Of a DNA stretch of 64,000 bases, positions 1-64,000 are shown one piece after another. The stretch covers positions 1 to 64,000 of the IMG/VR virus record IMGVR_UViG_3300036770_004723; one strand, written 5' to 3'. Both the position numbers and the translations under genes were made by a program. The notes below the pieces were generated by a model. The model worked only from the letters and a program-made list of their open reading frames with translations. It was not told where the DNA came from and did not search any database. Positions within the stretch are counted from its first letter, which is position 1. The number at the start of each line of letters is the position of its first letter.

Positions 1-65
1 TAGTTTCCATGGAGTACACTAAAAAATGTACTCTAGTAAACAACTTTTTGATTTAAACTGTGTAC

Positions 66-94
66 ATTATACCAAAATAAGCTATATATGTATA
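66..94 (-). promoter_or_regulatory. Candidate sigma70-type promoter firing leftward out of the window
   Basis: Minus strand reads TATACA-17 bp-TATAAT with TGG immediately before the -10 (extended -10). Confidence 0.4.
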
Positions 95-103
95 TGCGTA
101 TTT

Positions 104-132
104 TTGACACACTTCGATCAGTTGGCTTTAAT
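104..132 (+). promoter_or_regulatory. Candidate sigma70-type promoter
   Basis: TTGACA (104-109), 17 bp spacer, TTTAAT (127-132); no plus-strand gene follows. Confidence 0.35.
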
Positions 133-146
133 CGCAAGTTTAAATG

Positions 147-184
147 AAAAAAGGCTGGTCAATCTTTTGGACTGCCAGCCTTTT
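147..184. terminator. Probable bidirectional intrinsic terminator
   Basis: AAAAAA-GGCTGG...CCAGCC-TTTT hairpin, downstream of the minus-strand gene run. Confidence 0.6.
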
Positions 185-190
185 GATTAC

Positions 191-304
191 TTATATCTCA
201 AGTAGAAACCAAATAACTAAGGCACCAAATGCGATATAAAATAAGATCCCTAAACCTAAGGTTTTTAGTTTTTCCTTCACAATGACCTCTAATAACGTGT
301 CCAC
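191..304 (-). CDS. Small single-TM membrane protein, 37 aa (not in ORF track)
   Basis: GTG start with AGGT 7 nt upstream; translates MDTLLEVIVKEKLKTLGLGILFYIAFGALVIWFLLEI, then TAA; fills the gap before the terminator. Confidence 0.55.
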   Translation of the reverse strand: MDTLLEVIVKEKLKTLGLGILFYIAFGALVIWFLLEI

Positions 305-364
305 ATGAACACCTGATCATATTAAACTAGGTAAAGGCATAAGTCAAGAACTTCATTATAAATA

Positions 365-811
365 CTATACTATATTTATGCTTTTGGTGAAAGGTAAGCT
401 TTGAGCATAAAAGTTTAGATCAGGATCTTTACTGCAATAGTACATGTCAAATCGTTCCATTAAATCCGTAACCTTGTGCGTACTAGCTGCCACCATTACT
501 TTTTTTGGTATATAGTAGGTATTAAAATCTATACTACAATCTAAATGATCAAAAGATCCTATCGTATAAACTACCTCAATCTTTTTACGGTCAAAGCCGT
601 AGTCTAAATTGTTGAACGATATTACACGATTATGTATATCGACAATATTGTTTAATAGCCTAACATCATCAAAATCAAGGCCAAACTTTTCAATAATTGG
701 ATGAATATGTTGGTAAAGTTCTGCTTGAGTTGGAATACCTGCAAATTCAAAATTTACTAGGTCTTCCTTGATCGGGGCATGTACAAAACATTTGAATTTT
801 CGGTATTCCAT
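365..811 (-). CDS. Hypothetical protein
   Basis: 148 aa ORF in a tightly packed minus-strand run. Confidence 0.7.
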   Translation of the reverse strand: MEYRKFKCFVHAPIKEDLVNFEFAGIPTQAELYQHIHPIIEKFGLDFDDVRLLNNIVDIHNRVISFNNLDYGFDRKKIEVVYTIGSFDHLDCSIDFNTYYIPKKVMVAASTHKVTDLMERFDMYYCSKDPDLNFYAQSLPFTKSINIV

Positions 812-825
812 AGTAGGTAATTATC

Positions 826-1512
826 CTAGTGATTGCATCCTAAGTTTTCATAATGGACAGTGTGTAAACTTTTCATTTGATTCCAGTAACTTTGCACCAA
901 GGAATCTGCCTTTGAAAAGATTGTATCGTAATCAGACAGGCGGTTTATCAAGCAATGCTTGATAGAAGAATGCCCATAACCAACTAAGTGCTTTAATTTA
1001 TAACAGCCGTGACTAGGAACATCAGGTAAGAATAAAGGTCGGTCTGTTTGTACACTTTCTTTAACTGCATCCAACGCTGATACCATAAGCTCTAAAGTTT
1101 GAGCGGTATTCAGTAAGCTTCTAAAACACTTTACTGATTCTATTTCAATAACGAATTCTTTAATCAAGGACTCAAGAAAATGATATTGATTTAAAACCGC
1201 ATTCTTATTGAAAACAACATCATCAGCACTGTTTGACTTATTTACAGCCTCAATTCCCGTTCTTATTTTTCTTAAATTCAATAGACTGAGTGGATCGGTT
1301 GCAGTGCCTTTTCCTATACAAGAAACTAGTGAAGTTAAAAAGCCGTTAGTTAATTCATCCATGTATTGAATGGCACATAAATGTTTTGCGTCCAAAGTAC
1401 AGGCAGATAACTGCATATAGGATTTTGGATATATAGGTAACATAGCTTTCGTTTTACAGTTTGATATTAAATCCCTTAAGCATTCAAGTGTATCTAGGTC
1501 TAAGATAGTCAT
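826..1512 (-). CDS. Hypothetical protein
   Basis: 228 aa ORF, ATGA overlap with upstream gene, AGGA RBS. Confidence 0.75.
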   Translation of the reverse strand: MTILDLDTLECLRDLISNCKTKAMLPIYPKSYMQLSACTLDAKHLCAIQYMDELTNGFLTSLVSCIGKGTATDPLSLLNLRKIRTGIEAVNKSNSADDVVFNKNAVLNQYHFLESLIKEFVIEIESVKCFRSLLNTAQTLELMVSALDAVKESVQTDRPLFLPDVPSHGCYKLKHLVGYGHSSIKHCLINRLSDYDTIFSKADSLVQSYWNQMKSLHTVHYENLGCNH

Positions 1513-2063
1513 AAAGTTTCCTGTTTAATAGGCATTAATGATCCTGAATGTCCAAGCTCACGTAAATAAACTAGATAGGCAATGCAATCTAAAGTGTCGC
1601 CTTTAGCAAGATGTGCATGAAATGCTTTTAGGCATTCTTCTTTTGTGTTGAAGAATCGACCATCACCGGCTTCTACATTTGTAGGCGGATTACGCCAGCC
1701 ATCTATTAAACCATGTTTTATTTGGGATTCAAGTAATTTTTGTTTTAACGCTGTTGTTGCTTTATCTACAACTAATTCTGTTTCTGTATGTAACTGTATA
1801 AGTGCAGGATCAAAAGTATCTGTGTTCCAGATAACAATTGTTTCAATTAGTGCAGAAGGATTTTGCGGATCAGCCGAACTAAAAGAAGAGGCATAAGCAT
1901 CATCAGGTAAAATAGCTGGAACCCAAGACACATTAATTTTTCGCCATTCTCCGGCTGTTACCATTAATGGGTCTAAACCTAATTCTTCTATTTCTTTTGT
2001 ATTCATGAAGGTTCTGTATTTTTGTTTAATGTTGGCCATACAAGGAATAATTTTATCACCCAT
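1509..2063 (-). CDS. Phage protein with conserved helical C-terminal domain
   Basis: C-terminal LKQKLLESQIKHGLIDGW...ECLKAFHAHLAKGDTLDCIAY resembles a recurrent phage all-alpha domain (recalled pattern KL..A..KYG..DGW...HL.KGDP.DVA.Y); function unknown. Confidence 0.55.
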   Translation of the reverse strand: MGDKIIPCMANIKQKYRTFMNTKEIEELGLDPLMVTAGEWRKINVSWVPAILPDDAYASSFSSADPQNPSALIETIVIWNTDTFDPALIQLHTETELVVDKATTALKQKLLESQIKHGLIDGWRNPPTNVEAGDGRFFNTKEECLKAFHAHLAKGDTLDCIAYLVYLRELGHSGSLMPIKQETL

Positions 2064-2107
2064 TTTAAAGTCCCCGTTTAATTAAACGTTTAATAAAGTT
2101 AAATATT

Positions 2108-2947
2108 TTAATTTGTAAGACTGAAGCATTTTTTATATAGCTCTACATCATCTAGATTGCCGAATGTAACAGTTAGAGAATCAGAGTATACGACTATGGA
2201 AAAACCGAATCTTATCAGCTGTGTTTTAATAGGGTGTTTGGCTTCAAGTATTAAACTAATCAAGTTTTGATTTACGTGAAATTCAATAGCGTTTTGTTCT
2301 ACATTGAAGTATGTAAGATTAAGTTGTATGCCGCACCAATTCAATGAATTTACATTGTCCAGCATAGAGTCGGCTGTGTGCTTTAATAAACTAAATAAAG
2401 GCTCTAGCATTGAATTTGAATTTGATCTAAACCTTTTTGCAAGTACCACAGATAGACTTTCCATTGCACCAAATAATAACATAGCTGTCTGAATATCTAT
2501 AGGAGGGCAGGTTTTAGGATCACGGATAACCGTTTGATGACCTAAGACTAAAAATTTAGTACAAGACATATCCAGTGTAATACAATTCATTTGACGCATA
2601 CTTGCATCATCTCTATCTTTGCCTGTTAAAGGAATCAAAGATTCACTCGTAGTGTAAGTTAAATCGAGAAAGTTTGTAATAAAACTATTTTTAAAATATT
2701 TGATAGATTGATCGTACAAATCCTTTATCGAGTTCTTAAGTTCTTGCCTTACCAACTCTTCTTCGGCTACAGATTTATCTGGTGCCAATTCTGCATAATA
2801 GCAAATTGTGTTTGGCTCAGGTAAGCATGTTTTATTAAAAGTAACGTCGAAGCGCTTTGGAGTTAAAGGTCTAATAATTTCAGATATGTCTGTATTTTTA
2901 TCAAAAGTAAGAGCATAAGGTAGGTTCATTTTATTACCTGTAGTCAT
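2108..2947 (-). CDS. Hypothetical protein
   Basis: 279 aa ORF, no motif recognised. Confidence 0.75.
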   Translation of the reverse strand: MTTGNKMNLPYALTFDKNTDISEIIRPLTPKRFDVTFNKTCLPEPNTICYYAELAPDKSVAEEELVRQELKNSIKDLYDQSIKYFKNSFITNFLDLTYTTSESLIPLTGKDRDDASMRQMNCITLDMSCTKFLVLGHQTVIRDPKTCPPIDIQTAMLLFGAMESLSVVLAKRFRSNSNSMLEPLFSLLKHTADSMLDNVNSLNWCGIQLNLTYFNVEQNAIEFHVNQNLISLILEAKHPIKTQLIRFGFSIVVYSDSLTVTFGNLDDVELYKKCFSLTN

Positions 2948-2990
2948 ATTGAATCGACGTTACTGTTCAGATTACAATTTTAAATGCTAG

Positions 2991-3551
2991 TTAACGGACA
3001 TAAATTAATTCGTATGCAATCAAATTTTCTCTAGGTGCTGCATGTCGAAAATGTGTATGATCTCCAACAAAAGTAAAGTCATTATTTTTACTGTGTGTCC
3101 AAATTAAGGAAGGTTCTGAATTCTCGAATTTAAGCATACGAATTTCATCAGGCTCCCACCAAGGTACATTGATAAATAATGCTTCGGCCATACTAATAAC
3201 TTTTGTATCTTTAAAATCTAATGGTGGAACAGCATAAAGAACTGGTGCCTGTGTAGTACCATCACTATGGACGATTGGTAACAAAAAATTGTTTGTATCC
3301 TCTATGTGCTGTGCAAATTCGTCGATATATTGCCTATCCAACTTTTTCACTGAAGTCGATACTGACGCAGGTACAAATTGTTGTTTAAGTGCTGCCAGCA
3401 AAACTGCTTTAGGTACTTTGGTATCTATAAAGCAGTTAGCTAGTTTTACATAACGTTTCAACCAAACTTCCAGTATTGGATATTCCAGCATCAAAGCTTT
3501 ATAAGAACCTAACCCTTCAAATTTAGTAGTCTCATTATTTGGAATTTTCAT
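2991..3551 (-). CDS. Hypothetical protein
   Basis: 186 aa ORF, AGGA RBS. Confidence 0.75.
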   Translation of the reverse strand: MKIPNNETTKFEGLGSYKALMLEYPILEVWLKRYVKLANCFIDTKVPKAVLLAALKQQFVPASVSTSVKKLDRQYIDEFAQHIEDTNNFLLPIVHSDGTTQAPVLYAVPPLDFKDTKVISMAEALFINVPWWEPDEIRMLKFENSEPSLIWTHSKNNDFTFVGDHTHFRHAAPRENLIAYELIYVR

Positions 3552-3581
3552 AAAGTTCCTATCATAATTATTTTTGTATTA

Positions 3582-4268
3582 TTAGATCTCTTGCCTTATA
3601 CATTGAAAAGCAAAGGAAAGCTGCTTTTCGTACTTGCTTAGATATTCATTTATCCAGTAAACATAAAATTCATAGGTATCTATTGGACTGTCGATGCCTT
3701 TGAACAGATCAGTATACGCATCGATCTGGTCTTTTGCGCATTTTAGTATAGAAGTATGACCTGCCTTGGTTAGATTTAGTAGATCCAATGGAGTATTAGG
3801 TATCCTTAATCTAGAAGGTTGAGTATTTTCTATGTTGAAAACAGGTCCTTTTAATTTAAATTTATCTAGTTTATGTGATAATACTTGAGCTTCGTAGAAT
3901 AAAGGCACCAACTGTAACAGTACAGGATATTCAGCAAAAAATCTTGTTACTATGTTTTTAATGTCTGTGATGTTTTTAGTATGTGCCTCTAGAATTTCAT
4001 CATCTGGAAAATGCGTAGTAAAATCTTTTTGTAAGGTATTGAGGATAGTGTTCTTATCAAAGTATTTTAGATCTAAGCCCTTTAAGGTGTTAGTGGATAC
4101 TACTTTAACAGTGTTATTTTTTACTTCGGTCTTAAGTTCAGCACTGCCAAAAGAAGCAGGAAAAGACTTCGACTCTTTATAGTTTGATATTAAATTGATA
4201 AGAATTTGCTTATCTTTTTCCGAGAATACGTTTTTTGTTGTCAAAGTCTTAACCTGAGTCTTAATCAT
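3582..4268 (-). CDS. Hypothetical protein
   Basis: 228 aa ORF, AAGGG RBS. Confidence 0.75.
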   Translation of the reverse strand: MIKTQVKTLTTKNVFSEKDKQILINLISNYKESKSFPASFGSAELKTEVKNNTVKVVSTNTLKGLDLKYFDKNTILNTLQKDFTTHFPDDEILEAHTKNITDIKNIVTRFFAEYPVLLQLVPLFYEAQVLSHKLDKFKLKGPVFNIENTQPSRLRIPNTPLDLLNLTKAGHTSILKCAKDQIDAYTDLFKGIDSPIDTYEFYVYWINEYLSKYEKQLSFAFQCIRQEI

Positions 4269-4295
4269 TTAGAGTACCCTTACTAAAATTATTCG

Positions 4296-5186
4296 TTAGA
4301 TTTTACAAGCGCCTCCATCGCAGTCATTACTTTCGTCTGCTTGGCTTTCAGTATCATACTCAATGTCAGGATCAGGTACATCAAGATTATCCAGTGCATT
4401 AATATCTAGATCTACAGTTAGAAATTCATTTAGATCCCAAACTCTTTTAAGGGATGTTCCTGCAAAGTGCATTGAACGCATTACATTAGCTCGGATCTTA
4501 GCAGATACTTCAGGATATTCAGATTCAAAATCTGGAACAGGCTCATACATAAATGAGACAAGACTTTTTTCAACAGTTTTTTCAGTTTCACCTATAAAGC
4601 GATAAGTACCTAGTCTATAGATACGATCAAATTCAGAATCTTGATCGTAATCTTTAAATTGTGAAGTGTAAACATGAGTAGCCCAGCTAGGTAAGGCTTT
4701 CAAGTTATTCAGCATTTGCAGGTCTGCTTTGCTGTAAAATGAAATATAATTCTTATCTACTAATGCCAGATTGCTTTTTGTACATCGCTTAAAAAAATTT
4801 GGACTGTGTTCAAATCTATTTGTCATAAATTTGTCTTTAGTAAATAACTTACTAAATCCGTTTACCTGTACACCAAAAGTAGAGCCGTTCACTCTAGCTA
4901 ATTCAGTGTAAGAATAGTCATTTTGTGCTTCTGGTAACACTAATAACACAGATTCGTGTTTTAAATAATCATACTTATAGCCAATAGCTATATAGTTTGG
5001 TAGATCCGGATCTACTTCAACATCTGCCTTATATTGTGATAGAATAAGTAAAGATGTGCGGATATTGCTATCTTTATTCTTCTCAGCAAATACATTACCG
5101 ATCATACCAAAATTAATTTTTTGTAGACCACGTAAAGAAATTGGCTTAAAGTCGATCTCTAAAATTTGGTTCATTTCAGGTTTCAT
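4296..5186 (-). CDS. Hypothetical protein with acidic tail ending CDGGACKI
   Basis: 296 aa ORF; C-terminus resembles the redox Cys-pair tail of class I ribonucleotide reductase alpha, but the body has no RNR motifs. Confidence 0.7.
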   Translation of the reverse strand: MKPEMNQILEIDFKPISLRGLQKINFGMIGNVFAEKNKDSNIRTSLLILSQYKADVEVDPDLPNYIAIGYKYDYLKHESVLLVLPEAQNDYSYTELARVNGSTFGVQVNGFSKLFTKDKFMTNRFEHSPNFFKRCTKSNLALVDKNYISFYSKADLQMLNNLKALPSWATHVYTSQFKDYDQDSEFDRIYRLGTYRFIGETEKTVEKSLVSFMYEPVPDFESEYPEVSAKIRANVMRSMHFAGTSLKRVWDLNEFLTVDLDINALDNLDVPDPDIEYDTESQADESNDCDGGACKI

Positions 5187-5197
5187 AAACTTACCTA

Positions 5198-5581
5198 TTA
5201 CTGGATTGTTGAATTTATTTTGATATCAAGCGATTCCATACTAATACCTGATTTATTAAGGCGATCAATAAGAGTTTCTGCTTGTGAAGGACTCAGTATA
5301 CTTTGTTCCAAGTATTTTACTGTTTTCTTAATTTCCTCTATTTTTTCCAGCATGAAATTTATGCCTATTATATTAAATTCTGTTTGACCTACTTTGTATT
5401 GTTGGAATTCTGATAATTCAGGAACATGAATTGTCGAATTAGGTGAAGAACGCAACAAACGTTTTCGCCATTCAATATACTTGTTAGCTGTTTCTTCAAA
5501 GGCTATTTTTAAGTGTTCTTCAGTTAAAACCGTGTGTTCTTGTAATGGATCTAATTTCGTACTGTAATCAAGTTCCGACAT
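5198..5581 (-). CDS. Hypothetical protein
   Basis: 127 aa ORF, GAGGA RBS, overlaps upstream gene. Confidence 0.7.
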   Translation of the reverse strand: MSELDYSTKLDPLQEHTVLTEEHLKIAFEETANKYIEWRKRLLRSSPNSTIHVPELSEFQQYKVGQTEFNIIGINFMLEKIEEIKKTVKYLEQSILSPSQAETLIDRLNKSGISMESLDIKINSTIQ

Positions 5582-6011
5582 TTACATTATCCTCTACTGG
5601 AAGATCTAGTACGTCTTTATCTTCAGCAACATGCTTTAATTGGTGTGCTAAAATATAAAGATTTATATAGGCACCTACATCTTTTAATTTTTTACCGTAC
5701 CTATCTCGATAATCTGGTGTAGGTATAGATTCGACTTCGCTAATGAAATCCTGAATATTTTTACTTATTAAAACAGTGCTTTGCTTGCTCAGTAAGATTG
5801 GTCTGCCTACGTTCTTTAGAAAAGCATTATCTATGGCCGCTGTTATATTTTTTAAAATATCGTCTTCCACATAAGCTTTAGTATGCTGGTCTAGTACTTC
5901 TATAGTTTGAAGTACTATTTTTTGATCGTGCATACTTAACGCACTTTTATCAATTGACTCTAATAAAGGAATCAAAGATTTTAAATTTTTACTCTTCATG
6001 CTCTGTATCAT
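5568..6011 (-). CDS. Hypothetical protein
   Basis: 147 aa ORF overlapping both neighbours. Confidence 0.7.
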   Translation of the reverse strand: MIQSMKSKNLKSLIPLLESIDKSALSMHDQKIVLQTIEVLDQHTKAYVEDDILKNITAAIDNAFLKNVGRPILLSKQSTVLISKNIQDFISEVESIPTPDYRDRYGKKLKDVGAYINLYILAHQLKHVAEDKDVLDLPVEDNVNVGT

Positions 6012-6429
6012 GATCTGCCCTTACAACTTCAAACAGCATTCCATGTGTATTTAATTCCTTTACCAAAGTATCTACGTTAGTGGAACTAACAAGCCATTCA
6101 GTGTTCATCAAGCTTTGTATGTTTCTGACAATAAACTGACCAATATATTCAGAAAAGTTTTCTTGTGCAAAAACACTTTCTTTTAAGATAATTGTGTCGA
6201 TAACACTAAAATCTTGGTCAATAGTATTTATACTGACAGGTTTCCATCCAGACTGTGCCGCATTCATATTTATTAAGGTTTTAGCTGAATAAAATACTGT
6301 AGAGTCAATTAAAAGATTCAGGTACGGCCTATCTGGCCTAGATGTCTCTGCGTCAAGACTTTGATACCAATATATTTTCTCTTTGATCGCTTCTTCAAGA
6401 TTTTTTAGTTCTACGTGACTTACTAACAT
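5989..6429 (-). CDS. Hypothetical protein
   Basis: 146 aa ORF, AAGGA RBS. Confidence 0.7.
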   Translation of the reverse strand: MLVSHVELKNLEEAIKEKIYWYQSLDAETSRPDRPYLNLLIDSTVFYSAKTLINMNAAQSGWKPVSINTIDQDFSVIDTIILKESVFAQENFSEYIGQFIVRNIQSLMNTEWLVSSTNVDTLVKELNTHGMLFEVVRADHDTEHEE

Positions 6430-7186
6430 AAGGTTCCTTAATTCGTACCGAATAGCATTGTTTTGAGTTTATAAAATTTGAAGACAGATTATCTATGTCT
6501 AAATATTTACATATTAAAAACACTAAATCTTTCTTTATTAAGATAACGCCCTTCACTAGAGCGTTATCTTCAATGTCATTTATTGAAATGTATCCACGCC
6601 CTGAGTTATCTTCTTTTACATCAAGATCGCAACGAAGACACAAGTAAGGCAAAACAAGATCTATCATGTCAAAGAAAATTTGTTCTGCAACATAATAAGC
6701 CCTTCCCCAATCGCAGTAACCTAACTGCTTTAGATAAAAACATTTACGTGTATCCAGGTCATACTCTAAAAAACTCGTAGGTATTACAACAGTTGACATT
6801 CTACCATTCACAAAACTTCTAGATGCCACTGGAAACATATGTTTATCACTGTACATGTGTTTGACCAAAAACAAGAATCCGGTTTCATCTATATCAATAT
6901 CAGAATTTAAATCCGCTCTTATAAAATCGTAGGCTGTTATATATGAAGTTCCGTGTACAAGCTTTGTTGCGGTACTGTCTACGATTTTGCTTGTGTTATC
7001 CTCAAAATTATATTCACATATTTTAATAGGTTTTTCTTCGTAAAGAAGCTTAGAAAAAGATTTATCATGCTTGTATGTTATAATAACTGATTCACAGCAA
7101 GCACTAAAACTTTTTATAAAATCTTTGAAGGCTAACTGCCAAGCAATAGATTTTTTATATCTTTTCCGAGTAGTTAGCCTTAACAT
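6395..7186 (-). CDS. Hypothetical protein
   Basis: 263 aa ORF, AAGGT RBS, basic termini. Confidence 0.7.
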   Translation of the reverse strand: MLRLTTRKRYKKSIAWQLAFKDFIKSFSACCESVIITYKHDKSFSKLLYEEKPIKICEYNFEDNTSKIVDSTATKLVHGTSYITAYDFIRADLNSDIDIDETGFLFLVKHMYSDKHMFPVASRSFVNGRMSTVVIPTSFLEYDLDTRKCFYLKQLGYCDWGRAYYVAEQIFFDMIDLVLPYLCLRCDLDVKEDNSGRGYISINDIEDNALVKGVILIKKDLVFLICKYLDIDNLSSNFINSKQCYSVRIKEPYVSKSRRTKKS

Positions 7187-7357
7187 ACACTACCTTATAT
7201 TAAATGATCACAGGCATTCTTAATGTAATGCAACCTAGAAAACGATCTACAATATTTAAACGACACAATTGCTATATTGCAACAGGTATTTAAACTTTGT
7301 ATGTAGCCATCTAGCTGTGTTTGTCAAAAAGTTGCTCGCTTGAACCGTTTTTTAGTA

Positions 7358-7930
7358 CTACCCTAAAGGTAGTGGATCTTCAGCAAGGAAATCATCAAGT
7401 GTTCTACTATCGGTAGCAAGATACTTGGGTAAAAATACGCCTGAAGTTCCCGACTCCATAAGTTTAGACCTACCAAATTCACCAACACGCACAGCATAAA
7501 CTTTTGGCATAATACAACGATAGGCTTTTTTCAGTTCTTGCGGCTCACCACGCGCACAAGCCGCTGCATGAGATTTGCAGTCTAGTTTTAAACATTCGAT
7601 TAGTCTAGGTATATGCCAAAAACCGCTGTCCATGAATTCGGGTACTTCTGTTAAATACCAACCAACAAGCTCACGCTTTTCAATGTCTTCAACAATTTCA
7701 TGTTTATAGGGATCTAAAAATTTAAAACTTGAGTCAACAACCGTATATAGAAAATGTTTGTAACCTTGCTGTTCAGCCAAGTAAAGTTTAAGAGCGTACA
7801 TAAGGCGATTAGATAACTCTATGTTTCCAATTACTTCGGTTCCATTACGACACTCATTAAGCAAGTGAGCAACTTTAGCATGGGCTGATTCCTGGTTTAA
7901 CATGTTTAAAACTTGTGGTAGAATTTGCAT
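7358..7930 (-). CDS. Hypothetical protein
   Basis: 190 aa ORF, AAGGA RBS. Confidence 0.75.
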   Translation of the reverse strand: MQILPQVLNMLNQESAHAKVAHLLNECRNGTEVIGNIELSNRLMYALKLYLAEQQGYKHFLYTVVDSSFKFLDPYKHEIVEDIEKRELVGWYLTEVPEFMDSGFWHIPRLIECLKLDCKSHAAACARGEPQELKKAYRCIMPKVYAVRVGEFGRSKLMESGTSGVFLPKYLATDSRTLDDFLAEDPLPLG

Positions 7931-7945
7931 TATGTACGTCCTTAA

Positions 7946-9034
7946 TTAATTCACAAAACGATGCAACAAATTTCGTGTCATTGCATTCACTTTGTTATAT
8001 TTTAGATAAACAGGCAACAACTGACGAGCAGTAGCAACATCACGACTCTTTGACATCAAAGCAGTTTTATTACGTGTTAGTAGTCTAGCAAGTTTATCAG
8101 GTTTATTTTTTAATATCCAAAGTAAGTTACTTAGTGTCAGAGTTTTAAGTGACTCAACATTAGCCTTACCTTTAGGTGGTTTGAGACCTACTGAGTGCAG
8201 TCTAACCAAATGATCTCTATCACGATAAGCAGATGCCATTCGATTACGAGCCAACACAAAATATTCTTTACTTAATTCAAATCCAACAAAACGTCTTAAA
8301 CAAACTAGTGCTATTTTACCAGTAGTACCTGATCCTAAAAATGGATCGAATACTATATCATTAGGATTAGACCACGAAAGTATGTGATCATATACTAATC
8401 TTTCTGGAAAAATTGCAGGATGTTTAAATGCTTCGACATCGTTAGTTGAGTGGCCTTTACCTACAGGATAATACCAAATGTTACCTTTAATCTTTTCAGT
8501 TCCAACTGGCTTTCGCTGTTTACCTGATCTCGCTGAACGCATCTTTTCATCAGTAACACTAAAGAAACTGTTTTTACGTGCGCCTTCTTTTTCAGGAAAC
8601 TTTGTGGGTATACGTATTGGATTGAATGTACGCGGTCTGCCTTTACTGAATACAAACATATACTCAAAATCTTGTTCATATCTGTTATGATTTTTAGGTA
8701 AACTATTTTTGTGTTAAATCATTGTGTCGTGTAGTTTAAAACCACACTCCATTGCAAACAAAGCTTGCCGAAAGCTTGTGCCTGTTTCGCTTTTATTAAT
8801 GGTAGCGTCACCTACTATCCAGACAAGGACACCTCCCAAACACGTTACACGGTATAAATTCTTTAATATTTGTTTCCAAACATCCTCGTTCCACTCAACA
8901 GAACCGTTGTACTTACGTAGATTATCGTATGGAGGACTGGTAACAGTTAAATGAATGGAATTGTCAGGAATCTCATGAAAATAATCTAGACAATTGCCAT
9001 TCGCTATCCAGTAATCAGAATTTTTAACTTTCAT
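7946..9034 (-). pseudogene. Beta-class N4-C/N6-A DNA methyltransferase interrupted by one in-frame TAA (8714-8716)
   Basis: SPPY catalytic motif in the 5' ORF; HPAIFP and DPFLGSGTT (SAM-binding) in the 3' ORF; same frame across HDTMI*HKNSLPKNHNRYEQDFEYMFVFSKG. Confidence 0.85.
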
Positions 9035-9037
9035 AGT

Positions 9038-10231
9038 TTAAATAGCTACATCAGCTTTGATCGCTGCACAATGTTCGTATTTTACAACCCGAACATTTGC
9101 CATTGTTAAATTCTTAAGATCATTCTTTTGTGTAGGTCCAACACCTATTGTAAACATGTAAGGCATTTCCTTACAACTATGTAAGTTGTTTGCTTGTTTT
9201 TGTAAGGCTTCTACATGATTTTCATAAATATGAATATCTCCAAAACTAAGTATCAAACGATTTGGTATCATTTGTGTAACCGCACAAAATAATGCGGTTA
9301 GTGCTGCATAGCTGGCTATGTTAAACGGCTGACCAAGAAAAATATCACTGGAGCGCATGTAGAGATGTGTATTTAACAAACGTGTTCTAGGTACAATGTG
9401 ATCTCTATAGCTATCAAGCAAGTCCAGAACTTCTTCATCATTTAAAGCGGAAAATTGGGTTTCCGTGATATCAAGTTTAATGCCATTTAAATATGTTGTG
9501 CCTTCAATAGTGTAAACATTGAACATTTTTAAATCACGTACACGGTAAATAGGGTCTGTTGTATCAACAGTACCGAATTGAAATAATGTATGGCAAGCTG
9601 GCAAGCTCTGTCTTCCCATTGCAGCTTGCTTTGTAGGATGATCATCTGTTGGTAATACAGCTGGATTCCAACTATCTACTATTAAACGGCGACAATTTGG
9701 TTTTAAAAGTAACGTATTTAAAACCTCTTGAATCTGATCAATGTTACGTGTGTAAACTGATCCAGTTTTAAAACCTGCTACAAATGTATATCCATTGTTT
9801 TTGCAGAACTGTGTTTTTTCGAACCAGTAAGGATCTTTGTTATAGATAATAGTAGTATCTTCACGGTTACGCCACTGCTGTCCATAAATAGGACCCAGAT
9901 CACCATTTTTATTGGCCCAGCCATCCCAAATGTGTACGTCAGCATCTAACAGTGGTTGAATATTTGTATGTCCATTGAGCATCCAAAAAAGTTCTTCAAA
10001 CATAGGTCTGATATAAACTTTCTTAGTGGAAAGCAGTGGAAATCCCGCCATTAAATGTGTTTCTAGCTGTGTACCAAAATATTTATAGGTATCGAATTCA
10101 GTTCTATTACCACTGAATGAACCTAATCGCATTATTTTATCCGCCATTTCCAGATAATCTGTATCAAGATCGTTAAGTCCGTTGTCCGCTTGATTACCTA
10201 AGATCAAAGGATTGGCTTTTGTAATATTCAT
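9038..10231 (-). CDS. thyA: Thymidylate synthase (ThyA type) with insertions
   Basis: GDLGPIYGQQWR, catalytic LPACH, YMRSSDIFLGQPFNIASY and GDIHIYENH motifs. Confidence 0.95.
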   Translation of the reverse strand: MNITKANPLILGNQADNGLNDLDTDYLEMADKIMRLGSFSGNRTEFDTYKYFGTQLETHLMAGFPLLSTKKVYIRPMFEELFWMLNGHTNIQPLLDADVHIWDGWANKNGDLGPIYGQQWRNREDTTIIYNKDPYWFEKTQFCKNNGYTFVAGFKTGSVYTRNIDQIQEVLNTLLLKPNCRRLIVDSWNPAVLPTDDHPTKQAAMGRQSLPACHTLFQFGTVDTTDPIYRVRDLKMFNVYTIEGTTYLNGIKLDITETQFSALNDEEVLDLLDSYRDHIVPRTRLLNTHLYMRSSDIFLGQPFNIASYAALTALFCAVTQMIPNRLILSFGDIHIYENHVEALQKQANNLHSCKEMPYMFTIGVGPTQKNDLKNLTMANVRVVKYEHCAAIKADVAI

Positions 10232-10641
10232 TATTTAGTTTCCTTATACTGAGAATGAATTGGATGATGTAAAAACAATTGAGTTGTATTACTTACAACG
10301 CCTGTGAATAGTGTAAGAAGTTGGTGGATCTTTGAATTAAATTCTGGATTATTATCCAATACCATTTGATTTAACTGTAACTCTATTTCAATCAAATGTT
10401 CTTCTCTTAAATTTTCTCCAAGTTCCTGTATTTTTCTGTTGAATGCTACAGCATACGCATCAGTTTCAACATAAGGAAACTCAAGAACGTTACTATCTAT
10501 TTCCAAAAATAAACCAAGTCCGTTACCTGTATTAGGTGAAGTAAAGGTAATAAACGCACTGGACTCAAAAGATATTAAGGCACTTTTGGTTAAAGGCGTT
10601 TCATAAGCGATTTGAAAAAAATTTGGCACAATTTTTATCAT
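10231..10641 (-). CDS. Hypothetical protein
   Basis: 136 aa ORF, translationally coupled to thyA (TAATG). Confidence 0.7.
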   Translation of the reverse strand: MIKIVPNFFQIAYETPLTKSALISFESSAFITFTSPNTGNGLGLFLEIDSNVLEFPYVETDAYAVAFNRKIQELGENLREEHLIEIELQLNQMVLDNNPEFNSKIHQLLTLFTGVVSNTTQLFLHHPIHSQYKETK

Positions 10642-11116
10642 GAGTTTCCTCTCTACATTCCATTAGATGTTGTTTGTTTATTCTGGCTAGAATTTTATAA
10701 TACGATAAAGGTCTGGCATTTTCTTCGCCTGCTATAACTGCATCTACCATATTAGCGTAAAATAATTTACCGGTTCTTCCTGCATTAGAGTCATAAATAG
10801 TATAACTGTCTTCGTTGCCTTCGACCAATATGCAATCCCAAACATAGTCATCTGCGTCAACATATAAGTTTAAATTCGGCACATAATAAATATAAATAAA
10901 TTCTTTATCCAACTTGTGTCCGTAAGTTGTAGGGCATTCAAACTGGATCCCTAATTCATCTAATATTTCTACGATCTTAGGGCGATTTGATTTAGATAAA
11001 GCAGATCCTAGAAAAACTATTAATAGGTCGATAGTTTTTAAGTTTTTACCTAATAACATAGCTAAACAGGCTAAATGTGAATCATGCTCATTGGTCTGTT
11101 GTACCAAGTTGATCAT
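10601..11116 (-). CDS. Peptidase C39-like fold protein, probably catalytically dead
   Basis: QQTNEHDSHLACLAMLL matches the C39 start with Ser at the catalytic Cys; WDCILVEG...IYDSNAG lacks the catalytic His. Confidence 0.5.
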   Translation of the reverse strand: MINLVQQTNEHDSHLACLAMLLGKNLKTIDLLIVFLGSALSKSNRPKIVEILDELGIQFECPTTYGHKLDKEFIYIYYVPNLNLYVDADDYVWDCILVEGNEDSYTIYDSNAGRTGKLFYANMVDAVIAGEENARPLSYYKILARINKQHLMECREETHDKNCAKFFSNRL

Positions 11117-11148
11117 GTTACTTCCCCCATATTAAGTTTCTTTCACTT

Positions 11149-11158
11149 ATATTTACAG
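11149..11158 (-). promoter_or_regulatory. Candidate phage promoter motif CTGTAAATA, copy 1
   Basis: Intergenic, ~33 nt upstream of the ATG at 11116, just past a terminator. Confidence 0.5.
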
Positions 11159-11174
11159 TTTGAACATTTATAAG

Positions 11175-11213
11175 AAAAATGGCCTGCCGGATTGATATCT
11201 GACAAGCCATTTT
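11175..11213 (-). terminator. Intrinsic terminator after the MKIxIS gene cluster
   Basis: AAAATGGC...GCCATTTT stem with extended imperfect pairing; U-tract on the minus strand. Confidence 0.65.
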
Positions 11214-11223
11214 AATTAATTCT

Positions 11224-11595
11224 CTATTTCTTGATCTTAGCGTATTCTTCTCGAACTTTCTTTTGAAGTGGTTCAAGAAGATCATGAAGCGTGTTCCACT
11301 CTTCTTCAGTATCTGCTTTCAGTATTTGACAATGAACTCTTGATACAGCAATTAAGGCCATCATTGTATCTCTTTCATGGTCAACTGCATATTTACCGTT
11401 AAGTGCTACCGTATATTCACGCACAGAACGTTCGGCAATGTCTAACCAACGTTTACGTAATTTAGGATCTGGCTCAAAAGTATAGACAGCTTCCATGTAC
11501 TGATCAGCAAAAGATTTAGGTACTATAGATTCCTTCTTTTTCTTTTTAGGGAAAGTCAAGATCTTACCCGAAGACATGCTGATATTAATCTTCAT
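11224..11595 (-). CDS. MKIxISxS-family protein
   Basis: 123 aa, starts MKINISMSS; TAAGGAAAAACATG start context. Confidence 0.8.
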   Translation of the reverse strand: MKINISMSSGKILTFPKKKKKESIVPKSFADQYMEAVYTFEPDPKLRKRWLDIAERSVREYTVALNGKYAVDHERDTMMALIAVSRVHCQILKADTEEEWNTLHDLLEPLQKKVREEYAKIKK

Positions 11596-11603
11596 GTTTT
11601 TCC

Positions 11604-12095
11604 TTAAGATTTCTTCATAATAAATTTAGCCAGTTTTTGGTAGCTATCGTCTTGCATCTTTTTCTTTTCTACTAGCTTACTTTCTTTTTGCATTTTTAGC
11701 AACAGTTTATCTATTTCAGCCAATTCTTTACGTAATTGCTTTTGCTTTTCTTTTAAAGCTTTTACTTTAGCTGATTGTATAATTTTATCTGTATTTTCTG
11801 AATTTCTATCTTCACTAGTTTTCTTAGGTTTTTCGTAAGGTAAAAATTTGAACTGTTTACCTGCACCTATAGAATTAATATCAATTCCTTTTGCTTTAAC
11901 GTTGGTTTTATTTCCAAACGCATTTTTAATCATTACCTTTTGACCACGTAAGGCAACAACTTTAACAGGTTTCTCGTGAGTTTCCCATTGATTTACTGTC
12001 TTGCCTTGTTTGATAAATTGTTTTCTTTCACGTAGAAGGTAAACGCCATCTAATTCAGGCAATTTACTGGCGCTAGTTGAGATCAATACTTTCAT
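11604..12095 (-). CDS. MKIxISxS-family protein, very Lys-rich
   Basis: 163 aa, starts MKVLISTSA; basic coiled-coil C-terminus. Confidence 0.8.
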   Translation of the reverse strand: MKVLISTSASKLPELDGVYLLRERKQFIKQGKTVNQWETHEKPVKVVALRGQKVMIKNAFGNKTNVKAKGIDINSIGAGKQFKFLPYEKPKKTSEDRNSENTDKIIQSAKVKALKEKQKQLRKELAEIDKLLLKMQKESKLVEKKKMQDDSYQKLAKFIMKKS

Positions 12096-12397
12096 ATTTC
12101 TTCCTTAAACACAACATTCCAATCCCACTCAAGCTGAGATCGATCAGGATCTGTGTCATAGTAAGCAGCTACAACATAAACTAAGTCACCAATGTCACCG
12201 CTAATTTCAAAGGTTTTATCCACTTGTCTAAGTGACTTAGGCATTAATGTTATTAACACAGGCTTTTTAAGTTCAGCACTTAATCTATTGATCTCTTCTT
12301 GTATTTCACTTGTTGATGTATTAGGTTTTGCCTTTACACTAGCAACAAATGTTTTTGAAGAATATTTAGTGGATGAAACACTGATCTTAATTTTCAT
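12092..12397 (-). CDS. MKIxISxS-family protein
   Basis: 101 aa, starts MKIKISVSS. Confidence 0.8.
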   Translation of the reverse strand: MKIKISVSSTKYSSKTFVASVKAKPNTSTSEIQEEINRLSAELKKPVLITLMPKSLRQVDKTFEISGDIGDLVYVVAAYYDTDPDRSQLEWDWNVVFKEEI

Positions 12398-12893
12398 AGG
12401 TTATACCAACTTCACTTAAAGTATCTGTTAGCATTTTATAACGTTTAAAATCTTGAATGTCTTCAGCTTGACCTATCTTAGCAAAAATTCTATTACAGAC
12501 AGAAGCTAATCTTTGCGCCAAATACCATTTAGCTTCATTAGCTGCTGTTACATCTTCTTTAGTGACTATTTCCAACATTTTCTTGAAAGCAAGATTGCCT
12601 ATTTTTAAAAGTGTTGGATCTATAGAAGAATAATGACTTTTATCATCGGCACCCTGAAATTTCAATTCACCCGATTTTTTGTTCAATAGGTCTTCCATTA
12701 TCTGATAAGACGTTCTAATAGCGCCATGAGGCTTTGCATTAAACATTCGGGTCAAAGTAAGACAAGAATCTATTATTGTCTTGTAGTGACTGTCGTACTG
12801 TTTAGTTTTCTTGAAATAAGTTTTAATAACCTTATTCAAAGTTTTTAAATTTATGTTATCGTTTGCTGCACTTAAACTGATCAAGATCTTCAT
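12387..12893 (-). CDS. MKIxISxS-family protein
   Basis: 168 aa, starts MKILISLSA; C-terminus (KMLTDTLSEVGITY) resembles that of 12890-13393 (KTLRDTLSAEGIFY). Confidence 0.8.
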   Translation of the reverse strand: MKILISLSAANDNINLKTLNKVIKTYFKKTKQYDSHYKTIIDSCLTLTRMFNAKPHGAIRTSYQIMEDLLNKKSGELKFQGADDKSHYSSIDPTLLKIGNLAFKKMLEIVTKEDVTAANEAKWYLAQRLASVCNRIFAKIGQAEDIQDFKRYKMLTDTLSEVGITYEN

Positions 12894-12905
12894 TGTTTTT
12901 CCTTA
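12872..12905. repeat. 34-bp perfect direct repeat, copy 1
   Basis: TTAAACTGATCAAGATCTTCATTGTTTTTCCTTA, identical at 13372-13405; covers RBS plus first codons. Confidence 0.95.
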
Positions 12906-13393
12906 ATATAAAATATGCCTTCAGCGGATAAAGTATCACGCAAGGTTTTATGGTGTCCGTATTTAGCTTCAGGATCAAATTTATGGTTGATCAGACTTTG
13001 CGCTGAATTATTTAAAGCAGCCAATCGATCAAATAAAGCTAAATGTTTTTTAGCTTCTTTTAAATTTATTCCTTTAAATTTCTTTAGCTCTGATTTAAGT
13101 TTTGCAAACGCTTTATATGAAAGATCTTGTTCATAAGTTTTAACCGCTGGATAACGTCGTTTTTCACTGACATTATCGTCTGCTGCATTTTCTGCCGCAA
13201 AGATCGCATCATCTAAATTGTCTGCTTTATCAGGTGCATTCAAAAATTTTGTCATAGCCAAAAAGAACTGGCTCATTCCAATATTTGGGATTAAGGCTGA
13301 GTCACATACTTCATGAATTAAAGTATTAAGTTTTTGAATTTTTTGTTCGGTAGACATAACATTACCAGAATTTAAACTGATCAAGATCTTCAT
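12890..13393 (-). CDS. MKIxISxS-family protein
   Basis: 167 aa, starts MKILISLNS; bracketed by the 34-bp repeats. Confidence 0.8.
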   Translation of the reverse strand: MKILISLNSGNVMSTEQKIQKLNTLIHEVCDSALIPNIGMSQFFLAMTKFLNAPDKADNLDDAIFAAENAADDNVSEKRRYPAVKTYEQDLSYKAFAKLKSELKKFKGINLKEAKKHLALFDRLAALNNSAQSLINHKFDPEAKYGHHKTLRDTLSAEGIFYIKEKQ

Positions 13394-13405
13394 TGTTTTT
13401 CCTTA
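13372..13405. repeat. 34-bp perfect direct repeat, copy 2
   Basis: Identical to 12872-12905, exactly 500 bp away. Confidence 0.95.
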
Positions 13406-14425
13406 GTTGTTGCCTGCCCAATCAGCAATAGTTATATGTTCTACGCTAATTGTTTTACCTGTGATCTTGTGGGTCGCACGTAATTCAGCAACAAAACGAC
13501 CTTCAATAGCGGCAGTGCCTGCAACTGGCTGAGCTAATACAGTACGGAACCATCCAAGTTGCGTGCTATTTTGTACACAACGTTTGTCTGCATCACCTTT
13601 GCTATCAATTACGTTTGGAACAGCTACGCCAAGATCAGTTAATAGAGTCATTGCGTATTTTGAAACAGTTGTTTCGTCACGAATTAATTTCCAGACAAGA
13701 CTGTTATTCTTGGATCCGTCTTTGTTAGTGTACATCACAAGTTCAACATCATACATTTGCGTAATGTCTGTGATCTCTTCGTGTGTACTACCTATACTCC
13801 AAGTAACATTCCATGCTTCTGTTGCATTGGCCAATGTTAAAGTGGAAACGTTTTGTTCAATGCTTCGACCTTGATCCCATTGAGATCTTCTGTGAGAAGT
13901 TAATGCAAGTTCAATAAAATCATTGTGTACAATACTATATTTATTTCCAGGGATCCCTGTACCAACGAACAGAGTACCGTTAGGTAATAAAAAACTTGTA
14001 TTTAAAGCAGAAGCAAATTTACTAATTACTTCACCTTCATTTATCTCAGGCATTGGAATAGGATCTACTAAATTCGCTTCTTTTACAATTTCTTCTATTA
14101 CATCAGAGTAAGTTTCAACTATATATGGTTGAACTGCATTGTAAATAGACTGTTCTTGGTTAAAACCTAAATTGTGGTATTCTGCCACTTGCTGCCAATT
14201 ATTAATAACAGCATTCTTTAATCCATCTAGATCGGACTCTGTGATTTCGGGAAAAATTTCAGATTGATCAATTAAAATAGTTTCAGGTTTTCCATTTACC
14301 AAACGTACAACTTCTAGATTTGGATTTGAAAGTTTAACAATTTTAATACCATCGACGTCATAGCTCCCGTTACGAATAAAGCGATGAAAATCACTAAAGA
14401 TAATACTAGCAAAATTAAGTTTCAT
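13403..14425 (-). CDS. Hypothetical protein, possibly virion-associated (beta-rich C-terminal half)
   Basis: 340 aa ORF, AAGGA RBS; acidic linker then beta-rich domain. Confidence 0.65.
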   Translation of the reverse strand: MKLNFASIIFSDFHRFIRNGSYDVDGIKIVKLSNPNLEVVRLVNGKPETILIDQSEIFPEITESDLDGLKNAVINNWQQVAEYHNLGFNQEQSIYNAVQPYIVETYSDVIEEIVKEANLVDPIPMPEINEGEVISKFASALNTSFLLPNGTLFVGTGIPGNKYSIVHNDFIELALTSHRRSQWDQGRSIEQNVSTLTLANATEAWNVTWSIGSTHEEITDITQMYDVELVMYTNKDGSKNNSLVWKLIRDETTVSKYAMTLLTDLGVAVPNVIDSKGDADKRCVQNSTQLGWFRTVLAQPVAGTAAIEGRFVAELRATHKITGKTISVEHITIADWAGNN

Positions 14426-14460
14426 ACTATAAATTCCTTTGATTAGATATCTACATTAAA

Positions 14461-15036
14461 TTATCTATATGACTTGAGAATGTCTAAGGACAATATTTTT
14501 TCTTTATAAAGAACATAGTCATAGATTCCTTTAAAAAGTTTAGGTAGCTCTACATCTAAAGAATCTGCTTTATTGGATTTAAATGCAATGTGAGAAGCTT
14601 TTTTAGCTAAAGTGTCTGCGCGTTCATTACCGAAAATACCTGAATGTCCTCGAACTTTATTGAATGTAATTATTCCAGCATCGTAAAGATTTCCAAGTAC
14701 TATAATAAGATCTCTGTTTTTTACCTCGGTTCCTGTGGAACTTATCCAGTTGCTCAATTTCCATCCTGAACGCCACTTTGTAACAGCATCAATAGTATAT
14801 TGGCTGTCTGTGTGTATGCAGATTTGTTTTTCACCACTTATATATTTCAGTGATCTGATTACGGCCATTAAACAACCTAATAATTCCATTTGATTGCTTG
14901 TAGCATGTAAAAAACTAACGCTCATACATCTGTAACGTTTTTTATTACCAAACATCCGTTCACAGTAAATTCCCAATCCTGAGGGACCTGGATTGTTTAT
15001 CGAAGATCCATCTGAGTATACATCAATTACTTTCAT
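14461..15036 (-). CDS. rnhA: Ribonuclease HI
   Basis: YSDGSSINNPGPSG, SNQMEL, TDSQY, KNRDL and VRGHSGIFGNERADTLA motifs. Confidence 0.95.
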   Translation of the reverse strand: MKVIDVYSDGSSINNPGPSGLGIYCERMFGNKKRYRCMSVSFLHATSNQMELLGCLMAVIRSLKYISGEKQICIHTDSQYTIDAVTKWRSGWKLSNWISSTGTEVKNRDLIIVLGNLYDAGIITFNKVRGHSGIFGNERADTLAKKASHIAFKSNKADSLDVELPKLFKGIYDYVLYKEKILSLDILKSYR

Positions 15037-15067
15037 ACTGAATTCCTTTACACTAATTTATTACTAT

Positions 15068-15078
15068 AGTATTTACAG
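15068..15078 (-). promoter_or_regulatory. Candidate phage promoter motif CTGTAAATACT, copy 2
   Basis: In the divergent gap, ~32 nt upstream of the RNase H ATG. Confidence 0.5.
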
Positions 15079-15091
15079 ATCGAGGTATCTA

Positions 15092-15382
15092 ATGGGCAAG
15101 CCAGTTATTGTAAAAGGGAAAAATAGCACAGGTCATCCTCCTGGTTTTCCACCTACACCTGCAATTCAATGCAGCACTAAAGTATTTGCTACAAAAATAG
15201 GTGTGGTACGTCAAGGCGATAGTTATAAATTACATTGCTTTAAAGGCAGTTGCCATGTACCTAAAGTTGTTGCTGCAAGTAGAAAAGTGTTTGCAAACGG
15301 TAAAGGAATAGCGCGTTTAGGTGACAAACTTAGCTGCGGAGACAAAGCAGCTAACGGTGTAAATAAAGTAAGGGCCGGATGA
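15092..15382 (+). CDS. PAAR-like (T4 gp5.4-like) spike tip protein
   Basis: ATG at 15092 after GAGGT; STGH...S.KVF...VVRQGD...HC...H...VFANGKGIARLGDKLSCG pattern; 96 aa. Confidence 0.85.
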   Translation: MGKPVIVKGKNSTGHPPGFPPTPAIQCSTKVFATKIGVVRQGDSYKLHCFKGSCHVPKVVAASRKVFANGKGIARLGDKLSCGDKAANGVNKVRAG

Positions 15383-15810
15383 TGTTTCCTTCTATAGCAA
15401 AAATATCAAGTAGTAGCCAAACAAGTGTTTTTAATTATACTTTTAGCGATGTCAATCTACAATTTAGTAACCAGCCTGATGAATTTGTCTATGATATAGA
15501 TGCCGTCATTCAGGCTTTTCTCATTTTGTTAGGTACTCCAAAGCGAGAACGTTGGTGGCGGCCTGAGTGGGGAACTTATAGTCTGGAAAAGCTTTTGTTT
15601 GAACCTTTTGATATAACAACAGCTGACCAAATAGCTGAAAGCATTAAATCTATTTCTGAATCTTCAACTAATGGAAATATACGTTTAATAATTGACGGTG
15701 TTAGTGTTAGACCTGACTATAGTACGCAAACATACGAAGTAAATTTAAGAATAAATGTGCCTGAGTTAGGCAATAAAAAAGTACAATTCTTTCTAAGACA
15801 GCCGGAATAA
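15379..15810 (+). CDS. Baseplate wedge protein, gp25/GpW-like
   Basis: SDVNLQF...DAVIQAFLILLGTPKRERWWRPEWG...LLFEP pattern. Confidence 0.85.
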   Translation: MMFPSIAKISSSSQTSVFNYTFSDVNLQFSNQPDEFVYDIDAVIQAFLILLGTPKRERWWRPEWGTYSLEKLLFEPFDITTADQIAESIKSISESSTNGNIRLIIDGVSVRPDYSTQTYEVNLRINVPELGNKKVQFFLRQPE

Positions 15811-15819
15811 GGATTCTTT

Positions 15820-17283
15820 ATGGTACGCGCAACTTCTTTAAATTCAGCAGTAGGTTTCAATCAACATGTTGCAGCCATTTTACAAGACTTCCAAAAACAA
15901 TATGCTTGGTTAGATAAAGAAAAAAGTAGTATAGGAGTATTTTTAGTCGATGCACTGGCAGGCATAAGTGAAGTAGGACAAACACATTTAATGTTTGCTA
16001 TGCGCGAAGCTTTTTTACAGAAAGCTCGCAGAGAAAGCAGTATATTGGCCGGTGTGAAATTTTTAGGTATAGAAATAAGTAGAAAAAGCGGATCTGCTGT
16101 AGTAGCTCAATTAAGAAATAATTCAGATAATGCGGTAACAATAAATGCGTTTTCTCAATTTAGTGTAGGTCAAAAACCATTTTATAATCCTAACGGTGCA
16201 ATACTTCAGCCTAGATCAATTTTAAATTTATTTCTTAAACAAGGTGAAGTAAAAATAAAAACTGTAGATTTGTCTTCATTGGATTTGGTTTTCCCTGTTA
16301 TTAATCTAGATGTGCCTGAACACATAGTATCAAATGAAGATATTCAGATAAATACAATTAGCAATAACATTAGAACTCAATGGTATAAACATTCTGATTC
16401 ACTGTATGAATTAAATTCAAGTGACAGAAAATACATGGAAACCACAACAGAAAAAGGTGACGTAAGCTTTTTGTTTGGTAACGGAGAGTTCGGTACTAAA
16501 TTGCCGGATAAAGGAATTTTAGAAATACGTTACATAATTACACAAGGATCTAACGGCAATATAGGAAGTCCAGGTGCAGTAGTAAACTACAATGTAAATA
16601 ACTCAATTAACGGTGTTACTGTAGAAGGCGCTGTCGGCGGATCTGATCAGAAAAATGCAGATTTCTATAAATTTTATGGCAGCAGGTTATTTGAAAGCCG
16701 AGGCAATTTAATAAAACCTTCTGACTGGGAGGCGCTGGCAGAGTATCCAGATATTGCAGATATAGTTCCACAAGGACAAAAAGATTTAGCTCCAGATGAT
16801 CCAAGCTACATGAACGTAGTAAGATTATGTGTGTTACCTATTAATAGTAGTAATTGGGGAGGAGCCAATCCAAACCCAACAAGTGGTCAGTGGACTAGAT
16901 TTTTAAAATATGTAAAAGAAAGATCTGGAAGACATTTAACAATTATCCCACATAATCCAGAAAAGATCTTAGTCGATATTTCTATTGAAGTCTACGTTTA
17001 TGAAGATCAAAATACAGAAATGTTAAAAACCGAAATACTTGAAGACATAAATAAGTTTTTTGCCCGTAGAACCGGTATATTAGGTCGTGCTTTAATACCT
17101 AGCAGCGATCTTGATCGTGTAGCACGTAGAACCTTAGATAATAAAATACGTGAAGGTGTTGACTACATTAAAATATTAAGTCCGACTGTAGATATAATTC
17201 CGGCTTCGAAAATCGAATACGTTAGTCCAAGATCAATTCAAGTACTTGTTAAGTACACTGATCGTAAACGCGAGACTTTCTAA
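15820..17283 (+). CDS. Baseplate wedge subunit (T4 gp6/baseplate J-like)
   Basis: Follows gp25-like gene; FLQKARRESSI, FLFGNGEFGTKLP, YIITQGSNGN, GGSDQKN motifs. Confidence 0.8.
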   Translation: MVRATSLNSAVGFNQHVAAILQDFQKQYAWLDKEKSSIGVFLVDALAGISEVGQTHLMFAMREAFLQKARRESSILAGVKFLGIEISRKSGSAVVAQLRNNSDNAVTINAFSQFSVGQKPFYNPNGAILQPRSILNLFLKQGEVKIKTVDLSSLDLVFPVINLDVPEHIVSNEDIQINTISNNIRTQWYKHSDSLYELNSSDRKYMETTTEKGDVSFLFGNGEFGTKLPDKGILEIRYIITQGSNGNIGSPGAVVNYNVNNSINGVTVEGAVGGSDQKNADFYKFYGSRLFESRGNLIKPSDWEALAEYPDIADIVPQGQKDLAPDDPSYMNVVRLCVLPINSSNWGGANPNPTSGQWTRFLKYVKERSGRHLTIIPHNPEKILVDISIEVYVYEDQNTEMLKTEILEDINKFFARRTGILGRALIPSSDLDRVARRTLDNKIREGVDYIKILSPTVDIIPASKIEYVSPRSIQVLVKYTDRKRETF

Positions 17284-20200
17284 TGAAAAATTTAACTAAC
17301 TTACTTATTGAAATGTTAAGAGCAGATCCTTTAATATCTTCTGCTCACGATGTAATAGATGAATACTTCAAACAAAATGTTACTCAATATATCGATCAGT
17401 TTGAACAATTACGTGCCATCAATGAAAATACACCTAATCAAATTGTAGACGATAGCATTAGATTAATAGGTATGAATATACCTAATTGGGTAATGGAAGC
17501 GAACGGTAATAATATACGTCAATGTTTTTACCACCTAACTCAATTCTATCAGGTTTCCGGTGTAAATGCTTACCCAAAATTTATTGAATTTCTATTGGGT
17601 AGAGGTTTTAAAGTAAGTAATCTTTATACAAGCGATTATGTTTCTTTTTACACAGAACCGAAAGGAAAATTAGTCCACGAAGGCGGCACATGGTTTAGTA
17701 CAAGTCATGTAGATCTTGAAGTTTACGCTAACAATATTTTAAATGCGTACCCTTTAACCTTGAATGATCAAGATGTAGTTTGGATCAAAAAAAGTCTAGA
17801 TTATGAAAAACAACCTCAGTGGAAAAAAGACGATATTGATAACGATATAAATTTAATGATTAAAAACGGAACAGTGTACGGTATCAATGATGCTGTTTAT
17901 GCTTACACTGTACTAGATAAAAGAATCATTGATTTGTTTTATCAATTTGCACCTATTGAAGAAGTAGTGCGCGGTATTTACATGACTATTGCTTCAGCAG
18001 CAAATTTAATTATATCAATGAGTGTTGTTGAAGAAGGAATTGATTTTGTAGATCTTAGCTCAGCCAATCCGTTAACTGTGATTTTAGAGCTTAATAGTAT
18101 GTTAAGCGCAGGTAAAGAGTATAAATACTATGCCAGAGTTATTTGGGACAATGAAAGTGAAACCATTGAACCTATTAAAATAACTTGGGCGGATCATGGT
18201 TATACTCTAATAGATAAAGATACAATTATTTTTGCAGAAGTAGAAAATCTTATACGTAAAAATGTAGTTTTACAATATACTTGTGTTGGAAGATCCTTAT
18301 CCAGTACAATTACTGTGTATCAGGGAGGCGTCGAATTAGTACCTGCTGAAGTATTAATAAGCGGCTCTAATATTCTTAGAGAAAATTCAGTAACTCAATT
18401 TAAGGTTTTAGGTAATTTTCGTGGTCCTCAAGGTGACACTAAGATACGTGAAATATTCGATGTAGAAAATGTCAAATTTTATTCTGAAAGTGAACACGTT
18501 TCGGTAAACGGTTTTCAAGTAAAAGTAAACAGAATCTTTGAAGATAAAAATATTAAATTGTTTGCTGAATACACAACCAGCGAAAATGTTATAATAGCAA
18601 CAGAATACGATGTTGTACTAAAACAAAATCTTAAACCAGTATTACCTATTAATATAATACAAAGATTTTTCAAATTGGTAATAGATGTAAATGGTGAGGT
18701 ATTAGGTGAATCTGAAGAATTTGGAGACTTGGTTCAAGGAACAACTTACAGATTTCTTACACAAGTACTTTATTCTAACAATCAAGTTGTTGATGTTAGA
18801 TGTGACAATTTATTATCCAGTCCTGTTATTACTATTGATTCCTCTGATAAATTTTTAGTCACCGCAACTGGATCTAACTACTCTAATGTATTCACGTCCA
18901 AGTACGTAGAAAATGATGAAACCTTAATTGTTGAAACTAAAAAACTGTGCATGTTTCCTCAAATAGAATTGTTGAATTTGGAAATCCAAGGCCCAAGTTT
19001 TATAAAAGAAGGAGAAGTGCAAAACTACACAGTTATAGCCGAGTGGAGTAGTGGTCAATACAGCAGTGTACCTGCGGCTACCTTAACAAGTAAAGAAAGT
19101 TTATTAGGTAATCAATTACTGTACGCTTTGGATATCAACAACTTCGGCCAAGTAACTGCGCCTGTAATAGGTAGAACGCGGCCTGCTTTGTTAACAGCAA
19201 AAACACAACGTTACACTGACGGTCAATGGATAAGCACACAAAGAATTATTGAAATTAAAAATACAGAAAGAGAACCAGTTACTTTAGATATTATAATGTC
19301 TGAAGTTATTAATGAAGGAAATATACTTCCCTTATATTTCTACGCGAATTGGTCTGACGGAAAACGAACTCAGGTATTACCAAACAAAGTTGTTTTAAAA
19401 ACAGACAGTAGAGTATTATGCTCTATGATCCGTGAAAATGAAAACAGTCCTGATCTATTTCAAGAATTTAAGTATGGTGGATTATCTATTGAAAACGATC
19501 CTAATTTGGTTTTCACTGATTTTGAAAATGGTGTAGAATGCAAACAATTAAATCTTGAATACTCTAGACCTAGTTCAATAAAAGGATTAGTAACTATTTC
19601 TTTCGAGTATACAGATCCTGCCTCTAGTGTTACACTTACTTATGATCGTATTTTCACAGCCATAGCCTATATTGTAACACCTACAGATATAGAGCTAGAT
19701 TCACCTGTTGTAATGGGTGAAGGTACACGATATTTTGTCCGTGCTTTAGTGACGTATGAAGACAGTTCAGTAAAAGAAGTGGATGCGATTTGGAAAATAA
19801 CGGATACTGTAGGTGACACTGAAGATCTAGATGCGGATATAAGCCAAGGCTTCTTTACACTAGATCAAATAGTCCAAAGCTTAATCGGTGAGTCAAAAGA
19901 AAATATAACAGATTTAGCTTTAAGTGGGCAAAATTTAGATCAATTCCAAATAAGAAGTCTTGTCCAAGGCGAGCCTTTATTCAGATCGCTACAAAACCAA
20001 CCTATACTAGGTCAAACTTGGCCGCAAAAACTTGCGATTTTATATGCCCAATATAGTGAAGCACTTCCTAGATGTGTGGTGCAAACACGTTTTGGAGATC
20101 AAGACGCTAAATTTGTTTTAAATTGTTCGTTCTACGCACTTCAAGACCAAAAAGTAATAGATGTAATAGATAAAGAAGTAGAGCCTTCTAATAAAATTTT

Positions 20201-21926
20201 AAATTGGTATATAACTGGTGATGTTGAAATAGTAGCGAATTTATACAATTTTTATTCTTACGGTCTTGTAGTAAAATACGATGACACCGGCGTAGAATAT
20301 TTAGTAAGTAATGATTGGAGTATTGAACTATATGCTGATGATACTTTTGATCAGCGACGTGAATTAATCAGAACTATAGTAATGCGTGACGGTGATAGCA
20401 TATTGCCTATGGATAATGATGGTAGCGGAACACGTAAAACTGTCGATGAATTAACAACTGAAGAAATGTTGAATATAATGCCTACTAGCAGCGTAGTTGA
20501 CATAGATCAAAATGGTTATCTGTATCCAAGAATAAATGAAAATATTAGAGCAGTCATTACAGCTGATTATGATGATGGTGAACAAGTATTTAGTGAGTCA
20601 CTAAGTATCTACATGAGAAAACAAAATACTAGATTGAAAAAGATTGAAATAGCCTTAATAGGTCCAACAGGAAATTTAACTTATGATTTTAAAACTAAGT
20701 TAAAAGACGAACCTAATGAATGGTCTTTTGTTTCACCTGAAAACGTAGTTTACTATCAATTCAAGGCTTTTTTAACACGTATGGATAGTATAGATCCTGT
20801 AGAGCTATCTAAAAACTTATTTTGGAAAGCTGAACCCATAGGTACAGGTGTTAGTTTTGATGAATTGACTGGCCGACTTTATGTACAAAGACAATTTGAT
20901 GATAGTGATATAACTATAGTGGCTAAATATGAAGAAGAGTTCCGTGAAAGCGAAACAAGTTCAACTGTATTTCTAGAGGAGATTGTAGCAAGATCTATTT
21001 TAAAAATTTTTGCACATAAAGCCTTGGATGCAATTGATGTAGTGGGTTCTTTGCATACAAATAGCGGTACAACTTATTACCCAAAAGTAGATGTTGTTAG
21101 ACGTGATGGATCATTGGCACAAAATGTTTTGCAATTTGCTCTTGTTTCTGGTCCTAACGATGTAAGTTTGACAGCTGATCTGTTAGGTTTTGTTATACCA
21201 AAAAGAACAACAGATGCAACAATGATCATTCGTGCTTTAGCGACAGAAGGATCGAGAGTTATAAAGAGAGATCTTGAGATAAATATACTAGCTTCTTTTG
21301 TTCCTATGGATTTAGTCATAAACAGTAATCCTAGCGGCCTTAGAGATAATAGTAAATATTTTCTAAAAGCTTTTTTAGAAATGCGTGATAATACTGTATA
21401 TGATGCAACTCAAGAATGTTACTGGTTATTGGATACAAACTTTAATGGTTTAAATTTAGGAAATCGCAATGGCATACTCGAAGTTCCTTATGTTGAGAAA
21501 GATACTGAGATAGTAATTCGTTGTATATATACACGTAATGAAAAATCTTTTGAGAAAAAACACGTTATTACCATACAATCAAGTTATCCAATATTTTTCA
21601 GTGAGGTTGCTCAACCTATAGATGATCAATTTTTGCAGACAATATTGGCAGGTAGTAAATTTCTTAGGTTGTTGAGTGATGTAGGTGGAAAATTTACTTG
21701 CGCACCTAATGCCAATGAGTACTGCTATTTTGCTTGTAAAAAATCTAATGGAATTGCCAATATAGCTATAGTACCTAGTTCAAGTAATCAAGTTAATTGG
21801 GGAGGTATGTTAATGCCTGTTGAAGTAACTAGAACTTATTTGGACGGTACTGCTGAAATTTGGAATATTTACAGAAACACAGTTAGAGGCTTTGGTGTTG
21901 CAGAATTTAGTGTAGCATATACTTAA
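17283..21926 (+). CDS. Large baseplate protein with tandem Ig-like repeats
   Basis: 1547 aa; gp7-like position; recurring I.G...V.EG....Y.V.A.(W/Y).DG-type units. Confidence 0.65.
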   Translation: MKNLTNLLIEMLRADPLISSAHDVIDEYFKQNVTQYIDQFEQLRAINENTPNQIVDDSIRLIGMNIPNWVMEANGNNIRQCFYHLTQFYQVSGVNAYPKFIEFLLGRGFKVSNLYTSDYVSFYTEPKGKLVHEGGTWFSTSHVDLEVYANNILNAYPLTLNDQDVVWIKKSLDYEKQPQWKKDDIDNDINLMIKNGTVYGINDAVYAYTVLDKRIIDLFYQFAPIEEVVRGIYMTIASAANLIISMSVVEEGIDFVDLSSANPLTVILELNSMLSAGKEYKYYARVIWDNESETIEPIKITWADHGYTLIDKDTIIFAEVENLIRKNVVLQYTCVGRSLSSTITVYQGGVELVPAEVLISGSNILRENSVTQFKVLGNFRGPQGDTKIREIFDVENVKFYSESEHVSVNGFQVKVNRIFEDKNIKLFAEYTTSENVIIATEYDVVLKQNLKPVLPINIIQRFFKLVIDVNGEVLGESEEFGDLVQGTTYRFLTQVLYSNNQVVDVRCDNLLSSPVITIDSSDKFLVTATGSNYSNVFTSKYVENDETLIVETKKLCMFPQIELLNLEIQGPSFIKEGEVQNYTVIAEWSSGQYSSVPAATLTSKESLLGNQLLYALDINNFGQVTAPVIGRTRPALLTAKTQRYTDGQWISTQRIIEIKNTEREPVTLDIIMSEVINEGNILPLYFYANWSDGKRTQVLPNKVVLKTDSRVLCSMIRENENSPDLFQEFKYGGLSIENDPNLVFTDFENGVECKQLNLEYSRPSSIKGLVTISFEYTDPASSVTLTYDRIFTAIAYIVTPTDIELDSPVVMGEGTRYFVRALVTYEDSSVKEVDAIWKITDTVGDTEDLDADISQGFFTLDQIVQSLIGESKENITDLALSGQNLDQFQIRSLVQGEPLFRSLQNQPILGQTWPQKLAILYAQYSEALPRCVVQTRFGDQDAKFVLNCSFYALQDQKVIDVIDKEVEPSNKILNWYITGDVEIVANLYNFYSYGLVVKYDDTGVEYLVSNDWSIELYADDTFDQRRELIRTIVMRDGDSILPMDNDGSGTRKTVDELTTEEMLNIMPTSSVVDIDQNGYLYPRINENIRAVITADYDDGEQVFSESLSIYMRKQNTRLKKIEIALIGPTGNLTYDFKTKLKDEPNEWSFVSPENVVYYQFKAFLTRMDSIDPVELSKNLFWKAEPIGTGVSFDELTGRLYVQRQFDDSDITIVAKYEEEFRESETSSTVFLEEIVARSILKIFAHKALDAIDVVGSLHTNSGTTYYPKVDVVRRDGSLAQNVLQFALVSGPNDVSLTADLLGFVIPKRTTDATMIIRALATEGSRVIKRDLEINILASFVPMDLVINSNPSGLRDNSKYFLKAFLEMRDNTVYDATQECYWLLDTNFNGLNLGNRNGILEVPYVEKDTEIVIRCIYTRNEKSFEKKHVITIQSSYPIFFSEVAQPIDDQFLQTILAGSKFLRLLSDVGGKFTCAPNANEYCYFACKKSNGIANIAIVPSSSNQVNWGGMLMPVEVTRTYLDGTAEIWNIYRNTVRGFGVAEFSVAYT

Positions 21927-21999
21927 GTAATTACATAGATTGATGTGAGTAGTACACTAATTTATATCAAAGTTTTATATTTAATAGGAAATTCTTAAA

Positions 22000-24366
22000 A
22001 TGATTCCAGATCGTTTATTATTGACTCCAGAAGGTAGATCGGCTTTATTAAGTGCAGAAGCAGGCGGCATAAAAATCCGCCCTGCTTCTTTTCGCATAGG
22101 TAACTATTCAGGTGTAGCTACACCTGATACACCTACGGATATTCTAGGTGATGTACTTTTTGAAGACACTTTATTTTTATGTGAAGTAATTTCAGGTAAT
22201 ACCGCGAGATTTACAGTGGAAATACCTAAAACCGATAGTACTATCAGTATAACAGAAGCAACAGTTAAACTGGAAAGTGGTGAGACACTAGGTTACGTCC
22301 GCACTAGTGTTCCATACGATAAAGCAGCCAATAGAAAAATTCGTTTAAGTTTTATGTTACATCTAGATGAAAATATTGCACATGTAATTGATGTTACTTT
22401 AAGTACGTTCGGTTCTGTACCTAGTGTAATTTCTTTAGATGAATTACCTTCACCTGTAAACAGCATTGCCAATACTTTAGTAGTATTAGACTTGCAAAAG
22501 AATGGCCTTGATGATTATAGCCCTGAATTAGTTTATAGATTTGGTGCAGGAGGTTCTGTTTGGGGCTTCAGCGGTTGTACAAGATTATTCAATGGCAATG
22601 TGAATTTCACAGATAGCGCAAATTTCGAGCAGGATTCTGTTATCGAAGATTACGAACTAGAAACAGACGATGAAGTTATTTGCTTTATAAGTAGTGGAAA
22701 AGGTGCAGGATCCACAAGAAGATTTAAAGTAATAGCAAATAAATTTATGGCAGTTAATGCGGGATTTGTAGATGCAGATAACAGTTCTGTTCTACATATA
22801 TGGAGGCAGATTGGAGGCATTAGTGGATCGGCAGGTTTAGGTTTACCTGACAGAAATGGTGTAGGTCCCGATTGGGTACTTGTAGCAGGAGAATCTAATA
22901 AATTGCCTTATTGGGCACCTGCTTCAAACGGTGCCTCTAAAACTCGTGGTAATATTTATAACCCGCCAGGTAAGTTAAAAGTACTTCCTATTACATTAAT
23001 GCCTACTGCAAGCCAAAAATCTTTTGTTTTATATAATGAAGATCCTTTGTCTTCCAGTGACGAAGAAAGTTGGATTCACAGATACTCATATCGAAAAAAT
23101 CCTTCTTATTCTATGATTGCCTTAGGTAATGTTAATCAGTTACATACATCGTACAATCTTTATAATAATATGCTGGAATTTCCAGAAGATGTCCCAATTG
23201 AAGCTATTATTGATGCTAGACTTTTTGAGCTTGATTCACATACAGGCACCAGAATGTTTATGAAATCAAATACTCATGTAGGTGACAGTTTAAAACGTGA
23301 ATTTGATTTACCTGCATTACCTGAAGATTCATCTAATGTCTTTGTGTATTTGGAAAGAACATTATTGAGTCCCGCAACGTATACAATCGATCTGTCTAAG
23401 AATAAGCTTGTTTTTTATGAAGCACCTAAAATCGGCCTTAAATTTGAAATCAATGTAATGGCCTATGAAGATATTGTAGGTTTTGCTACATTGATGCACG
23501 TACATCAGGTAACGGTTACTGATAGCAGACGTGTTTTTGTTCTGCCTTTTTCCGTAGGTACAAAAGAAAACATTTTAATTAACTTGAATGGTTTGCATTT
23601 ATTCAAAGATGAATATGTATTGATCGGAAATAAAATTGTTACCAATGTCGATATTCAGGTAAATGCAACAGGACCTTTGGATTTAGAATTTATTATATTC
23701 GAAAACGTAAGATCAGAAGGCACGGCAGATACTGCTTTACGTAATATTGTAGTGGATGCAGTATTGAATAAAGACGGATTGGTTTTAATTAGAAATGGCG
23801 CGGATAATATCCCAATACCTTTGCCAAAAATAAATATTACTTCTAGTGACGGTATTAAAATAGAAGGGAATTTTCCAAACTTCCATTTAACACTACCCGC
23901 AGTTAAAAGTAAAAACGATCAATTTAGTGCTATATCTAAAACAGAAAAAGCGTTGAACTCTAATGAATTAAATGCAACTTTTAAAGTAGAGTTCCGAAAT
24001 GACATCATGATAAAAATTGATGCTTATTTCGAAGCACAGCTAGGTCCAGGATTTAAATCAAGTTCAGGTCTAGAGGAAATGCAATTCGGTGTCGGATTTA
24101 AAACTTTAAAAAGTAGCCAGCCTGAGTTAGGTAGAAATATCAAAGGTACTGGTATTTCAGGTTTTTCTGTAAGCACTGAAGCAGCTACAGGCGTAGTAGC
24201 TTATAGCAATGGCAGTGTAGGTGATGCTATTATACTAAAAGCAGAAAATAATCCACAAGGATATATTGAAATAGTGGCTACATTAAAGTTGGTAAATACT
24301 AAAGTAGGTGATTACGGATCCAACGCTCGTATAACACTAAGCGGTATAGTAATACCTGTAGGTTAA
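22000..24366 (+). CDS. Baseplate/tail-fibre attachment protein
   Basis: N-terminal LLLTPEGRSALLSAEAGGIKIRPASFRIG resembles tail-collar fibre N-termini; three internal F.LP...V...NG....Y....N.L.F repeats. Confidence 0.65.
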   Translation: MIPDRLLLTPEGRSALLSAEAGGIKIRPASFRIGNYSGVATPDTPTDILGDVLFEDTLFLCEVISGNTARFTVEIPKTDSTISITEATVKLESGETLGYVRTSVPYDKAANRKIRLSFMLHLDENIAHVIDVTLSTFGSVPSVISLDELPSPVNSIANTLVVLDLQKNGLDDYSPELVYRFGAGGSVWGFSGCTRLFNGNVNFTDSANFEQDSVIEDYELETDDEVICFISSGKGAGSTRRFKVIANKFMAVNAGFVDADNSSVLHIWRQIGGISGSAGLGLPDRNGVGPDWVLVAGESNKLPYWAPASNGASKTRGNIYNPPGKLKVLPITLMPTASQKSFVLYNEDPLSSSDEESWIHRYSYRKNPSYSMIALGNVNQLHTSYNLYNNMLEFPEDVPIEAIIDARLFELDSHTGTRMFMKSNTHVGDSLKREFDLPALPEDSSNVFVYLERTLLSPATYTIDLSKNKLVFYEAPKIGLKFEINVMAYEDIVGFATLMHVHQVTVTDSRRVFVLPFSVGTKENILINLNGLHLFKDEYVLIGNKIVTNVDIQVNATGPLDLEFIIFENVRSEGTADTALRNIVVDAVLNKDGLVLIRNGADNIPIPLPKINITSSDGIKIEGNFPNFHLTLPAVKSKNDQFSAISKTEKALNSNELNATFKVEFRNDIMIKIDAYFEAQLGPGFKSSSGLEEMQFGVGFKTLKSSQPELGRNIKGTGISGFSVSTEAATGVVAYSNGSVGDAIILKAENNPQGYIEIVATLKLVNTKVGDYGSNARITLSGIVIPVG

Positions 24367-24377
24367 AGGAATATTCT

Positions 24378-25883
24378 ATGAATTTTTCCACACGATTGGA
24401 ATTAATATCTAATCAAACAGATCCTGATCAAAGTCTAGGTAAACTAGACAGTTTAGGATCTGTTAAATTTGACACAGAACAAGCTGCAAATCCTTTAAAT
24501 ATATCTTTTGCTTATGATAAAAAAGCAGGAATACTTTCTTTAGTTTTATCTCCAGACAACATAATACAGGCTACAGGTTTTATCACGGAAAGTATGGTAG
24601 GTACGGGATTACGAGGCGGGAAAGGTAAAAGGGGACGTGATGGAAAAAATGGAAGATTAGGTTATGATGGAAAAACTGGGAAAACGGGATGTGTAGGGTT
24701 ACCAGGTAAAAAAGGTAAAAAAGGTCTAAGTGGAAAAGATGGCGAAGATGGACCTATTGGGCCAATAGGTTATGCAGGTCCAATAGGCGAAGATGGCGAA
24801 GATGGCGAAGATGGCGATAAAGGTATTATAGGACATGAAGGTTCAAGAGGTCTAACAGGTTCTAGCTGTTGGCAAGGTGAAGAAGGAATTCAAGGACCTA
24901 AACCTTTTGAATTTGTACATTTTTCACCTACTCCACCAAATGACTTAACTGTTTATCTTTGGGCACAGCCTGTAGAAATTTCTGTAGATCCGACAACACC
25001 TGCTATACCGCAAACTCCAATGTCAGGATCTATAGAAAGTAAAAGTATGAATGTGCCGACTGTAGGATCTGGTTGGTATCAAGGAACATTATACTTTAAT
25101 CTAAGTAGTTTTCAAGGAGGCACTGGACCATTTATATATAAATGGTCAGGTGACTACTCAGGAAAGTTAGAATTAGTTGTTGTAGACACAGGCGAAGCCA
25201 GTCAAAACCTAAATTTAAGATGTAGACTTTATTTAAATGAGACTACTGTTAAAAGATTGGAAGGCAAAGTGTATCTTGAAATAACAGATTCATCTAACGG
25301 ACAAAAGTTAAACTTAGAGGCCAATTACTCTTTTATCGTACAAGCTACTTTAATTGTTGGTGGGGGCGGTGGTGGAGGCGGTGGTGGTTGTATACTATAC
25401 GGCCAAAAAGTTTTAACAGTCACCAAGAAAAATGTTTTAATAGAAAATGTTTTATTAGGTGACAGTTTATTAGGGTGTGATATTAAAGGCGTTCCAGATT
25501 CTTCTGGAGGCAGCATGAAATATTTTGAGTGGTCTACAACAAATCTTATTGAACATGAAACGGATGTGTATGTAAGAAAAGCTGATCACTCAACACATAA
25601 TGTTTACTATGAAATAAACGGTGATCTGTGTTTAACAGGCGAAGAAGCACTTTTAGTGTGCCGTAATGAACATTGGCGCTTTTTGCGGGTAGTTAATATA
25701 AAAATAGGTGATCTGCTCAAGCATATAGATGGAACAAAAAAGATTACTGAAATAAAGAAAATCGAAAAAGATGTTAAAGTAGTCAGTTTAGATGTTGAAA
25801 GCATTGATATGTTTTATGTGAACGGTTACGTTATACATAATAAAGAAGCTTTAGATGCAGAATACAAACAAATAGAATATTAA
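24378..25883 (+). CDS. Collagen-like fibre protein with C-terminal Gly10-Hint domain
   Basis: Long Gly-X-Y run, beta domain, Gly10, then C-ILYG...YVNGYVIHN. Confidence 0.85.
   Translation: MNFSTRLELISNQTDPDQSLGKLDSLGSVKFDTEQAANPLNISFAYDKKAGILSLVLSPDNIIQATGFITESMVGTGLRGGKGKRGRDGKNGRLGYDGKTGKTGCVGLPGKKGKKGLSGKDGEDGPIGPIGYAGPIGEDGEDGEDGDKGIIGHEGSRGLTGSSCWQGEEGIQGPKPFEFVHFSPTPPNDLTVYLWAQPVEISVDPTTPAIPQTPMSGSIESKSMNVPTVGSGWYQGTLYFNLSSFQGGTGPFIYKWSGDYSGKLELVVVDTGEASQNLNLRCRLYLNETTVKRLEGKVYLEITDSSNGQKLNLEANYSFIVQATLIVGGGGGGGGGGCILYGQKVLTVTKKNVLIENVLLGDSLLGCDIKGVPDSSGGSMKYFEWSTTNLIEHETDVYVRKADHSTHNVYYEINGDLCLTGEEALLVCRNEHWRFLRVVNIKIGDLLKHIDGTKKITEIKKIEKDVKVVSLDVESIDMFYVNGYVIHNKEALDAEYKQIEY
25389..25841 (+). 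other. Hint (intein-like) domain, 151 aa, non-canonical
   Basis: Cys1 (aa 338), block B TGEE (His replaced), terminal HN followed by Lys. Confidence 0.8.
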
Positions 25884-25892
25884 GAAGGTAAT

Positions 25893-26543
25893 ATGTCAAA
25901 ATTAACTACAGTTCCTGTAGGTTTAATTACTGCACCTTCAGGGCAAGATGGTGCAAAACTTCAGGTAAAAAATAAAGCAATTGTACCGGTAACAACACAA
26001 GATCAAAATGTCACACCGATAACAAAAATGGAATTCGATGCAAGCGTAGGTGTTTTGACAATTGTTTTTTTAAACAATTCTTCTATGCCTGTTAGTGGTT
26101 TCCCTACTTTATCTGATATACCTCAAGGACAACAAGGACCTGAAGGAGAACCAGGAATTGATGGTCGTGATGGTCGTGATGGTCGTGATGGAAAAGATGG
26201 TGAAATTGGTTGTGTTGGCCCAGTAGGTGAAACTGGTGATCAAGGTGAAGATGGTAGAGATGGATTAGAGGGACCTATTGGCCCAATAGGTATTCAAGGA
26301 CCTCAAGGAAAAAGAGGTGAACGTGGGAAAAAAGGAGAGCAAGGAGATCAAGGACCACCCGGTAAACAAGGATTACCTGGTATAGAGGGACCACGAGGAA
26401 AAATTGGCAAACAAGGTCCACCAGGAAGAATAAATATTTTAGTAAGTGAAACAGATCCTGGTCCAAGTTTAGGTATCGGCGGTATTTGGGTAAATCCTTT
26501 AATAGGTCAAGTCGCAGATGATACCGCACAATTTTTTTCATAA
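25893..26543 (+). CDS. Collagen-like fibre protein
   Basis: ~100 aa Gly-X-Y run, then ETDPGPSLGIGGIWVNP cap. Confidence 0.85.
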   Translation: MSKLTTVPVGLITAPSGQDGAKLQVKNKAIVPVTTQDQNVTPITKMEFDASVGVLTIVFLNNSSMPVSGFPTLSDIPQGQQGPEGEPGIDGRDGRDGRDGKDGEIGCVGPVGETGDQGEDGRDGLEGPIGPIGIQGPQGKRGERGKKGEQGDQGPPGKQGLPGIEGPRGKIGKQGPPGRINILVSETDPGPSLGIGGIWVNPLIGQVADDTAQFFS

Positions 26544-26552
26544 GGTAATTTT

Positions 26553-27044
26553 ATGAGTATAACACAAATTCCTTTAGATTTAATAAGTCCTGGTGCAGTT
26601 TCTGGAGTATTAAGTGCTGCCGGTAATTCAGTTCATGTCACACCAAGCTCAAACGATGTAAATGAATTAAGAGGATTTTATGATCCTTCACAAGGAATAT
26701 TAACTTTAAGTATTCCAAACATTGGAAAAATAAATATCGCAGGTTTTCCAACAAAATCGGATGTTGGTGTAGGCAGACAAGGACCTAGCGGTCGAGATGG
26801 ATCTGCTGGCATTGACGGGTTGATAGGTGAAGCAGGCACAAAAGGTTCTCTTGGTTGTCGTGGCCCTGAAGGACCTCAAGGAAGACAAGGTGAAAGAGGA
26901 CCAAGAGGTTTAGTAGGTCCTCAAGGACAACAAGGCATTCAAGGCATTCAAGGTAATGACGGACGTGATGGAAAAGTTTTAATATTCATACAAAGTGAAC
27001 AACCTGGTGCAGTTGGCGCGGGCGCAATTTGGATAAGACCTTAG
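26553..27044 (+). CDS. Collagen-like fibre protein (paralogue of 25893)
   Basis: Same N-domain (YD...G.LTL...GFPT), Gly-X-Y run, EQPGAVGAGAIWIRP cap. Confidence 0.85.
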   Translation: MSITQIPLDLISPGAVSGVLSAAGNSVHVTPSSNDVNELRGFYDPSQGILTLSIPNIGKINIAGFPTKSDVGVGRQGPSGRDGSAGIDGLIGEAGTKGSLGCRGPEGPQGRQGERGPRGLVGPQGQQGIQGIQGNDGRDGKVLIFIQSEQPGAVGAGAIWIRP

Positions 27045-27089
27045 TAGGTTCGGTTCTTTTTGGATAAACTTTATTATTAGGAAATAAAA

Positions 27090-27566
27090 ATGCAGATCAA
27101 AAAATTAAATTTAGATACTAAATCTTTTTTATCAAGTTCGATGGATACAGAAACAGCCTTACTTTCAGCCAATAGCGCTGTAGAGTATTACAAAACAGAA
27201 ATGCGTAAACTTTTTCCTATCTTTATGGTACAAGCTACTGTAAGAAAGGTTTTAGGTGGTGACAGCATGTATCTCGTTTTTGCGAATGTCGGTAGTAAAG
27301 ACGAAGCACCTAATAATATAATGGATAATGTTAGTGGCTACTTCACTATTGTTATTGATGTTGCTCGTGGTGAAAAATATAAACCAATTGAAAAATTTGA
27401 AGCAGAAATGGTACGAGGTGGTGTATCCAAACGTGTTCAATCTTTTGGTGTAAAAAGCTTTAGAAAGATCAGCGGTGCCGATCCTATTGAAGTAACAAAA
27501 AAAGTTGTCAAGTGGTATGCTACTAATAAAGAAGCTTTAGAAAGTTTGCCTGTTAGTGTTTATTAA
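27090..27566 (+). CDS. Hypothetical soluble protein inside the fibre cluster
   Basis: 158 aa, AGGA RBS; charged alpha/beta sequence without fibre motifs. Confidence 0.75.
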   Translation: MQIKKLNLDTKSFLSSSMDTETALLSANSAVEYYKTEMRKLFPIFMVQATVRKVLGGDSMYLVFANVGSKDEAPNNIMDNVSGYFTIVIDVARGEKYKPIEKFEAEMVRGGVSKRVQSFGVKSFRKISGADPIEVTKKVVKWYATNKEALESLPVSVY

Positions 27567-27584
27567 TAATTGGGGATTAGGATT

Positions 27585-30500
27585 ATGGCAAGGCTACGTT
27601 TTAGATCGCCTTATAATAACAAATGGTTAGATGCTTGCAATCATCAAATATTTATCAGGTCCCCTGATAATAGAACTTGGTATCAATTAGATCCAAAACG
27701 TGCTAGTGTCCGTGATGGTGGAAATTTAAATTGGTTAGAACTTGATTGTAATCCTGATCCACTTTTTGATGAACCTTGTGCATTTAAAGATATAGCAAGC
27801 GTTAACTGTCCTAGTGGTACTCCTACAATTGAGTTAGGTTCAGGTGACGGTACTGGAAGTAATGGTCCTCAATTCAATTTAGTAAATGGTTATCCGGCAG
27901 GTTACGACTTGCCGGATGCTGGTTCTTCAGGATTTTTCTTAGATACTTTAATATCAAGTGCAAAAGGTTTAGCTATCAAAAGACCTGCTTTAAATTTTGC
28001 ACTAGAGTCCTATGATCCGTCAGGTACAACAAGTAATTTAGGTCGTGGTACATACGATAACCCTAATTATTTGTGGGCAACTACATTTAGTAGTGGCTGT
28101 GCTATTACCGAAACAATTTACGATCTTGGATTAGTAGCTGGTTGGTATGAAATTCCATTTGCTTGTTATCACCCTGAAGGTATTAGCGTAGACGTTTATT
28201 ATTTAGGTAGACGCATTGCAACAACATGTGGACGCATTAAAGATCGTTACAAGATTGAATTCTTTTTTGATCCAAGTGCAGGATCTGGTGAAAGTCGGAT
28301 AATGATCAGAGTACGTGGTGAAGAATCAACACGTTGGTCATTAATGGTTATAGGGCCAAAACAAAATTTAAGTGTATACAATTTAGATTGGACAGATTTA
28401 ACTCAAGCGCTTGCCATACGCCAAGATGAATATAATGGTACTCCTATATTTCCAGCACCTTGTCACGCCACAGTATTTCCAAGAACATATAAAACTAATG
28501 ATGGAAAATGGTTTTATGAATTTCATCACTATGTAGGTGAGAACGCAGATCCTACTGAAATCGCTAGAATGGTTTTAGACTATAGTAGTTGGATGAATCA
28601 TGATAAATTTGAAATATATCATGGAGGTCTAAGAATTGGAAGTACAATGGATCCAACTACTTTATTAGGTATGATTGAATTTTTGTGGGAACCTAATCGT
28701 TTTGTTATACCTGTACCAGATTTAATGATAAGGGTTAGTGCAGAAAATAGAGAATACGGCCAAGATATAATGAGCTGGTATTATACATTATTCTGTCAAA
28801 ATACTGCTGGATATAGAGCGAATCCTTGGCCTTGTGAAACGCCTATTGCAGGTTTAAGTAGCATGGGACATAGTAGCACCGAAGATAACTATAACATGGA
28901 TAACGGAGTACAAAAAGGTGTTGTTAGTGTAAAAGTTATTCCTTACGGAGACTTCAACTACTCTGTTAGTATATTCGATATAGATCAGAATTTAATTTCT
29001 TATACTGAAGCATCTAAAACAGCATTTATTCAGTTTTTTATTTTTAAAGATCAACATGGGAATTCTAGAAATAGAATAACAGTAAGGATCGATGCACCGC
29101 TAGGATCAAGCTGGACTTACTTTGTAGGTTGTCCTGTTGAATTAATTGATATTGAAATAGATGATAAAGTTGTTCCTGTGTGCGATGGAGATGTTGAGAT
29201 ATCAATTCAAAATTTAAGTATTCAAAAAAATACAACAGGCAAATTTACATTGAATACTAATATTCCTGTCCCATCTGATCTAACTATTAACGTAGCTACT
29301 TCTGACGGTACAGCGTTGAGTGCATTAGGTGCAGCAAACTACGGAGGATTACCTAATATCTACGGTATTTTCAATGATGTAGACTCTATATCTGATGGTG
29401 CTACGGTAGCAACTAAATCTGGTAGATTTTTAATACAGAATTTTCCAACTGCTTCAGTTATTTTTGATAACGGTTGGGGAAATTTAGCAAATCCAGAGTA
29501 CAAAGGTAAGACACTTGGTAGCAACACTAGATTTGCTGAAAATATTCTAACATCTACATTTGCAAATTTAAGTCCAGATGCAAGAGTTTTAATAAACTCT
29601 TGGAAGCATCGCTTAGGTGATTTAAGTGGTAAACGTTGGTTAATATTAACCGACACCTCAGACAGCTTAAGTGATTTTTCAGTAATATGTTCAAACTTTA
29701 TTCAGAGCATGATAAACATTTATGGATTAACTGTACAAGTAGTCAAAGACGATTACAGTAACTTACCTGCTCTGTATGATATCCTAACAATTGCAAATAG
29801 CAAAAAATGGGCAGATGTAGGCAAATATAGTTCAGGAGGCGTACATTATATTAATAGAGTTCTACAAGGATATAAGAGTCCTGTAGCTATAGGCATAGCC
29901 ACACAAATAAAACAAAATAAAGTTTTTCACGCCTATTTTAAAAATAGCGCAAATCGTTTATCTGAAAATATTTTTATACGTGACGTAATGAATTGTTTTA
30001 CCGGCGTTAAGTTGCAATGGAATGAACAAGTATCTAAATCACTGTCGGTTCCAAGTGTAAGTTTAAATGTACACACTCAACAATTTCCTGATACACCACT
30101 AACAAATGGTATAACTGAACAAAAATTAGATACTGATTTTTCAGTTATTGATATGCGTTATGATACTGTTGTAAATTTAGATCCTGATTATGAAGCTAGA
30201 TCAGGAACTGTTGTTATTCCAGCAGGTCAAAGTTCAGGAACATTTGATGTACGTACTTTAGATCCAGCAGCCAATCCAGTCGGTAAATTCTTTTTCCTAG
30301 ATCTTTTGACATCTTCTTATGGTGATATAGTTGAAGAACAAGGTAAAGCAACAATAATTAATTCTACAGCACCTAATCCTGTAACAGACGTACACTTCAC
30401 AAAAACATCTTATGCTGCAATGACATGGACAAGCGACGCAGGATGCAGTGTGGTATTTGGTGTAGATTCTGCTAATCTAGATCTTGGTGACATGATTGGT

Positions 30501-30896
30501 TCATTGGCTGCTGGAGAATTTGATTCAAATCCTTCAGGTAATTTTAATAACGCCCGTTATTATAAAGTAGGCAGTTATAAAAATGATTCTACTCTCACTT
30601 ATGAGTGCAAATGGGAATACGTGGTTAAGGTAAAGGATTACGCAGCTAATTTAGTTTTTTTACCTACATCAATCACCAGTTTTCAACCTATTTCCTCGAA
30701 TAAACGTTTTATAGTTTCTATGAATGTGCCAGCAGGTACAGAAGTAGATCAAACGGCAATAGTGGAAGCAAACTTAATTATTAAAGATAGTTTAGGTAGA
30801 ATATCGAAAAGTAATACAGTGACAATTGTTTTAACTTACGTAGTTCCTGGTTGGGGAGGTGGCGGTGATACTGGACCTAGCGGAATTGTTTTCTAG
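27585..30896 (+). CDS. Large multidomain virion/fibre protein with split Calx-beta domain
   Basis: Likely ATG at 27585 (AGGA RBS); repeated beta modules; Calx-beta halves ATSDGTA and DYEARSGTVVIPAGQSSGTF; ends GWGGGGDTGPSGIVF. Confidence 0.75.
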   Translation: MARLRFRSPYNNKWLDACNHQIFIRSPDNRTWYQLDPKRASVRDGGNLNWLELDCNPDPLFDEPCAFKDIASVNCPSGTPTIELGSGDGTGSNGPQFNLVNGYPAGYDLPDAGSSGFFLDTLISSAKGLAIKRPALNFALESYDPSGTTSNLGRGTYDNPNYLWATTFSSGCAITETIYDLGLVAGWYEIPFACYHPEGISVDVYYLGRRIATTCGRIKDRYKIEFFFDPSAGSGESRIMIRVRGEESTRWSLMVIGPKQNLSVYNLDWTDLTQALAIRQDEYNGTPIFPAPCHATVFPRTYKTNDGKWFYEFHHYVGENADPTEIARMVLDYSSWMNHDKFEIYHGGLRIGSTMDPTTLLGMIEFLWEPNRFVIPVPDLMIRVSAENREYGQDIMSWYYTLFCQNTAGYRANPWPCETPIAGLSSMGHSSTEDNYNMDNGVQKGVVSVKVIPYGDFNYSVSIFDIDQNLISYTEASKTAFIQFFIFKDQHGNSRNRITVRIDAPLGSSWTYFVGCPVELIDIEIDDKVVPVCDGDVEISIQNLSIQKNTTGKFTLNTNIPVPSDLTINVATSDGTALSALGAANYGGLPNIYGIFNDVDSISDGATVATKSGRFLIQNFPTASVIFDNGWGNLANPEYKGKTLGSNTRFAENILTSTFANLSPDARVLINSWKHRLGDLSGKRWLILTDTSDSLSDFSVICSNFIQSMINIYGLTVQVVKDDYSNLPALYDILTIANSKKWADVGKYSSGGVHYINRVLQGYKSPVAIGIATQIKQNKVFHAYFKNSANRLSENIFIRDVMNCFTGVKLQWNEQVSKSLSVPSVSLNVHTQQFPDTPLTNGITEQKLDTDFSVIDMRYDTVVNLDPDYEARSGTVVIPAGQSSGTFDVRTLDPAANPVGKFFFLDLLTSSYGDIVEEQGKATIINSTAPNPVTDVHFTKTSYAAMTWTSDAGCSVVFGVDSANLDLGDMIGSLAAGEFDSNPSGNFNNARYYKVGSYKNDSTLTYECKWEYVVKVKDYAANLVFLPTSITSFQPISSNKRFIVSMNVPAGTEVDQTAIVEANLIIKDSLGRISKSNTVTIVLTYVVPGWGGGGDTGPSGIVF

Positions 30897-31377
30897 GTCA
30901 GGACATACAGTTCAATCTTTATTAATTGAATCATCTAATCTAAATAACCCTCCGATTATAATCGGAGGGTTTGCTAGACATCTACATGATCTAAAAGGTT
31001 TTAATGATATTGATTGGCTTTGCTATGACCAGACTAGTTTTGTGCAAATGTGCAATTTAATGAATAAACATTTTGAGTTAATAGCTATTTCCATATGCAA
31101 AGACTACTTTTATTATAAAGAAGTTGTTGGCGCGAACAAAATAATTCATCAGGTTCATACTTTACCTAATGTTGGTTGTCACCATGATTTTTTAAACTAT
31201 GCTGATTTTACTGTTAGCTGCATAGGCTTTAATTATACGACTATAATTAAACATCGTTTATTTGATTATGATCTTAAACAAAGTATTTTAAGAAAAAACG
31301 AAAGTTATGTTAAACCTTTTGATAGATCTAGGATCAAGAAATATACGGATCGTGGATTTAAAATGAATTTAATTTAG
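30865..31377 (+). CDS. Nucleotidyltransferase-fold protein (PolyA/CCA head-like)
   Basis: IIGGFARH...FNDIDW, DFTVSCIGF and RIKKYTDRGF motifs; GTG at 30865 with GGAGG 5 nt upstream. Confidence 0.7.
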   Translation: MILDLAELFSRSGHTVQSLLIESSNLNNPPIIIGGFARHLHDLKGFNDIDWLCYDQTSFVQMCNLMNKHFELIAISICKDYFYYKEVVGANKIIHQVHTLPNVGCHHDFLNYADFTVSCIGFNYTTIIKHRLFDYDLKQSILRKNESYVKPFDRSRIKKYTDRGFKMNLI

Positions 31378-31387
31378 GATAAGAAAA

Positions 31388-34300
31388 ATGGCTGGAACAC
31401 CTTTTGTATCAGTTTATGAAAATTTAAATGCAGATCCAGCAGACACAGTTGCGAATTATACTTGGAAATACGATCACGAGTATATTGTTTATGTAGTAGA
31501 AAGACATAAACGTACTGAATTAGGTATGAGTTATACACTAACACTAAGATCTGCTATAGGTTCATCTGATAGAGGATTTATCGCCAAACACATCGACTGC
31601 TATGTTATATTTGATCAGCAGGATATGAAAATAAAAACACAGACTAGACAAGGTGATTGGTGTCCGATAGTAAAAATACTAGAAAGACCTGTAACATTTG
31701 GTGTAACTGATCATACTTCTGAGAATTGGGAAGAGTGGTGGACAGGTACGGCAGCTCAAGTATCAAAACCTTGGGAAGATGACTACGAATATTTTGTACT
31801 TTCAAGTCAAGGTGCTGCCCCTGGAAATATAGGTTGGTCAAGTTTTGTTACTTCTTTACATTTTTTTATACCTGAAGAATTTGAACAAGTCCCTATAAAT
31901 GGTGAGTGCTTTATGCGCCCCACTGTGGATGGAGGTATTAAGTTTTGGCGTCCACATTGGGGTGGAAATAAAAGTAGTAGATACGTAGCTACTTGGGGCA
32001 ACGTATCTATTATTTCACATATATATAGAAGAAAAATTCGTTTTGATACAGCACCATCAAAACAATTTAATAGTTGGTTTAAAAAGCAAATATTCGGTTT
32101 TCCTTATGGCGTATATGCAGGTAATAAATGGCGCGATGCGAAGCCATGTAATTGGGTAGAAGATAAAGAAGTTATTATGATGACCTTGGACTGTTCTGGT
32201 CCTGACGAATTAGCTTCCTCTTATTTTTTTACCGATAGTGCTATGTTTACTTTGCCTAGTAGTGTAATGAATTATAGTGAAGGGGGCATGGTATGCGAGT
32301 CGGGAGTTAGTCATTTTACCATGTTAAATACTCCCAATTTTGCAAGACACGGTGTTAAAACTGTGCATACCTACGGAGATGATGGTGCAACTGTTTTTGT
32401 AATGTATGAAAAACTGGATGTTTTAGCTGACGATCCTGTTATTATTGTTCCTCCTGAACCAGATCCTAAGCCGCCGTCATGTTCAGACTGTGTAAGGGCA
32501 GGATCTATTTGGGAACAAACTGCAAATATTGAAGTAAAATTTTTAAAGCCTGTTGATTGGCAATTACGTAATTACCGTTACGTGTGGTCCGGTGATATAG
32601 GTAATGGAAATGTTGAGTTACTTGGAACCGAAGACAAAGGGCGTATTGCCAAAATTCGTTTTGCAAAACAAATGGCAGTTGAAGACTCTTCAACCTTTTT
32701 ACCTGTTAATATTGTAGTAGAAGTATTTGACGAAGATTATAGTGCAATAGGTATATCTGATAAAGATAGCGCAGTAATATCTTTTGAATTGCCTTGTGTA
32801 ATATTAGCGAACGAACCTAATATATCTATACAGGATTTAAGTATTATAGAAGGTGATGTCGATAATAAAATACTGTTAAAAATTTCTGCCAGTGAGCCAG
32901 CTGAAGGTGGAGATATAACAGTTGATTGGACTACAGTTGAAGACACTGCAACGAATAATGTAGATTATTACCAAGCTAGCGGGACCGCTACTATAGTCGA
33001 AGGATCAAGTGAAGCTATTGTGGAAATAATGTTGATAGGTGATGATATTTTAGAAAGCAATGAAACTTTTATTGTACGTATTTCAAATGCAAGTCGTGGA
33101 AATATTGTTAAAGATACAGGTATCATAACTATACTAGATGATGATGCAAGTCCTTGCGGTGTAGATACGCCAGCAGGCGGTGCAGGTGTAACAGAAACAA
33201 CACATTTCTTAGGCTCTAATCCTGGACGTGTTATAGTTACATTTGAAATGTACGGTGTACAAGATAAAATGGAAATTTTTTATGAAGGAAATTTAGTTGC
33301 GGCCACAAGCCCAGGTCCTGATGGTAAAAATGTACCAGGAGGTAATATTTTAAATCCTGGATTCGTTAGCGATCAAGGTAATCTTTCTTTTGACTATTTT
33401 GGTCCACCTAGAGCAACTTCATTTATGATCAGAATGACAGGTCCTGATGGAACTGAATGGAATTATAAATTTAATTGCCCTGTTCCTTTCGATGGTGGAT
33501 GGGATGGAAAATTAGATGCAGTTCCTACATTAATATTCGATCCTTTAGGTAATGGTACTGAGTTTGACGCAGGTTTGTTTATTATGCCTGATGGATCTAT
33601 CCAAGCAACTTCTGCTTCAGGACCTTTAGGTTATTGGAGTGGGGCAATTGCAAATAGCTCTAATTCCGAAGTAAAATTTGAAGTTATTTCTGGTACGGCA
33701 AGTGTACATAATAATGCTCCGGATTTTTCACCTTTAGCATCTTCCAGACAAATATGGTTACGTCTTCCATTAAATTCTCCTGTTACTGAAGTAACTATTA
33801 GAGTTTATTTGCGTGAAGCCGGTTCTACAACAGCAATAGTAACTAAAGACGTGGTGTTAAAAGTAGGATCTGGAGGAACTGGAGGTGGAGGCAATGGCTG
33901 TTTTATTTACGGCACATTGATCGACATGGCTGACGGTACTAAAAAGAAAATTGAAGATATTGTTGTAGGTGATAAATTAAAAACTTTATTAATACCTGAT
34001 ATGCCGGACGCAAGTGCAGAAGATCCTACCAGCTATTTCGATTGGTCTGAAATAGCTATCGCACCTACTTATGCGGAATGTTATGTAAAAGATGTGGATC
34101 ATAATAGCTTTAGTTATTATTACAAAATATTTGCAGAAAATATGTTTGAACCTTTATGTATAACAGTAGAACATCCGGTATTAGTTAAATTTCAAGAACA
34201 AGGTATGGAATGGCATTGGGATACACCAGCTAGATTAAGAATAGGTGATTATCTTTATAATAATAAGATGGAAGCAGTTAAAATTTTGACGATAGAAATA

Positions 34301-34420
34301 GTGGTTGAAAAAATAAATACCGCTAATTTAAACGTAGAAAATTTAGATACATATTTTGCTAACGGTATATTTGTACATAATAGTGAAAATACAGAAACAC
34401 CTAAAGAACCTATAGGGTAA
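31388..34420 (+). CDS. Multidomain virion/fibre protein with Calx-beta and C-terminal Hint domain
   Basis: ISIQDLSIIEGD...VDWTTVEDTATNNVDYYQASGTATI...ILDDD (Calx-beta); GGTGGGGNG-CFIYGT...VHN-S. Confidence 0.85.
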   Translation: MAGTPFVSVYENLNADPADTVANYTWKYDHEYIVYVVERHKRTELGMSYTLTLRSAIGSSDRGFIAKHIDCYVIFDQQDMKIKTQTRQGDWCPIVKILERPVTFGVTDHTSENWEEWWTGTAAQVSKPWEDDYEYFVLSSQGAAPGNIGWSSFVTSLHFFIPEEFEQVPINGECFMRPTVDGGIKFWRPHWGGNKSSRYVATWGNVSIISHIYRRKIRFDTAPSKQFNSWFKKQIFGFPYGVYAGNKWRDAKPCNWVEDKEVIMMTLDCSGPDELASSYFFTDSAMFTLPSSVMNYSEGGMVCESGVSHFTMLNTPNFARHGVKTVHTYGDDGATVFVMYEKLDVLADDPVIIVPPEPDPKPPSCSDCVRAGSIWEQTANIEVKFLKPVDWQLRNYRYVWSGDIGNGNVELLGTEDKGRIAKIRFAKQMAVEDSSTFLPVNIVVEVFDEDYSAIGISDKDSAVISFELPCVILANEPNISIQDLSIIEGDVDNKILLKISASEPAEGGDITVDWTTVEDTATNNVDYYQASGTATIVEGSSEAIVEIMLIGDDILESNETFIVRISNASRGNIVKDTGIITILDDDASPCGVDTPAGGAGVTETTHFLGSNPGRVIVTFEMYGVQDKMEIFYEGNLVAATSPGPDGKNVPGGNILNPGFVSDQGNLSFDYFGPPRATSFMIRMTGPDGTEWNYKFNCPVPFDGGWDGKLDAVPTLIFDPLGNGTEFDAGLFIMPDGSIQATSASGPLGYWSGAIANSSNSEVKFEVISGTASVHNNAPDFSPLASSRQIWLRLPLNSPVTEVTIRVYLREAGSTTAIVTKDVVLKVGSGGTGGGGNGCFIYGTLIDMADGTKKKIEDIVVGDKLKTLLIPDMPDASAEDPTSYFDWSEIAIAPTYAECYVKDVDHNSFSYYYKIFAENMFEPLCITVEHPVLVKFQEQGMEWHWDTPARLRIGDYLYNNKMEAVKILTIEIVVEKINTANLNVENLDTYFANGIFVHNSENTETPKEPIG
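33899..34381 (+). other. Hint (intein-like) domain, 161 aa, canonical splicing residues
   Basis: Cys1 (aa 838), block B TVEH, terminal His-Asn, +1 Ser; no homing endonuclease. Confidence 0.85.
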
Positions 34421-34433
34421 TCTAAGGAGTAAT

Positions 34434-34649
34434 ATGCCTAGAACTGTTAGATTAAGGGTCAGAGATATTAAAAATGTTTCTGATCCTTTTCACATTAAAA
34501 ACTTCCATAAAGGAGGTTGGAAAGTAAGAACTTCAAAAGGATGGGTACGTATGGTTCCGGCCAATACGAAAATAGTAAATCCCGATTTTGATTCTTCGAA
34601 ACCTGATAGCAATGAAAACCCAAAGTTTACAAATATAATTGGTGAGTAA
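34434..34649 (+). CDS. Small virion protein resembling the N-terminus of 27585
   Basis: 71 aa, AGGAG RBS; RLRVRD.KN...W..R...W pattern. Confidence 0.65.
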   Translation: MPRTVRLRVRDIKNVSDPFHIKNFHKGGWKVRTSKGWVRMVPANTKIVNPDFDSSKPDSNENPKFTNIIGE

Positions 34650-34651
34650 AG

Positions 34652-35428
34652 ATGAATCTTACACAAATACCAATGGCTTTGGTAAAGCCTCAAACAGGCG
34701 CTATAGCAGGCCAAACAGTTAGTGTCGTAAGTCCAGAAAAATTAGGTACTGAGGATCCGCAATCAGGGTTAGTTCCTGCTGTAATACAAGGAACTTATGA
34801 TAGTGAAAGCGGAACAGTAACATTAGTAAATGCTGACGATAGTATTGTTACCATAACTGGATTTCCAACTGAGAGATCATTACCGCAAGGCCACAGAGGA
34901 CCTGAAGGTAAAGTTGGCTTACGTGGTTTACCTGGTAGGTCAGGACGAGATGGTAAACCAGGAATACAAGGTTGTCCAGGAGTTAAAGGAGATCGTGGAT
35001 TACGTGGGCCGATAGGGCCAGAAGGGCCAAGAGGCCCACAAGGAGAAATAGGTAAAACAGGTGAGAAAGGTGATAAGGGAGATAAAGGTGACGCAGGTGC
35101 TGACGGCGTAGAACCTGAATATTTAAAAACTAGTCGTGGTGTTTCTATCACAATAAAAAGAAGTGGCGGAAATATACAAAGCGGCTATTATGAAAATATT
35201 TTACAGGATAGAACAATTACTGTGCTTTTCCCGCGTAACCTTGTTAACCAAGTAGCATCAATAATTCTTTTCTTTAAAAATCCTAGCAGCTACCAAGCAC
35301 AAAATTACGAAATAGGGAACTATTTTTATGATGACCTTGAAATTGGTGGCTTTACAATAACTTTAAAAGGTACTGTACCTACACCGCTAGAAGCTTGGCA
35401 ATTCTGGTGGCTGGTAATGGGCGATTAA
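34652..35428 (+). CDS. Collagen-like fibre protein with beta C-terminal domain
   Basis: LTQIPMALV / YD...G.VTL...ITGFPT N-domain, Gly-X-Y run, IQSG...ITVLFP fibre-tip-like domain. Confidence 0.8.
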   Translation: MNLTQIPMALVKPQTGAIAGQTVSVVSPEKLGTEDPQSGLVPAVIQGTYDSESGTVTLVNADDSIVTITGFPTERSLPQGHRGPEGKVGLRGLPGRSGRDGKPGIQGCPGVKGDRGLRGPIGPEGPRGPQGEIGKTGEKGDKGDKGDAGADGVEPEYLKTSRGVSITIKRSGGNIQSGYYENILQDRTITVLFPRNLVNQVASIILFFKNPSSYQAQNYEIGNYFYDDLEIGGFTITLKGTVPTPLEAWQFWWLVMGD

Positions 35429-35429
35429 T

Positions 35430-35951
35430 ATGCAAACAGATTCTAAATATGTAAGTTTTGATCCTGAAAGATGCGGATCTAGTAATATTACAGGTATCTA
35501 TTCAAACCCAGCTTTAGCTAAAACTCAAAACGTTGTACTTATATCAGGTCTTGAGTTATCACAATATCGCAATGCACCAAATGATTTTGGTATAGATCAA
35601 GACAAAAGATTTACCCGAATTAATCGGGCAGAAAACTCCATTGTCAAAACAATCGCTCAAGAAAGAAATATTGCAAAAAACGATATTATCAAACCTATTC
35701 AAGTAGACTTAAGCTCTAGTGAAATTTCTGAATTATTTGAATACATTCCTGACATGACTCTTCAACTAAATTTAATGAGCGGACTGCATTTGACTTTAGC
35801 AAACAAATCTTCTGTTTGTAGGTTATGGTGCAGGTCAGAGTCAGGTGATTGGTTATTTAAAGACCATTCATACGAGCAACTTATTAAAGTTGCAAAAGCA
35901 ATTAACGCGCGTAGAGAAGCTATGAGTGAAAATGTCTACGCCACTTTCTAA
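35430..35951 (+). CDS. Putative tail fibre assembly protein
   Basis: 173 aa directly after a fibre gene; C-terminal helix pattern typical of fibre chaperones. Confidence 0.4.
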   Translation: MQTDSKYVSFDPERCGSSNITGIYSNPALAKTQNVVLISGLELSQYRNAPNDFGIDQDKRFTRINRAENSIVKTIAQERNIAKNDIIKPIQVDLSSSEISELFEYIPDMTLQLNLMSGLHLTLANKSSVCRLWCRSESGDWLFKDHSYEQLIKVAKAINARREAMSENVYATF

Positions 35952-35968
35952 AGTCTAAGGCTTAATCT

Positions 35969-36907
35969 ATGGATCAGCTATTAGTAAGTTTAATTACGGA
36001 GTGTTTAGCTAAATCAACTACATTAGGCATAACAGGATCTAATACAGTTGTATTATCTGTAGGTGCATCAGATAATGAAAGTGTTAATATTTATGTGAGT
36101 TACATAGAACCGAATTTAGCGGAGCTTCCGTTAAATTTTATGTGGTTGGTGGCAGATCAAAATAGCGGTAATTACAGAAAACTATTAAAGCGTGTTTCAC
36201 GTATAAGTACACCGCCATTTAATAATACTTATATTGAGTTAAGTACACGGCAAGAAGTTTTAACCAATTACATGCAATATGATCAAGCTAGCTTGATCCG
36301 AAGCGCTTTAATTAACCACGTTGTTAGTACAGGTAACAGTCACAATGCAACACCTACACAATTAAGTTCTGTTAATGTAGGTGGAGATCAAATGGTAGGG
36401 CAGTTGTTAGCCCGAGCCAATTGGAGAACTGTTCCATTAGTGCCTACAGAATTTATACCAAATCAAAGATTGATCGATGCACAGAATGCGCAAACAAATG
36501 GATTCTACACGATCATAATGCAGTTAAATTCTAGAGTAAGTAAAGTAGAGGAAGAACTAAGGAATTTAAAACTAGGTAGGATAAAAGAATTAGAGGATAG
36601 AGTTACATTAATTGAAGAAACTGGTAATGGATCTATTGATATAGGTATTGTACCAAGAACTTATGTTCACATACAAGAAACGGAACAAAGTATTTGGACA
36701 ATTAATCATAGACTAGGTAATACAGACCTAATAGTTCAATACTGGGTAGCTCAATTAGATGGTGATGGAAAAACAGTTTACGAAGTTGCTGTAGCTGAAT
36801 CTATAACTTTGTTAGATGGTGAATTTTTAGTTGTAGAACATAACATGCCGGTAAAAGGTAAGGTTGTAATTCTTGAGGCAGGTTTAGATCCTGCACCTAT
36901 TAATTGA
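35969..36907 (+). CDS. Virion fibre-associated protein
   Basis: Coiled coil, then YVHIQ...WTINHRLG module shared with 39455, 41239 and 41859. Confidence 0.65.
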   Translation: MDQLLVSLITECLAKSTTLGITGSNTVVLSVGASDNESVNIYVSYIEPNLAELPLNFMWLVADQNSGNYRKLLKRVSRISTPPFNNTYIELSTRQEVLTNYMQYDQASLIRSALINHVVSTGNSHNATPTQLSSVNVGGDQMVGQLLARANWRTVPLVPTEFIPNQRLIDAQNAQTNGFYTIIMQLNSRVSKVEEELRNLKLGRIKELEDRVTLIEETGNGSIDIGIVPRTYVHIQETEQSIWTINHRLGNTDLIVQYWVAQLDGDGKTVYEVAVAESITLLDGEFLVVEHNMPVKGKVVILEAGLDPAPIN

Positions 36908-36933
36908 AAATCCAAAGGTAATGGAGTGCCTTA

Positions 36934-37884
36934 ATGAAAGTTTTTACATTAGTTTTTATTTTACTTTTGTCTTTTAATTGTTGGCCTCACAGTTTAAAGA
37001 TAGAAAACAAGCCAACAATATATCTGGTAACACAGAATCCGTTAGGTGCTTATTATGGAGATAGAGTAGCAAATCATTTAGCAAAGTCATTTAAAGATCA
37101 CCAAATAAATACATACTACCTGAACATGGATATAGGCACGTCAGATTCTAATATTAATTATTTGCTGAATTTGATAGTAGATGACATAAATAAAGTAAAT
37201 CCCAGCTTTGTTTTTGTTCATAATTCAGGACTGACGGTAGCCCTGAAAAAAGAATTAGGTTCGAAGTATATAATAAGTGATTTCTCAGTAACTAATACTA
37301 AGGATGACGTGTTACTAGAAGATCCTATAACAAAACTTATTTCTATATTAGATGCTTTTGACTACACAGTAGGTAAATATTATATAATAACGGATAAGAC
37401 AAATCAAAGTAAAAGAAATTCTTCTTTGTTCAAAAGATTGCTAAAAGCTAACAAAGTTAAAGACGTAGACATAGAGATACTTGAGGTCTCTGATGCAAAG
37501 AATTTAACTAAAGAGTTAAATAGACTTAACGGTTTACCTAAAGGTGTTATATTTAATGCGCTGTACTTGCTTCGTGATAATGAATTAAATAAAATAAAAT
37601 ACGCGGTAGAGCTGAAAAATCAACTAACAGAATTCAATAAAAAACACATTGATGTCAGTCCTTACTTAAGTGTTGGAGGCAATGAAGCACTTATATTTCT
37701 AATTGACTTAAATCAAGCCAACAGCTTTTTTAAAAAGTATATCAATAAGTCTTCAGATTCTGAAATAGAAAGGGCAAACTTTAAGGTATTGTTGAATGTT
37801 GATAGATTCGATAAGCTGGGATTAAAGGAGCATTATATGAAAAATATAAATGTTATTGATGGAGTAATTTATGACAAACATTAA
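36934..37884 (+). CDS. Secreted periplasmic-binding-protein-like (type I fold, ABC_sub_bind-like) protein
   Basis: Signal peptide MKVFTLVFILLLSF; IYLVTQ...YYLNMD...INKVNPSFVFV...YYIITDKT...VLLNVDRFDKLGL pattern. Confidence 0.55.
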   Translation: MKVFTLVFILLLSFNCWPHSLKIENKPTIYLVTQNPLGAYYGDRVANHLAKSFKDHQINTYYLNMDIGTSDSNINYLLNLIVDDINKVNPSFVFVHNSGLTVALKKELGSKYIISDFSVTNTKDDVLLEDPITKLISILDAFDYTVGKYYIITDKTNQSKRNSSLFKRLLKANKVKDVDIEILEVSDAKNLTKELNRLNGLPKGVIFNALYLLRDNELNKIKYAVELKNQLTEFNKKHIDVSPYLSVGGNEALIFLIDLNQANSFFKKYINKSSDSEIERANFKVLLNVDRFDKLGLKEHYMKNINVIDGVIYDKH

Positions 37885-38158
37885 TCCTAATCATATAAAG
37901 AGTTTGCTTATTATATTTGTAGCAATAGCGCTCTTTATGTTTTTAGGAGAGTTTTTTCTTAATGCAAAGGATGATAAAGAAAAAGCAATAAAAAACGAAA
38001 TAGTACTGTGCGCAAGCGCAATATGTATTAATAAGAAAATTGGACATCAATGTCTTGAAATAGATCCTGCCATGACACGGATAGTAATCGCAGAAGATCC
38101 TAATTCTAAGTCTCAACGTATTATCATAGAGACAGGAAACAGTTGTGCAAACAACTAA
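37871..38158 (+). CDS. Single-TM protein with small four-Cys domain
   Basis: SLLIIFVAIALFMFLGEFFL TM, then C-ASAI-C...C...C. Confidence 0.65.
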   Translation: MTNINPNHIKSLLIIFVAIALFMFLGEFFLNAKDDKEKAIKNEIVLCASAICINKKIGHQCLEIDPAMTRIVIAEDPNSKSQRIIIETGNSCANN

Positions 38159-38167
38159 GGGCTTAAA

Positions 38168-38698
38168 ATGGGTGATGTGTTTAAAGTGATATTAGATCAG
38201 TCACCAAGCACCGCAATTCTACTGCTGATTATTCTAGGTATGTCGTGGTTCATTTATAGTCACGCATTGCCTGCTATTCAAAATTTAAAAAATCATGAAA
38301 TAGAAAAAGAAGCGTGGATTAAAGAGCGTAATGATCTTAATACTATAATTGCCAACCACGTAGTTAACGATAAAACAGAACAGTTAATACAAGAATTAAT
38401 AAAAACTTGTCAGGCCACACATCAAAAAGTTTCTGAACTATCTTTACAAGTAGATGATGATTTTGAAAAGCTTGCAAAAGAAGTAGAGAACTTAATGCGT
38501 TTGTATCGTGAACTGATAGCATCAAGTGATAGTAATATGCTAAGAAGAACAGAAGGAGTGGATGCGAACCTTCAGTTAATAACGCAGCAAGTAAGTATTG
38601 TAAGTCACAAGTTATCAGGAATAACAGGCTTACTGGTTGGGAACCAACATAGAGCTGCACTCGAACTCATGGGTAGTGAGTTTAAGGATCTCAAGTGA
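38168..38698 (+). CDS. Single-TM coiled-coil protein
   Basis: AILLLIILGMSWFIY TM followed by heptad-rich helices. Confidence 0.65.
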   Translation: MGDVFKVILDQSPSTAILLLIILGMSWFIYSHALPAIQNLKNHEIEKEAWIKERNDLNTIIANHVVNDKTEQLIQELIKTCQATHQKVSELSLQVDDDFEKLAKEVENLMRLYRELIASSDSNMLRRTEGVDANLQLITQQVSIVSHKLSGITGLLVGNQHRAALELMGSEFKDLK

Positions 38699-39426
38699 TG
38701 TCTCTTGAATTTAAATCGATCATTTGCGAAACCAATTCAAGATCTTGGTTGTGCAAGAACCAACTAATAAGAATGTTTCTGAATTCGAAAAAATACAAAT
38801 TCAGTAATACAAGTTTAACAGTGCTTGAATCTGAAATAGATCTTACAACAGATCTAATTCGTTTAACGGAAAAAGAATTTTTAGATAATTTAGATATTAT
38901 CGAGGCCAGAAGAAACATACTGGAAAAATCCAGATTGTTGATGGCTACTCACATTGATTCTTTAAAGTCGAACACAAAATTAGAGCCTAGTCTATTGTTA
39001 GTGTATATGGCGGTCAAACAAAAATACATCAAAGTTTTGTTAGACAGATTAGCGGTATTCCTTCAACAAGAAAAAGAATTAAGCTATCCAGAAATAAGCA
39101 ATTTTTTATGTAGCGTATTAAACCACTTGGCCTTGATCTTAAGTGAGATAGACTATTTGGTATTCTGGAAGTCAGTGGACAATTTTGATCCTTTTGTTAC
39201 AATAGACTATTTAGATCTCGTGTTTACACGGGATATAGATAGAAACTTTATAACAGAAAGATTAAAATTTTATAAGGAAAATAATCTGTTACGTGATCCA
39301 TTTTTGTGTGTGAAGTTATATGTAAGTGCAGAAAGATTGGATAGTGATACAACATTATCTGATAGCTACGAACTTGCATTAGTAGAAATAAAAAAGTGTG
39401 GTTTTAAAATAATCTCCATTCTGTAG
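38695..39426 (+). CDS. Hypothetical alpha-helical soluble protein
   Basis: 243 aa, Leu-rich, overlaps upstream stop. Confidence 0.7.
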   Translation: MMSLEFKSIICETNSRSWLCKNQLIRMFLNSKKYKFSNTSLTVLESEIDLTTDLIRLTEKEFLDNLDIIEARRNILEKSRLLMATHIDSLKSNTKLEPSLLLVYMAVKQKYIKVLLDRLAVFLQQEKELSYPEISNFLCSVLNHLALILSEIDYLVFWKSVDNFDPFVTIDYLDLVFTRDIDRNFITERLKFYKENNLLRDPFLCVKLYVSAERLDSDTTLSDSYELALVEIKKCGFKIISIL

Positions 39427-39454
39427 TAAATAATCTTAAATAACTGAGGTATAT

Positions 39455-41155
39455 ATGTCTAAGCAATACGGTAATCTGGTATTCATGGGTCAAGGCCAAG
39501 TAAAAAACTTCACACCTGAAAAACTGGCGGCAGATCCAGTAGGTGTTGGTTTATGGGAAGGTCGCGTATGGACCAACGAAACTGAAAAATGTATTAAGTT
39601 CTTTTTAGATGGTGAAGTTAAGCAAGTTGCTGAAGGCGGTTCACTGGAAGATTATTTACGTCGTGACGGCACACTGAACATGTTGGCAGACCTGACTTTA
39701 AGTTCAGATGATCAAAGTGCTGCCGCAGACACTACTGCTGTAAGTAAGAAACATGTTGAAACTCGCTTATCTACCAAACAAAATACTGTAACTGGCGCAG
39801 CAACTTCAATCGTTACAGCAGATTTAACTGCTGAACGTGTTGCTGTTTCTGATGCAAGCGGTAAAGTTGCAGTTTCTGCTGTTACTACTACTGAATTGGG
39901 CTATGTTGGCGGTGTTACTTCAGGCATTCAAGCACAGATCGACAGCAAACAAGATGACCTTGGTTATGTACCAGTAAATCGCGCTGGTGATAGCATGACC
40001 GGCCAGCTGGCAATGAACAACGAACGTATCATTGGTGTAGGCGCTCCAGTTAACGCAAACGATGCAATTCGTAAGATCGATCTTGATACTGCAATCGCAA
40101 ACTTAAACTGGCAAGATGACGTATTAGCAATTCAAGTTGATAATACTTTAGTTCCAGAATTAGTTGAAGGTTCTCGTTACATTGTCACTGACGTTGCAAA
40201 TTTAAATGCGGGTTTCGGTGTTATTGCTGATGTAGCAAATAATGATATCGTTGAATATGTCGGCGGTGCTTTCGTTGTTGCATACGATATTAGTGCTGCT
40301 GGTGCGCAAGCTGCTGGTACTTTTACTACCAATATTGCTGACGGTTCATTCTATCGTTACAATGGTTCATGGTCACGTTTCGAAGGTGTTGACAGTATTG
40401 TTGCTGGTACGGGTTTAGTGCGTTCAGGTAACGTTTTCAACGTTAACATGGGTGCCGGTATTTCTGAATTACCTTCAGATGAAATCGGTATTGATGTACG
40501 TGCTAACGGTGGTTTATTTCTTACTGAAGATGGTTCAGTTGCCTCAACTGGTGCAAGCGCACAATTAGCTGTACTGTTACAGTCTACTGGCGGTCTGGAT
40601 ATCGGTGTTGACGGTGGCGTACAAGTTAAATCACAAGGTATCGTCGCAGCAATGTTAGGTGCTGTTGCTGCAAACGGTTTAACTGGTGGTAACGGTGTAG
40701 CTGTTAGTGTTTTAGCTGCTGACGCTTCTTTAACTGTTGATGTGTCTGGCGTTAAATTAAATGAAACACACACTGACGGCATTTATGCCCGTCAAGATGG
40801 TGCAGATTTTACTGGCGCTGTTACTGTACAGGCTCCAACTGCTAATGCAAATCCGGCTACAAAACTGTATGTTGATACAAAAGAAACTGCGTTACAGGAT
40901 GCTATCACAGCAGTAAATGCTCGCGTAACTGACGGTCATTTTGTTTATGATGGTACTGCTGCCGCTGCGTCAACACACACTGTTGCACACGGTATCGGTC
41001 AGAAATATGTTTCTGTAACTGTAGTAGATGAATTCGACAACGTTGTTGGCGTTGATGAAATTACTTATGTTGATGCAAACACTTTAACAGTTTCTGTATT
41101 GCCTGCAAGTAAAATCCGTGTAATCTGTGTTGGTTCGGCTCCAGTAGTAGCATAA
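39455..41155 (+). CDS. Probable high-copy virion fibre protein
   Basis: 566 aa, Ala/Gly/Val-rich; DAIRKIDLD and PATKLYVDT fibre motifs, AGTGLVRSGNVFNV repeats; strong codon bias; GAGGT RBS; followed by terminator. Confidence 0.75.
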   Translation: MSKQYGNLVFMGQGQVKNFTPEKLAADPVGVGLWEGRVWTNETEKCIKFFLDGEVKQVAEGGSLEDYLRRDGTLNMLADLTLSSDDQSAAADTTAVSKKHVETRLSTKQNTVTGAATSIVTADLTAERVAVSDASGKVAVSAVTTTELGYVGGVTSGIQAQIDSKQDDLGYVPVNRAGDSMTGQLAMNNERIIGVGAPVNANDAIRKIDLDTAIANLNWQDDVLAIQVDNTLVPELVEGSRYIVTDVANLNAGFGVIADVANNDIVEYVGGAFVVAYDISAAGAQAAGTFTTNIADGSFYRYNGSWSRFEGVDSIVAGTGLVRSGNVFNVNMGAGISELPSDEIGIDVRANGGLFLTEDGSVASTGASAQLAVLLQSTGGLDIGVDGGVQVKSQGIVAAMLGAVAANGLTGGNGVAVSVLAADASLTVDVSGVKLNETHTDGIYARQDGADFTGAVTVQAPTANANPATKLYVDTKETALQDAITAVNARVTDGHFVYDGTAAAASTHTVAHGIGQKYVSVTVVDEFDNVVGVDEITYVDANTLTVSVLPASKIRVICVGSAPVVA

Positions 41156-41181
41156 TACAGATTTATAACAAGATAAAAACT

Positions 41182-41207
41182 ATGGGGCGTTAATTCGCCC
41201 CATTTTT
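41182..41207 (+). terminator. Intrinsic terminator
   Basis: ATGGGGCG-TTAATT-CGCCCCAT followed by TTTT. Confidence 0.85.
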
Positions 41208-41238
41208 GTTTCTTCATTTTACACACGAAGGAAAACCT

Positions 41239-41847
41239 ATGAAATTTTTAGGTAAAATAAATCTCATGGGTAACACTGTAAAAAATATGACTATTGATAG
41301 CGACGATCAGGGAATTGAATTTCCAGGTGAAGGTCGCTTAGTTAGAAAAAATGGTCGCTTACTTTTAGGTGTTGCTTATATAGATGGATCAACGCAAGGA
41401 ATTGCGTATGTTCCTATGTTACAGGAAAAGAATACACACTTACATGATCAAACTGTTCCTAGTGTTGAGTGGATAATTACACACAACATGAATAGCACTA
41501 GATTAGCTGTGCAAGTTTGGCCAGAAGGTGAAGTAGGTACAGCTGAAAAAATCGAAGCAATTGATGCGGATACTGTACGAGTTACTTTTAGTATTCCAGT
41601 AACAGGCACCGCAACTGTTATTGTTGGTAATATAGATGGCTTACCTAAACCAGATATTCGTTTCGAACAAGCAGTAGTAGACCAAACTTCTGTAATGATA
41701 AATCACGGCTTAGGTTATGAACCAATTATACGTGTTCTAAACGAAGGCGGTTTAGAATTACTGAATTATTCCGTAACTCACCCAACAGTAAATAGTTCTA
41801 TGTTGACGTTTACCGATCAAACATCAGCAACAGTATACTGTTTTTAA
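41239..41847 (+). CDS. Virion protein with two H-x-Q...I-x-H-x-(L/M) modules
   Basis: ATG at 41239 after AAGGA; HLHDQTVPSVEWIITHNMN and FEQ...VMINHGLG. Confidence 0.7.
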   Translation: MKFLGKINLMGNTVKNMTIDSDDQGIEFPGEGRLVRKNGRLLLGVAYIDGSTQGIAYVPMLQEKNTHLHDQTVPSVEWIITHNMNSTRLAVQVWPEGEVGTAEKIEAIDADTVRVTFSIPVTGTATVIVGNIDGLPKPDIRFEQAVVDQTSVMINHGLGYEPIIRVLNEGGLELLNYSVTHPTVNSSMLTFTDQTSATVYCF

Positions 41848-41858
41848 GGAGATCGTAT

Positions 41859-42083
41859 ATGGCGATTCAGCTTACAGTACAATCTCACACACATTTACAG
41901 CAAGTACCTAGCAGTATGTGGGTAATAACGCATAATCTAGGTAGATTGCCTGCAATTGATGTTTATGTTAATCATCAAGGATCTTTGCAAAAAATTCAAC
42001 CAAAGAATATTGTAAAGCAAGATGATAATGTTTCGAAAATCTATTTCAGTCAACCTATGACTGGACAAGCGAGGGCGATCTAA
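41859..42083 (+). CDS. Small virion protein (single H-x-Q...WVITHNLG module)
   Basis: 74 aa, AAGGAG RBS. Confidence 0.75.
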   Translation: MAIQLTVQSHTHLQQVPSSMWVITHNLGRLPAIDVYVNHQGSLQKIQPKNIVKQDDNVSKIYFSQPMTGQARAI

Positions 42084-42631
42084 TGTTAATAGATGGCGCA
42101 CAACTATTAGAAGGCAGCACCTTAGAAATATCACCAATTGATTTTGGTACAGAGTTTCCGGTCAGTGCTGATGACGGCAAACGTTTCAAAAAAGAAGGAA
42201 CTGATGCAGGTAACTACGTGTATTCATTGTTTTTAAACAAATGGATAAAAGTAGATAATGTTAGTTTTAATAGCTATGATATAAGTGCAAGCATATTTGA
42301 TAGACCTAGATCTAATGATGTTGTAGTGCGACATATCGCAGCACGTACCTTTTATCTTAAAAAAGATTTAGAAGGTTCTTTAGCTAGTGCAAACTTAGCA
42401 GCAACAGATTTAACTGTGTTCGATGTTTTTGTTAAAAATGAAAATTCTAACACAAAAGTAGCTACATTAAAATTTTTAGCAGGATCTAGTATTGGTGTAT
42501 TTGAAAGCCTAGATACTCAAAATAGTATCATACTAGGTCGAGGCTACGAACTAATAATTGTAGCACCTGAAAATCGTGATGCAACTTTATCCAGTATTGC
42601 AATTACTCTATCAGGATACTTATTCGTCTGA
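42083..42631 (+). CDS. Virion structural protein
   Basis: C-terminal A..AAT..TVFDV...VATLKF.AG...G.F...L.IVAP...DATL..IAITLSG, a recurrent phage fibre-associated domain. Confidence 0.6.
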   Translation: MLIDGAQLLEGSTLEISPIDFGTEFPVSADDGKRFKKEGTDAGNYVYSLFLNKWIKVDNVSFNSYDISASIFDRPRSNDVVVRHIAARTFYLKKDLEGSLASANLAATDLTVFDVFVKNENSNTKVATLKFLAGSSIGVFESLDTQNSIILGRGYELIIVAPENRDATLSSIAITLSGYLFV

Positions 42632-42638
42632 GGTAAAT

Positions 42639-43565
42639 ATGGATCTGATTCAGTGGGACAAGTCGGCACTGTTAAATTTAATGGGAAATACAAATGGTAA
42701 TACTGAATGGTTGTTCTGTTACATGGACACAGACCAACTTGTTCCGCTGATGGAAGAAACCACTTCATTAAATGCCTTTCAGTATTTTGCACAGCATTGT
42801 ATAAGTACCAGAATATTATTGATGCGGGCTATAAATAATTCTATTGTGGATAAATTTGCTAGCATCCTATACAATGACGCTAATAGAATTTTTCACCACA
42901 GAGGAACTTTAGATGTTCCTTCTTCAAATCTTAAACGTATTGTACCTGTTAATCAGTACATAGAAAACATCAACGAACTCAGTTGGTTAAATTCAAATAT
43001 CCCCTTCTACTCTAGCGCTTTAATAAATTCAAGTCAAAGAAGTCAAAACATTTTAATTCCAATGCAGACTAAGTTAGTATTCGAATTCCACGATTTAATT
43101 GAAATAAATTCTATAAACTACTCAAATGCTTTGAGTTCAGTAGCGTCCAACCGACCGGATTTTCTTCAAATAGAATACAAAACAGATTTAGATCAGGATT
43201 GGATATCACTTCCTGAGATTACAGCTAATAACGCAAGCACGTCATTACAAACTTTTTTAATCAATGTATCATGCAAAGCCCTGAGAGTAGGTTCAAGAAA
43301 AACAAGTTTAGGTACTAACTGGTTGTTCGATACAATACAATTTAATACATTAATGGATAAGCATTTTCTAGGTGAAGAAGTTAGGTCTCTTATTATGATA
43401 CCTATTCCGAACAGCGGGCATGTCAATCCATCTATTTGGGGAACCGGTGTAAAAGTATTTGCTTTTGGCCTAAATGAATTAAAGATGAACATTCTTAAAA
43501 CAGATCGTTTTGTAGAATTAGGTGTAATAGCATCTAGATTAAGTTCAAAGGCGGTGATATTATGA
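42639..43565 (+). CDS. Array paralogue A1: scaffold + inserted discoidin-like domain
   Basis: ATG at 42639 after GAGGT; LVFEF..LIEINSINY...LQIEY...W...SCKALRV pattern. Confidence 0.65.
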   Translation: MDLIQWDKSALLNLMGNTNGNTEWLFCYMDTDQLVPLMEETTSLNAFQYFAQHCISTRILLMRAINNSIVDKFASILYNDANRIFHHRGTLDVPSSNLKRIVPVNQYIENINELSWLNSNIPFYSSALINSSQRSQNILIPMQTKLVFEFHDLIEINSINYSNALSSVASNRPDFLQIEYKTDLDQDWISLPEITANNASTSLQTFLINVSCKALRVGSRKTSLGTNWLFDTIQFNTLMDKHFLGEEVRSLIMIPIPNSGHVNPSIWGTGVKVFAFGLNELKMNILKTDRFVELGVIASRLSSKAVIL

Positions 43566-44074
43566 AAATGAATGTTGCTGCATCAAATCTAATGTTTCAA
43601 AGAAATTTATCAAGTCCTGTTGCTTTAAAATATCAAATTATTTTTGTACAAGGCTTTACTCACACTGCCTTAGAGCTAGAGAACAACTTTAATAATGTTG
43701 TTGGAGGCACGTTAACAAACATAAATACTTTAATAACTCAAATTGCAGGCAGAGGCGGAAAAGTAGTAGCTTTTGCTGAATTATTACCTAATACAGATCC
43801 TGTACTTAAAAATAACTTTGTTAATTTACTTGATTTTAATTGGAGTAAATTAAATCCAACTATTATAGCATCAGGTACACCTGACTGGTTTTTAATTTAC
43901 GTAAGAAATTCAAACGTAGCTTATAATGCGGCAGGTCCTTGTGTTTGGTCCGTGTATGGCACTATTACAAATTTTTCAGGTAACGGCGACCTTAAAGTAG
44001 GTAATAGAAATATGCTACTAGGTCAAATGTACAGCATGGGCAATTTTAGATTGAAACGTGAGGAAGTAATATGA
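43562..44074 (+). CDS. Array paralogue B1: scaffold only
   Basis: IIFVQG...SGTPDWFLIY...VYGTITNFSGNGDLKV. Confidence 0.7.
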   Translation: MKMNVAASNLMFQRNLSSPVALKYQIIFVQGFTHTALELENNFNNVVGGTLTNINTLITQIAGRGGKVVAFAELLPNTDPVLKNNFVNLLDFNWSKLNPTIIASGTPDWFLIYVRNSNVAYNAAGPCVWSVYGTITNFSGNGDLKVGNRNMLLGQMYSMGNFRLKREEVI

Positions 44075-44460
44075 GTAATAACCTTCTTCATCAGGCTAAT
44101 TTATTCGGCCAAGATTTCGATCAAAGTCTTTTCTTTTTCCGTCCAAAACAATTCACGTTTGATTTAAAATTGGATGATCTTGAAATAGTTAATACATCCA
44201 ATCCATTCTTAAATTTTAACTCTGAACCGATTAAAGTTGATTTTATAGATTCAAAAAATACAATTTTTGAATTCAATACAAACTCTTTGTCGGTGGATAT
44301 TATAAGATCTAAATCTAGTAAGTTTTCTTTTTCAGGTATGGGTATAAATTTAGGTATTTTGACAGCAAACAAAACATTAAATTCGCAGTTCACAAATACA
44401 ATAAATTCAAATATAGTGTTTGTACGTGAATCCTTTTTAAGCATTTCAATTTCAATTTGA
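44071..44460 (+). CDS. Array gene C1, ends FVRESFLSISISI
   Basis: 129 aa; C-terminus near-identical to 48833-49429. Confidence 0.7.
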   Translation: MSNNLLHQANLFGQDFDQSLFFFRPKQFTFDLKLDDLEIVNTSNPFLNFNSEPIKVDFIDSKNTIFEFNTNSLSVDIIRSKSSKFSFSGMGINLGILTANKTLNSQFTNTINSNIVFVRESFLSISISI

Positions 44461-44466
44461 GGTAAA
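44435..44466. repeat. 32-bp gene-junction direct repeat (1 mismatch), copy 1
   Basis: TTTTAAG(C/T)ATTTCAATTTCAATTTGAGGTAAA; copy 2 at 49404-49435. Confidence 0.9.
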
Positions 44467-44468
44467 AC

Positions 44469-45467
44469 ATGGAAACATTTGGATTAAATGCCACAATCAC
44501 TGAAGCAATGAAAAATACTATGCCGACTAGAGCATTAGCTTATTTATTTAACAATACTATGCCTGTGGATTTTAATTCACTTGGATTCCCACTGACAGCA
44601 AAAGGTCTTATCGAAAATTGCTCCAATGTACTAGTATTAAATAGTTACTTCGTTAATACAGAAGCCCGTAGTACATATTTTACAAGCTCTGCTTCTTTAA
44701 TTAAATCTGGTGATGTTGTAGCACAGTATCGCGGTGAACCCGTAACTGTACGTGAAGGTGCAAATGTAAGTTCTTCTTTTGCAGATCACGTCGTATGGTA
44801 TCCTAAATCAATTACCTGTAAAAATGACTACCGTGATCATAATACTTTTACTTGTTTTATGTACAAGACAAATGGTGAGTACGGTTTTGACGGCTTAGAT
44901 ACTTTTATTGCACGTACTACAGAAAACGACGAAGCAATTGTTTTTGAGTATGATACGGAACTTAGTGTTAATTGCTTTGGTATCAAGCAAAGCACAACAG
45001 TAGGTCAAGTAGCCAATCAGTTTGTTGTAGAGCGATGGGACGGCAATACGTGGGTAAGTATTGAAACAACGCCCGCCAATCAAACAGGCTATTTAATAAT
45101 TCGTTTTGCTGAAGTAACTGCTTCAAGATTCCGTATTAGGAAAATTGCTACTACAGGCGCTGTGGCTAACATTGATGTGGCGTTTGCTTACTTCGGTAAA
45201 TTTGGTTTTGCTCAAAATGAATTAAGAAAAAATGTAGTAGCGCCTAAATTTGCGATTATTGTACCAGAGCATATTTCAGCAACCACACTGAACAATTTAA
45301 TTACAAAGCAGAATGATATTTACGGAAACAGAAATTCAGATACTGATCATCTAATCATGTGCAGTGCTGGAACACCAGATCAAAATGTCTATATGCGAGT
45401 AAATTTTCCGTCAAACGACGTAAACAGTAAATACAATTTTTATCTGGTAGCAGGGCAATTACTTTAA
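44469..45467 (+). CDS. Array paralogue A2: scaffold + discoidin-like domain
   Basis: METFGLNA start; IVFEY...VNCFGIKQ...VERWDGNTW...ASRFRI; close paralogue of 52366. Confidence 0.75.
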   Translation: METFGLNATITEAMKNTMPTRALAYLFNNTMPVDFNSLGFPLTAKGLIENCSNVLVLNSYFVNTEARSTYFTSSASLIKSGDVVAQYRGEPVTVREGANVSSSFADHVVWYPKSITCKNDYRDHNTFTCFMYKTNGEYGFDGLDTFIARTTENDEAIVFEYDTELSVNCFGIKQSTTVGQVANQFVVERWDGNTWVSIETTPANQTGYLIIRFAEVTASRFRIRKIATTGAVANIDVAFAYFGKFGFAQNELRKNVVAPKFAIIVPEHISATTLNNLITKQNDIYGNRNSDTDHLIMCSAGTPDQNVYMRVNFPSNDVNSKYNFYLVAGQLL

Positions 45468-45478
45468 GGCGATTGTTT

Positions 45479-46597
45479 ATGAAAATGTTAGGACTAAAAA
45501 ACTCGTTAGCTAAAGCCTTTTCTGATACGGTAGTAGGTACTACTTTTGCAGAAGGTCACTATAATTGCACTGTATTTTTGTTTGATGAACCTATACCGAC
45601 GGATTTAAATACATTCAGGTCAGCCTCCGCCGGATATAAAAGTGATTTTAATTATGAATTAGTCAAAGATTGTGTTGGTATGTTTAATGCTAAATTCTAC
45701 TACGATCAGGCTAAAGATAAATTTGCTTTAACAAATGCAACAGGGGCATCTGAAAATCAGTCAAGTAGTTTAAGAAAAAACGATCAATACGCTCCAGAAG
45801 GTATAAGTTGCTTACTTCTACCTTCAGTTAGCCCAACATCAATGGTTACGCCAGTAGCATCAACACTCCCAACAAATACATTATATTACGCGCCATCTGT
45901 GTTGAAACAACTTCCAGCTTCATTAAGTGTTACAGATATACAAGGAACCTCAGATTTTTCTGCGATAACACAGGTAGAGAATTTTGCGCACCCTAGATTA
46001 GGATCGAATAGACCTGTAAAAAATATACTAAATTTAGTATACGGGGACCCAAACGGATTTGGATCTCACCCAAGAATTAGAATAATATCAAAATATAAAC
46101 AAGCTAAAACATTTGATAGAATTTTGATAAAGATTTCATATAGCATTAGGGTAGATGCTTGCACATTACGCATACACGCTAAATCAGGCCAAGGAGCTTT
46201 TAACCTAGTTACTGAATTTAGGTTTGTTCCGACCGAGACAGGTAAATATTTAGAAATAAACTTACCTCCATTTGAAGCAGATACTATTCATTTAAGTGGG
46301 CATTTTTTAGCGGGCGGTTTGACTCAAGGAAGTCCTGGTGTCATAAATTTAAGTGAATTGGTTTTTGGTAGATCAGGACAAACTTCTGAAGTACCGGCGT
46401 TAACCTCTAATTTCGGAATAGTAGCGTTTGGTACAAAAGATTATGGTTTAAGAATGAATGATCCTAACGGAAGATTTGTTCAATCGCATGTACCAATGTT
46501 TTTACTTGAAACTGGATCTGGTATAACAAAGCTAGATACGAATTTGAACGTACCTACAAATTTCCTCCGTCTAAATAAAAATGTAGAATTTGGATAA
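45479..46597 (+). CDS. Array paralogue A3: scaffold + beta-sandwich insert
   Basis: Likely ATG at 45479; VFLFDEPIP scaffold start; related to 53365. Confidence 0.7.
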   Translation: MKMLGLKNSLAKAFSDTVVGTTFAEGHYNCTVFLFDEPIPTDLNTFRSASAGYKSDFNYELVKDCVGMFNAKFYYDQAKDKFALTNATGASENQSSSLRKNDQYAPEGISCLLLPSVSPTSMVTPVASTLPTNTLYYAPSVLKQLPASLSVTDIQGTSDFSAITQVENFAHPRLGSNRPVKNILNLVYGDPNGFGSHPRIRIISKYKQAKTFDRILIKISYSIRVDACTLRIHAKSGQGAFNLVTEFRFVPTETGKYLEINLPPFEADTIHLSGHFLAGGLTQGSPGVINLSELVFGRSGQTSEVPALTSNFGIVAFGTKDYGLRMNDPNGRFVQSHVPMFLLETGSGITKLDTNLNVPTNFLRLNKNVEFG

Positions 46598-46601
46598 TAA
46601 C

Positions 46602-48269
46602 ATGCTGACAAATACATCTTTCGACTTATGTACATTAGGTCAATTTAGTGCGGCACAACAAACACCTTTTGATAATACTAATGTGGTAATTTTATCAATT
46701 TGGGAAGGAAGTTTGCTGTCCGAAGAAGAAATTCAAAAAATACACAATTCAAATTTTAATATAAGTCCTATATATCATCAATATGACGGATATTACATAA
46801 AAGACGTGAACAGTTATGAAGGCCAGTGGATTAAGAGCACTAATCCTAACGTGGGATTAGTTGGCATGGGTAGGCGTGAATTAGTTCGTTGCGTATTTAA
46901 TAATTTTACGAACAAAGCTTTAGGTAATACAATATACGAGAGAATTTTCCAGTTTTCAAAAGATCAGGGTCAAATAAAAGCTAAAGCGTCTGGAACAGCT
47001 CAAATGTTTAGCCTGTGTATTGTAAATCAAGACATTGATGCTAGTGCAGCAGTAAATGCAAATAATAGAGCAAACTTTTTAATATTCGGTAGCTGTGGTG
47101 ATTTTAACTCAGACGCAGATTTAAAATTGAGTAGTGTGAATATTTTGCAAGATAGTTCTGTCCGTATTGCGGATATGAGATTCGAGTTTGATTTATTTAG
47201 CTCTATCGAGTTAATAGATCCTGTTATTCCTGTGTATGAGTACAGGGAAATAATTCCTTCTATGACAGGTTATTCGAACTCCGTAGCTACAATTACGGCC
47301 AGTGGTGAATACGATCCTAGTACATATCCTGCCTGGAAAGCCTTTCAACGCAACGGGCTGCAAAATTATTACTTAGCTACTCCAAATATGTCAAATGGAA
47401 TACCCTCAGGATTTAACGTAACAAGTTCAGGTAACTATAATAGCAATTATTTACCTTCCCGACTATTCAACTCCGTAGATGCAACTACAGGGCAAGATGG
47501 GTGGTTTAGTCAATATCCTGGATCCGCACCAACAGATTTAAATCCACACTGGGCGCAGATCGAATATCCTGCTCCGGTAAGGATCGATGCGTATGTAATA
47601 CAAAATTCAGCAGATCCTGAGATCGTGAAAGCCTTAAAAGGCGGATTACTTGCTAGTAATGACGGTATAAATTGGGCAACACTTGATACTTGGGAATACA
47701 CAGCAGCTAGTGCGGTTAGTTTAGGATTAAGACCTATTAGGTTAATAAGTTCACCTGCTAAATATAAATTTTATAGACTAGCAATCTATAAAACTAATGA
47801 AGCTACGCATAATGGTGTTTTCTTAAACTATGTTAGTATACCAAGATTATATTTACTTTCTAAAGAAGTTAATGAGTATCAAACTAATCCAAGAATGTTT
47901 ACGATCACAAGTACACTAAATACTGATTCTTGGCTGTCTGAACTTAGGGCGGCATCTGAAGCAAATCCTTATTGGCTTAAGGTTGAATTTGCGGTCGCCA
48001 AAGTTGTTACTGCCTACAGAATATGGAATGGTGATAAACCTCACATGTTGAGTGGCAGTGTACAAGCAAGCAATGATAATCAGAACTGGACAACATTAGA
48101 TAGTATTGACTTGCAGACTGTGCCTACAAATTACACTTGGCGGAATCTAGTAGAGCTAAATAATTCGGTGGCATATAAATACTATAGGCTTAATATCGTC
48201 CGTATCAGTGAATGGAGTGCTGTGTGCGTAGGTGAGTGGGTTCTGTTTGAATCCATACTTGTAGAATAA
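46602..48269 (+). CDS. Array paralogue B2: scaffold + two nested discoidin (F5/8 type C-like) domains
   Basis: Likely ATG at 46602; WAQIEY...LASNDGINW...YKFYRL and WLKVEF...QASNDNQNW...YKYYRL. Confidence 0.75.
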   Translation: MLTNTSFDLCTLGQFSAAQQTPFDNTNVVILSIWEGSLLSEEEIQKIHNSNFNISPIYHQYDGYYIKDVNSYEGQWIKSTNPNVGLVGMGRRELVRCVFNNFTNKALGNTIYERIFQFSKDQGQIKAKASGTAQMFSLCIVNQDIDASAAVNANNRANFLIFGSCGDFNSDADLKLSSVNILQDSSVRIADMRFEFDLFSSIELIDPVIPVYEYREIIPSMTGYSNSVATITASGEYDPSTYPAWKAFQRNGLQNYYLATPNMSNGIPSGFNVTSSGNYNSNYLPSRLFNSVDATTGQDGWFSQYPGSAPTDLNPHWAQIEYPAPVRIDAYVIQNSADPEIVKALKGGLLASNDGINWATLDTWEYTAASAVSLGLRPIRLISSPAKYKFYRLAIYKTNEATHNGVFLNYVSIPRLYLLSKEVNEYQTNPRMFTITSTLNTDSWLSELRAASEANPYWLKVEFAVAKVVTAYRIWNGDKPHMLSGSVQASNDNQNWTTLDSIDLQTVPTNYTWRNLVELNNSVAYKYYRLNIVRISEWSAVCVGEWVLFESILVE

Positions 48270-48293
48270 ACCGTTAATTAGTTGAGGTAAATA

Positions 48294-48833
48294 ATGAAAT
48301 TTAATAAAGGTGCTATGTTAGCACATACATTCGCATACCACAGAACAGATCTTGCGAATACAGCTAGTGTTACTGTTAGCTTTTTTACAGGGCCTGTGGA
48401 TTTAACAGCGACTGAACGAAATGTTTTCAACAGTGCCGTTGTAACCGCAGTAGCTAATGGTTTAATTAGTCATAGTGCTGCACGTACAGAACTCTTGAAG
48501 ACACGTACTGAATTAGGTCAATTATTTTTACCTAATTTTACTCAACGTCGGATCGGCGCAACACCTGATGAACGCATTTGGATGTTCACTCAACGTACTG
48601 AAGAAATGACGGGCTTAGCCGCAGGCACACCAACATTTGCACTAATCAGTTTGCATGGTGGAGGCGCTGCATATCAGGCAGGTAACATTTGTCGAACTAT
48701 GTTTGCTTGTTCTGTTGGTGCAGTAGGTGAGCCAAACGTTGAATTCGAATACAATGGAAATATTGTTGTAGGTCAACGTTATAAAATAAATGATTTCCGT
48801 TTCAAGATAAATAACTTACTTGGAGAAATCTAA
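48294..48833 (+). CDS. Array paralogue B3: scaffold only
   Basis: VSFFTGP...GTPTFALI...CSVGAVGEPNVEF. Confidence 0.7.
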   Translation: MKFNKGAMLAHTFAYHRTDLANTASVTVSFFTGPVDLTATERNVFNSAVVTAVANGLISHSAARTELLKTRTELGQLFLPNFTQRRIGATPDERIWMFTQRTEEMTGLAAGTPTFALISLHGGGAAYQAGNICRTMFACSVGAVGEPNVEFEYNGNIVVGQRYKINDFRFKINNLLGEI

Positions 48834-49429
48834 TGCCAAGTGTTCACATAGCTTCGTATTATGCGAATAGGTTTGATCCTGATACATTGTTTCCAGAACT
48901 TGCTATGTTCAAGAGTTCTGATGTTTTTTACGGTACAAATTTAACAGCATTAAATATAGAGGGCTTAGAGTTTACTCCTAAATTTGAAGGCACTTCAGTA
49001 AATGCACTGTATGTTAAAGATGTTGCAACAGATCTTTTAAGTAATTTTATACCTGAAGGCAATCCATTAATATCTAATCAAGTGGTAAATACTTTATCAG
49101 TTGTTAGTTTGATGGCAACATTAGGTTTGACATACTTAACTAATCCTTTCGCTGAGTTTGATATGGGAAATCAAATGAAAGCGGATCAACAAATTTACGC
49201 AACATACTCAATAGACTACAATTTAAAAAATATTGTCAATAAGTTAGATTACATGACCGATCTAGCTTTTGAATCTAAATCAGAAAATCAAAATCAATTT
49301 GTTCATGCAGGATACAAATTTTTTCTGATCAATACAATCGAACCAATGGAATCTTCTTTTATATCCAATTCTATCCCTAGTCCGGTTTTCATTAGAGAAT
49401 CTGTTTTAAGTATTTCAATTTCAATTTGA
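48833..49429 (+). CDS. Array gene C2, ends FIRESVLSISISI
   Basis: 198 aa; shares C-terminal motif and DNA with C1. Confidence 0.7.
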   Translation: MPSVHIASYYANRFDPDTLFPELAMFKSSDVFYGTNLTALNIEGLEFTPKFEGTSVNALYVKDVATDLLSNFIPEGNPLISNQVVNTLSVVSLMATLGLTYLTNPFAEFDMGNQMKADQQIYATYSIDYNLKNIVNKLDYMTDLAFESKSENQNQFVHAGYKFFLINTIEPMESSFISNSIPSPVFIRESVLSISISI

Positions 49430-49435
49430 GGTAAA
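49404..49435. repeat. 32-bp gene-junction direct repeat, copy 2
   Basis: Matches 44435-44466 at 31 of 32 positions; spans stop codon and next RBS. Confidence 0.9.
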
Positions 49436-49437
49436 GT

Positions 49438-50382
49438 ATGTTTATATTAGGTGAGAACGCACACGCATCGAGTATTTTAGCGCAAGCTGGAACTCAATGG
49501 AATTTGTTTTTATTTACAGGTACTGCCCCTACCTCAGTAGATAATGTTCCATTCAACATCAGTAATATGCAAGAAATTTATGCAAATGCTGTTGCAGGTT
49601 TACGTTTGTTAGGTGTCAACAGCACAATGTACGGACAAGAATTAATTGCATTTGAAAACGTTGCACAACTGTTTGCCTTAAAAATGCACGGCGCACGTAC
49701 AACCAACGGCATTGCAGGTATTCAATTATTACCTCAAAATATTACAAGTAACATTGCAGGTCTTGAAAAACCCGCAGGCTACGTAAACGGATTAGAGAAC
49801 AATCCTTTAGCTAATGCAACAGCTTCAACGCACTTACTGGCCAATAACTGGATCGAGTACGATTTTGGTACAGATGTGAGTGTTAATCGTGTACTATTCG
49901 GTAATAACTCTAATACTGCACGTAATGCTACTAGTATGGCAATTGAATATTTTGATGGTAATGCTTGGCAGATAGCTGCCAATAACATTGCGATTAAAAC
50001 ATATGTGGCCGCAGGGATTGAAAGCAATTTCGCACCAATAACAGCACAACGTTGGAGAATTCGTTTCCTGAATGATACAGGTACAGTAGTCTCTAATACA
50101 TTAATCTACAACTTTTTGCGTTTCTTTGGTGCAGAAGTTCCTGTAGATGTTATGTCAAAAGAAAATTTAGATTTTACTTGGGCTATGTTGGTTCCTGCTC
50201 AACCTACTGTAGCATCCATATATGAAAATTTGTTTGCTCAACGTGTTCCTGCTTTTATTGTCAGTGCTGGAGGACCTGTTGATGGAGCAACCGCACTATT
50301 AAATAGAAAACGTGCAACTATTAACGACATTATTAGTTGTGTAAGTTTAAAAGTTAAAACAGCTGTAACTGACGAGGTTTAA
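49438..50382 (+). CDS. Array paralogue A4: scaffold + discoidin-like domain
   Basis: LFLFTGTAP; WIEYDFG..VSVNRV...IEYFDGNAW...TAQRWRIRF; FTWAMLVP...VSAGGP. Confidence 0.8.
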   Translation: MFILGENAHASSILAQAGTQWNLFLFTGTAPTSVDNVPFNISNMQEIYANAVAGLRLLGVNSTMYGQELIAFENVAQLFALKMHGARTTNGIAGIQLLPQNITSNIAGLEKPAGYVNGLENNPLANATASTHLLANNWIEYDFGTDVSVNRVLFGNNSNTARNATSMAIEYFDGNAWQIAANNIAIKTYVAAGIESNFAPITAQRWRIRFLNDTGTVVSNTLIYNFLRFFGAEVPVDVMSKENLDFTWAMLVPAQPTVASIYENLFAQRVPAFIVSAGGPVDGATALLNRKRATINDIISCVSLKVKTAVTDEV

Positions 50383-50383
50383 T

Positions 50384-50923
50384 ATGATATTAGCTACTGA
50401 TGCAATGATTCCACTGATGAATCAGGCTCCAATTATTGGCGTAACTCACCGCAAACTATTAACTATGTATGATGGGAGTATGGTGACTAAAGCAGACATA
50501 GAAGCTGCTTTATACTCAACAGTAAGCGGTAGCGGTATTATGAATGGTACTACACGAGGGCAGTATCGCCAAGATCTAATTCATAATCTTATACTGGCAA
50601 AAGGTGGGATACTACGAGGTTTCATTAATTACGCAGCTGCTTTAACTCCGCAAATGAACGGTGCCAAACGTTTACGTTTTCCTTTGAGTGAACGTAATGA
50701 AGAACTTACTAAGTCAGCTGTAGGTAATGTTACGTTTTTCACTATGGCAATTGTAGGGAATAATGTGGCTAATCCAACCACTAACACAGCGGTTTATTGG
50801 TTAGGTGTCGGCACTGTTGGTGTTCCAGGTAGTGGCGCAGATATGGAACTATTCGGTGCTGCAATTGACAACACTCGCGCAGTTCGTGCTAATGATTTAA
50901 TATTTGATTTTAGTGGAGTTTAA
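50384..50923 (+). CDS. Array paralogue B4: scaffold only
   Basis: LTMYDG...GNVTFFTM...GTVGVPGSGADMEL. Confidence 0.75.
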   Translation: MILATDAMIPLMNQAPIIGVTHRKLLTMYDGSMVTKADIEAALYSTVSGSGIMNGTTRGQYRQDLIHNLILAKGGILRGFINYAAALTPQMNGAKRLRFPLSERNEELTKSAVGNVTFFTMAIVGNNVANPTTNTAVYWLGVGTVGVPGSGADMELFGAAIDNTRAVRANDLIFDFSGV

Positions 50924-50924
50924 T

Positions 50925-51818
50925 ATGTTGATCCACAACGGCGCTAACGCAATGCAAAGTATACAAGATTATTGCGGCCCTAATTGGCAAATATTTTTTA
51001 TGGATTCTCATGTATTTGGTGAATCTGTACCAACAAAACTAAGTGATTTAGTTTTTGATCCTTCTGATGTAGATCATTTATTGACAAGATCTCGGGCAGT
51101 AGTTCAAGCAACTTCTAACATTGTGAATGGGGTACTTTCATTTACCCATAGTTCATCACTTGTTAGTTGCAGACAAAACGGCTTGCCTGTTCAAAATACA
51201 ATGCAAGATTCTATACCTCTTTATAGTGTGGCACCTACTAATGTAAAAGCAGGTGGAGGTAGAACCCAATTAACTTTAGCTGAAAGATTGGCCTTACTAA
51301 ATGATGATAATGTCGGTACATCTTTTCCACTAAATGCTTTACCTCAAACTTTAGTTTTTGATTGTATTCCAAACAATATTAAATTTGTTGAAATTGAATT
51401 CGGTACTCAAATTCCAATCTTTGATATTGTTACTGAATCCGTTGCTTCCGGTGCTATGCAACATACAAAAACTTTAGTAGGCAGCTCAAGATACAGAATA
51501 GATAATGTTCGAGATGATATTAAACAAGTAACATTGTCTTTCGGTCAATCACAAACAATATTCGAAGTGCGTGCAATTAGATTTTTCACTGACCAAATTA
51601 TTGCGGATTCTGTTGCCGAATTTGATTACGCTATCTTACGTCCAGTATCTTGGAATACTGCTATTACAGGGATTAATGCTCCGGCTCCTTACCTGTTGAT
51701 TAGTTGTGGAGGACCTATGAGTAATGCGGAACTACGAACCAACCGTCAAACTTATAAACCTAATGATATTGTTTCATTAATGCACTTACAATTAAAACCT
51801 CAAATTCTGGAGATCTAA
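50925..51818 (+). CDS. Array paralogue A5: scaffold + beta-sandwich insert
   Basis: ATG at 50925 after GGAG; FDYAILRP...ISCGGPMSNAEL scaffold end. Confidence 0.7.
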   Translation: MLIHNGANAMQSIQDYCGPNWQIFFMDSHVFGESVPTKLSDLVFDPSDVDHLLTRSRAVVQATSNIVNGVLSFTHSSSLVSCRQNGLPVQNTMQDSIPLYSVAPTNVKAGGGRTQLTLAERLALLNDDNVGTSFPLNALPQTLVFDCIPNNIKFVEIEFGTQIPIFDIVTESVASGAMQHTKTLVGSSRYRIDNVRDDIKQVTLSFGQSQTIFEVRAIRFFTDQIIADSVAEFDYAILRPVSWNTAITGINAPAPYLLISCGGPMSNAELRTNRQTYKPNDIVSLMHLQLKPQILEI

Positions 51819-51819
51819 T

Positions 51820-52314
51820 ATGATTGCACTATCTCCAACAATGAAACAGTTGTTGTCAGCCAAATACGAACAAAGTAATTCAAGTAAAAAAGTAATGTGG
51901 GTTTTTAGTGGCAATATTCCAACTAAAAATCAAATTACAGCTTTAGTTCAATCTGATGGAACTGTAAGCTCAAATGCGTTGAAAGCTTTAGGTACATTAA
52001 GACTTAGCGTAGCTTATCCTGCAACTGTATTGCCTAGAAAAGTAAATGCAGATTTACTTCGGTGGGAACTAGCTCAAAGAAACGAAGCTTTTACAACTCA
52101 CTCACCTGGAGTAGCTAATTGGTTTGTATTCATGTATGTGGCTACAAATATTAATGAACCTGCTTACAGTACTGATGCTAAAATATACCAAGCCTTTATA
52201 GGGGCAGTCGGTGACATAGGTACGCCAAATGTAGATATGGAATTGTTAGGTGGTCAAGTTGAATCCGATAAGATCTATAAGACTACAGATTTCGAGATCA
52301 AAACATTAGCCTAA
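51820..52314 (+). CDS. Array paralogue B5: scaffold only
   Basis: WVFSGNIP...GVANWFVFM...GAVGDIGTPNVDMEL; close to B4. Confidence 0.75.
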   Translation: MIALSPTMKQLLSAKYEQSNSSKKVMWVFSGNIPTKNQITALVQSDGTVSSNALKALGTLRLSVAYPATVLPRKVNADLLRWELAQRNEAFTTHSPGVANWFVFMYVATNINEPAYSTDAKIYQAFIGAVGDIGTPNVDMELLGGQVESDKIYKTTDFEIKTLA

Positions 52315-52318
52315 ATAC

Positions 52319-52344
52319 TTAGGTGGGTAAGTTTACCCACCTAA
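52319..52344. other. Perfect 12-bp inverted repeat (hairpin) between array genes
   Basis: TTAGGTGGGTAA-GT-TTACCCACCTAA, with no clear U-tract. Confidence 0.7.
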
Positions 52345-52365
52345 CTCAATTTGACGGGTAGTTAT

Positions 52366-53352
52366 ATGGAAACATTTGGATTAAATGCTAGCATTGTGGC
52401 TGGTATACAAAACATATATGGCAGCAGCGGCGTAGTTTATCTATTTGACTCTGACATGCCTGAAAATTTTAACCAGATAGATACTAAGTTTCTTATTGAA
52501 AATAGTAGACTCATTAGTTCAGTAAACTTGAGTGCAAAACCAAATACTTCTTATCTATCAATTACATCTAAAGGTAACTATGTAAAAAATGCAGATGTTA
52601 TAGCAAAATATAAAGGTGAACCTGCTATATATTTCGATGGTACAAAGAATTTTACAGCGTACCCAGATCATTTAGTTTATTACCCTAAATCTATTACCTG
52701 CAAAAATGATGATAGAGATCATCAAACTTTATTAAACTTCATGTACAAACAAGTTGATGATTATGGATACACTGGATTAGATACAAATATACTAAGGCAC
52801 GTAGAGGACGGTGAATTTATTGTTTTTGAATACGATCAAACAGTAGAGGTCAATTGCTTTGGTGTTAAACAAGATTCTGCTAACGGCACTCAGTTTATAA
52901 AATTAGATTTAGAGTATTGGGATCAAAATACATGGATACCCATTACAAGCACACCAAATGAAATAAATGGATACTATATTATAAAATTCAATGCAGTTAC
53001 CTCAAATAAATTCAGATTGCGTAAATCAATTTCAGCAGGAACTGCCACTGTTAAGATCAAGGTTGCTTTTGCATATTTTGGTAAAATTGATTACATATTG
53101 TCCGACATTCGTATAAATATCTCTGAAATGAAATGGGGTATGTTAATGCCAGATCCTTTAAGTTCTTACCTAAATAATGCTATCCAAAAACAAAATGATG
53201 TTTATAGTCAGATTAACCAAGATACAAAACATTACATATTGTGCAGTGCAGGTACAATGGATGCAAATAAAGAATTAAAGTTGTCTACAAAAAATTTGAA
53301 TTCTGGTTCAGATAGATACGGACAGACTTTAATTTTAGGTCAAATAGGTTAA
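52366..53352 (+). CDS. Array paralogue A6 (duplicate of A2)
   Basis: METFGLNA start, YPKSITCKND.RDH, VNCFGVKQ; first 23 nt identical to 44469-44491. Confidence 0.8.
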   Translation: METFGLNASIVAGIQNIYGSSGVVYLFDSDMPENFNQIDTKFLIENSRLISSVNLSAKPNTSYLSITSKGNYVKNADVIAKYKGEPAIYFDGTKNFTAYPDHLVYYPKSITCKNDDRDHQTLLNFMYKQVDDYGYTGLDTNILRHVEDGEFIVFEYDQTVEVNCFGVKQDSANGTQFIKLDLEYWDQNTWIPITSTPNEINGYYIIKFNAVTSNKFRLRKSISAGTATVKIKVAFAYFGKIDYILSDIRINISEMKWGMLMPDPLSSYLNNAIQKQNDVYSQINQDTKHYILCSAGTMDANKELKLSTKNLNSGSDRYGQTLILGQIG

Positions 53353-53364
53353 TAAGGTGAGCGT

Positions 53365-54954
53365 ATGAAACATATAGGTATAATGGAAAGTGGTCTAAAT
53401 TCCATGATTCAAAATAAGTCTACAGCGGTAGGTCTAGTATCTAGTGCTATGGTGGAAAACTGTGCACTTTATTTGTTTAAAGGTAAACAGCCTGACTTTA
53501 ACGATCTCGATCTTAAAATTCAAGCATCTAATTCAGAAGGTTTGAAATCTTTTTTGATTTCCCAGTCAGATGTTAGAATACCCTTCAAACTTAAAACATC
53601 TAAATTTGGAAATCAAATAAGACTGAGTTTAGATAATGCTTCTCACGACATAAGCACAAACAGAGATAGAGTATCAAAGTTTCCTGTAGATTTAAGTGCC
53701 GAATCTTACCAAGATATTATCCCATTAATGAATTCTAATAGTCAGAACGGTTTTAACATAACTGTTTCCAGTATGGCAGTATCTAACCCAGGATTCAAGG
53801 CGTTCCAAAAAACAACCGAACCTTTTCCATCTTTTGGCTGGCTAAGTGCTTTTGTTTCTACCAATTATAATGTTTTTTCTGTACCTGAATGGATTCAAGT
53901 AGAGTTCCCCTCCGCCGAAGTAGTAAATGCTTTTTCTATTAGAAACGGATCAGAATCAAATATAGTACGAGGTAGATTAATAGCAAGCAACAATTTAACG
54001 GATTGGACTGATCTAAAAGATTTTTCTCCCAGCAAAACAGGTTACGCGATATCCCCTAAATTTATTTTTGAAAATAATACAGCATTTAAATACTATAGGC
54101 TAAATATATTCGAAACATCTGAAAACAGTAGAGTAGGTGTAGGTGAATTTCAATTATTCAAGGCAATAGGTAAAGTAAATGGTATAATGTATGGAATCAA
54201 TAACTATAGAATTCAATTTAATGTCCCTACATCAACACCTATCTTAAGTTTGCCTGTCATAGTGCCATCTGCGTATGAAAACCTACAAACATTTTACGAA
54301 AAATCTGTTCTTTCCGGTGCAGTTCGTATAGATCAATATAACAGATTTAGTAATATGGGTCTTATGGCAGGAGAACTGGGAGATTTACGTTACGCACAAT
54401 CGGGTGAGCAGTATGAAAATAGAGGAACTGCTTTAGCCTTAAGAACGGATCAAGTAGTAGATGCCAATTGTATAGTAATGTACATAATGCACACCCACTG
54501 GCCAAGAGCTACAGCACCACTTAGATTTTTCATACACGATGAACAAGACGTAATTCATGAAATTCCTTTAGCGGATTATGAAGTTAATAAATACGTGAAA
54601 ATTAATTTCCCGCGTAAGATGGTTAAAGGTATATCCGTATATTCAAGAGGCGTTGAATCAAGACAAACAATATCAGGCATGAGATTCTGTTATTTTAATG
54701 TACTTACCTTAGGCTTGGACGTAGCGGATTCTTCTGTATTTCAAAATGAAGTAGATTACACAGCAGCTTTATTGGTTATTGACGAAGATTCTACAACTAG
54801 ATCTTCCATACATGTCCCTCCAATGTTAGTTATGTCAGTAGGAAATTCTGAAAGCAACGCCGAAGTTATATTAGATAATGTTTTCGGTAAAATAGTAAAT
54901 TCTTCAGCAGTATTGTCCTCTAAGATTTTAGATTTACCTTTGCTAGGAAGTTAA
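53365..54954 (+). CDS. Array paralogue A7: scaffold + discoidin + A3-like insert
   Basis: LYLFKGKQP; WIQVEF...IASNNLTDW...FKYYRL; KYVKINFP matches KYLEINLP in A3. Confidence 0.75.
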   Translation: MKHIGIMESGLNSMIQNKSTAVGLVSSAMVENCALYLFKGKQPDFNDLDLKIQASNSEGLKSFLISQSDVRIPFKLKTSKFGNQIRLSLDNASHDISTNRDRVSKFPVDLSAESYQDIIPLMNSNSQNGFNITVSSMAVSNPGFKAFQKTTEPFPSFGWLSAFVSTNYNVFSVPEWIQVEFPSAEVVNAFSIRNGSESNIVRGRLIASNNLTDWTDLKDFSPSKTGYAISPKFIFENNTAFKYYRLNIFETSENSRVGVGEFQLFKAIGKVNGIMYGINNYRIQFNVPTSTPILSLPVIVPSAYENLQTFYEKSVLSGAVRIDQYNRFSNMGLMAGELGDLRYAQSGEQYENRGTALALRTDQVVDANCIVMYIMHTHWPRATAPLRFFIHDEQDVIHEIPLADYEVNKYVKINFPRKMVKGISVYSRGVESRQTISGMRFCYFNVLTLGLDVADSSVFQNEVDYTAALLVIDEDSTTRSSIHVPPMLVMSVGNSESNAEVILDNVFGKIVNSSAVLSSKILDLPLLGS

Positions 54955-54956
54955 TT

Positions 54957-55985
54957 ATGAAAATTAATCACAGTTTTGCTCACAATCTTTTTAGTCCTCT
55001 GTGCTCAAAATACAAACCTAGTACGTATGGGACGTGCCTAGTAATTTCATTATGGTCAGGCACAAGTCTAACAAACAATGAACTTATTAACATTGAAAAT
55101 AATAGATCTAGCTTTAATATACCTGGTAATTTTATGGGGTTTGCTACAGAACACAGTAATAGAAAAGAATTAGCTAGATTAACTTTACCTAGTTTTTCAG
55201 ATAGATTTACTGTTAACGAAGAGGATTTTAAGTTAGCTTTTACAAAAAGAATAGAAGATTTTATTTTTGTTTCTTCTGGCACTGCTTCTTTTTTCACAAT
55301 CTTTTTTGCCCGTGACAACTTTACTGCGTACAACGGTGATATAGCTAATAACAGCGGATCTTGTTTAATATCAGGTAGTGTAGGTATTGAAGGCAGCAAC
55401 GCAGATTTGATTTTAAGTCAATTAAATATTATTGATTCTAATATAGTAATCAAGGACTTCGATTTCAAATTAATTTCTACGACTTTACAAAGATTTTGGC
55501 TATCTGCCGATCTACCCGAAGGGAATATTAGATTACCGTTATATAATATTTTAGATCAGACCACAACAGGCTGGAAAAGCTTTGCAAGATCAGGAGCAGG
55601 TAAAACAGTGTCAGATGTTGAGTGGTTAAGTTTATGGAATAACCTAACAACAGGCATCAAAATAATGGGTGACGATGGCAGGGTAGCTTTCTTATCTGTA
55701 GATAAATTAAAACCTTCAGGTGTCGATGATTTAACTAAAACAATAAAAACGCCAGCGAATTACGACTGGACAAATAATAGTGCAAGTAATTATTTTTACC
55801 ATCATGAAATCGTAGGGAATAATGCAGCTGGAGGAGATTATTCTATTTTATGTTTGACTTCAAATGCTAATGGAGGTATATGGAACGAAAGTAATAGGTT
55901 CGCTTTCATGAACTACACCAACCCAAACAATGGCATAACTTACGCAGGTAAGCCTAATTGGCCGTTTACTCTTTACATTCACTAA
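54957..55985 (+). CDS. Array paralogue B6: B2-like scaffold with a different C-terminal domain
   Basis: ISLWSG...SGTASFF...LISGSVGIEGSNADLILS matches the B2 N-half. Confidence 0.75.
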   Translation: MKINHSFAHNLFSPLCSKYKPSTYGTCLVISLWSGTSLTNNELINIENNRSSFNIPGNFMGFATEHSNRKELARLTLPSFSDRFTVNEEDFKLAFTKRIEDFIFVSSGTASFFTIFFARDNFTAYNGDIANNSGSCLISGSVGIEGSNADLILSQLNIIDSNIVIKDFDFKLISTTLQRFWLSADLPEGNIRLPLYNILDQTTTGWKSFARSGAGKTVSDVEWLSLWNNLTTGIKIMGDDGRVAFLSVDKLKPSGVDDLTKTIKTPANYDWTNNSASNYFYHHEIVGNNAAGGDYSILCLTSNANGGIWNESNRFAFMNYTNPNNGITYAGKPNWPFTLYIH

Positions 55986-55994
55986 GGAAATATT

Positions 55995-56327
55995 ATGCAA
56001 GATCAAGTGTCAGCAGCGAATTTATTGGGACCACTGTTAAAATATAGTTGGGACTACTTTGTTATATCCTATTTATTTACAATGTTAGGTATAGCCATTC
56101 ACTATGTAAAAAAATGCGTACAGGAAAAATTAGATTTTGTACTTTACTGGACAGCAAACAAACAAAGTAGTATTCTGGTAGTTTTAACCGCAACAGCTAG
56201 TTACTTTACTACTTTGTTCGTGGATCCTAATCCTAATCTTTTAACTTTCTTGGCCATAAGTTACATGGCAGATAGTATGCTGAATAAAGATGGAGGACCT
56301 AAAAATGACAGAAGAAGCTCAGACTAA
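55995..56327 (+). CDS. Candidate holin
   Basis: 110 aa, two to three hydrophobic segments, charged C-terminus, first gene of the spanin cluster. Confidence 0.45.
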   Translation: MQDQVSAANLLGPLLKYSWDYFVISYLFTMLGIAIHYVKKCVQEKLDFVLYWTANKQSSILVVLTATASYFTTLFVDPNPNLLTFLAISYMADSMLNKDGGPKNDRRSSD

Positions 56328-56646
56328 ATTGCCCTGGTATAAAAAATATTTTAATATACTGGTCTTTGTTTTGCTGGCTATTGCTGCTGGGATAGGTGCG
56401 GCGTTCGCTAATAGACGTGTGTTACCTCAAGAAAAACAGGACGCATTAGATAAGAGTCTGATTGATGAAAAGATTGATATATCTAACCAAATGGATGCGG
56501 ATTTGGATGCTAAAATTATAAAGGCTTTAGATACTTCAGCTAAAGCAAGTGAAACTATAGAAGAAATTAAACTAGCGGATAGTTTAAAAACAGATGACGA
56601 AAAAATCGAAGACCTTAATGATTTTATGGCAGACAGAAGAAGATGA
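56305..56646 (+). CDS. Candidate i-spanin (Rz-like)
   Basis: ATG at 56305 after GGAGG; basic N-terminus, one TM, acidic helical periplasmic tail. Confidence 0.5.
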   Translation: MTEEAQTKLPWYKKYFNILVFVLLAIAAGIGAAFANRRVLPQEKQDALDKSLIDEKIDISNQMDADLDAKIIKALDTSAKASETIEEIKLADSLKTDDEKIEDLNDFMADRRR

Positions 56647-57143
56647 CAGAACAATTTAAAGTAAGTACATCCAAAGTAAATACAGGATTTTGCCCACCTC
56701 CAATATTTTTAAATAAATTGCGGTTAGAATCTCTTGAAGGTGGATACAAATTTATACTGATCAATGATTTCACTATGGAATTTTCTTGGGACCTAGAAAA
56801 AAATATTGTGGTGCGAAAAGGAGATATTCAGGTAAGGAAGTACGTCACTGTTTCACTTACTGCTTGCTCTGGATTTGAAACGGATCTAATAAGCAGTCCT
56901 CGATTTTTATGGTCGCTGTTTCCTCCAGCAGGATCAGGTTTAATGTCTAGTGTAATACACGATTTACTTTATCGTAATGACGTACCTTCACCAGACGGCA
57001 AATATTTCGATCAAAAGGCAGCCGACAAGATCTTCAGAGCAGGTTTAGATATAGAGGAAAATGTTAGTGTCTGTAAGAAAGTTGCAATGTATACAGCTCT
57101 TAAATTGGCGGGGATTAGAGCATGGAAAGAAAATCGAAAATAA
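56643..57143 (+). CDS. DUF1353-family protein
   Basis: GFETDLISSPRFLWSLFPP...VIHDLLY...AADKIF...MYTALKLAG signature. Confidence 0.85.
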   Translation: MTEQFKVSTSKVNTGFCPPPIFLNKLRLESLEGGYKFILINDFTMEFSWDLEKNIVVRKGDIQVRKYVTVSLTACSGFETDLISSPRFLWSLFPPAGSGLMSSVIHDLLYRNDVPSPDGKYFDQKAADKIFRAGLDIEENVSVCKKVAMYTALKLAGIRAWKENRK

Positions 57144-57595
57144 TATTACTTTCTTTGTTTCTTTTAGGGTGTTCGGGCACACCTACAGAAAGAAAAGAAG
57201 TGATACTGAAAGAAATAAAAGAGTTTGAGTACACAGAAATAAAAAGTGTTGAAGTACCTAAGCCTTTTGTTAATGATGTTAAAAAATTCATTGACAGCAA
57301 CGGGCAATCATGGGCACTGGTACATGTAGATGATTTGTACTTGATTAAGCAGGCTTATGTAAGTGCAGAACAAAATGCTGAACTTGTAAAACAGCTTAAT
57401 CAAATTAACTATCTTACGGCACAAAGGGCTAATCTTATCAGGGAGTTAGTTGTCTTAGAGGCATATAGAGCGGAAAAGATGAAGATTAGTCTGGAAGACG
57501 AAAGAGCAGATTTTAGAGAACAGCAAATAAGAGCTAACATAGAAAACTTAACCTTAAAGATCATTACCATAATGTCATTAGGTTTAGCACTATAA
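57122..57595 (+). CDS. Lipoprotein, candidate o-spanin (Rz1-like)
   Basis: IILLSLFLLG-C lipobox followed by SGTP and a coiled-coil body. Confidence 0.55.
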   Translation: MERKSKIILLSLFLLGCSGTPTERKEVILKEIKEFEYTEIKSVEVPKPFVNDVKKFIDSNGQSWALVHVDDLYLIKQAYVSAEQNAELVKQLNQINYLTAQRANLIRELVVLEAYRAEKMKISLEDERADFREQQIRANIENLTLKIITIMSLGLAL

Positions 57596-57608
57596 TAAGT
57601 AATACGTA

Positions 57609-57635
57609 AAAATGGGAGGCAATGCCTCCCATTTT
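57609..57635. terminator. Bidirectional intrinsic terminator between convergent blocks
   Basis: AAAATGGGAGGC-AAT-GCCTCCCATTTT. Confidence 0.9.
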
Positions 57636-58517
57636 CTATTCGAAATCTTTGAATACCTCAGTATCCAATACAAATATCATACGCGCACCAACATTAGAAT
57701 CAAGTGATACATAAGGATAGGCACTCAAAATCAATGAGTTAAATTTAAAATTTGAACACTCACGAATATAATTACAAACGGATTCATTCAGAGCCAAAAC
57801 ATTACAAATTTTTTCAATGTAAGTTTTCTGCTCTCTGTATATTACAGCGGCTGCACCTTCATTAGTATCGTTCTCAATAGTATTTAAACTATAGTCCTGA
57901 TTGAAATTAGGTGTAGTAATAACGATTACTCTTTCTTGTTCTTCTAAGGTAACTAACTTAATGCTTTGGACTACTCTATAGTTTTCGGCTTCTTTTAACG
58001 ACTTGGATATGGCTAAATTTAAACAATGTACAAATTGAGAATGTTTGAGTGATCCTAGTTCTTTAGGTCTTAGTGAAAAACCGTAGAAGCATAGTGAATC
58101 TAAGTATTTATAAAGATCTGAATACTCTTGAGTTACATTAGTGAATCCTTCAACAGAAGCCAGCCTGAGATGATCAGGTTTGCTGTTATGTTTCTCTCTT
58201 ATCTTATCCCCTAAGTCAACAATTTTGTGTACTTCTTTTGTGATCTTACCTTCCAAGTCTACGGAAAAAGATTCAGCGGCTAACAGTAGAGTTATTAAAG
58301 AGCCTGACATTTCTTGATCTAATTCACCTACAGGTCTAGAATATACATAATCAACAAAAGATAAAACTTGTTCTTTTGTTAAATTCATAGCCTGCATGGT
58401 TTCAATAGATTCTTCTGCAAATCTAGAAGCTCTTTCTTTTTTGTCTAATGCGACATGTACTCCAAAGGTTTTAGTTGCCCAATATTTTAATCGTTTGGTG
58501 TAATTTTCTAGTGCCAT
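57636..58517 (-). CDS. MazG-like NTP pyrophosphohydrolase domain + unknown C-terminal domain
   Basis: W...TFG...ERASRFAEESIETMQA...VDYVYSRPVGELDQEMSG..ITL pattern. Confidence 0.65.
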   Translation of the reverse strand: MALENYTKRLKYWATKTFGVHVALDKKERASRFAEESIETMQAMNLTKEQVLSFVDYVYSRPVGELDQEMSGSLITLLLAAESFSVDLEGKITKEVHKIVDLGDKIREKHNSKPDHLRLASVEGFTNVTQEYSDLYKYLDSLCFYGFSLRPKELGSLKHSQFVHCLNLAISKSLKEAENYRVVQSIKLVTLEEQERVIVITTPNFNQDYSLNTIENDTNEGAAAVIYREQKTYIEKICNVLALNESVCNYIRECSNFKFNSLILSAYPYVSLDSNVGARMIFVLDTEVFKDFE

Positions 58518-58550
58518 TTATTTTTCCTTTAAAAACTTTAGATAGATGCT

Positions 58551-59000
58551 TTATATTTGATCCAAAACATCCTTTAAATACCTATCCTGAGTTAAGACTA
58601 CATGGTTACAGTTTTCTTGGTCGAAGCAGCCTTCAATAAATGATTCCCAATTTTTATCCATCATGTTGACAAAAGCTTGAGGCGATCCGCGATCTACGTA
58701 ACGCATCAAATATTCTTGCTTACACTCAACGTTTGGGTAAATTAAAGTAAATGGCAGACCTAACTGAACTAGACCTTGACGTACATCACTGTGTGAGGAA
58801 ACAAGAATAATATCAAAGTTTCCTTCTGTATAAAGTGCTGATATGTGTGCCAAATAGTTTTGAGGAAAATTACTTTTATCCCATTTACTGCTATCGCTGT
58901 CAGCAACATTTAGATCTGAATTGGCTTTTAACCAACTTTTACCTATACCAGGAAAACCTGATATGATGGTAGGTGATTTTGAACTTATACTAATTTTCAT
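58551..59000 (-). CDS. P-loop kinase-like phage protein (starts MKISISS)
   Basis: IISGFPGIGKS Walker A, DSDSSKWDK..FPQNY, LVSSH..VR pattern. Confidence 0.75.
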   Translation of the reverse strand: MKISISSKSPTIISGFPGIGKSWLKANSDLNVADSDSSKWDKSNFPQNYLAHISALYTEGNFDIILVSSHSDVRQGLVQLGLPFTLIYPNVECKQEYLMRYVDRGSPQAFVNMMDKNWESFIEGCFDQENCNHVVLTQDRYLKDVLDQI

Positions 59001-59482
59001 TGTTTTACCCCAAACATTACATGTGAATTTGTTACCACAACAGTATTAATACCTAAAGCAAGTAAAGTCGATGCCGTCACTTTTGATCTGTACTCTTTAG
59101 CATAAGGATCAGTGTAATAGCATAATTCAATGCAAGAAGCCTCTACTAAATTTGCTCTACCTATATCATCATTGTCGTCAAGTGAGAATACTTTGACTGT
59201 ATCTACATCACCTTTTAATTTAGGATACGGCCAAATACCTTTACCATTTAAATCAAAAGAAACAGCTTTATTGATTCCAAATTTCTTTTCGAAAGCTGAT
59301 TCACCTGACTGTGGGTAGGTTTGAACTGAAACGGGGCAAGTTAGAAATACATTGTATGTATTTCTATCATTATTAAACATTTCCACTAAATTTTGTAAGG
59401 GAACACAATTATTTAGGTATTCCATTAATTTGCCATAGTTTGATATCAAGCCGTAGGTTGGGTCTGGAGTTAATTTTGCCAT
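58997..59482 (-). CDS. Hypothetical protein
   Basis: 161 aa ORF, AAGG RBS. Confidence 0.7.
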   Translation of the reverse strand: MAKLTPDPTYGLISNYGKLMEYLNNCVPLQNLVEMFNNDRNTYNVFLTCPVSVQTYPQSGESAFEKKFGINKAVSFDLNGKGIWPYPKLKGDVDTVKVFSLDDNDDIGRANLVEASCIELCYYTDPYAKEYRSKVTASTLLALGINTVVVTNSHVMFGVKQ

Positions 59483-59561
59483 CTAAAGTTGCCTTACTCT
59501 GTTTATTTTGTTCTTGCCAAAAGGCATTTAGAATACTACTAAGGAGTTTGAAATTTAAACA

Positions 59562-59789
59562 TTATGGACGTCCTGATCTTTTATTTAGTTTTGCCTTTAA
59601 CCTGTCCAATTGCTTTGATTTAATTTTCGAAGGAACAGTACGAAACTTCAAACTCATTTCACTTAATATATCTGATTTAACTGCTTGTCCTATAATCTTG
59701 ACGGTAACTTCGTTAGAAAATGCACCGTTACTTTCATCCAATGTTAAAGAGTCTTGCTGTGCATTTCCTTGACCTACTAAATTTTTCAT
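59562..59789 (-). CDS. Hypothetical small protein
   Basis: 75 aa ORF filling a gap, basic C-terminus. Confidence 0.5.
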   Translation of the reverse strand: MKNLVGQGNAQQDSLTLDESNGAFSNEVTVKIIGQAVKSDILSEMSLKFRTVPSKIKSKQLDRLKAKLNKRSGRP

Positions 59790-59811
59790 ACTAAGTTACC
59801 GTCCTCTTAAA

Positions 59812-60612
59812 TTAAATGGTAAAGGCAGACCTACGGTTCTTGCGTCCTGTTCTAATCTCTTCTGTTGCTGAACAATGAACCCAACCACTAAATGCACCTG
59901 TACTTGGATTATGAAATTCCAAAATTAACTGGTCATATTGAATACCGCTAGAGTTTTTAATCCAATCCCATAGTGCTTTATTACCTAAAGAACCTTTGAT
60001 TTCAAAATCAACTGCTTCGCCTCGTGGATGTTGCTTACTGCTGTAGTAGTTATTCCACAAGTGCAGTAAAATAGCATACGAATCCATTTTGGAATTAGTT
60101 GCGTTTTTAATTAAATCACGTAAGAACATAGTAGCGTGTACAAAAGTAATTAATGTATCAGCAGTAGGTTCGCTATTACTACTACGCTTGTAAGTTTTTT
60201 GAATGTACTTAGAAAATCCATCACGATAAGTCGCTGCGTACTCTACTTCAGGTCCGCGATACCAGCTATTAGGCGTAAAACTCCCAAATTTAGATCTACA
60301 TACTTCCAAAACATTTGCAGCTGTGTACCTAGCGTTTTCAATTATATCAATACGATTGGCTGGAACTCTATTCTCAAGGCCGTATTTTTTAGCGTTATCG
60401 CTGGCAATCAATTCTTTATACGTGAAGTTATCACTTAATTCTTCATTCATATTTATATCAAGATACCCATCCTTATCAAGATCTTTATATCGATCACTGA
60501 GTTGGTCTCGAATTTGTTCTATAGTAAAGAGTTTTTGGTTAACAATTGCTTTTTTAGGTGCCAAATTTTCTTTGGCTAACAAAGTATAAGGATTTGATTC
60601 TGTGATATACAT
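59812..60612 (-). CDS. Peptidase M15A (Zn peptidase), probable endolysin
   Basis: LSDNFTYKELIAS, NSWYR, SKQHPRGEAVD, YDQLILEF and GWVHCS motifs. Confidence 0.85.
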   Translation of the reverse strand: MYITESNPYTLLAKENLAPKKAIVNQKLFTIEQIRDQLSDRYKDLDKDGYLDINMNEELSDNFTYKELIASDNAKKYGLENRVPANRIDIIENARYTAANVLEVCRSKFGSFTPNSWYRGPEVEYAATYRDGFSKYIQKTYKRSSNSEPTADTLITFVHATMFLRDLIKNATNSKMDSYAILLHLWNNYYSSKQHPRGEAVDFEIKGSLGNKALWDWIKNSSGIQYDQLILEFHNPSTGAFSGWVHCSATEEIRTGRKNRRSAFTI

Positions 60613-60624
60613 GACGAATACCTT

Positions 60625-61221
60625 TTATTTAGTTACGTAATTACGAAAACGTGTTTTTCTTGCAGGTTCTTCATTAAATGTTTTTCTAATTTTTTCAACA
60701 AAATCATTAAATTTGTCGGTATTTTTCTTATTACAGTACAGTCGATGAATGGATCCTACTTTATTAGATAGGTCTGGATTGCCCATTATACCTGCAAGAT
60801 AATGATTAAGGCAAACGTATTGTAAATGACTATCCAGCTCAAGATATAGATTATACGGCATTTGTACTCTATTACATACTTCAATACAGTCAAAGGGATA
60901 TCCTTTATAGTAAAGAACTTGACGTCCAATAGACTCTAAGTACTTAGCCATGTCGGAACCGTAAACATCATAATGTAGTGCAGTGTAGTATTCACTTACT
61001 TCAAAAGTATTTGCCAGACATTTTATACTCATTAACTTAATGCCGTATTTAATACAGACGATATCAAGAATATCATTAAGTTTTTTTACAAGTACCGAAT
61101 GTCCTTCAATAAAACTAGTTAAATTCAAAAGAGCTTGTTCTTTATTTTTACCTGTGATCAAAGATTTTGAGTAAAAGTTCATCAAAGAATTTAATTCAGC
61201 TTTAAATTTGTCTTCACGCAT
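60625..61221 (-). CDS. Hypothetical protein
   Basis: 198 aa ORF, AAGGT RBS. Confidence 0.7.
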   Translation of the reverse strand: MREDKFKAELNSLMNFYSKSLITGKNKEQALLNLTSFIEGHSVLVKKLNDILDIVCIKYGIKLMSIKCLANTFEVSEYYTALHYDVYGSDMAKYLESIGRQVLYYKGYPFDCIEVCNRVQMPYNLYLELDSHLQYVCLNHYLAGIMGNPDLSNKVGSIHRLYCNKKNTDKFNDFVEKIRKTFNEEPARKTRFRNYVTK

Positions 61222-61999
61222 TTAATATACCTTGTTCTTGCAGAAAATCAAGATACGGGATATTACTGGCATCTGATTTTAAATTAATTATAAGGCTAGT
61301 AAATTCTTTATTTATTTTAATGGATTCAGCTTGAGGATAACCGAAGTACTTTGGCTCTAGATAATTAGTCATGTCTATTTTATACTTACGTCGTAGTGTA
61401 AGAGTTAACTCTACAACCCAATTACATAATTCCCACTCACGTATTGAGTCACGTTTAGCCGAGGACCAAAGTGAATCAAGACTATATTTGATCTCTAGTA
61501 CAATTTGAACACTGGTCAATATTTCTTTATTTTCAGAGAAAAGTTTAGGTAAATCACTTATGTTTTTGAGCATATTCAAATCAATATATCTGTTTAATCT
61601 TGTGCAAATAGGGAAAGCATCAGAGGTGTTGTTTTCAAAACATGTGGAATACTTAACATAAGGTACTTTATTTATTTTGAAAACCGTTAAAAACACAGAA
61701 TCGAATTTATTATTTTCTACAAATGAAAAATTACCTATCAATTTTTCCATAGCAATGTCTACAGGTATAAGGTTCAAATAGATAGGAATGTCATAAAGAG
61801 AGCCAATAGCAGAGTCACAACTTTTTTTATCGGCACTGGGTAGATAGCAAGATTGTACTTTGCCTCTATTTACGTAAAATACTTTAAATTTGTTTTTCTC
61901 AAGAATCTCTTTATTAGCAGGATCCTCAAGAATTGTAAGATCTTGATTTGCTAAAGACACGTAGCATTGTGCAACTTTTGGATCAATGCTGGTTTTCAT
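61214..61999 (-). CDS. Hypothetical protein
   Basis: 261 aa ORF. Confidence 0.7.
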   Translation of the reverse strand: MKTSIDPKVAQCYVSLANQDLTILEDPANKEILEKNKFKVFYVNRGKVQSCYLPSADKKSCDSAIGSLYDIPIYLNLIPVDIAMEKLIGNFSFVENNKFDSVFLTVFKINKVPYVKYSTCFENNTSDAFPICTRLNRYIDLNMLKNISDLPKLFSENKEILTSVQIVLEIKYSLDSLWSSAKRDSIREWELCNWVVELTLTLRRKYKIDMTNYLEPKYFGYPQAESIKINKEFTSLIINLKSDASNIPYLDFLQEQGILNA

Positions 62000-62010
62000 A
62001 GTTTGGCCTT

Positions 62011-62646
62011 TTATTGAGAACAGTCTTTTAAATATCTAGGTATGAGAATATGATTACTTTGTGAAATTTCTTTAAAGAAGCTGTGTTCTTTATTTAAATA
62101 CTGTGGAATAAAAACAGTTAGTTCGTGGTCAGCCATGTCCAAACATCTAAGTAAAACACTTTGAATATCAAGCCAAGGCGTAGAATAACTGCTTTCTGCA
62201 CCAAAATAAGTTAGACCAAATTTAAAAGAATTTCCATGTATTTTTTCCAAATCTTTTATCAGATCTTTAAATCCACACTCAAATTTATCTAGATCAACAT
62301 GTGTTTTCTTATTGTAAGGCAAACGTTTACCAAAAGATGTTTGTACATATAAATGGCTAACGTTCAGTATATGTTCTGAAATACTATTAGATGCCCCAAC
62401 AATACTCCGTGTAAAATAATTAGTTTTTAATTCGGTACTTACATAAGTACCGAGTCTATTCGCGTCGGAAACTTTTGGTACTGAAGCCAAGACATTTATA
62501 AAGTTTTCTTGTATTACTTTTACTGCACCACGGGCAACTTGTGCAGTATTATGAGGAAGAACTAGTGCGGTATGTTTATTCAGAGTTTGATATACAATTA
62601 AATCTAGAACGTTATAGGTACTAGCATAAACTATTTTAGACATCAA
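62011..62646 (-). CDS. Macro-domain-like protein (degenerate motifs)
   Basis: RLGT...NVSHLYVQTSFG...VDLDKFECGF...FGAE...W.DIQ..L...LTVF follows the phage macro layout; Gly-rich loops altered. Confidence 0.5.
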   Translation of the reverse strand: MMSKIVYASTYNVLDLIVYQTLNKHTALVLPHNTAQVARGAVKVIQENFINVLASVPKVSDANRLGTYVSTELKTNYFTRSIVGASNSISEHILNVSHLYVQTSFGKRLPYNKKTHVDLDKFECGFKDLIKDLEKIHGNSFKFGLTYFGAESSYSTPWLDIQSVLLRCLDMADHELTVFIPQYLNKEHSFFKEISQSNHILIPRYLKDCSQ

Positions 62647-62656
62647 TGTTAACCTA

Positions 62657-63619
62657 TTAAATAGTTAATGTTGGCTTGAACTCAAAAGATTTTTCTAGTT
62701 TTCTTACTTTCTTTTCTACTTCTTTTAGGTCAGGCACGAGGTAAGAACTTATTTTTTTATCAACTTTTAAATCTGTTTTAATGGTTACAAGTTCTCTACA
62801 CATAAGGGCAAGAGACTGATAGAAAGGATCTGATAACTTTTTACCTAAAGCGCCTTTATGTTGAGCAGACAAGATTTCTTCAAGTGTATCGTATTCTTGA
62901 ATTAGTTTAATTGCTGTTTTTTCACCTAACCCCGGTATACCTGGAATGTTATCAGACGCATCGCCACAAAGAGCCAGAAAATCAACAAAAGTAGAAGGCA
63001 ATACACCATATTTCATCAAACAGTCTTGATAAGTAACCGTTAATTCTTCACAGTTAGCTTGTTTAGGTAAACGTAGTCTTGTATCAGGTTTTAATAATTG
63101 GGCAAAATCTCCATCACGACTATGTATAAGTTTTCTACATTTCAGTTGAAAGCATAAACTACCTATAACATCATCAGCTTCACCTAAAGGACTTCTAATA
63201 GTTTGAATGCCACGAGCTTTTAAGATTTCAATGGCCATATCAATTTGAGGTCTCAGGATTGAAGATTTTTCGTCGTTCTCTCTATTTCCTTTATAGCCTG
63301 TTAAGAACTTTTCGGCCAATTTATTTGCATTTTCACCAACAGCATAACTTAAAAATGTTTGCATTAAAAGCTTACGGTAGTCGCTTCCTTTTTTATGGTC
63401 AAAGACAACTACAAGATTAATACTATCGTTTGTACGTAATCTTCTTTCCATCAAATGATTTATCATTGCAAGGAAAGTCTTTAAAGCCCCTGTAGGTACT
63501 CCTTTGCTTGTATGCAACTTTTGAGATTCTGCATTAGCATAAAACGCACGATTCATAAAGTTGTGGCCGTCAACTATATCCAAAACTTTTGACGCTTTTC
63601 CTGATTTAGTTTTTTTCAT
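62657..63619 (-). CDS. 5'-3' exonuclease / flap endonuclease (PolI N-terminal-like)
   Basis: VDGHNFMNRAFY, VVFD, YKGNR, EADDVIGSL, SRDGDFAQL and GDASDNIPGIPGLGEKTA motifs. Confidence 0.95.
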   Translation of the reverse strand: MKKTKSGKASKVLDIVDGHNFMNRAFYANAESQKLHTSKGVPTGALKTFLAMINHLMERRLRTNDSINLVVVFDHKKGSDYRKLLMQTFLSYAVGENANKLAEKFLTGYKGNRENDEKSSILRPQIDMAIEILKARGIQTIRSPLGEADDVIGSLCFQLKCRKLIHSRDGDFAQLLKPDTRLRLPKQANCEELTVTYQDCLMKYGVLPSTFVDFLALCGDASDNIPGIPGLGEKTAIKLIQEYDTLEEILSAQHKGALGKKLSDPFYQSLALMCRELVTIKTDLKVDKKISSYLVPDLKEVEKKVRKLEKSFEFKPTLTI

Positions 63620-63649
63620 CGCATCTTTTCCGCTTATATGTTTATACTA

Positions 63650-63660
63650 AGTATTTACAG
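63650..63660 (-). promoter_or_regulatory. Candidate phage promoter motif CTGTAAATACT, copy 3
   Basis: Intergenic, ~31 nt upstream of the exonuclease ATG. Confidence 0.5.
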
Positions 63661-63662
63661 TA

Positions 63663-63974
63663 TTAATGCTGCCAACTATTATTATTTTTAATTATTTCTT
63701 GATTTGGATGTTTTTCCAGATACTCACGTAGATTGCCATATAGCTTTCGTGTGTTCAATTTTCTGTCGGACATATAACAATAACAGGTTAGCTTATCATC
63801 AGAATCTAACATAGGTAAACACTGTTTTACTTTTTCCATGAAGTTAAACATAAAATTGTGTGCATCATTTACATCAGATGTTTCGCAGAGAATAACTGTT
63901 TTAACCCCACTTAAAGTATTTTTAGCAAAATGCGGTACGGTAAGAACGCTAGAATGTACAAGTTGAATTTCCAT
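63663..63974 (-). CDS. Hypothetical protein
   Basis: 103 aa ORF, AAGGA RBS. Confidence 0.65.
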   Translation of the reverse strand: MEIQLVHSSVLTVPHFAKNTLSGVKTVILCETSDVNDAHNFMFNFMEKVKQCLPMLDSDDKLTCYCYMSDRKLNTRKLYGNLREYLEKHPNQEIIKNNNSWQH

Positions 63975-64000
63975 AGCATAATCCTTGAGTTGTGTTTGGT

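What the first reader, a model, noticed from the sequence alone, without database searches (positions are those of the whole stretch)
36934..39426. Possible phage transmembrane sensing cassette: periplasmic binding protein + two membrane proteins + cytoplasmic protein
Seen: four coupled genes inside the late operon: a signal-peptide protein with a type I periplasmic-binding (ABC_sub_bind-like) pattern, a TM protein with a small four-Cys domain, a TM coiled-coil protein, and a soluble helical protein. No ABC ATPase or permease is present. Established: T4 lysis inhibition uses a single-TM holin (T), a periplasmic antiholin (RI) and a cytoplasmic antiholin (RIII). Inference: a late-expressed system that senses a periplasmic ligand and tunes lysis timing or superinfection response. 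No sequence homology to T/RI/RIII is claimed.
Basis: inference. Interest (0 to 1): 0.75.

Follow-up and report, generated by a model that had tools for sequence, protein, structure and literature searches.

The report
Conserved jumbo-phage envelope-spanning four-gene module
Four tightly coupled genes in the tail-gene block of a 287-kb phage encode a secreted solute-binding-type protein, two single-pass membrane proteins and a cytoplasmic protein with an unknown fold; the set is kept in every close relative, looks like a receptor split into pieces, and its job is still unknown.

Summary
Four real, translationally coupled genes lie at 36934-39426. They occur in the same order in all 37 related loci examined (NCTB, PaBG, Dickeya and Erwinia jumbo phages, uncultured relatives), always just upstream of a virion tail-protein gene.

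- P1 has a signal peptide and a confident two-lobed type I periplasmic-binding fold. Its nearest solved structures are the four PF04392 (ABC_sub_bind) entries (Z 16-17).
- P2 is an N-in membrane protein with a small periplasmic domain carrying four invariant cysteines.
- P3 is a membrane-anchored coiled coil. Its charge distribution suggests N-out with a cytoplasmic stalk.
- P4 is a soluble five-helix bundle plus a small alpha/beta domain. It matches no known fold, so its public label "ABC transporter" is spurious.

The phage genome has no ABC ATPase or permease. Read in series, P1, P3 and P4 resemble a PBP-type transmembrane sensor split into separate proteins.

The proposed link to lysis timing has no direct support. 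No protein resembles T4 T, RI or RIII. A separate lysis-like cluster, with a u-spanin-like lipoprotein, lies at 55995-57595. The complex prediction gave no answer.

My leading reading is a sensing or signalling module (confidence about 0.35). Superinfection exclusion, a membrane tether for assembly, or a direct lysis role remain open. The module is undescribed in the literature I searched.

The parts
36934..37884 (+). P1: secreted periplasmic protein with a type I periplasmic-binding-protein fold, a distant PF04392 (ABC_sub_bind) relative. Signal peptide is about residues 1-20.
   Evidence: ORF. SD GGAG upstream of the ATG. Signal peptides across the family. AF2 pLDDT 80. Foldseek against PDB and AFDB. 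VIA-align Z 16.3-16.9 to 6hnj, 6hni, 3lkv and 3lft. Profile search finds 185 representative clusters, 4 of 74 of which pass PF04392. Residues invariant in 23 relatives: Y150, D215, N235, H238.
37871..38158 (+). P2: bitopic membrane protein, N-in/C-out, with a periplasmic domain of about 55 aa carrying four invariant cysteines (probably two disulfides).
   Evidence: TM at about residues 12-30. Invariant C47, C52, C61, C92 and D76, near-invariant P66. Flank charges: mean net (C minus N) = -3.65 over 23 sequences. No family or fold match.
38168..38698 (+). P3: bitopic membrane protein with a short acidic or neutral N-tail, a TM segment followed by an invariant Pro, a long helical coiled-coil stalk, and a C-terminal tail that is recurrent but not invariant (DLRxLR in the Erwinia/Dickeya clade, FKDLK in the window, absent from the PaBG clade). 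Predicted N-out/C-in.
   Evidence: TM at about residues 16-34. Alignment A6 shows invariant P35 and the C-terminal motif. Positive residues: mean (C flank minus N flank) = +2.1. Only weak look-alikes, such as long-helix proteins and Mu releasin-type clusters, all below 0.9.
38695..39426 (+). P4: soluble cytoplasmic protein with five long helices plus a small alpha/beta domain. Phage-specific orphan fold with a conserved acidic cluster. Its real start is probably ATG 38698.
   Evidence: No TM. AF2 pLDDT 90.6, pTM 0.87. No PDB match (Foldseek E>0.1; VIA Z<=8.5, in the noise range for helical bundles). The only matches are phage orthologues and one uncharacterised AFDB cluster. Invariant F36, E59, E151, D153, R189, Y193; near-invariant D171, D174, K207. 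Start context TGATG.
35969..36907 (+). Upstream neighbour: fibre-like protein with a central coiled coil and a C-terminal domain shared with the downstream tail proteins. Public records label it 'HNH endonuclease'.
   Evidence: phrog_24148, plus phrog_21918 on the C-terminal domain. Same position in NCTB, PaBG, JA11, Yoloswag and SNUABM_32.
39455..41155 (+). Downstream neighbour: virion tail protein. Its PaBG orthologue, gp257, was detected in purified virions.
   Evidence: phrog_16122, 2e-121. tblastn gives 42-49% identity to PaBG and NCTB. PaBG Table 1 band 6 (PMC7412058).
41182..41203 (+). Intrinsic-terminator-like hairpin that closes the transcription unit holding the cassette and the tail-protein gene.
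   Evidence: 8-bp stem with 6 GC pairs, followed by a T-run. It is the only strong terminator-like site in 31-43 kb.

Best explanation
The four genes encode one module that spans the inner membrane and is made late, together with tail proteins.

- P1 is exported to the periplasm. It is a PF04392-type solute-binding protein with no transporter of its own.
- P2 is anchored N-in and displays a small disulfide-stabilised domain in the periplasm.
- P3 is anchored N-out. It has a short conserved periplasmic tail and a long cytoplasmic coiled-coil stalk.
- P4 is a cytoplasmic protein with an orphan fold and a conserved acidic cluster.

Read in series, P1, P3 and P4 reproduce the domain order of bacterial sensor kinases and diguanylate cyclases that use a PF04392-like periplasmic domain: PBP, then a TM segment, then a signalling helix, then an output domain. 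My best reading is therefore a PBP-dependent transmembrane receptor split into separate polypeptides. P1, with P2, would report a periplasmic ligand or state across the membrane through P3 to the effector P4.

Shown: gene structure, conservation, export signal, PBP fold, invariant cysteines, absence of ABC partners.
Inferred: membrane topologies, complex formation, signalling.
Unknown: the ligand and the output. Lysis timing is one candidate output among several.
For: - Tight coupling and strict co-occurrence of the four genes, in the same order, in 37 of 37 related loci.
- P1 has a signal peptide throughout the family.
- P1 has a PBP fold, closest to the PF04392 structures. Its best AlphaFold DB matches are the N-terminal periplasmic sensor domains of histidine kinases and diguanylate cyclases, with TM-scores up to 0.72.
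- The P1 family grades into PF04392 by sequence.
- The phage genome has no ABC ATPase or permease.
- P2 has a positive N-flank and four invariant Cys in its C-terminal domain, which implies a periplasmic, oxidised domain.
- P3's positive residues are concentrated after the TM segment, and its TM/juxtamembrane region and C-terminus are conserved.
- P4 is confidently folded, soluble and conserved, with invariant E59, E151, D153, R189 and Y193.
- The core trio recurs in more distant uncultured phage contigs. L095 and L097 have the P1-like gene, a P2 with the same 4-Cys pattern and a P3. L086, L087 and L090 have positional analogues.
- All four proteins diverge about twice as fast as the adjacent tail protein: 14-32% against 37-51% identity. 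This is typical of proteins that face the host.
Against: - No interaction among the four proteins has been shown. The complex prediction scored 0.07 and gave no verdict.
- P3's topology rests only on the positive-inside rule.
- P4 has no recognisable signalling or output domain.
- P2 interrupts the P1/P3 series, and its role is unexplained.
- One relative (L097) lacks P4, so P4 is not indispensable.
- Only N235 and N288 of P1 stay at least 90% conserved across 74 distant family members, so a single conserved ligand pocket across the wider family is doubtful.
- Strict synteny inside the tail-gene block would fit a morphogenetic role as well.
Confidence: 0.35

Rival explanations
1. Superinfection exclusion or envelope protection. 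P1 and P2 in the periplasm, with P3 in the membrane, would block a later phage's DNA entry or mask an envelope component used for adsorption or entry. This would resemble T4 Imm/Sp, T5 Llp, Cor or HK97 gp15, whose genes also often sit beside tail or receptor-binding genes.
For: - The proteins are periplasmic or membrane-located.
- The cassette sits among fibre genes here. In distant contigs it again lies next to tail-fibre-like genes: L087, L097, and less clearly L096, whose only marker is a YomF_N hit.
- The proteins evolve fast compared with the neighbouring tail protein.
- The gene locations of Llp, Cor and gp15 are from established knowledge and were not tested here.
Against: - Known exclusion genes are usually single, sporadic and expressed early. 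This is a four-gene set kept in every member of a clade.
- It appears to be co-transcribed with late tail genes.
- Exclusion gives no role to a conserved cytoplasmic P4 or to the P3 stalk.
- No sequence or fold similarity to Imm, Sp, Llp or Cor was found.
Confidence: 0.2
2. Morphogenetic tether. P3 and P4 would anchor an assembling baseplate, tail or fibre complex to the inner membrane, with P1 and P2 stabilising the anchor from the periplasmic side. On this reading the cassette is an assembly factor rather than a sensor.
For: - Invariant position inside the tail/fibre gene block and a shared transcription unit with a virion tail protein.
- P3 resembles a membrane-anchored stalk of variable length, from 103 to 239 aa, like a spacer.
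- Core conservation is more typical of morphogenetic genes than of accessory genes.
Against: - An assembly factor has no evident need for a secreted PBP-fold protein or a disulfide-bonded periplasmic domain.
- More distant phages (L038, L033) carry a homologue of the tail protein without the cassette.
- In L090 the trio lies away from tail genes, beside PhoH and a late-sigma-like gene.
- The cassette proteins evolve about twice as fast as the tail protein.
Confidence: 0.15
3. Part of the lysis machinery itself. For example, P2 could be a class III-like single-TM holin regulated by periplasmic P1 and by cytoplasmic P3/P4. This is the T4 T/RI/RIII logic, or the phiKZ gp142/gp143 logic. Alternatively, P3 could be an i-spanin-like or releasin-like factor.
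For: - P2 has the N-in/C-out single-TM topology of class III holins, and T4 T also carries a periplasmic disulfide (holin classes as described in PMC12894885).
- A cytoplasmic regulator of a single-TM holin now has a precedent in a jumbo phage (phiKZ gp143; PMC12894885).
- In L087 the P1/P3-like genes lie within about 1.5 kb of a lipoprotein gene and a GTA_holin_3TM gene.
- P3's weak feature look-alikes include Mu releasin-type and holin clusters, with scores of 0.85.
- PaBG lyses slowly, taking more than 3 h (PMC7412058).
Against: - No protein matches any holin, antiholin or spanin family.
- The P2 TM segment is poorly conserved, as expected for a plain anchor.
- No lipobox ORF lies next to P3. 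The only convincing lipoprotein in the window is at 57122-57595.
- That lipoprotein belongs to a separate lysis-like cluster at 55995-57595, alongside a multi-TM small protein, and has the u-spanin architecture.
- P3's charge pattern argues against a periplasmic coiled coil.
- Look-alike scores below 0.9 are leads only.
Confidence: 0.12
4. Auxiliary metabolic gene. P1 would be a solute-binding protein that docks onto a host ABC importer to boost uptake of a nutrient during late infection, as cyanophage PstS does for phosphate. The solved PF04392 relatives bind aromatic amino acids.
For: - P1 is closest to the PF04392 solute-binding proteins 3lft and 6hni/6hnj; 3lft was solved with bound L-Trp (its PDB title), and I recall, untested here, that CD0873 binds tyrosine.
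- The phage has no permease or ATPase of its own.
Against: - This does not explain the three strictly co-inherited partner genes.
- Auxiliary metabolic genes are usually sporadic rather than core.
- P1 is too divergent to score against PF04392 directly.
- P1 shares only 15-26% identity among relatives that infect different hosts, which is hard to reconcile with docking onto a conserved host permease.
Confidence: 0.06

Closest known systems
PF04392 (ABC_sub_bind) solute-binding proteins, e.g. S. pneumoniae 3lft, C. difficile CD0873 (6hni/6hnj), V. cholerae 3lkv
   Same: P1 has the same two-lobed type I PBP fold. These four entries are its best solved matches (Z 16.3-16.9, about 255 aligned residues). 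P1 has an export signal. Distant members of the P1 family pass the PF04392 model.
   Different: P1 itself does not score against PF04392, and identity to the solved structures is 10-12%. The genome encodes no cognate permease or ATPase. P1 is instead coupled to three unrelated small proteins inside a phage tail-gene block.
Bacterial sensor histidine kinases and diguanylate cyclases with an N-terminal PF04392-like periplasmic sensor domain
   Same: These sensor domains are P1's best AlphaFold DB cluster matches (TM-score by query 0.6-0.72). The order PBP, TM segment, helical stalk, cytoplasmic domain matches P1, then P3, then P4.
   Different: Here the parts are separate polypeptides, with an extra bitopic protein (P2) between them. 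There is no HisKA, HATPase, GGDEF, PAS or HAMP domain, and P4 has an orphan fold.
T4 lysis-inhibition system (holin T, periplasmic antiholin RI, cytoplasmic antiholin RIII)
   Same: Both combine a periplasmic soluble protein, a single-pass N-in/C-out membrane protein whose periplasmic domain carries cysteines, and a cytoplasmic protein. In T4 the holin gene also follows the tail-fibre genes (T4 facts from established knowledge).
   Different: No sequence or family similarity was found. P1 is a 316-aa PBP, whereas RI is a 97-aa helical protein. The cassette has an additional membrane-anchored coiled-coil protein. A separate lysis-like cluster exists in the window. No phenotype is known.
phiKZ lysis cassette: class III holin gp142 with its cytoplasmic regulator gp143 (PMC12894885)
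   Same: It is a jumbo-phage example of a single-TM membrane protein paired with a soluble cytoplasmic regulator encoded next to it.
   Different: The phiKZ genes sit with the endolysin and the i-/o-spanin genes, and their function was shown by complementation. Here there is no endolysin or spanin in the cassette, no PBP partner in phiKZ, and no detected homology.
RseB-RseA-sigmaE type trans-membrane signalling (a periplasmic protein binding a bitopic protein that holds a cytoplasmic partner)
   Same: The general layout is the same: a periplasmic soluble protein, a bitopic membrane protein and a cytoplasmic protein encoded in one operon (established knowledge, resemblance only).
   Different: No sequence or fold relationship was found or tested beyond the Pfam scan. 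P4 is not sigma-like.

Membership tests
Type I periplasmic binding protein / PF04392 ABC_sub_bind (P1) | N-terminal export signal (signal peptide or lipoprotein signal) | tested here: met
   A hydrophobic N-terminus with AXA-like cleavage sites is present in the window, NCTB and PaBG. It is also present in the Erwinia and Dickeya relatives once upstream starts are used.
Type I periplasmic binding protein / PF04392 ABC_sub_bind (P1) | Two Rossmann-like alpha/beta lobes joined by a hinge | tested here: met
   AF2 model pLDDT 80, pTM 0.74, with alternating strand/helix elements in two lobes. Foldseek PDB E 6e-7 to 4e-5 against RBP, 3lft, LacI-family and BmpD. VIA-align Z 16.3-16.9 to the PF04392 structures.
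Type I periplasmic binding protein / PF04392 ABC_sub_bind (P1) | Score above the Pfam gathering threshold for PF04392 | tested here: not met
   The window protein gives no PF04392 hit, even at E<=1. The link is transitive only: the family profile finds P0073 at 7.5e-16, P0073 scores 28.7 bits against a cut-off of 25.9, and 4 of 74 distant members match with a best E of 7.5e-18.
Type I periplasmic binding protein / PF04392 ABC_sub_bind (P1) | Cognate ABC permease and ATPase encoded alongside | tested here: not met
   PF00005 gives only a sub-threshold 25-residue P-loop match at 129 kb. PF02653 gives none. The whole 286,584-base genome was searched.
Type I periplasmic binding protein / PF04392 ABC_sub_bind (P1) | Binds a small ligand in the inter-lobe cleft | not testable with these tools
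   Invariant polar residues are present (Y150, D215, N235, H238; near-invariant E217, Y112).
ABC transporter (the public label on P4 orthologues; phrog_19088) | ABC ATPase domain (Walker A/B, signature motif) or a multi-pass permease | tested here: not met
   P4 has no Pfam hit, no TM segment and no GxxxxGK[ST] motif in the sequence. Its fold is a five-helix bundle plus a small alpha/beta domain with no match to ABC proteins.
T4 lysis-inhibition proteins T / RI / RIII | Sequence membership of the holin T family or of the RI or RIII families | tested here: not met
   None of the four proteins has a Pfam, PHROG-lysis or NCBIfam match.
T4 lysis-inhibition proteins T / RI / RIII | Delay of lysis on superinfection, dependent on these genes | not testable with these tools
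   This needs infection experiments. The only related report is slow lysis of PaBG (PMC7412058).
Two-component spanin (i-spanin plus o-spanin) | i-spanin: N-in TM segment with a periplasmic coiled coil | tested here: inconclusive
   P3 has a TM segment plus a coiled coil. However, positive residues cluster after the TM segment (mean +2.1 over 23 sequences), which predicts N-out/C-in. This is a prediction only.
Two-component spanin (i-spanin plus o-spanin) | An o-spanin lipoprotein gene embedded in, overlapping or directly following the i-spanin gene | tested here: not met
   A lipobox scan of the whole genome finds no candidate near 38168-38698. The only convincing one in the window is 57122-57595. 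P4, which follows P3, has no signal sequence.
PBP-domain sensor kinases / diguanylate cyclases | A recognised cytoplasmic transmitter domain (HisKA/HATPase, GGDEF/EAL, PAS/HAMP) | tested here: not met
   P3 and P4 have no such Pfam domain, and P4's fold has no match. Only the periplasmic sensor part resembles these proteins.
Virion structural proteins | Detected in purified particles | tested here: inconclusive
   PaBG's published virion table lists 14 abundant bands. It includes gp257 (the downstream neighbour) but not gp253-256, the cassette orthologues. Low-abundance proteins were not tabulated. A cleavable signal peptide argues against P1 being packaged.

The most novel reading that the evidence does not exclude
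A whole clade of jumbo phages carries its own receptor for the periplasmic environment. It would be a PBP-type sensor split into four proteins, made late in infection. It would read a small molecule or a superinfection-derived signal in the periplasm and pass the signal through a membrane-anchored stalk to an effector with a new fold, setting the timing of lysis or another late decision. This would be the first phage-encoded PBP-based transmembrane sensor. It would also be mechanistically unrelated to T4 lysis inhibition while doing a similar job.
Probability: 0.2. Interest if true: 0.8.

Novelty: new variant of a known kind. Interest (0 to 1): 0.55.

Why it matters
Very few phage systems are known that gather information from outside the cytoplasm: T4 lysis inhibition, arbitrium, and some use of host quorum signals.

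If this module is a sensor, it would show that large lytic phages can carry a dedicated periplasmic receptor built from a bacterial solute-binding fold. It would also give P4, a confidently folded but unclassifiable protein, a function as a new kind of output domain.

Even if the sensor reading is wrong, the result has practical value.

- It defines a four-gene core module of the PaBG/NCTB/Yoloswag/Alexandra/Salmond phage group.
- It corrects misleading public annotations: "ABC transporter", "HNH endonuclease", and P1 starts that cut off the signal peptide.
- It points to culturable systems in which a knockout is feasible (PaBG on P. aeruginosa PAO1, and the Erwinia and Dickeya phages).

Tried and rejected
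1. Direct family assignment. Pfam, PHROGs and NCBIfam scans of the four proteins gave nothing usable. PHROG hits were to unknown-function families and to the mislabelled phrog_19088.
2. Megablast of the region against phage records gave no match. A single-protein locus search for P1 in IMG/VR found nothing. An alignment-based locus search with P4 failed for lack of conserved stretches. The tail-protein alignment worked instead.
3. A complex prediction of all four chains scored 0.00 and 0.07 and returned 'no answer'. It is not used as evidence either way.
4. P4 was searched against PDB (Foldseek and VIA wide), AFDB clusters, the ESM Atlas and BFVD. Only phage orthologues and one uncharacterised cluster matched.
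5. Atlas look-alikes for P2 and P3 scored 0.78-0.88, below the trust level.
6. A profile search of P1 against PDB sequences gave only a chance neuroglobin hit.
7. I tested whether the roughly 100-aa proteins that follow P1-like genes in code-4 contigs are P2 homologues. hhalign gave E 0.04 and probability 1.3%, so homology is not shown and they count as positional analogues only.
8. I looked for the endolysin to locate the lysis genes. PaBG's GH108/LemA/TPM genes have no homologue in this genome. PF00959, PF01464, PF05838 and PF01510 gave no hits. The endolysin remains unidentified.
9. tblastn of distant P1-like proteins against cultured phages gave no match.
10. Literature searches found no study of these genes. 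The Dickeya phage paper has no proteomics.
11. Only DNA metagenomes hold the sequence, so expression could not be examined and read laying was not used.
12. I rejected the idea that P1 is a lipoprotein. A PROSITE-style lipobox (LGAC) occurs only in the Erwinia and Dickeya clade and is absent from the window, NCTB and PaBG.


Full report
**What the window is.** The 64-kb window is the first part of a 286,584-base virus record with 100% estimated completeness. It comes from a subsurface metagenome. Its structural proteins place it with Phage NCTB and Pseudomonas phage PaBG, and more distantly with the Erwinia and Dickeya jumbo myophages Yoloswag, Alexandra-like and JA11/JA29. This is the 'Lupandier group' of PMC7412058.

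| Protein | Coordinates | Length |
|---|---|---|
| P1 | 36934-37884 | 316 aa |
| P2 | 37871-38158 | 95 aa |
| P3 | 38168-38698 | 176 aa |
| P4 | 38695-39426 | 243 aa |

- P1 and P2 overlap by 14 nt, and P2 and P3 are 9 nt apart.
- P4 most likely starts at ATG 38698, which shares its A with the P3 stop (TGATG).
- Each start has a Shine-Dalgarno-like motif.
- The flanking genes are tail or fibre genes. Upstream are a collagen-like fibre protein and a fibre-like protein that public records call 'HNH endonuclease'. Downstream is the orthologue of PaBG gp257, which was found in purified virions.
- The only strong terminator-like hairpin between 31 and 43 kb follows that tail gene, at 41182-41203. 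The cassette is therefore probably co-transcribed with it. No RNA data exist to confirm this.

**The genes are real and form a unit.** NCTB, PaBG, JA11, Yoloswag and pEa_SNUABM_32 all have four genes of matching sizes between the same two neighbours.

Profiles built from these six sets recovered all four genes, in the same order, in 37 of 37 loci that carry a close full-length homologue of the tail protein, with E-values from 1e-10 to 1e-118. Some of these loci are the same phage seen in two collections.

Two more distant phages carry a tail-protein homologue but lack the cassette. The module is therefore a core feature of one clade rather than an obligate companion of that tail protein.

All four proteins are only 14-32% identical between genera, against 37-51% for the tail protein.

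**P1.**
- Every family member has an N-terminal signal peptide. The RefSeq starts for the Erwinia and Dickeya orthologues are too far downstream and cut it off.
- An AlphaFold2 model built on a 23-sequence alignment has pLDDT 80 and pTM 0.74 and shows two alpha/beta lobes.
- Foldseek finds ribose-binding protein, 3lft, LacI-family cores and BmpD.
- In AlphaFold DB clusters the best matches are the N-terminal periplasmic sensor domains of histidine kinases and diguanylate cyclases, with TM-scores up to 0.72.
- VIA-align ranks the four PF04392 structures 6hnj, 6hni, 3lkv and 3lft first, at Z 16.3-16.9. The LacI/ribose-binding group scores 14 or less.
- P1 itself does not score against PF04392 by sequence.
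- A family profile finds 185 representative clusters in 1.84 billion proteins, and 4 of 74 distant members pass PF04392 with a best E of 7.5e-18.

P1 belongs to a divergent phage branch of that superfamily. The genome has no ABC ATPase or permease.

**P2.** P2 has one TM segment with a positively charged N-flank (mean net charge difference -3.65). Its C-terminal domain of about 55 residues carries four invariant cysteines, an invariant Asp and a nearly invariant Pro. That pattern implies an N-in/C-out protein whose small domain is oxidised in the periplasm. No family or fold match was found.

**P3.**
- It has a short N-tail with almost no positive residues, followed by a TM segment and an invariant proline.
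- A helical stalk follows, whose length varies from 103 to 239 residues among relatives.
- Its extreme C-terminus carries a recurrent motif: DLRxLR in the Erwinia/Dickeya clade and FKDLK in the window. The PaBG clade lacks it.
- Positive residues are concentrated after the TM segment (mean +2.1). The positive-inside rule therefore predicts N-out/C-in with a cytoplasmic stalk. This is an inference and has not been shown.

**P4.**
- It has no TM segment.
- Its model is very confident (pLDDT 90.6, pTM 0.87): five long helices followed by a small alpha/beta domain.
- Nothing in the PDB resembles it beyond generic helical bundles.
- The only matches are phage orthologues and one uncharacterised cluster.
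- All sequence relatives are unnamed proteins, many of them on contigs of roughly 200-320 kb.
- The 'ABC transporter' label on its orthologues and on phrog_19088 has no basis.
- It has an invariant acidic and basic set (E59, E151, D153, R189, Y193; near-invariant D171, D174, K207), which suggests an active site or a fixed binding surface.

**Wider distribution.** Distant P1-like genes in uncultured contigs are again followed by a roughly 90-120-aa N-terminal-TM protein and a TM-plus-helix protein.

| Locus | What follows the P1-like gene |
|---|---|
| L093 | Full set of four genes |
| L095 | P2 with the same four-Cys pattern, then P3 |
| L097 | P2 with the same four-Cys pattern, a 103-aa P3, then directly the tail protein, with no P4 |
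| L086, L090 | Cysteine-free analogues of P2; both contigs use genetic code 4 |
| L087 | Lies between fibre-like genes and just upstream of a lipoprotein gene and a GTA_holin_3TM gene |

Homology of the cysteine-free analogues in L086 and L090 to P2 could not be demonstrated. The conserved core is therefore P1-P2-P3, and P4 is usual but not universal.

**How it most likely works.** The anatomy gives a periplasmic PBP, a periplasmic disulfide domain on a membrane anchor, a membrane-anchored cytoplasmic stalk and a cytoplasmic protein. Taken in series, P1, P3 and P4 match the domain order of the bacterial sensors whose periplasmic domains are P1's best structural matches.

I therefore favour a PBP-dependent transmembrane receptor split into separate proteins, with unknown ligand and unknown output (confidence about 0.35).

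- There is no similarity to T4 T, RI or RIII.
- A separate lysis-like cluster lies at 55995-57595. It holds a multi-TM 110-aa protein, a 118-aa TM protein, a DUF1353 protein and a lipoprotein with a lipobox and a C-terminal TM segment, which is the unimolecular-spanin architecture.
- The complex prediction returned no verdict.

The recent phiKZ work shows that a jumbo phage can pair a single-TM holin with a cytoplasmic regulator (PMC12894885). That keeps a lysis role conceivable. Superinfection exclusion, a membrane tether for tail assembly, a direct lysis role and a nutrient-uptake role are listed as rivals with their tests.

**Novelty.** I found no publication on these genes, and public records call them hypothetical or mislabel them. 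The parts are of known kinds (a PBP, bitopic membrane proteins), but the combination, its phage setting and the P4 fold are new. I rate it a new variant of a known kind, of moderate interest until a phenotype is found.

Noticed in passing
window 55995-57595 (+): A probable lysis cluster lies at the end of the + strand late block. It holds a 110-aa protein with 2-3 hydrophobic segments (holin-like), a 118-aa N-terminal-TM protein, a DUF1353 protein (56643-57143), and a 157-aa lipoprotein (57122-57595). The lipoprotein has the lipobox LLGC and a C-terminal TM segment, which is the unimolecular-spanin architecture, and a weak match to an Rz-like spanin PHROG (4.7e-4).
   Followed up: partly
whole genome G000 (286,584 bases): No endolysin was found with PF00959, PF01464, PF05838 or PF01510. 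PaBG's GH108 endolysin, LemA-like and TPM-domain genes have no homologue here. The endolysin of this phage remains unidentified.
   Followed up: partly
L003 4433-5179, L004 3646-4383, L005 3557-4378 (RefSeq records of Dickeya JA11, Erwinia Yoloswag, pEa_SNUABM_32): The annotated starts of the P1 orthologues are too far downstream and remove the signal peptide. The longer ORFs begin with a charged n-region and a hydrophobic core (for example ...RQRIAAYILGACLWCSAIDVHA/D). In this clade only, the sequence LGAC would also pass a loose lipobox rule.
   Followed up: partly
window 35969-36907 and orthologues; P4 orthologues: Two public product names look wrong. 'HNH endonuclease' (phrog_24148) labels a fibre-like protein with a coiled coil and a C-terminal domain shared with the neighbouring tail proteins. 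'ABC transporter' (phrog_19088) labels the P4 family.
   Followed up: yes
window 31388-34420 (+): A 1010-aa tail/fibre-region protein ends in a Gly-rich linker followed by a Cys-initiated segment (…GGGGNGCFIYGTLIDMADG… …FVHNSENT). This resembles a Hint/intein-type autoprocessing domain. The NCTB gene one further upstream (NCTB's syntenic counterpart is labelled 'aggregation factor core protein MAFp3') is annotated 'large intein domain protein'.
   Followed up: no
window 34652-35428 (+): A 258-aa protein with a long collagen-like Gly-X-Y repeat region. It matches many tail-fibre PHROGs.
   Followed up: no
L086 and L090 (Logan contigs): These distant phage contigs with P1-like genes read through TGA. 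The P1-like ORFs are intact only under genetic code 4, so these phages appear to use TGA as a sense codon.
   Followed up: partly
L087 8129-8416 and 8820-9221: In a 168-kb uncultured phage contig, the P1-like and P3-like genes are followed within about 1.5 kb by a 95-aa lipoprotein (lipobox LSSC) and a GTA_holin_3TM protein. This is the only place where the module sits beside recognisable lysis genes.
   Followed up: partly
window 38695-39426; IMG/VR gene call: The collection's own gene call for P4 is 217 aa (P0176) and starts at an internal Met. The alignment shows that the N-terminal helix upstream of that Met is conserved, so the longer ORF, starting at 38695 or 38698, is the better call.
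   Followed up: yes

What the first reader, a model, noticed from the sequence alone, without database searches (positions are those of the whole stretch)
42639..55985. 13-kb array of 13 paralogues on one scaffold with swappable inserted binding domains
Seen: all A and B genes share an N-part (L.(F/W).G..P) and a C-part ((W/F)..L....G/S-V/A-G..G..(A)D/N-L). B1, B3, B4 and B5 are the bare ~170-aa scaffold. A types carry a discoidin-like or other beta-sandwich inserted mid-scaffold; B2 and B6 carry C-terminal additions. Order is A-B-C-A-A-B-B-C-A-B-A-B-A-A-B, with visible block duplications (A2-A3-B2 ~ A6-A7-B6; A4-B4 ~ A5-B5). Established: F5/8C (discoidin/CBM32) domains bind glycans. Inference: a combinatorial, hetero-oligomeric receptor-binding apparatus displaying many glycan specificities.
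Basis: partly seen in the sequence, partly recalled or inferred. Interest (0 to 1): 0.75.

Follow-up and report, generated by a model that had tools for sequence, protein, structure and literature searches.

The report
Jumbo-phage array of lectin-bearing garland-like proteins
A 13-kb run of 15 genes in a jumbo phage's tail module encodes 13 relatives of one small scaffold, half of them carrying sugar-binding domains; they probably pair up to form a multi-lectin host-recognition structure at the tail, though no experiment has yet shown them in the virion.

Summary
Window 42639-55985 carries 15 tightly packed + strand genes: 7 'A' (297-529 aa), 6 'B' (164-555 aa) and 2 'C'.

- **Shared scaffold.** The six B proteins are one family (phrog_17152, function unknown). 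All A proteins are one superfamily. Their N- and C-terminal parts align collinearly with the two ends of B (hhalign 96% and 75%).
- **Structure models.** In the AlphaFold model of A4, a CBM32/discoidin domain (Z about 15) is inserted into the scaffold. The B4 model best matches the 139-aa chain of PDB 9rkv, inferred from its size to be the 'garland' protein of Agrobacterium phage 7-7-1 (Z 8.5).
- **Pairing.** A4 and B4 are predicted to form a scaffold-to-scaffold heterodimer (ipSAE 0.72, controls 0.00).
- **Relatives.** They keep the array between the same tail-module gene and a lysis-like cassette. Gene number varies and binding domains are swapped (F5/8C versus Laminin_G_3). Homologous arrays, all annotated 'hypothetical', occur in Erwinia phages Yoloswag and Y3 and in phage NCTB.

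Best reading: baseplate-peripheral A-B dimers that display several lectin domains.

Not shown: presence in the virion, glycan binding, and the role of C.

Verdict: a new variant of a known kind, of moderate to high interest.

The parts
42083..42631 (+). g0: conserved 182-aa gene directly upstream of the array. It is the left boundary of the array in all syntenic relatives.
   Evidence: phrog_22757 at 8e-31, with weak tail-fibre PHROGs. Orthologues lie before the array in L004, L006, L017 and L018; by position and size in Yoloswag (gp85), PaBG and NCTB.
42639..43565 (+). A1 (308 aa): divergent A-type protein. Its middle has a weak galactose-binding-like signal.
   Evidence: Full-length hhalign to the A4-type alignment gives 89.5%, E 2e-6. 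There is no direct match to B. Sad1_UNC is sub-threshold. Orthologues are 26-62% identical.
43562..44074 (+). B1 (170 aa): bare scaffold. It overlaps A1 by 4 nt.
   Evidence: BLASTP to B3 at 1e-5. It is part of the B alignment and HMM.
44071..44460 (+). C1 (129 aa): small fast-evolving protein with a conserved N-terminal motif and a conserved C-terminal strand (…RESFLSISISI).
   Evidence: Orthologues are 33-43% identical. No family match.
44469..45467 (+). A2 (332 aa): A-type protein whose insert resembles that of A4.
   Evidence: 42% identical to A6 and E 2e-6 to A4. N and C parts match B in register.
45479..46597 (+). A3 (372 aa): A-type protein with an unidentified insert.
   Evidence: hhalign to the relatives' A3-position family gives 61%, E 8e-5 over 330 columns. 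Matches to B are weak but in register. No Pfam hit for the insert.
46602..48269 (+). B2 (555 aa): B scaffold (about the first 200 aa) followed by two F5/8C (discoidin) domains, at about nt 47361-47819 and 47919-48257.
   Evidence: Pfam F5_F8_type_C 3.2e-11, 43.9 bits against a cut-off of 28.2, in 2 stretches. phrog_17152 matches the N-terminal part. Relatives carry Laminin_G_3 at this position instead.
48294..48833 (+). B3 (179 aa): bare scaffold.
   Evidence: phrog_17152 at 1.3e-6. Orthologues are 83-93% identical in L004-L006, lower in L007, L017 and L018.
48833..49429 (+). C2 (198 aa): second C-type protein, ending …RESVLSISISI.
   Evidence: The ESM Atlas model has no confident fold (pTM 0.16).
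49438..50382 (+). A4 (314 aa): scaffold (residues 1-87 and 238-314) with a CBM32/discoidin domain inserted at residues 88-237 (nt 49699-50148).
   Evidence: AF2 model with pLDDT 85.7 and pTM 0.86. Foldseek 7d2a_A E 1e-7. VIA Z 14-15 over residues 88-237. Pfam is sub-threshold.
50384..50923 (+). B4 (179 aa): bare scaffold, predicted partner of A4.
   Evidence: AF2 model with pLDDT 83. 9rkv_A at Z 8.5. Complex with A4 scores ipSAE 0.72 against 0.00 for controls.
50925..51818 (+). A5 (297 aa): A-type protein. Its insert is shorter and not identifiable by sequence.
   Evidence: A4~A5 at 1e-6. C-part to B gives 88%, E 3e-6. The Atlas gives only weak F5/8C-like features, score 0.80.
51820..52314 (+). 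B5 (164 aa): bare scaffold.
   Evidence: phrog_17152 at 2.3e-8. Orthologues are 84-89% identical in L004-L006, 60-69% in L007, L017 and L018.
52318..52345 (+). GC-rich hairpin in the B5-A6 spacer. In relatives it marks the end of the conserved block.
   Evidence: Folding energy -20.5 kcal/mol, z -2.6. Relatives have hairpins of different sequence at the same place.
52366..53352 (+). A6 (328 aa): paralogue of A2 and first gene of the add-on triple.
   Evidence: 42% identical to A2. External orthologues P0187 and P0192 are 70-71% identical. Absent from L004, L005, L006, L017 and L018.
53365..54954 (+). A7 (529 aa): A-type protein with two inserted domains, an F5/8C-like domain (residues about 108-268, nt 53686-54168) and the middle domain of the A3-type family.
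   Evidence: Pfam is sub-threshold, 2e-4. phrog_16348 at 4e-16. 42% identical to an F5/8C domain of B2. hhalign to the A3-type family gives 98%.
54957..55985 (+). B6 (342 aa): B scaffold (residues 1-176) followed by a C-terminal domain of about 165 aa of unknown family (nt 55512-55982).
   Evidence: phrog_17152 at 3e-6. [quoted passage not shown] No Pfam hit.

Best explanation
The array encodes peripheral tail or baseplate proteins built on one small scaffold, the B fold of about 170 aa. This fold resembles the 'garland' proteins that wrap the distal ends of tail fibres in Agrobacterium phages 7-7-1 and Milano.

Each A protein is the same scaffold with one or two beta-sandwich domains spliced into a loop between its N- and C-terminal halves. 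Some B proteins carry such domains at their C-terminus. Where these domains can be identified, they are CBM32/discoidin lectin domains.

An A and the B encoded just after it are made together, since their genes are 4 nt apart or less. They pair through their scaffolds into a pseudo-symmetric heterodimer, which leaves the lectin domains free.

Several different dimers, perhaps linked by the C proteins through their conserved end strands, would be mounted on the tail-fibre or baseplate periphery. There they would give the phage a set of low-affinity sugar-binding sites for first contact with the host surface. Phage lineages change this set by gaining, losing and re-domaining cassettes.

Shown: paralogy, the shared scaffold, the inserted CBM32 fold, cassette variation, and genomic placement.

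Predicted in silico: the B fold, its likeness to the garland protein, and the A4-B4 dimer.

Inferred: virion location, sugar binding, higher-order assembly, and the role of C.
For: **Family structure**
-.

**B4 model**
- pLDDT 83.
- Best PDB match 9rkv_A: Foldseek probability 1.0, E 4.7e-3.
- VIA Z 8.5 over 123 of 139 residues. It ranks first both in the re-ranking and in the Foldseek-independent scan of 48,161 chains. Four of the next five hits are phage tail or baseplate chains and one is a phage neck chain.
- PMC12796354 and PMC10811340 describe garland proteins as small dimers around the distal ends of tail fibres, with a T4 gp8 / A511 gp105-like fold.

**A4 model**
- pLDDT 85.7, with a CBM32 domain at residues 88-237.

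**A4+B4 complex**
- ipSAE 0.72 median and 0.85 best, against 0.00 in three controls.
- The interface uses only scaffold residues, and homologous elements on both sides: the N-termini (residues 1-17 in each) and A4 265-276 against B4 138-144.

**Gene order and context**
- A followed directly by B recurs in every locus examined.
- The array lies after the baseplate-wedge, tail and collagen-like fibre genes, the 566-aa virion structural protein, and a terminator at 41.2 kb. A lysis-like cassette follows it.

**Domain swaps and gene-number variation**
-.
Against: - No homologue has been detected in a virion. All are 'hypothetical protein' in 57 cultured-phage records.
- The tool notes that Z 8.5 is near the level unrelated models can reach. 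The B profile has no sequence match to any solved chain.
- Direct fold scores to A511 gp105 (Z 3.7) and a phi812 baseplate chain (Z 3.9) are weak.
- The complex score cannot tell cognate partners from non-cognate ones, or heterodimers from homodimers.
- Only B2 passes the Pfam cut-off for F5/8C. The inserts of A1, A3 and A5 are unidentified.
- The A4 insert is no more variable than its scaffold among orthologues, so there is no sign of an arms race at that domain.
Confidence: 0.55

Rival explanations
1. These are virion decoration proteins mounted elsewhere, on the tail sheath 'hairs', the neck or the capsid. They would hold the phage to environmental or host-associated polysaccharide matrices, as Ig-like or lectin-like capsid decorations do, and would not be part of the baseplate receptor-binding complex.
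For: - Relatives belong to the 'hairy Myoviridae' (PMC6143709).
- Lectin domains sit on a small oligomerising scaffold.
- One weaker fold match of B4 is to a neck protein (9c39_K, Z 5.1).
Against: - Lu11 (reported as hairy) and PaBG (grouped with the hairy Myoviridae) have no B-profile match, while Y3 and Yoloswag do. The array therefore does not track that morphology.
- The best fold match is a tail-fibre-associated protein.
- The array lies at the distal end of the tail/fibre gene block.
Confidence: 0.2
2. These are non-structural proteins made late in infection, such as assembly chaperones for the many fibre proteins. Alternatively they are cytoplasmic or released lectins that act on host envelope precursors or debris, for example to stop progeny from sticking to lysed cells.
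For: - No virion evidence exists.
- Small genes downstream of fibre genes are often chaperones (general knowledge).
- The array directly adjoins the lysis-like genes.
Against: - Thirteen paralogues carrying carbohydrate-binding domains are unlike known fibre chaperones.
- Every fold match that stands out is a virion component.
- The sequences read show no obvious N-terminal signal peptide or membrane segment; this was not checked with a prediction tool.
Confidence: 0.15
3. The A/B resemblance is convergent or an alignment artefact. A and B would be two unrelated families that merely alternate.
For: - Direct pairwise BLAST between A and B proteins of the window is not significant.
- A1 and A3 show no significant direct match to B.
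Against: - Two independent collinear profile matches: C-part 96%, E 3.7e-9, and N-part 75%, E 2.7e-5.
- NCTB A-types and the A3-type family give the same result.
- One relative's A-type protein matches B2 by BLASTP at 45% identity (E 7.6e-4).
- The order of secondary-structure elements in the A4 scaffold matches B4.
- The predicted dimer interface is pseudo-symmetric.
Confidence: 0.05

Closest known systems
Garland proteins of Agrobacterium phages 7-7-1 (gp014, PDB 9rkv) and Milano (gp125/gp127)
   Same: - Small proteins of about 140-180 aa, with the best fold match to B4 (Z 8.5).
- They form homo- or heterodimers of paralogues.
- They are encoded beside receptor-binding protein genes. In Milano an odd small gene (gp126) with a predicted extended 'string' lies between the paralogues, which recalls C here (PMC10811340, PMC12796354).
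   Different: - No detectable sequence similarity.
- Those phages have 1-2 garland genes without inserted domains. Here there are 13 paralogues, most carrying inserted or appended beta-sandwich or lectin domains.
- Location in the virion is unknown here.
T4 gp8 / Listeria phage A511 gp105 / Staphylococcus phage 812 'arm segment' / Goslar gp32 (baseplate wedge to tail-fibre-network connectors)
   Same: Dimeric beta-rich modules that string end to end and link receptor-binding proteins to the baseplate. The literature states that garland proteins share this fold (PMC10811340, PMC13742148). B4 gives weak direct matches: 6hhk_B at Z 3.7 and 9euf_b at Z 3.9.
   Different: - Direct fold scores are weak.
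- T4 gp8 did not appear among the matches.
- None of the Pfam scans returned a T4 gp8 family hit.
- Those proteins are single-copy structural connectors without lectin inserts.
Chimalliviridae DUF7941 filament proteins (Goslar gp22/gp23 and 8 paralogues)
   Same: A jumbo-phage paralogue family built on a common oligomerising module, with some members fused to carbohydrate-binding domains. They are proposed to form baseplate-anchored host-recognition filaments (PMC13742148).
   Different: - An unrelated module, and that paper reports it only in chimalliviruses.
- Its domains are appended, not inserted.
- Those proteins were found in virions by mass spectrometry. No such data exist here.
CBM-bearing distal tail proteins of lactic-acid-bacteria siphophages ('evolved' Dit, BppA)
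   Different: A different scaffold fold, different phage type and host, and single genes rather than a 13-member array.
F5/8 type C (discoidin) / CBM32 domains
   Same: - B2 passes the Pfam cut-off twice over.
- The A4 insert matches CBM32 structures at Z 14-15 and Foldseek E 1e-7.
   Different: - Ligand-binding residues were not examined.
- The A4 and A7 sequences score below the Pfam cut-off.
- Insertion within another domain is unusual for CBM32.

Membership tests
Phage garland proteins (7-7-1 gp014; Milano gp125/gp127) | The fold of the solved garland chain | tested here: met
   B4 model against 9rkv_A: Foldseek probability 1.0, E 4.7e-3, TM 0.47/0.58. VIA Z 8.5 with 123 of 139 residues aligned, first in two independent rankings. 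That chain A is gp014 is inferred from its 139-aa length, against fibre proteins of more than 298 aa in that entry (PMC12796354).
Phage garland proteins (7-7-1 gp014; Milano gp125/gp127) | Detectable sequence homology | tested here: not met
   The B profile against all PDB sequences gives no relevant hit at E up to 10.
Phage garland proteins (7-7-1 gp014; Milano gp125/gp127) | Forms homo- or heterodimers of paralogues | tested here: met
   In silico only. A4+B4 score ipSAE 0.72 against 0.00 in controls, with a scaffold-only pseudo-symmetric interface. Homodimers and non-cognate pairs were not tested.
Phage garland proteins (7-7-1 gp014; Milano gp125/gp127) | Sits around the distal ends of tail fibres or spikes in the virion | not testable with these tools
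   No virion proteome or map exists for this phage or its relatives. All homologues are annotated 'hypothetical'.
T4 gp8 / A511 gp105 connector fold | Fold similarity to gp8 or gp105 | tested here: inconclusive
   6hhk_B scores Z 3.7 and phi812 9euf_b scores Z 3.9. T4 gp8 is not listed. The link rests mainly on the statement in PMC10811340 that garland proteins share this fold.
phrog_17152 (unknown function) | HMM match | tested here: met
   The N-terminal part of B2 (1e-9), B3 (1e-6), B4 (2e-7), B5 (2e-8) and B6 (3e-6) match. B1 has no hit at E<=0.01 and joins through BLASTP and the family HMM.
F5/8 type C / CBM32 | Pfam gathering score | tested here: met
   B2 scores 43.9 bits against a cut-off of 28.2, in two stretches. 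It is not met by A4 (PF22633, 25.9 against 27.8) or by A7 (22.5 against 27.8).
F5/8 type C / CBM32 | Beta-sandwich fold of CBM32 | tested here: met
   A4 residues 88-237 match 7d2a_A at E 1e-7 and TM 0.78 by target, and score Z 14-15 against many CBM32 and discoidin chains.
F5/8 type C / CBM32 | Sugar- or Ca-binding residues, and actual glycan binding | not tested
   No residue-level comparison was made. Binding would need glycan arrays.
Chimallivirus DUF7941 filament family | DUF7941 module | tested here: not met
   The Pfam scans of all 15 proteins returned no DUF7941 family. I did not check that the library copy holds that model. It is treated only as a functional analogue.

The most novel reading that the evidence does not exclude
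The array builds a heteropolymeric 'beads-on-a-string' lectin garland or filament. Cognate A-B heterodimers would be the beads. The C proteins would be the strings, docking through N- and C-terminal strands that evolve in concert within each genome. Whole cassettes (A-B, A-A-B) would move between phages through conserved junction sequences, giving a plug-in system for re-programming glycan recognition across a whole clade of jumbo phages.
Probability: 0.25. Interest if true: 0.8.

Novelty: new variant of a known kind. Interest (0 to 1): 0.62.

Why it matters
Host recognition by jumbo phages is poorly understood. This clade includes phages of Erwinia amylovora, Dickeya solani and Yersinia enterocolitica that are being considered for biocontrol.

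About 5% of their genomes (13-15 kb) is taken up by this array, and every gene in it is annotated 'hypothetical'.

Three results turn the array into a concrete, testable model of a multi-lectin adsorption device:
- the scaffold resembles a recently solved tail-fibre 'garland' protein;
- carbohydrate-binding modules are spliced into the scaffold;
- A-B pairs are predicted to dimerise.

The model also explains where host-range variation in these phages may reside. In addition, it gives a natural example of domain insertion into a small oligomerising scaffold, which could be useful for protein display.

Tried and rejected
- **DNA searches.** megablast and blastn of the array and of a tail gene against 50,697 phage records found nothing. 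tblastn with B3 also found nothing. The family only became visible in cultured phages by fold and with a Yoloswag member as query.
- **The search for related loci.** A4 found no relatives in IMG/VR.
- **PF23140 'Gp80'.** This lead from the Atlas features has no match in the genome and was dropped.
- **Link to 'hairy' tail morphology.** Rejected, because Lu11 and PaBG lack the B family.
- **Hypervariability of the A4 lectin insert.** Not seen: insert and scaffold diverge alike.
- **Long B-profile hits.** P0023 (2452 aa) and P0146 (1651 aa) are bacterial repeat proteins whose weak per-repeat scores add up. They are not relatives.
- **C2.** No family, and no confident single-sequence fold.
- **AFDB clusters for B4.** Only unnamed small proteins.
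- **Promoter and terminator scans inside the array.** No more sites than in shuffled sequence.

Full report
**Context.** The window is the first 64 kb of a 286,584-bp IMG/VR virus record with about 34% G+C.
- Upstream of the finding lie a baseplate-wedge gene, a 1547-aa tail protein, collagen-like fibre genes and a 566-aa 'virion structural protein'.
- That last protein is 49% identical to one in phage NCTB and 42% to one in Pseudomonas phage PaBG. It is about 37% identical to those of Erwinia, Dickeya and Yersinia jumbo phages such as Yoloswag, the pEa_SNUABM series, AD1 and fHe-Yen9-02.
- The literature calls this clade a lineage of 'hairy Myoviridae' (PMC6143709).
- DNA-level searches found no close relative among 50,697 phage records.

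**The observation.**
- Orthologues in related metagenomic contigs fix five starts differently from the longest-ORF calls: A1 42639, A3 45479, B2 46602, A5 50925 and A6 52366.
- Genes are separated by -4 to +12 nt, except B2>B3 (24 nt) and B5>A6 (51 nt). Every A-to-B junction is 4 nt or less.
- A strong bidirectional terminator at 41182-41203 precedes the unit. No convincing terminator or promoter lies inside it.

**The B family.**
- BLASTP links the six B proteins.
- Five hit phrog_17152, a family of unknown function.
- An HMM built from them finds no other copy in the genome.
- A 33-sequence B profile finds 516 cluster representatives at E<=1e-3 among 1.84 billion proteins, nearly all 160-195 aa. 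Two long hits are repeat-protein artefacts.

**The A family and its link to B.** Similarities within the A group:
- A2 and A6 are 42% identical. A2~A4 and A4~A5 are weakly similar.
- Profile comparisons join the rest. The A1 family matches A4-type proteins at 89.5%, E 2e-6, over 233 collinear columns.
- A7 matches the relatives' A3-position family at 98%, and that family matches A4-type at 97.7%. NCTB A-types match A4-type at 99.7%. A3 matches the A3-position family at only 61%.

The link from A to B:
- The last 80 residues of 72 A proteins match B positions 103-170 at 96.1% probability, E 3.7e-9. Their first 85 residues match B positions 2-42 at 74.5%, E 2.7e-5.
- The two matches are collinear. 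They recur for separate A subfamilies and for the NCTB A-types.
- A1 is the exception and joins only through the other A proteins.
- One relative's A-type protein matches the C-terminal part of B2 by plain BLASTP at 45% identity.

**Structure models.**
- *B4 model.* B4, with 33 sequences, gives pLDDT 83 and pTM 0.83.
  - Its only clear PDB match is 9rkv chain A, with Foldseek probability 1.0 and E 4.7e-3.
  - VIA gives Z 8.5 with 123 of 139 residues aligned. The match ranks first both in the re-ranking and in the Foldseek-independent scan of 48,161 chains.
  - The next matches, at Z 4.7-5.3, are all phage tail, baseplate or neck chains.
- *What 9rkv is.* It is the tail-fibre map of Agrobacterium phage 7-7-1. 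By size, the 139-aa chain must be the garland protein gp014, which forms 36 dimers around the distal fibre domains (PMC12796354).
- *The Milano garland.* Paralogues gp125 and gp127 form homo- or heterodimers there. Their fold is said to resemble T4 gp8 and A511 gp105, connectors that string 'like beads' on an extended chain (PMC10811340).
- *Weaker evidence.* Direct scores of B4 to gp105 and to a phi812 baseplate chain are weak (Z 3.7, 3.9). The B profile has no sequence match in the PDB.
- *A4 model.* A4, with 40 sequences, gives pLDDT 85.7 and pTM 0.86.
  - Residues 88-237 are a CBM32/discoidin sandwich, with Foldseek E 1e-7 and Z 14-15.
  - The remaining 165 residues have the same order of helices and strands as B4.
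  - I could not superpose the two models directly.

**Domains in the other members.**
- B2 has two F5/8C domains above the Pfam cut-off.
- A7 has one below the cut-off, which is 42% identical to a B2 domain. It also has the middle domain of the A3-type family.
- The inserts of A2 and A6 resemble that of A4.
- The inserts of A1, A3 and A5 and the B6 tail have no family.

**Pairing.**
- A4+B4 score ipSAE 0.72 (median of three runs, best 0.85) against 0.00 for three controls.
- The interface uses only scaffold residues, and homologous elements on both sides: the two N-termini, and A4 265-276 against B4 138-144.
- The tool warns that close cousins of a true partner also pass. This shows that the scaffolds can pair. 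It does not show that pairing is cognate.
- Gene order agrees: a B directly follows an A in 5 of 6 cases here. The same holds in all relatives, in NCTB and in Yoloswag.

**Relatives and variation.**
- *Boundaries.* Seven metagenomic loci (L004-L009, L017, L018) show the array between the g0 orthologue and the same four small genes wherever the contig reaches those boundaries. Those four genes are two membrane proteins, a DUF1353 protein and a lipoprotein, and form a likely lysis cassette.
- *Conservation.* In L004-L006 the block B3-C2-A4-B4-A5-B5 is well conserved: its B proteins are 83-93% identical, its A proteins 69-83% and C2 44-60%. The front part varies more: A1 56-62%, C1 33-43%, and A3 is 56% identical or unrecognisable.
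- *Domain swaps in B2.* B2 is re-domained between phages.
  - Here it carries two F5/8C domains.
  - In L004, L006 and L017 it carries Laminin_G_3.
  - In L018 it is a bare scaffold.
  - The tail domain of B6 here is the terminal domain of the relatives' B2.
- *Extra or reordered genes.* L006 has an extra B-A pair. L017 has a different gene order.
- *The A6-A7-B6 triple.* It is missing from L004, L005, L006, L017 and L018, though A6 orthologues exist elsewhere at 70-71% identity. The triple sits after a hairpin that marks the end of the array in relatives. L018 and L007 carry a lone A-type gene in the same slot.
- *Cultured phages.*
  - NCTB has a homologous array of about 14 kb at another genomic position, as does contig L023.
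  - Yoloswag (gp84-gp70) and Y3 (Y3_093-079) have it in the syntenic position.
  - 57 cultured-phage records hold B homologues, all annotated 'hypothetical protein'.
  - PaBG and Lu11 have none, so the array does not explain the 'hairy' morphology.

**The C proteins.**
- C1 and C2 share only a short N-terminal motif (FDQSLFF / FDPDTLF) and the last 14 residues.
- At the DNA level, the C-end and A-start junction is a 55-nt repeat that is 82% identical.
- In the window and in L006, the two C-termini within a genome resemble each other more than they resemble their orthologues.
- C2 has no confident fold on its own.
- These points fit a partner-dependent linker, like the 'string' proposed for Milano gp126. 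This is inference only.

**Interpretation.** The best reading is a peripheral tail or baseplate assembly of A-B scaffold dimers that display CBM32 and other beta-sandwich domains, re-equipped between phages by cassette and domain exchange (confidence about 0.55).
- The rivals are decoration elsewhere on the virion, a non-structural late function, and a spurious A-B relationship. Each is weighed in its own entry.
- The closest known systems are the garland proteins (same fold, no inserts, one or two genes) and gp8/gp105-type connectors.
- The DUF7941 filament proteins of chimalliviruses are a functional analogue. They are also a paralogue family with carbohydrate-binding domains anchored at the baseplate, but they are unrelated in sequence (PMC13742148).
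- I found no paper that describes this array.

**Verdict.**
- This is a new variant of a known kind.
- The decisive missing evidence is virion proteomics and imaging of a cultured relative.

Noticed in passing
window 44428-44482 and 49397-49451: A 55-nt direct repeat (82% identical) covers the last codons of C1 or C2, the ribosome-binding site and the first codons of A2 or A4. C1 and C2 are otherwise unalignable. In the window and in L006, the two C-termini within a genome resemble each other more than they resemble their orthologues. This points to gene conversion, or to co-evolution with a shared docking site.
   Followed up: partly
window 44469-44491 and 52366-52388: A perfect 23-nt repeat lies at the starts of A2 and A6, although the two proteins are only 42% identical. 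It may be a recombination junction for cassette exchange.
   Followed up: no
window 52318-52345; L004:11931-11987, L005:5573-5625, L006:14794-14840, L018:12893-12931: A GC-rich hairpin lies just after B5 (-20.5 kcal/mol, z -2.6). Every relative has a hairpin of different sequence at the same place. In most relatives the lysis-like genes follow it. Here the A6-A7-B6 triple sits between the hairpin and those genes, and in L018 and L007 a lone A-type gene does. The site looks like an accessory slot.
   Followed up: partly
window 55995-57595: Four small + strand genes are conserved after the array in relatives: two predicted membrane proteins, a DUF1353 protein (2e-14), and a lipoprotein-like protein with a hydrophobic C-terminus. 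They probably form a lysis cassette (holin and spanin-like genes). No endolysin domain was seen among them.
   Followed up: partly
window 41182-41203: A strong bidirectional intrinsic-terminator-like hairpin (8 bp, 6 G-C pairs, T-runs on both strands) lies between the 566-aa virion protein gene and the unit that contains the array.
   Followed up: no
window 35969-36907, 39455-41155 (C-terminus), 41206-41847: Three proteins share a phrog_21918 / phrog_24148-type domain. PHROGs labels phrog_24148 'HNH endonuclease', but here it sits at the C-terminal end of fibre-like structural proteins, so the label looks misleading.
   Followed up: no
window 24378-26543 and 34652-35428: Several collagen-like (Gly-X-Y) tail-fibre genes lie in the tail module.
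   Followed up: no
L003 (PaBG 210836-230760) and L002 (NCTB 84818-83251): The site after the g0 homologue varies across the clade. PaBG has large 'adhesin' and fibrinogen-like genes there and no B family. NCTB has only small genes there, and its A/B/C array is moved to 141-155 kb.
   Followed up: partly
L023:19472-19909: A NCTB-like metagenomic contig carries an Acb1-family gene (an anti-CBASS nuclease family, by Pfam) just after its A/B/C array.
   Followed up: no
P0023, P0146: The B profile gives high summed scores on two giant bacterial repeat proteins, with 14 and 7 weak matches per protein. These are artefacts of repeat summation. The count of 516 family members therefore includes some false positives.
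   Followed up: yes
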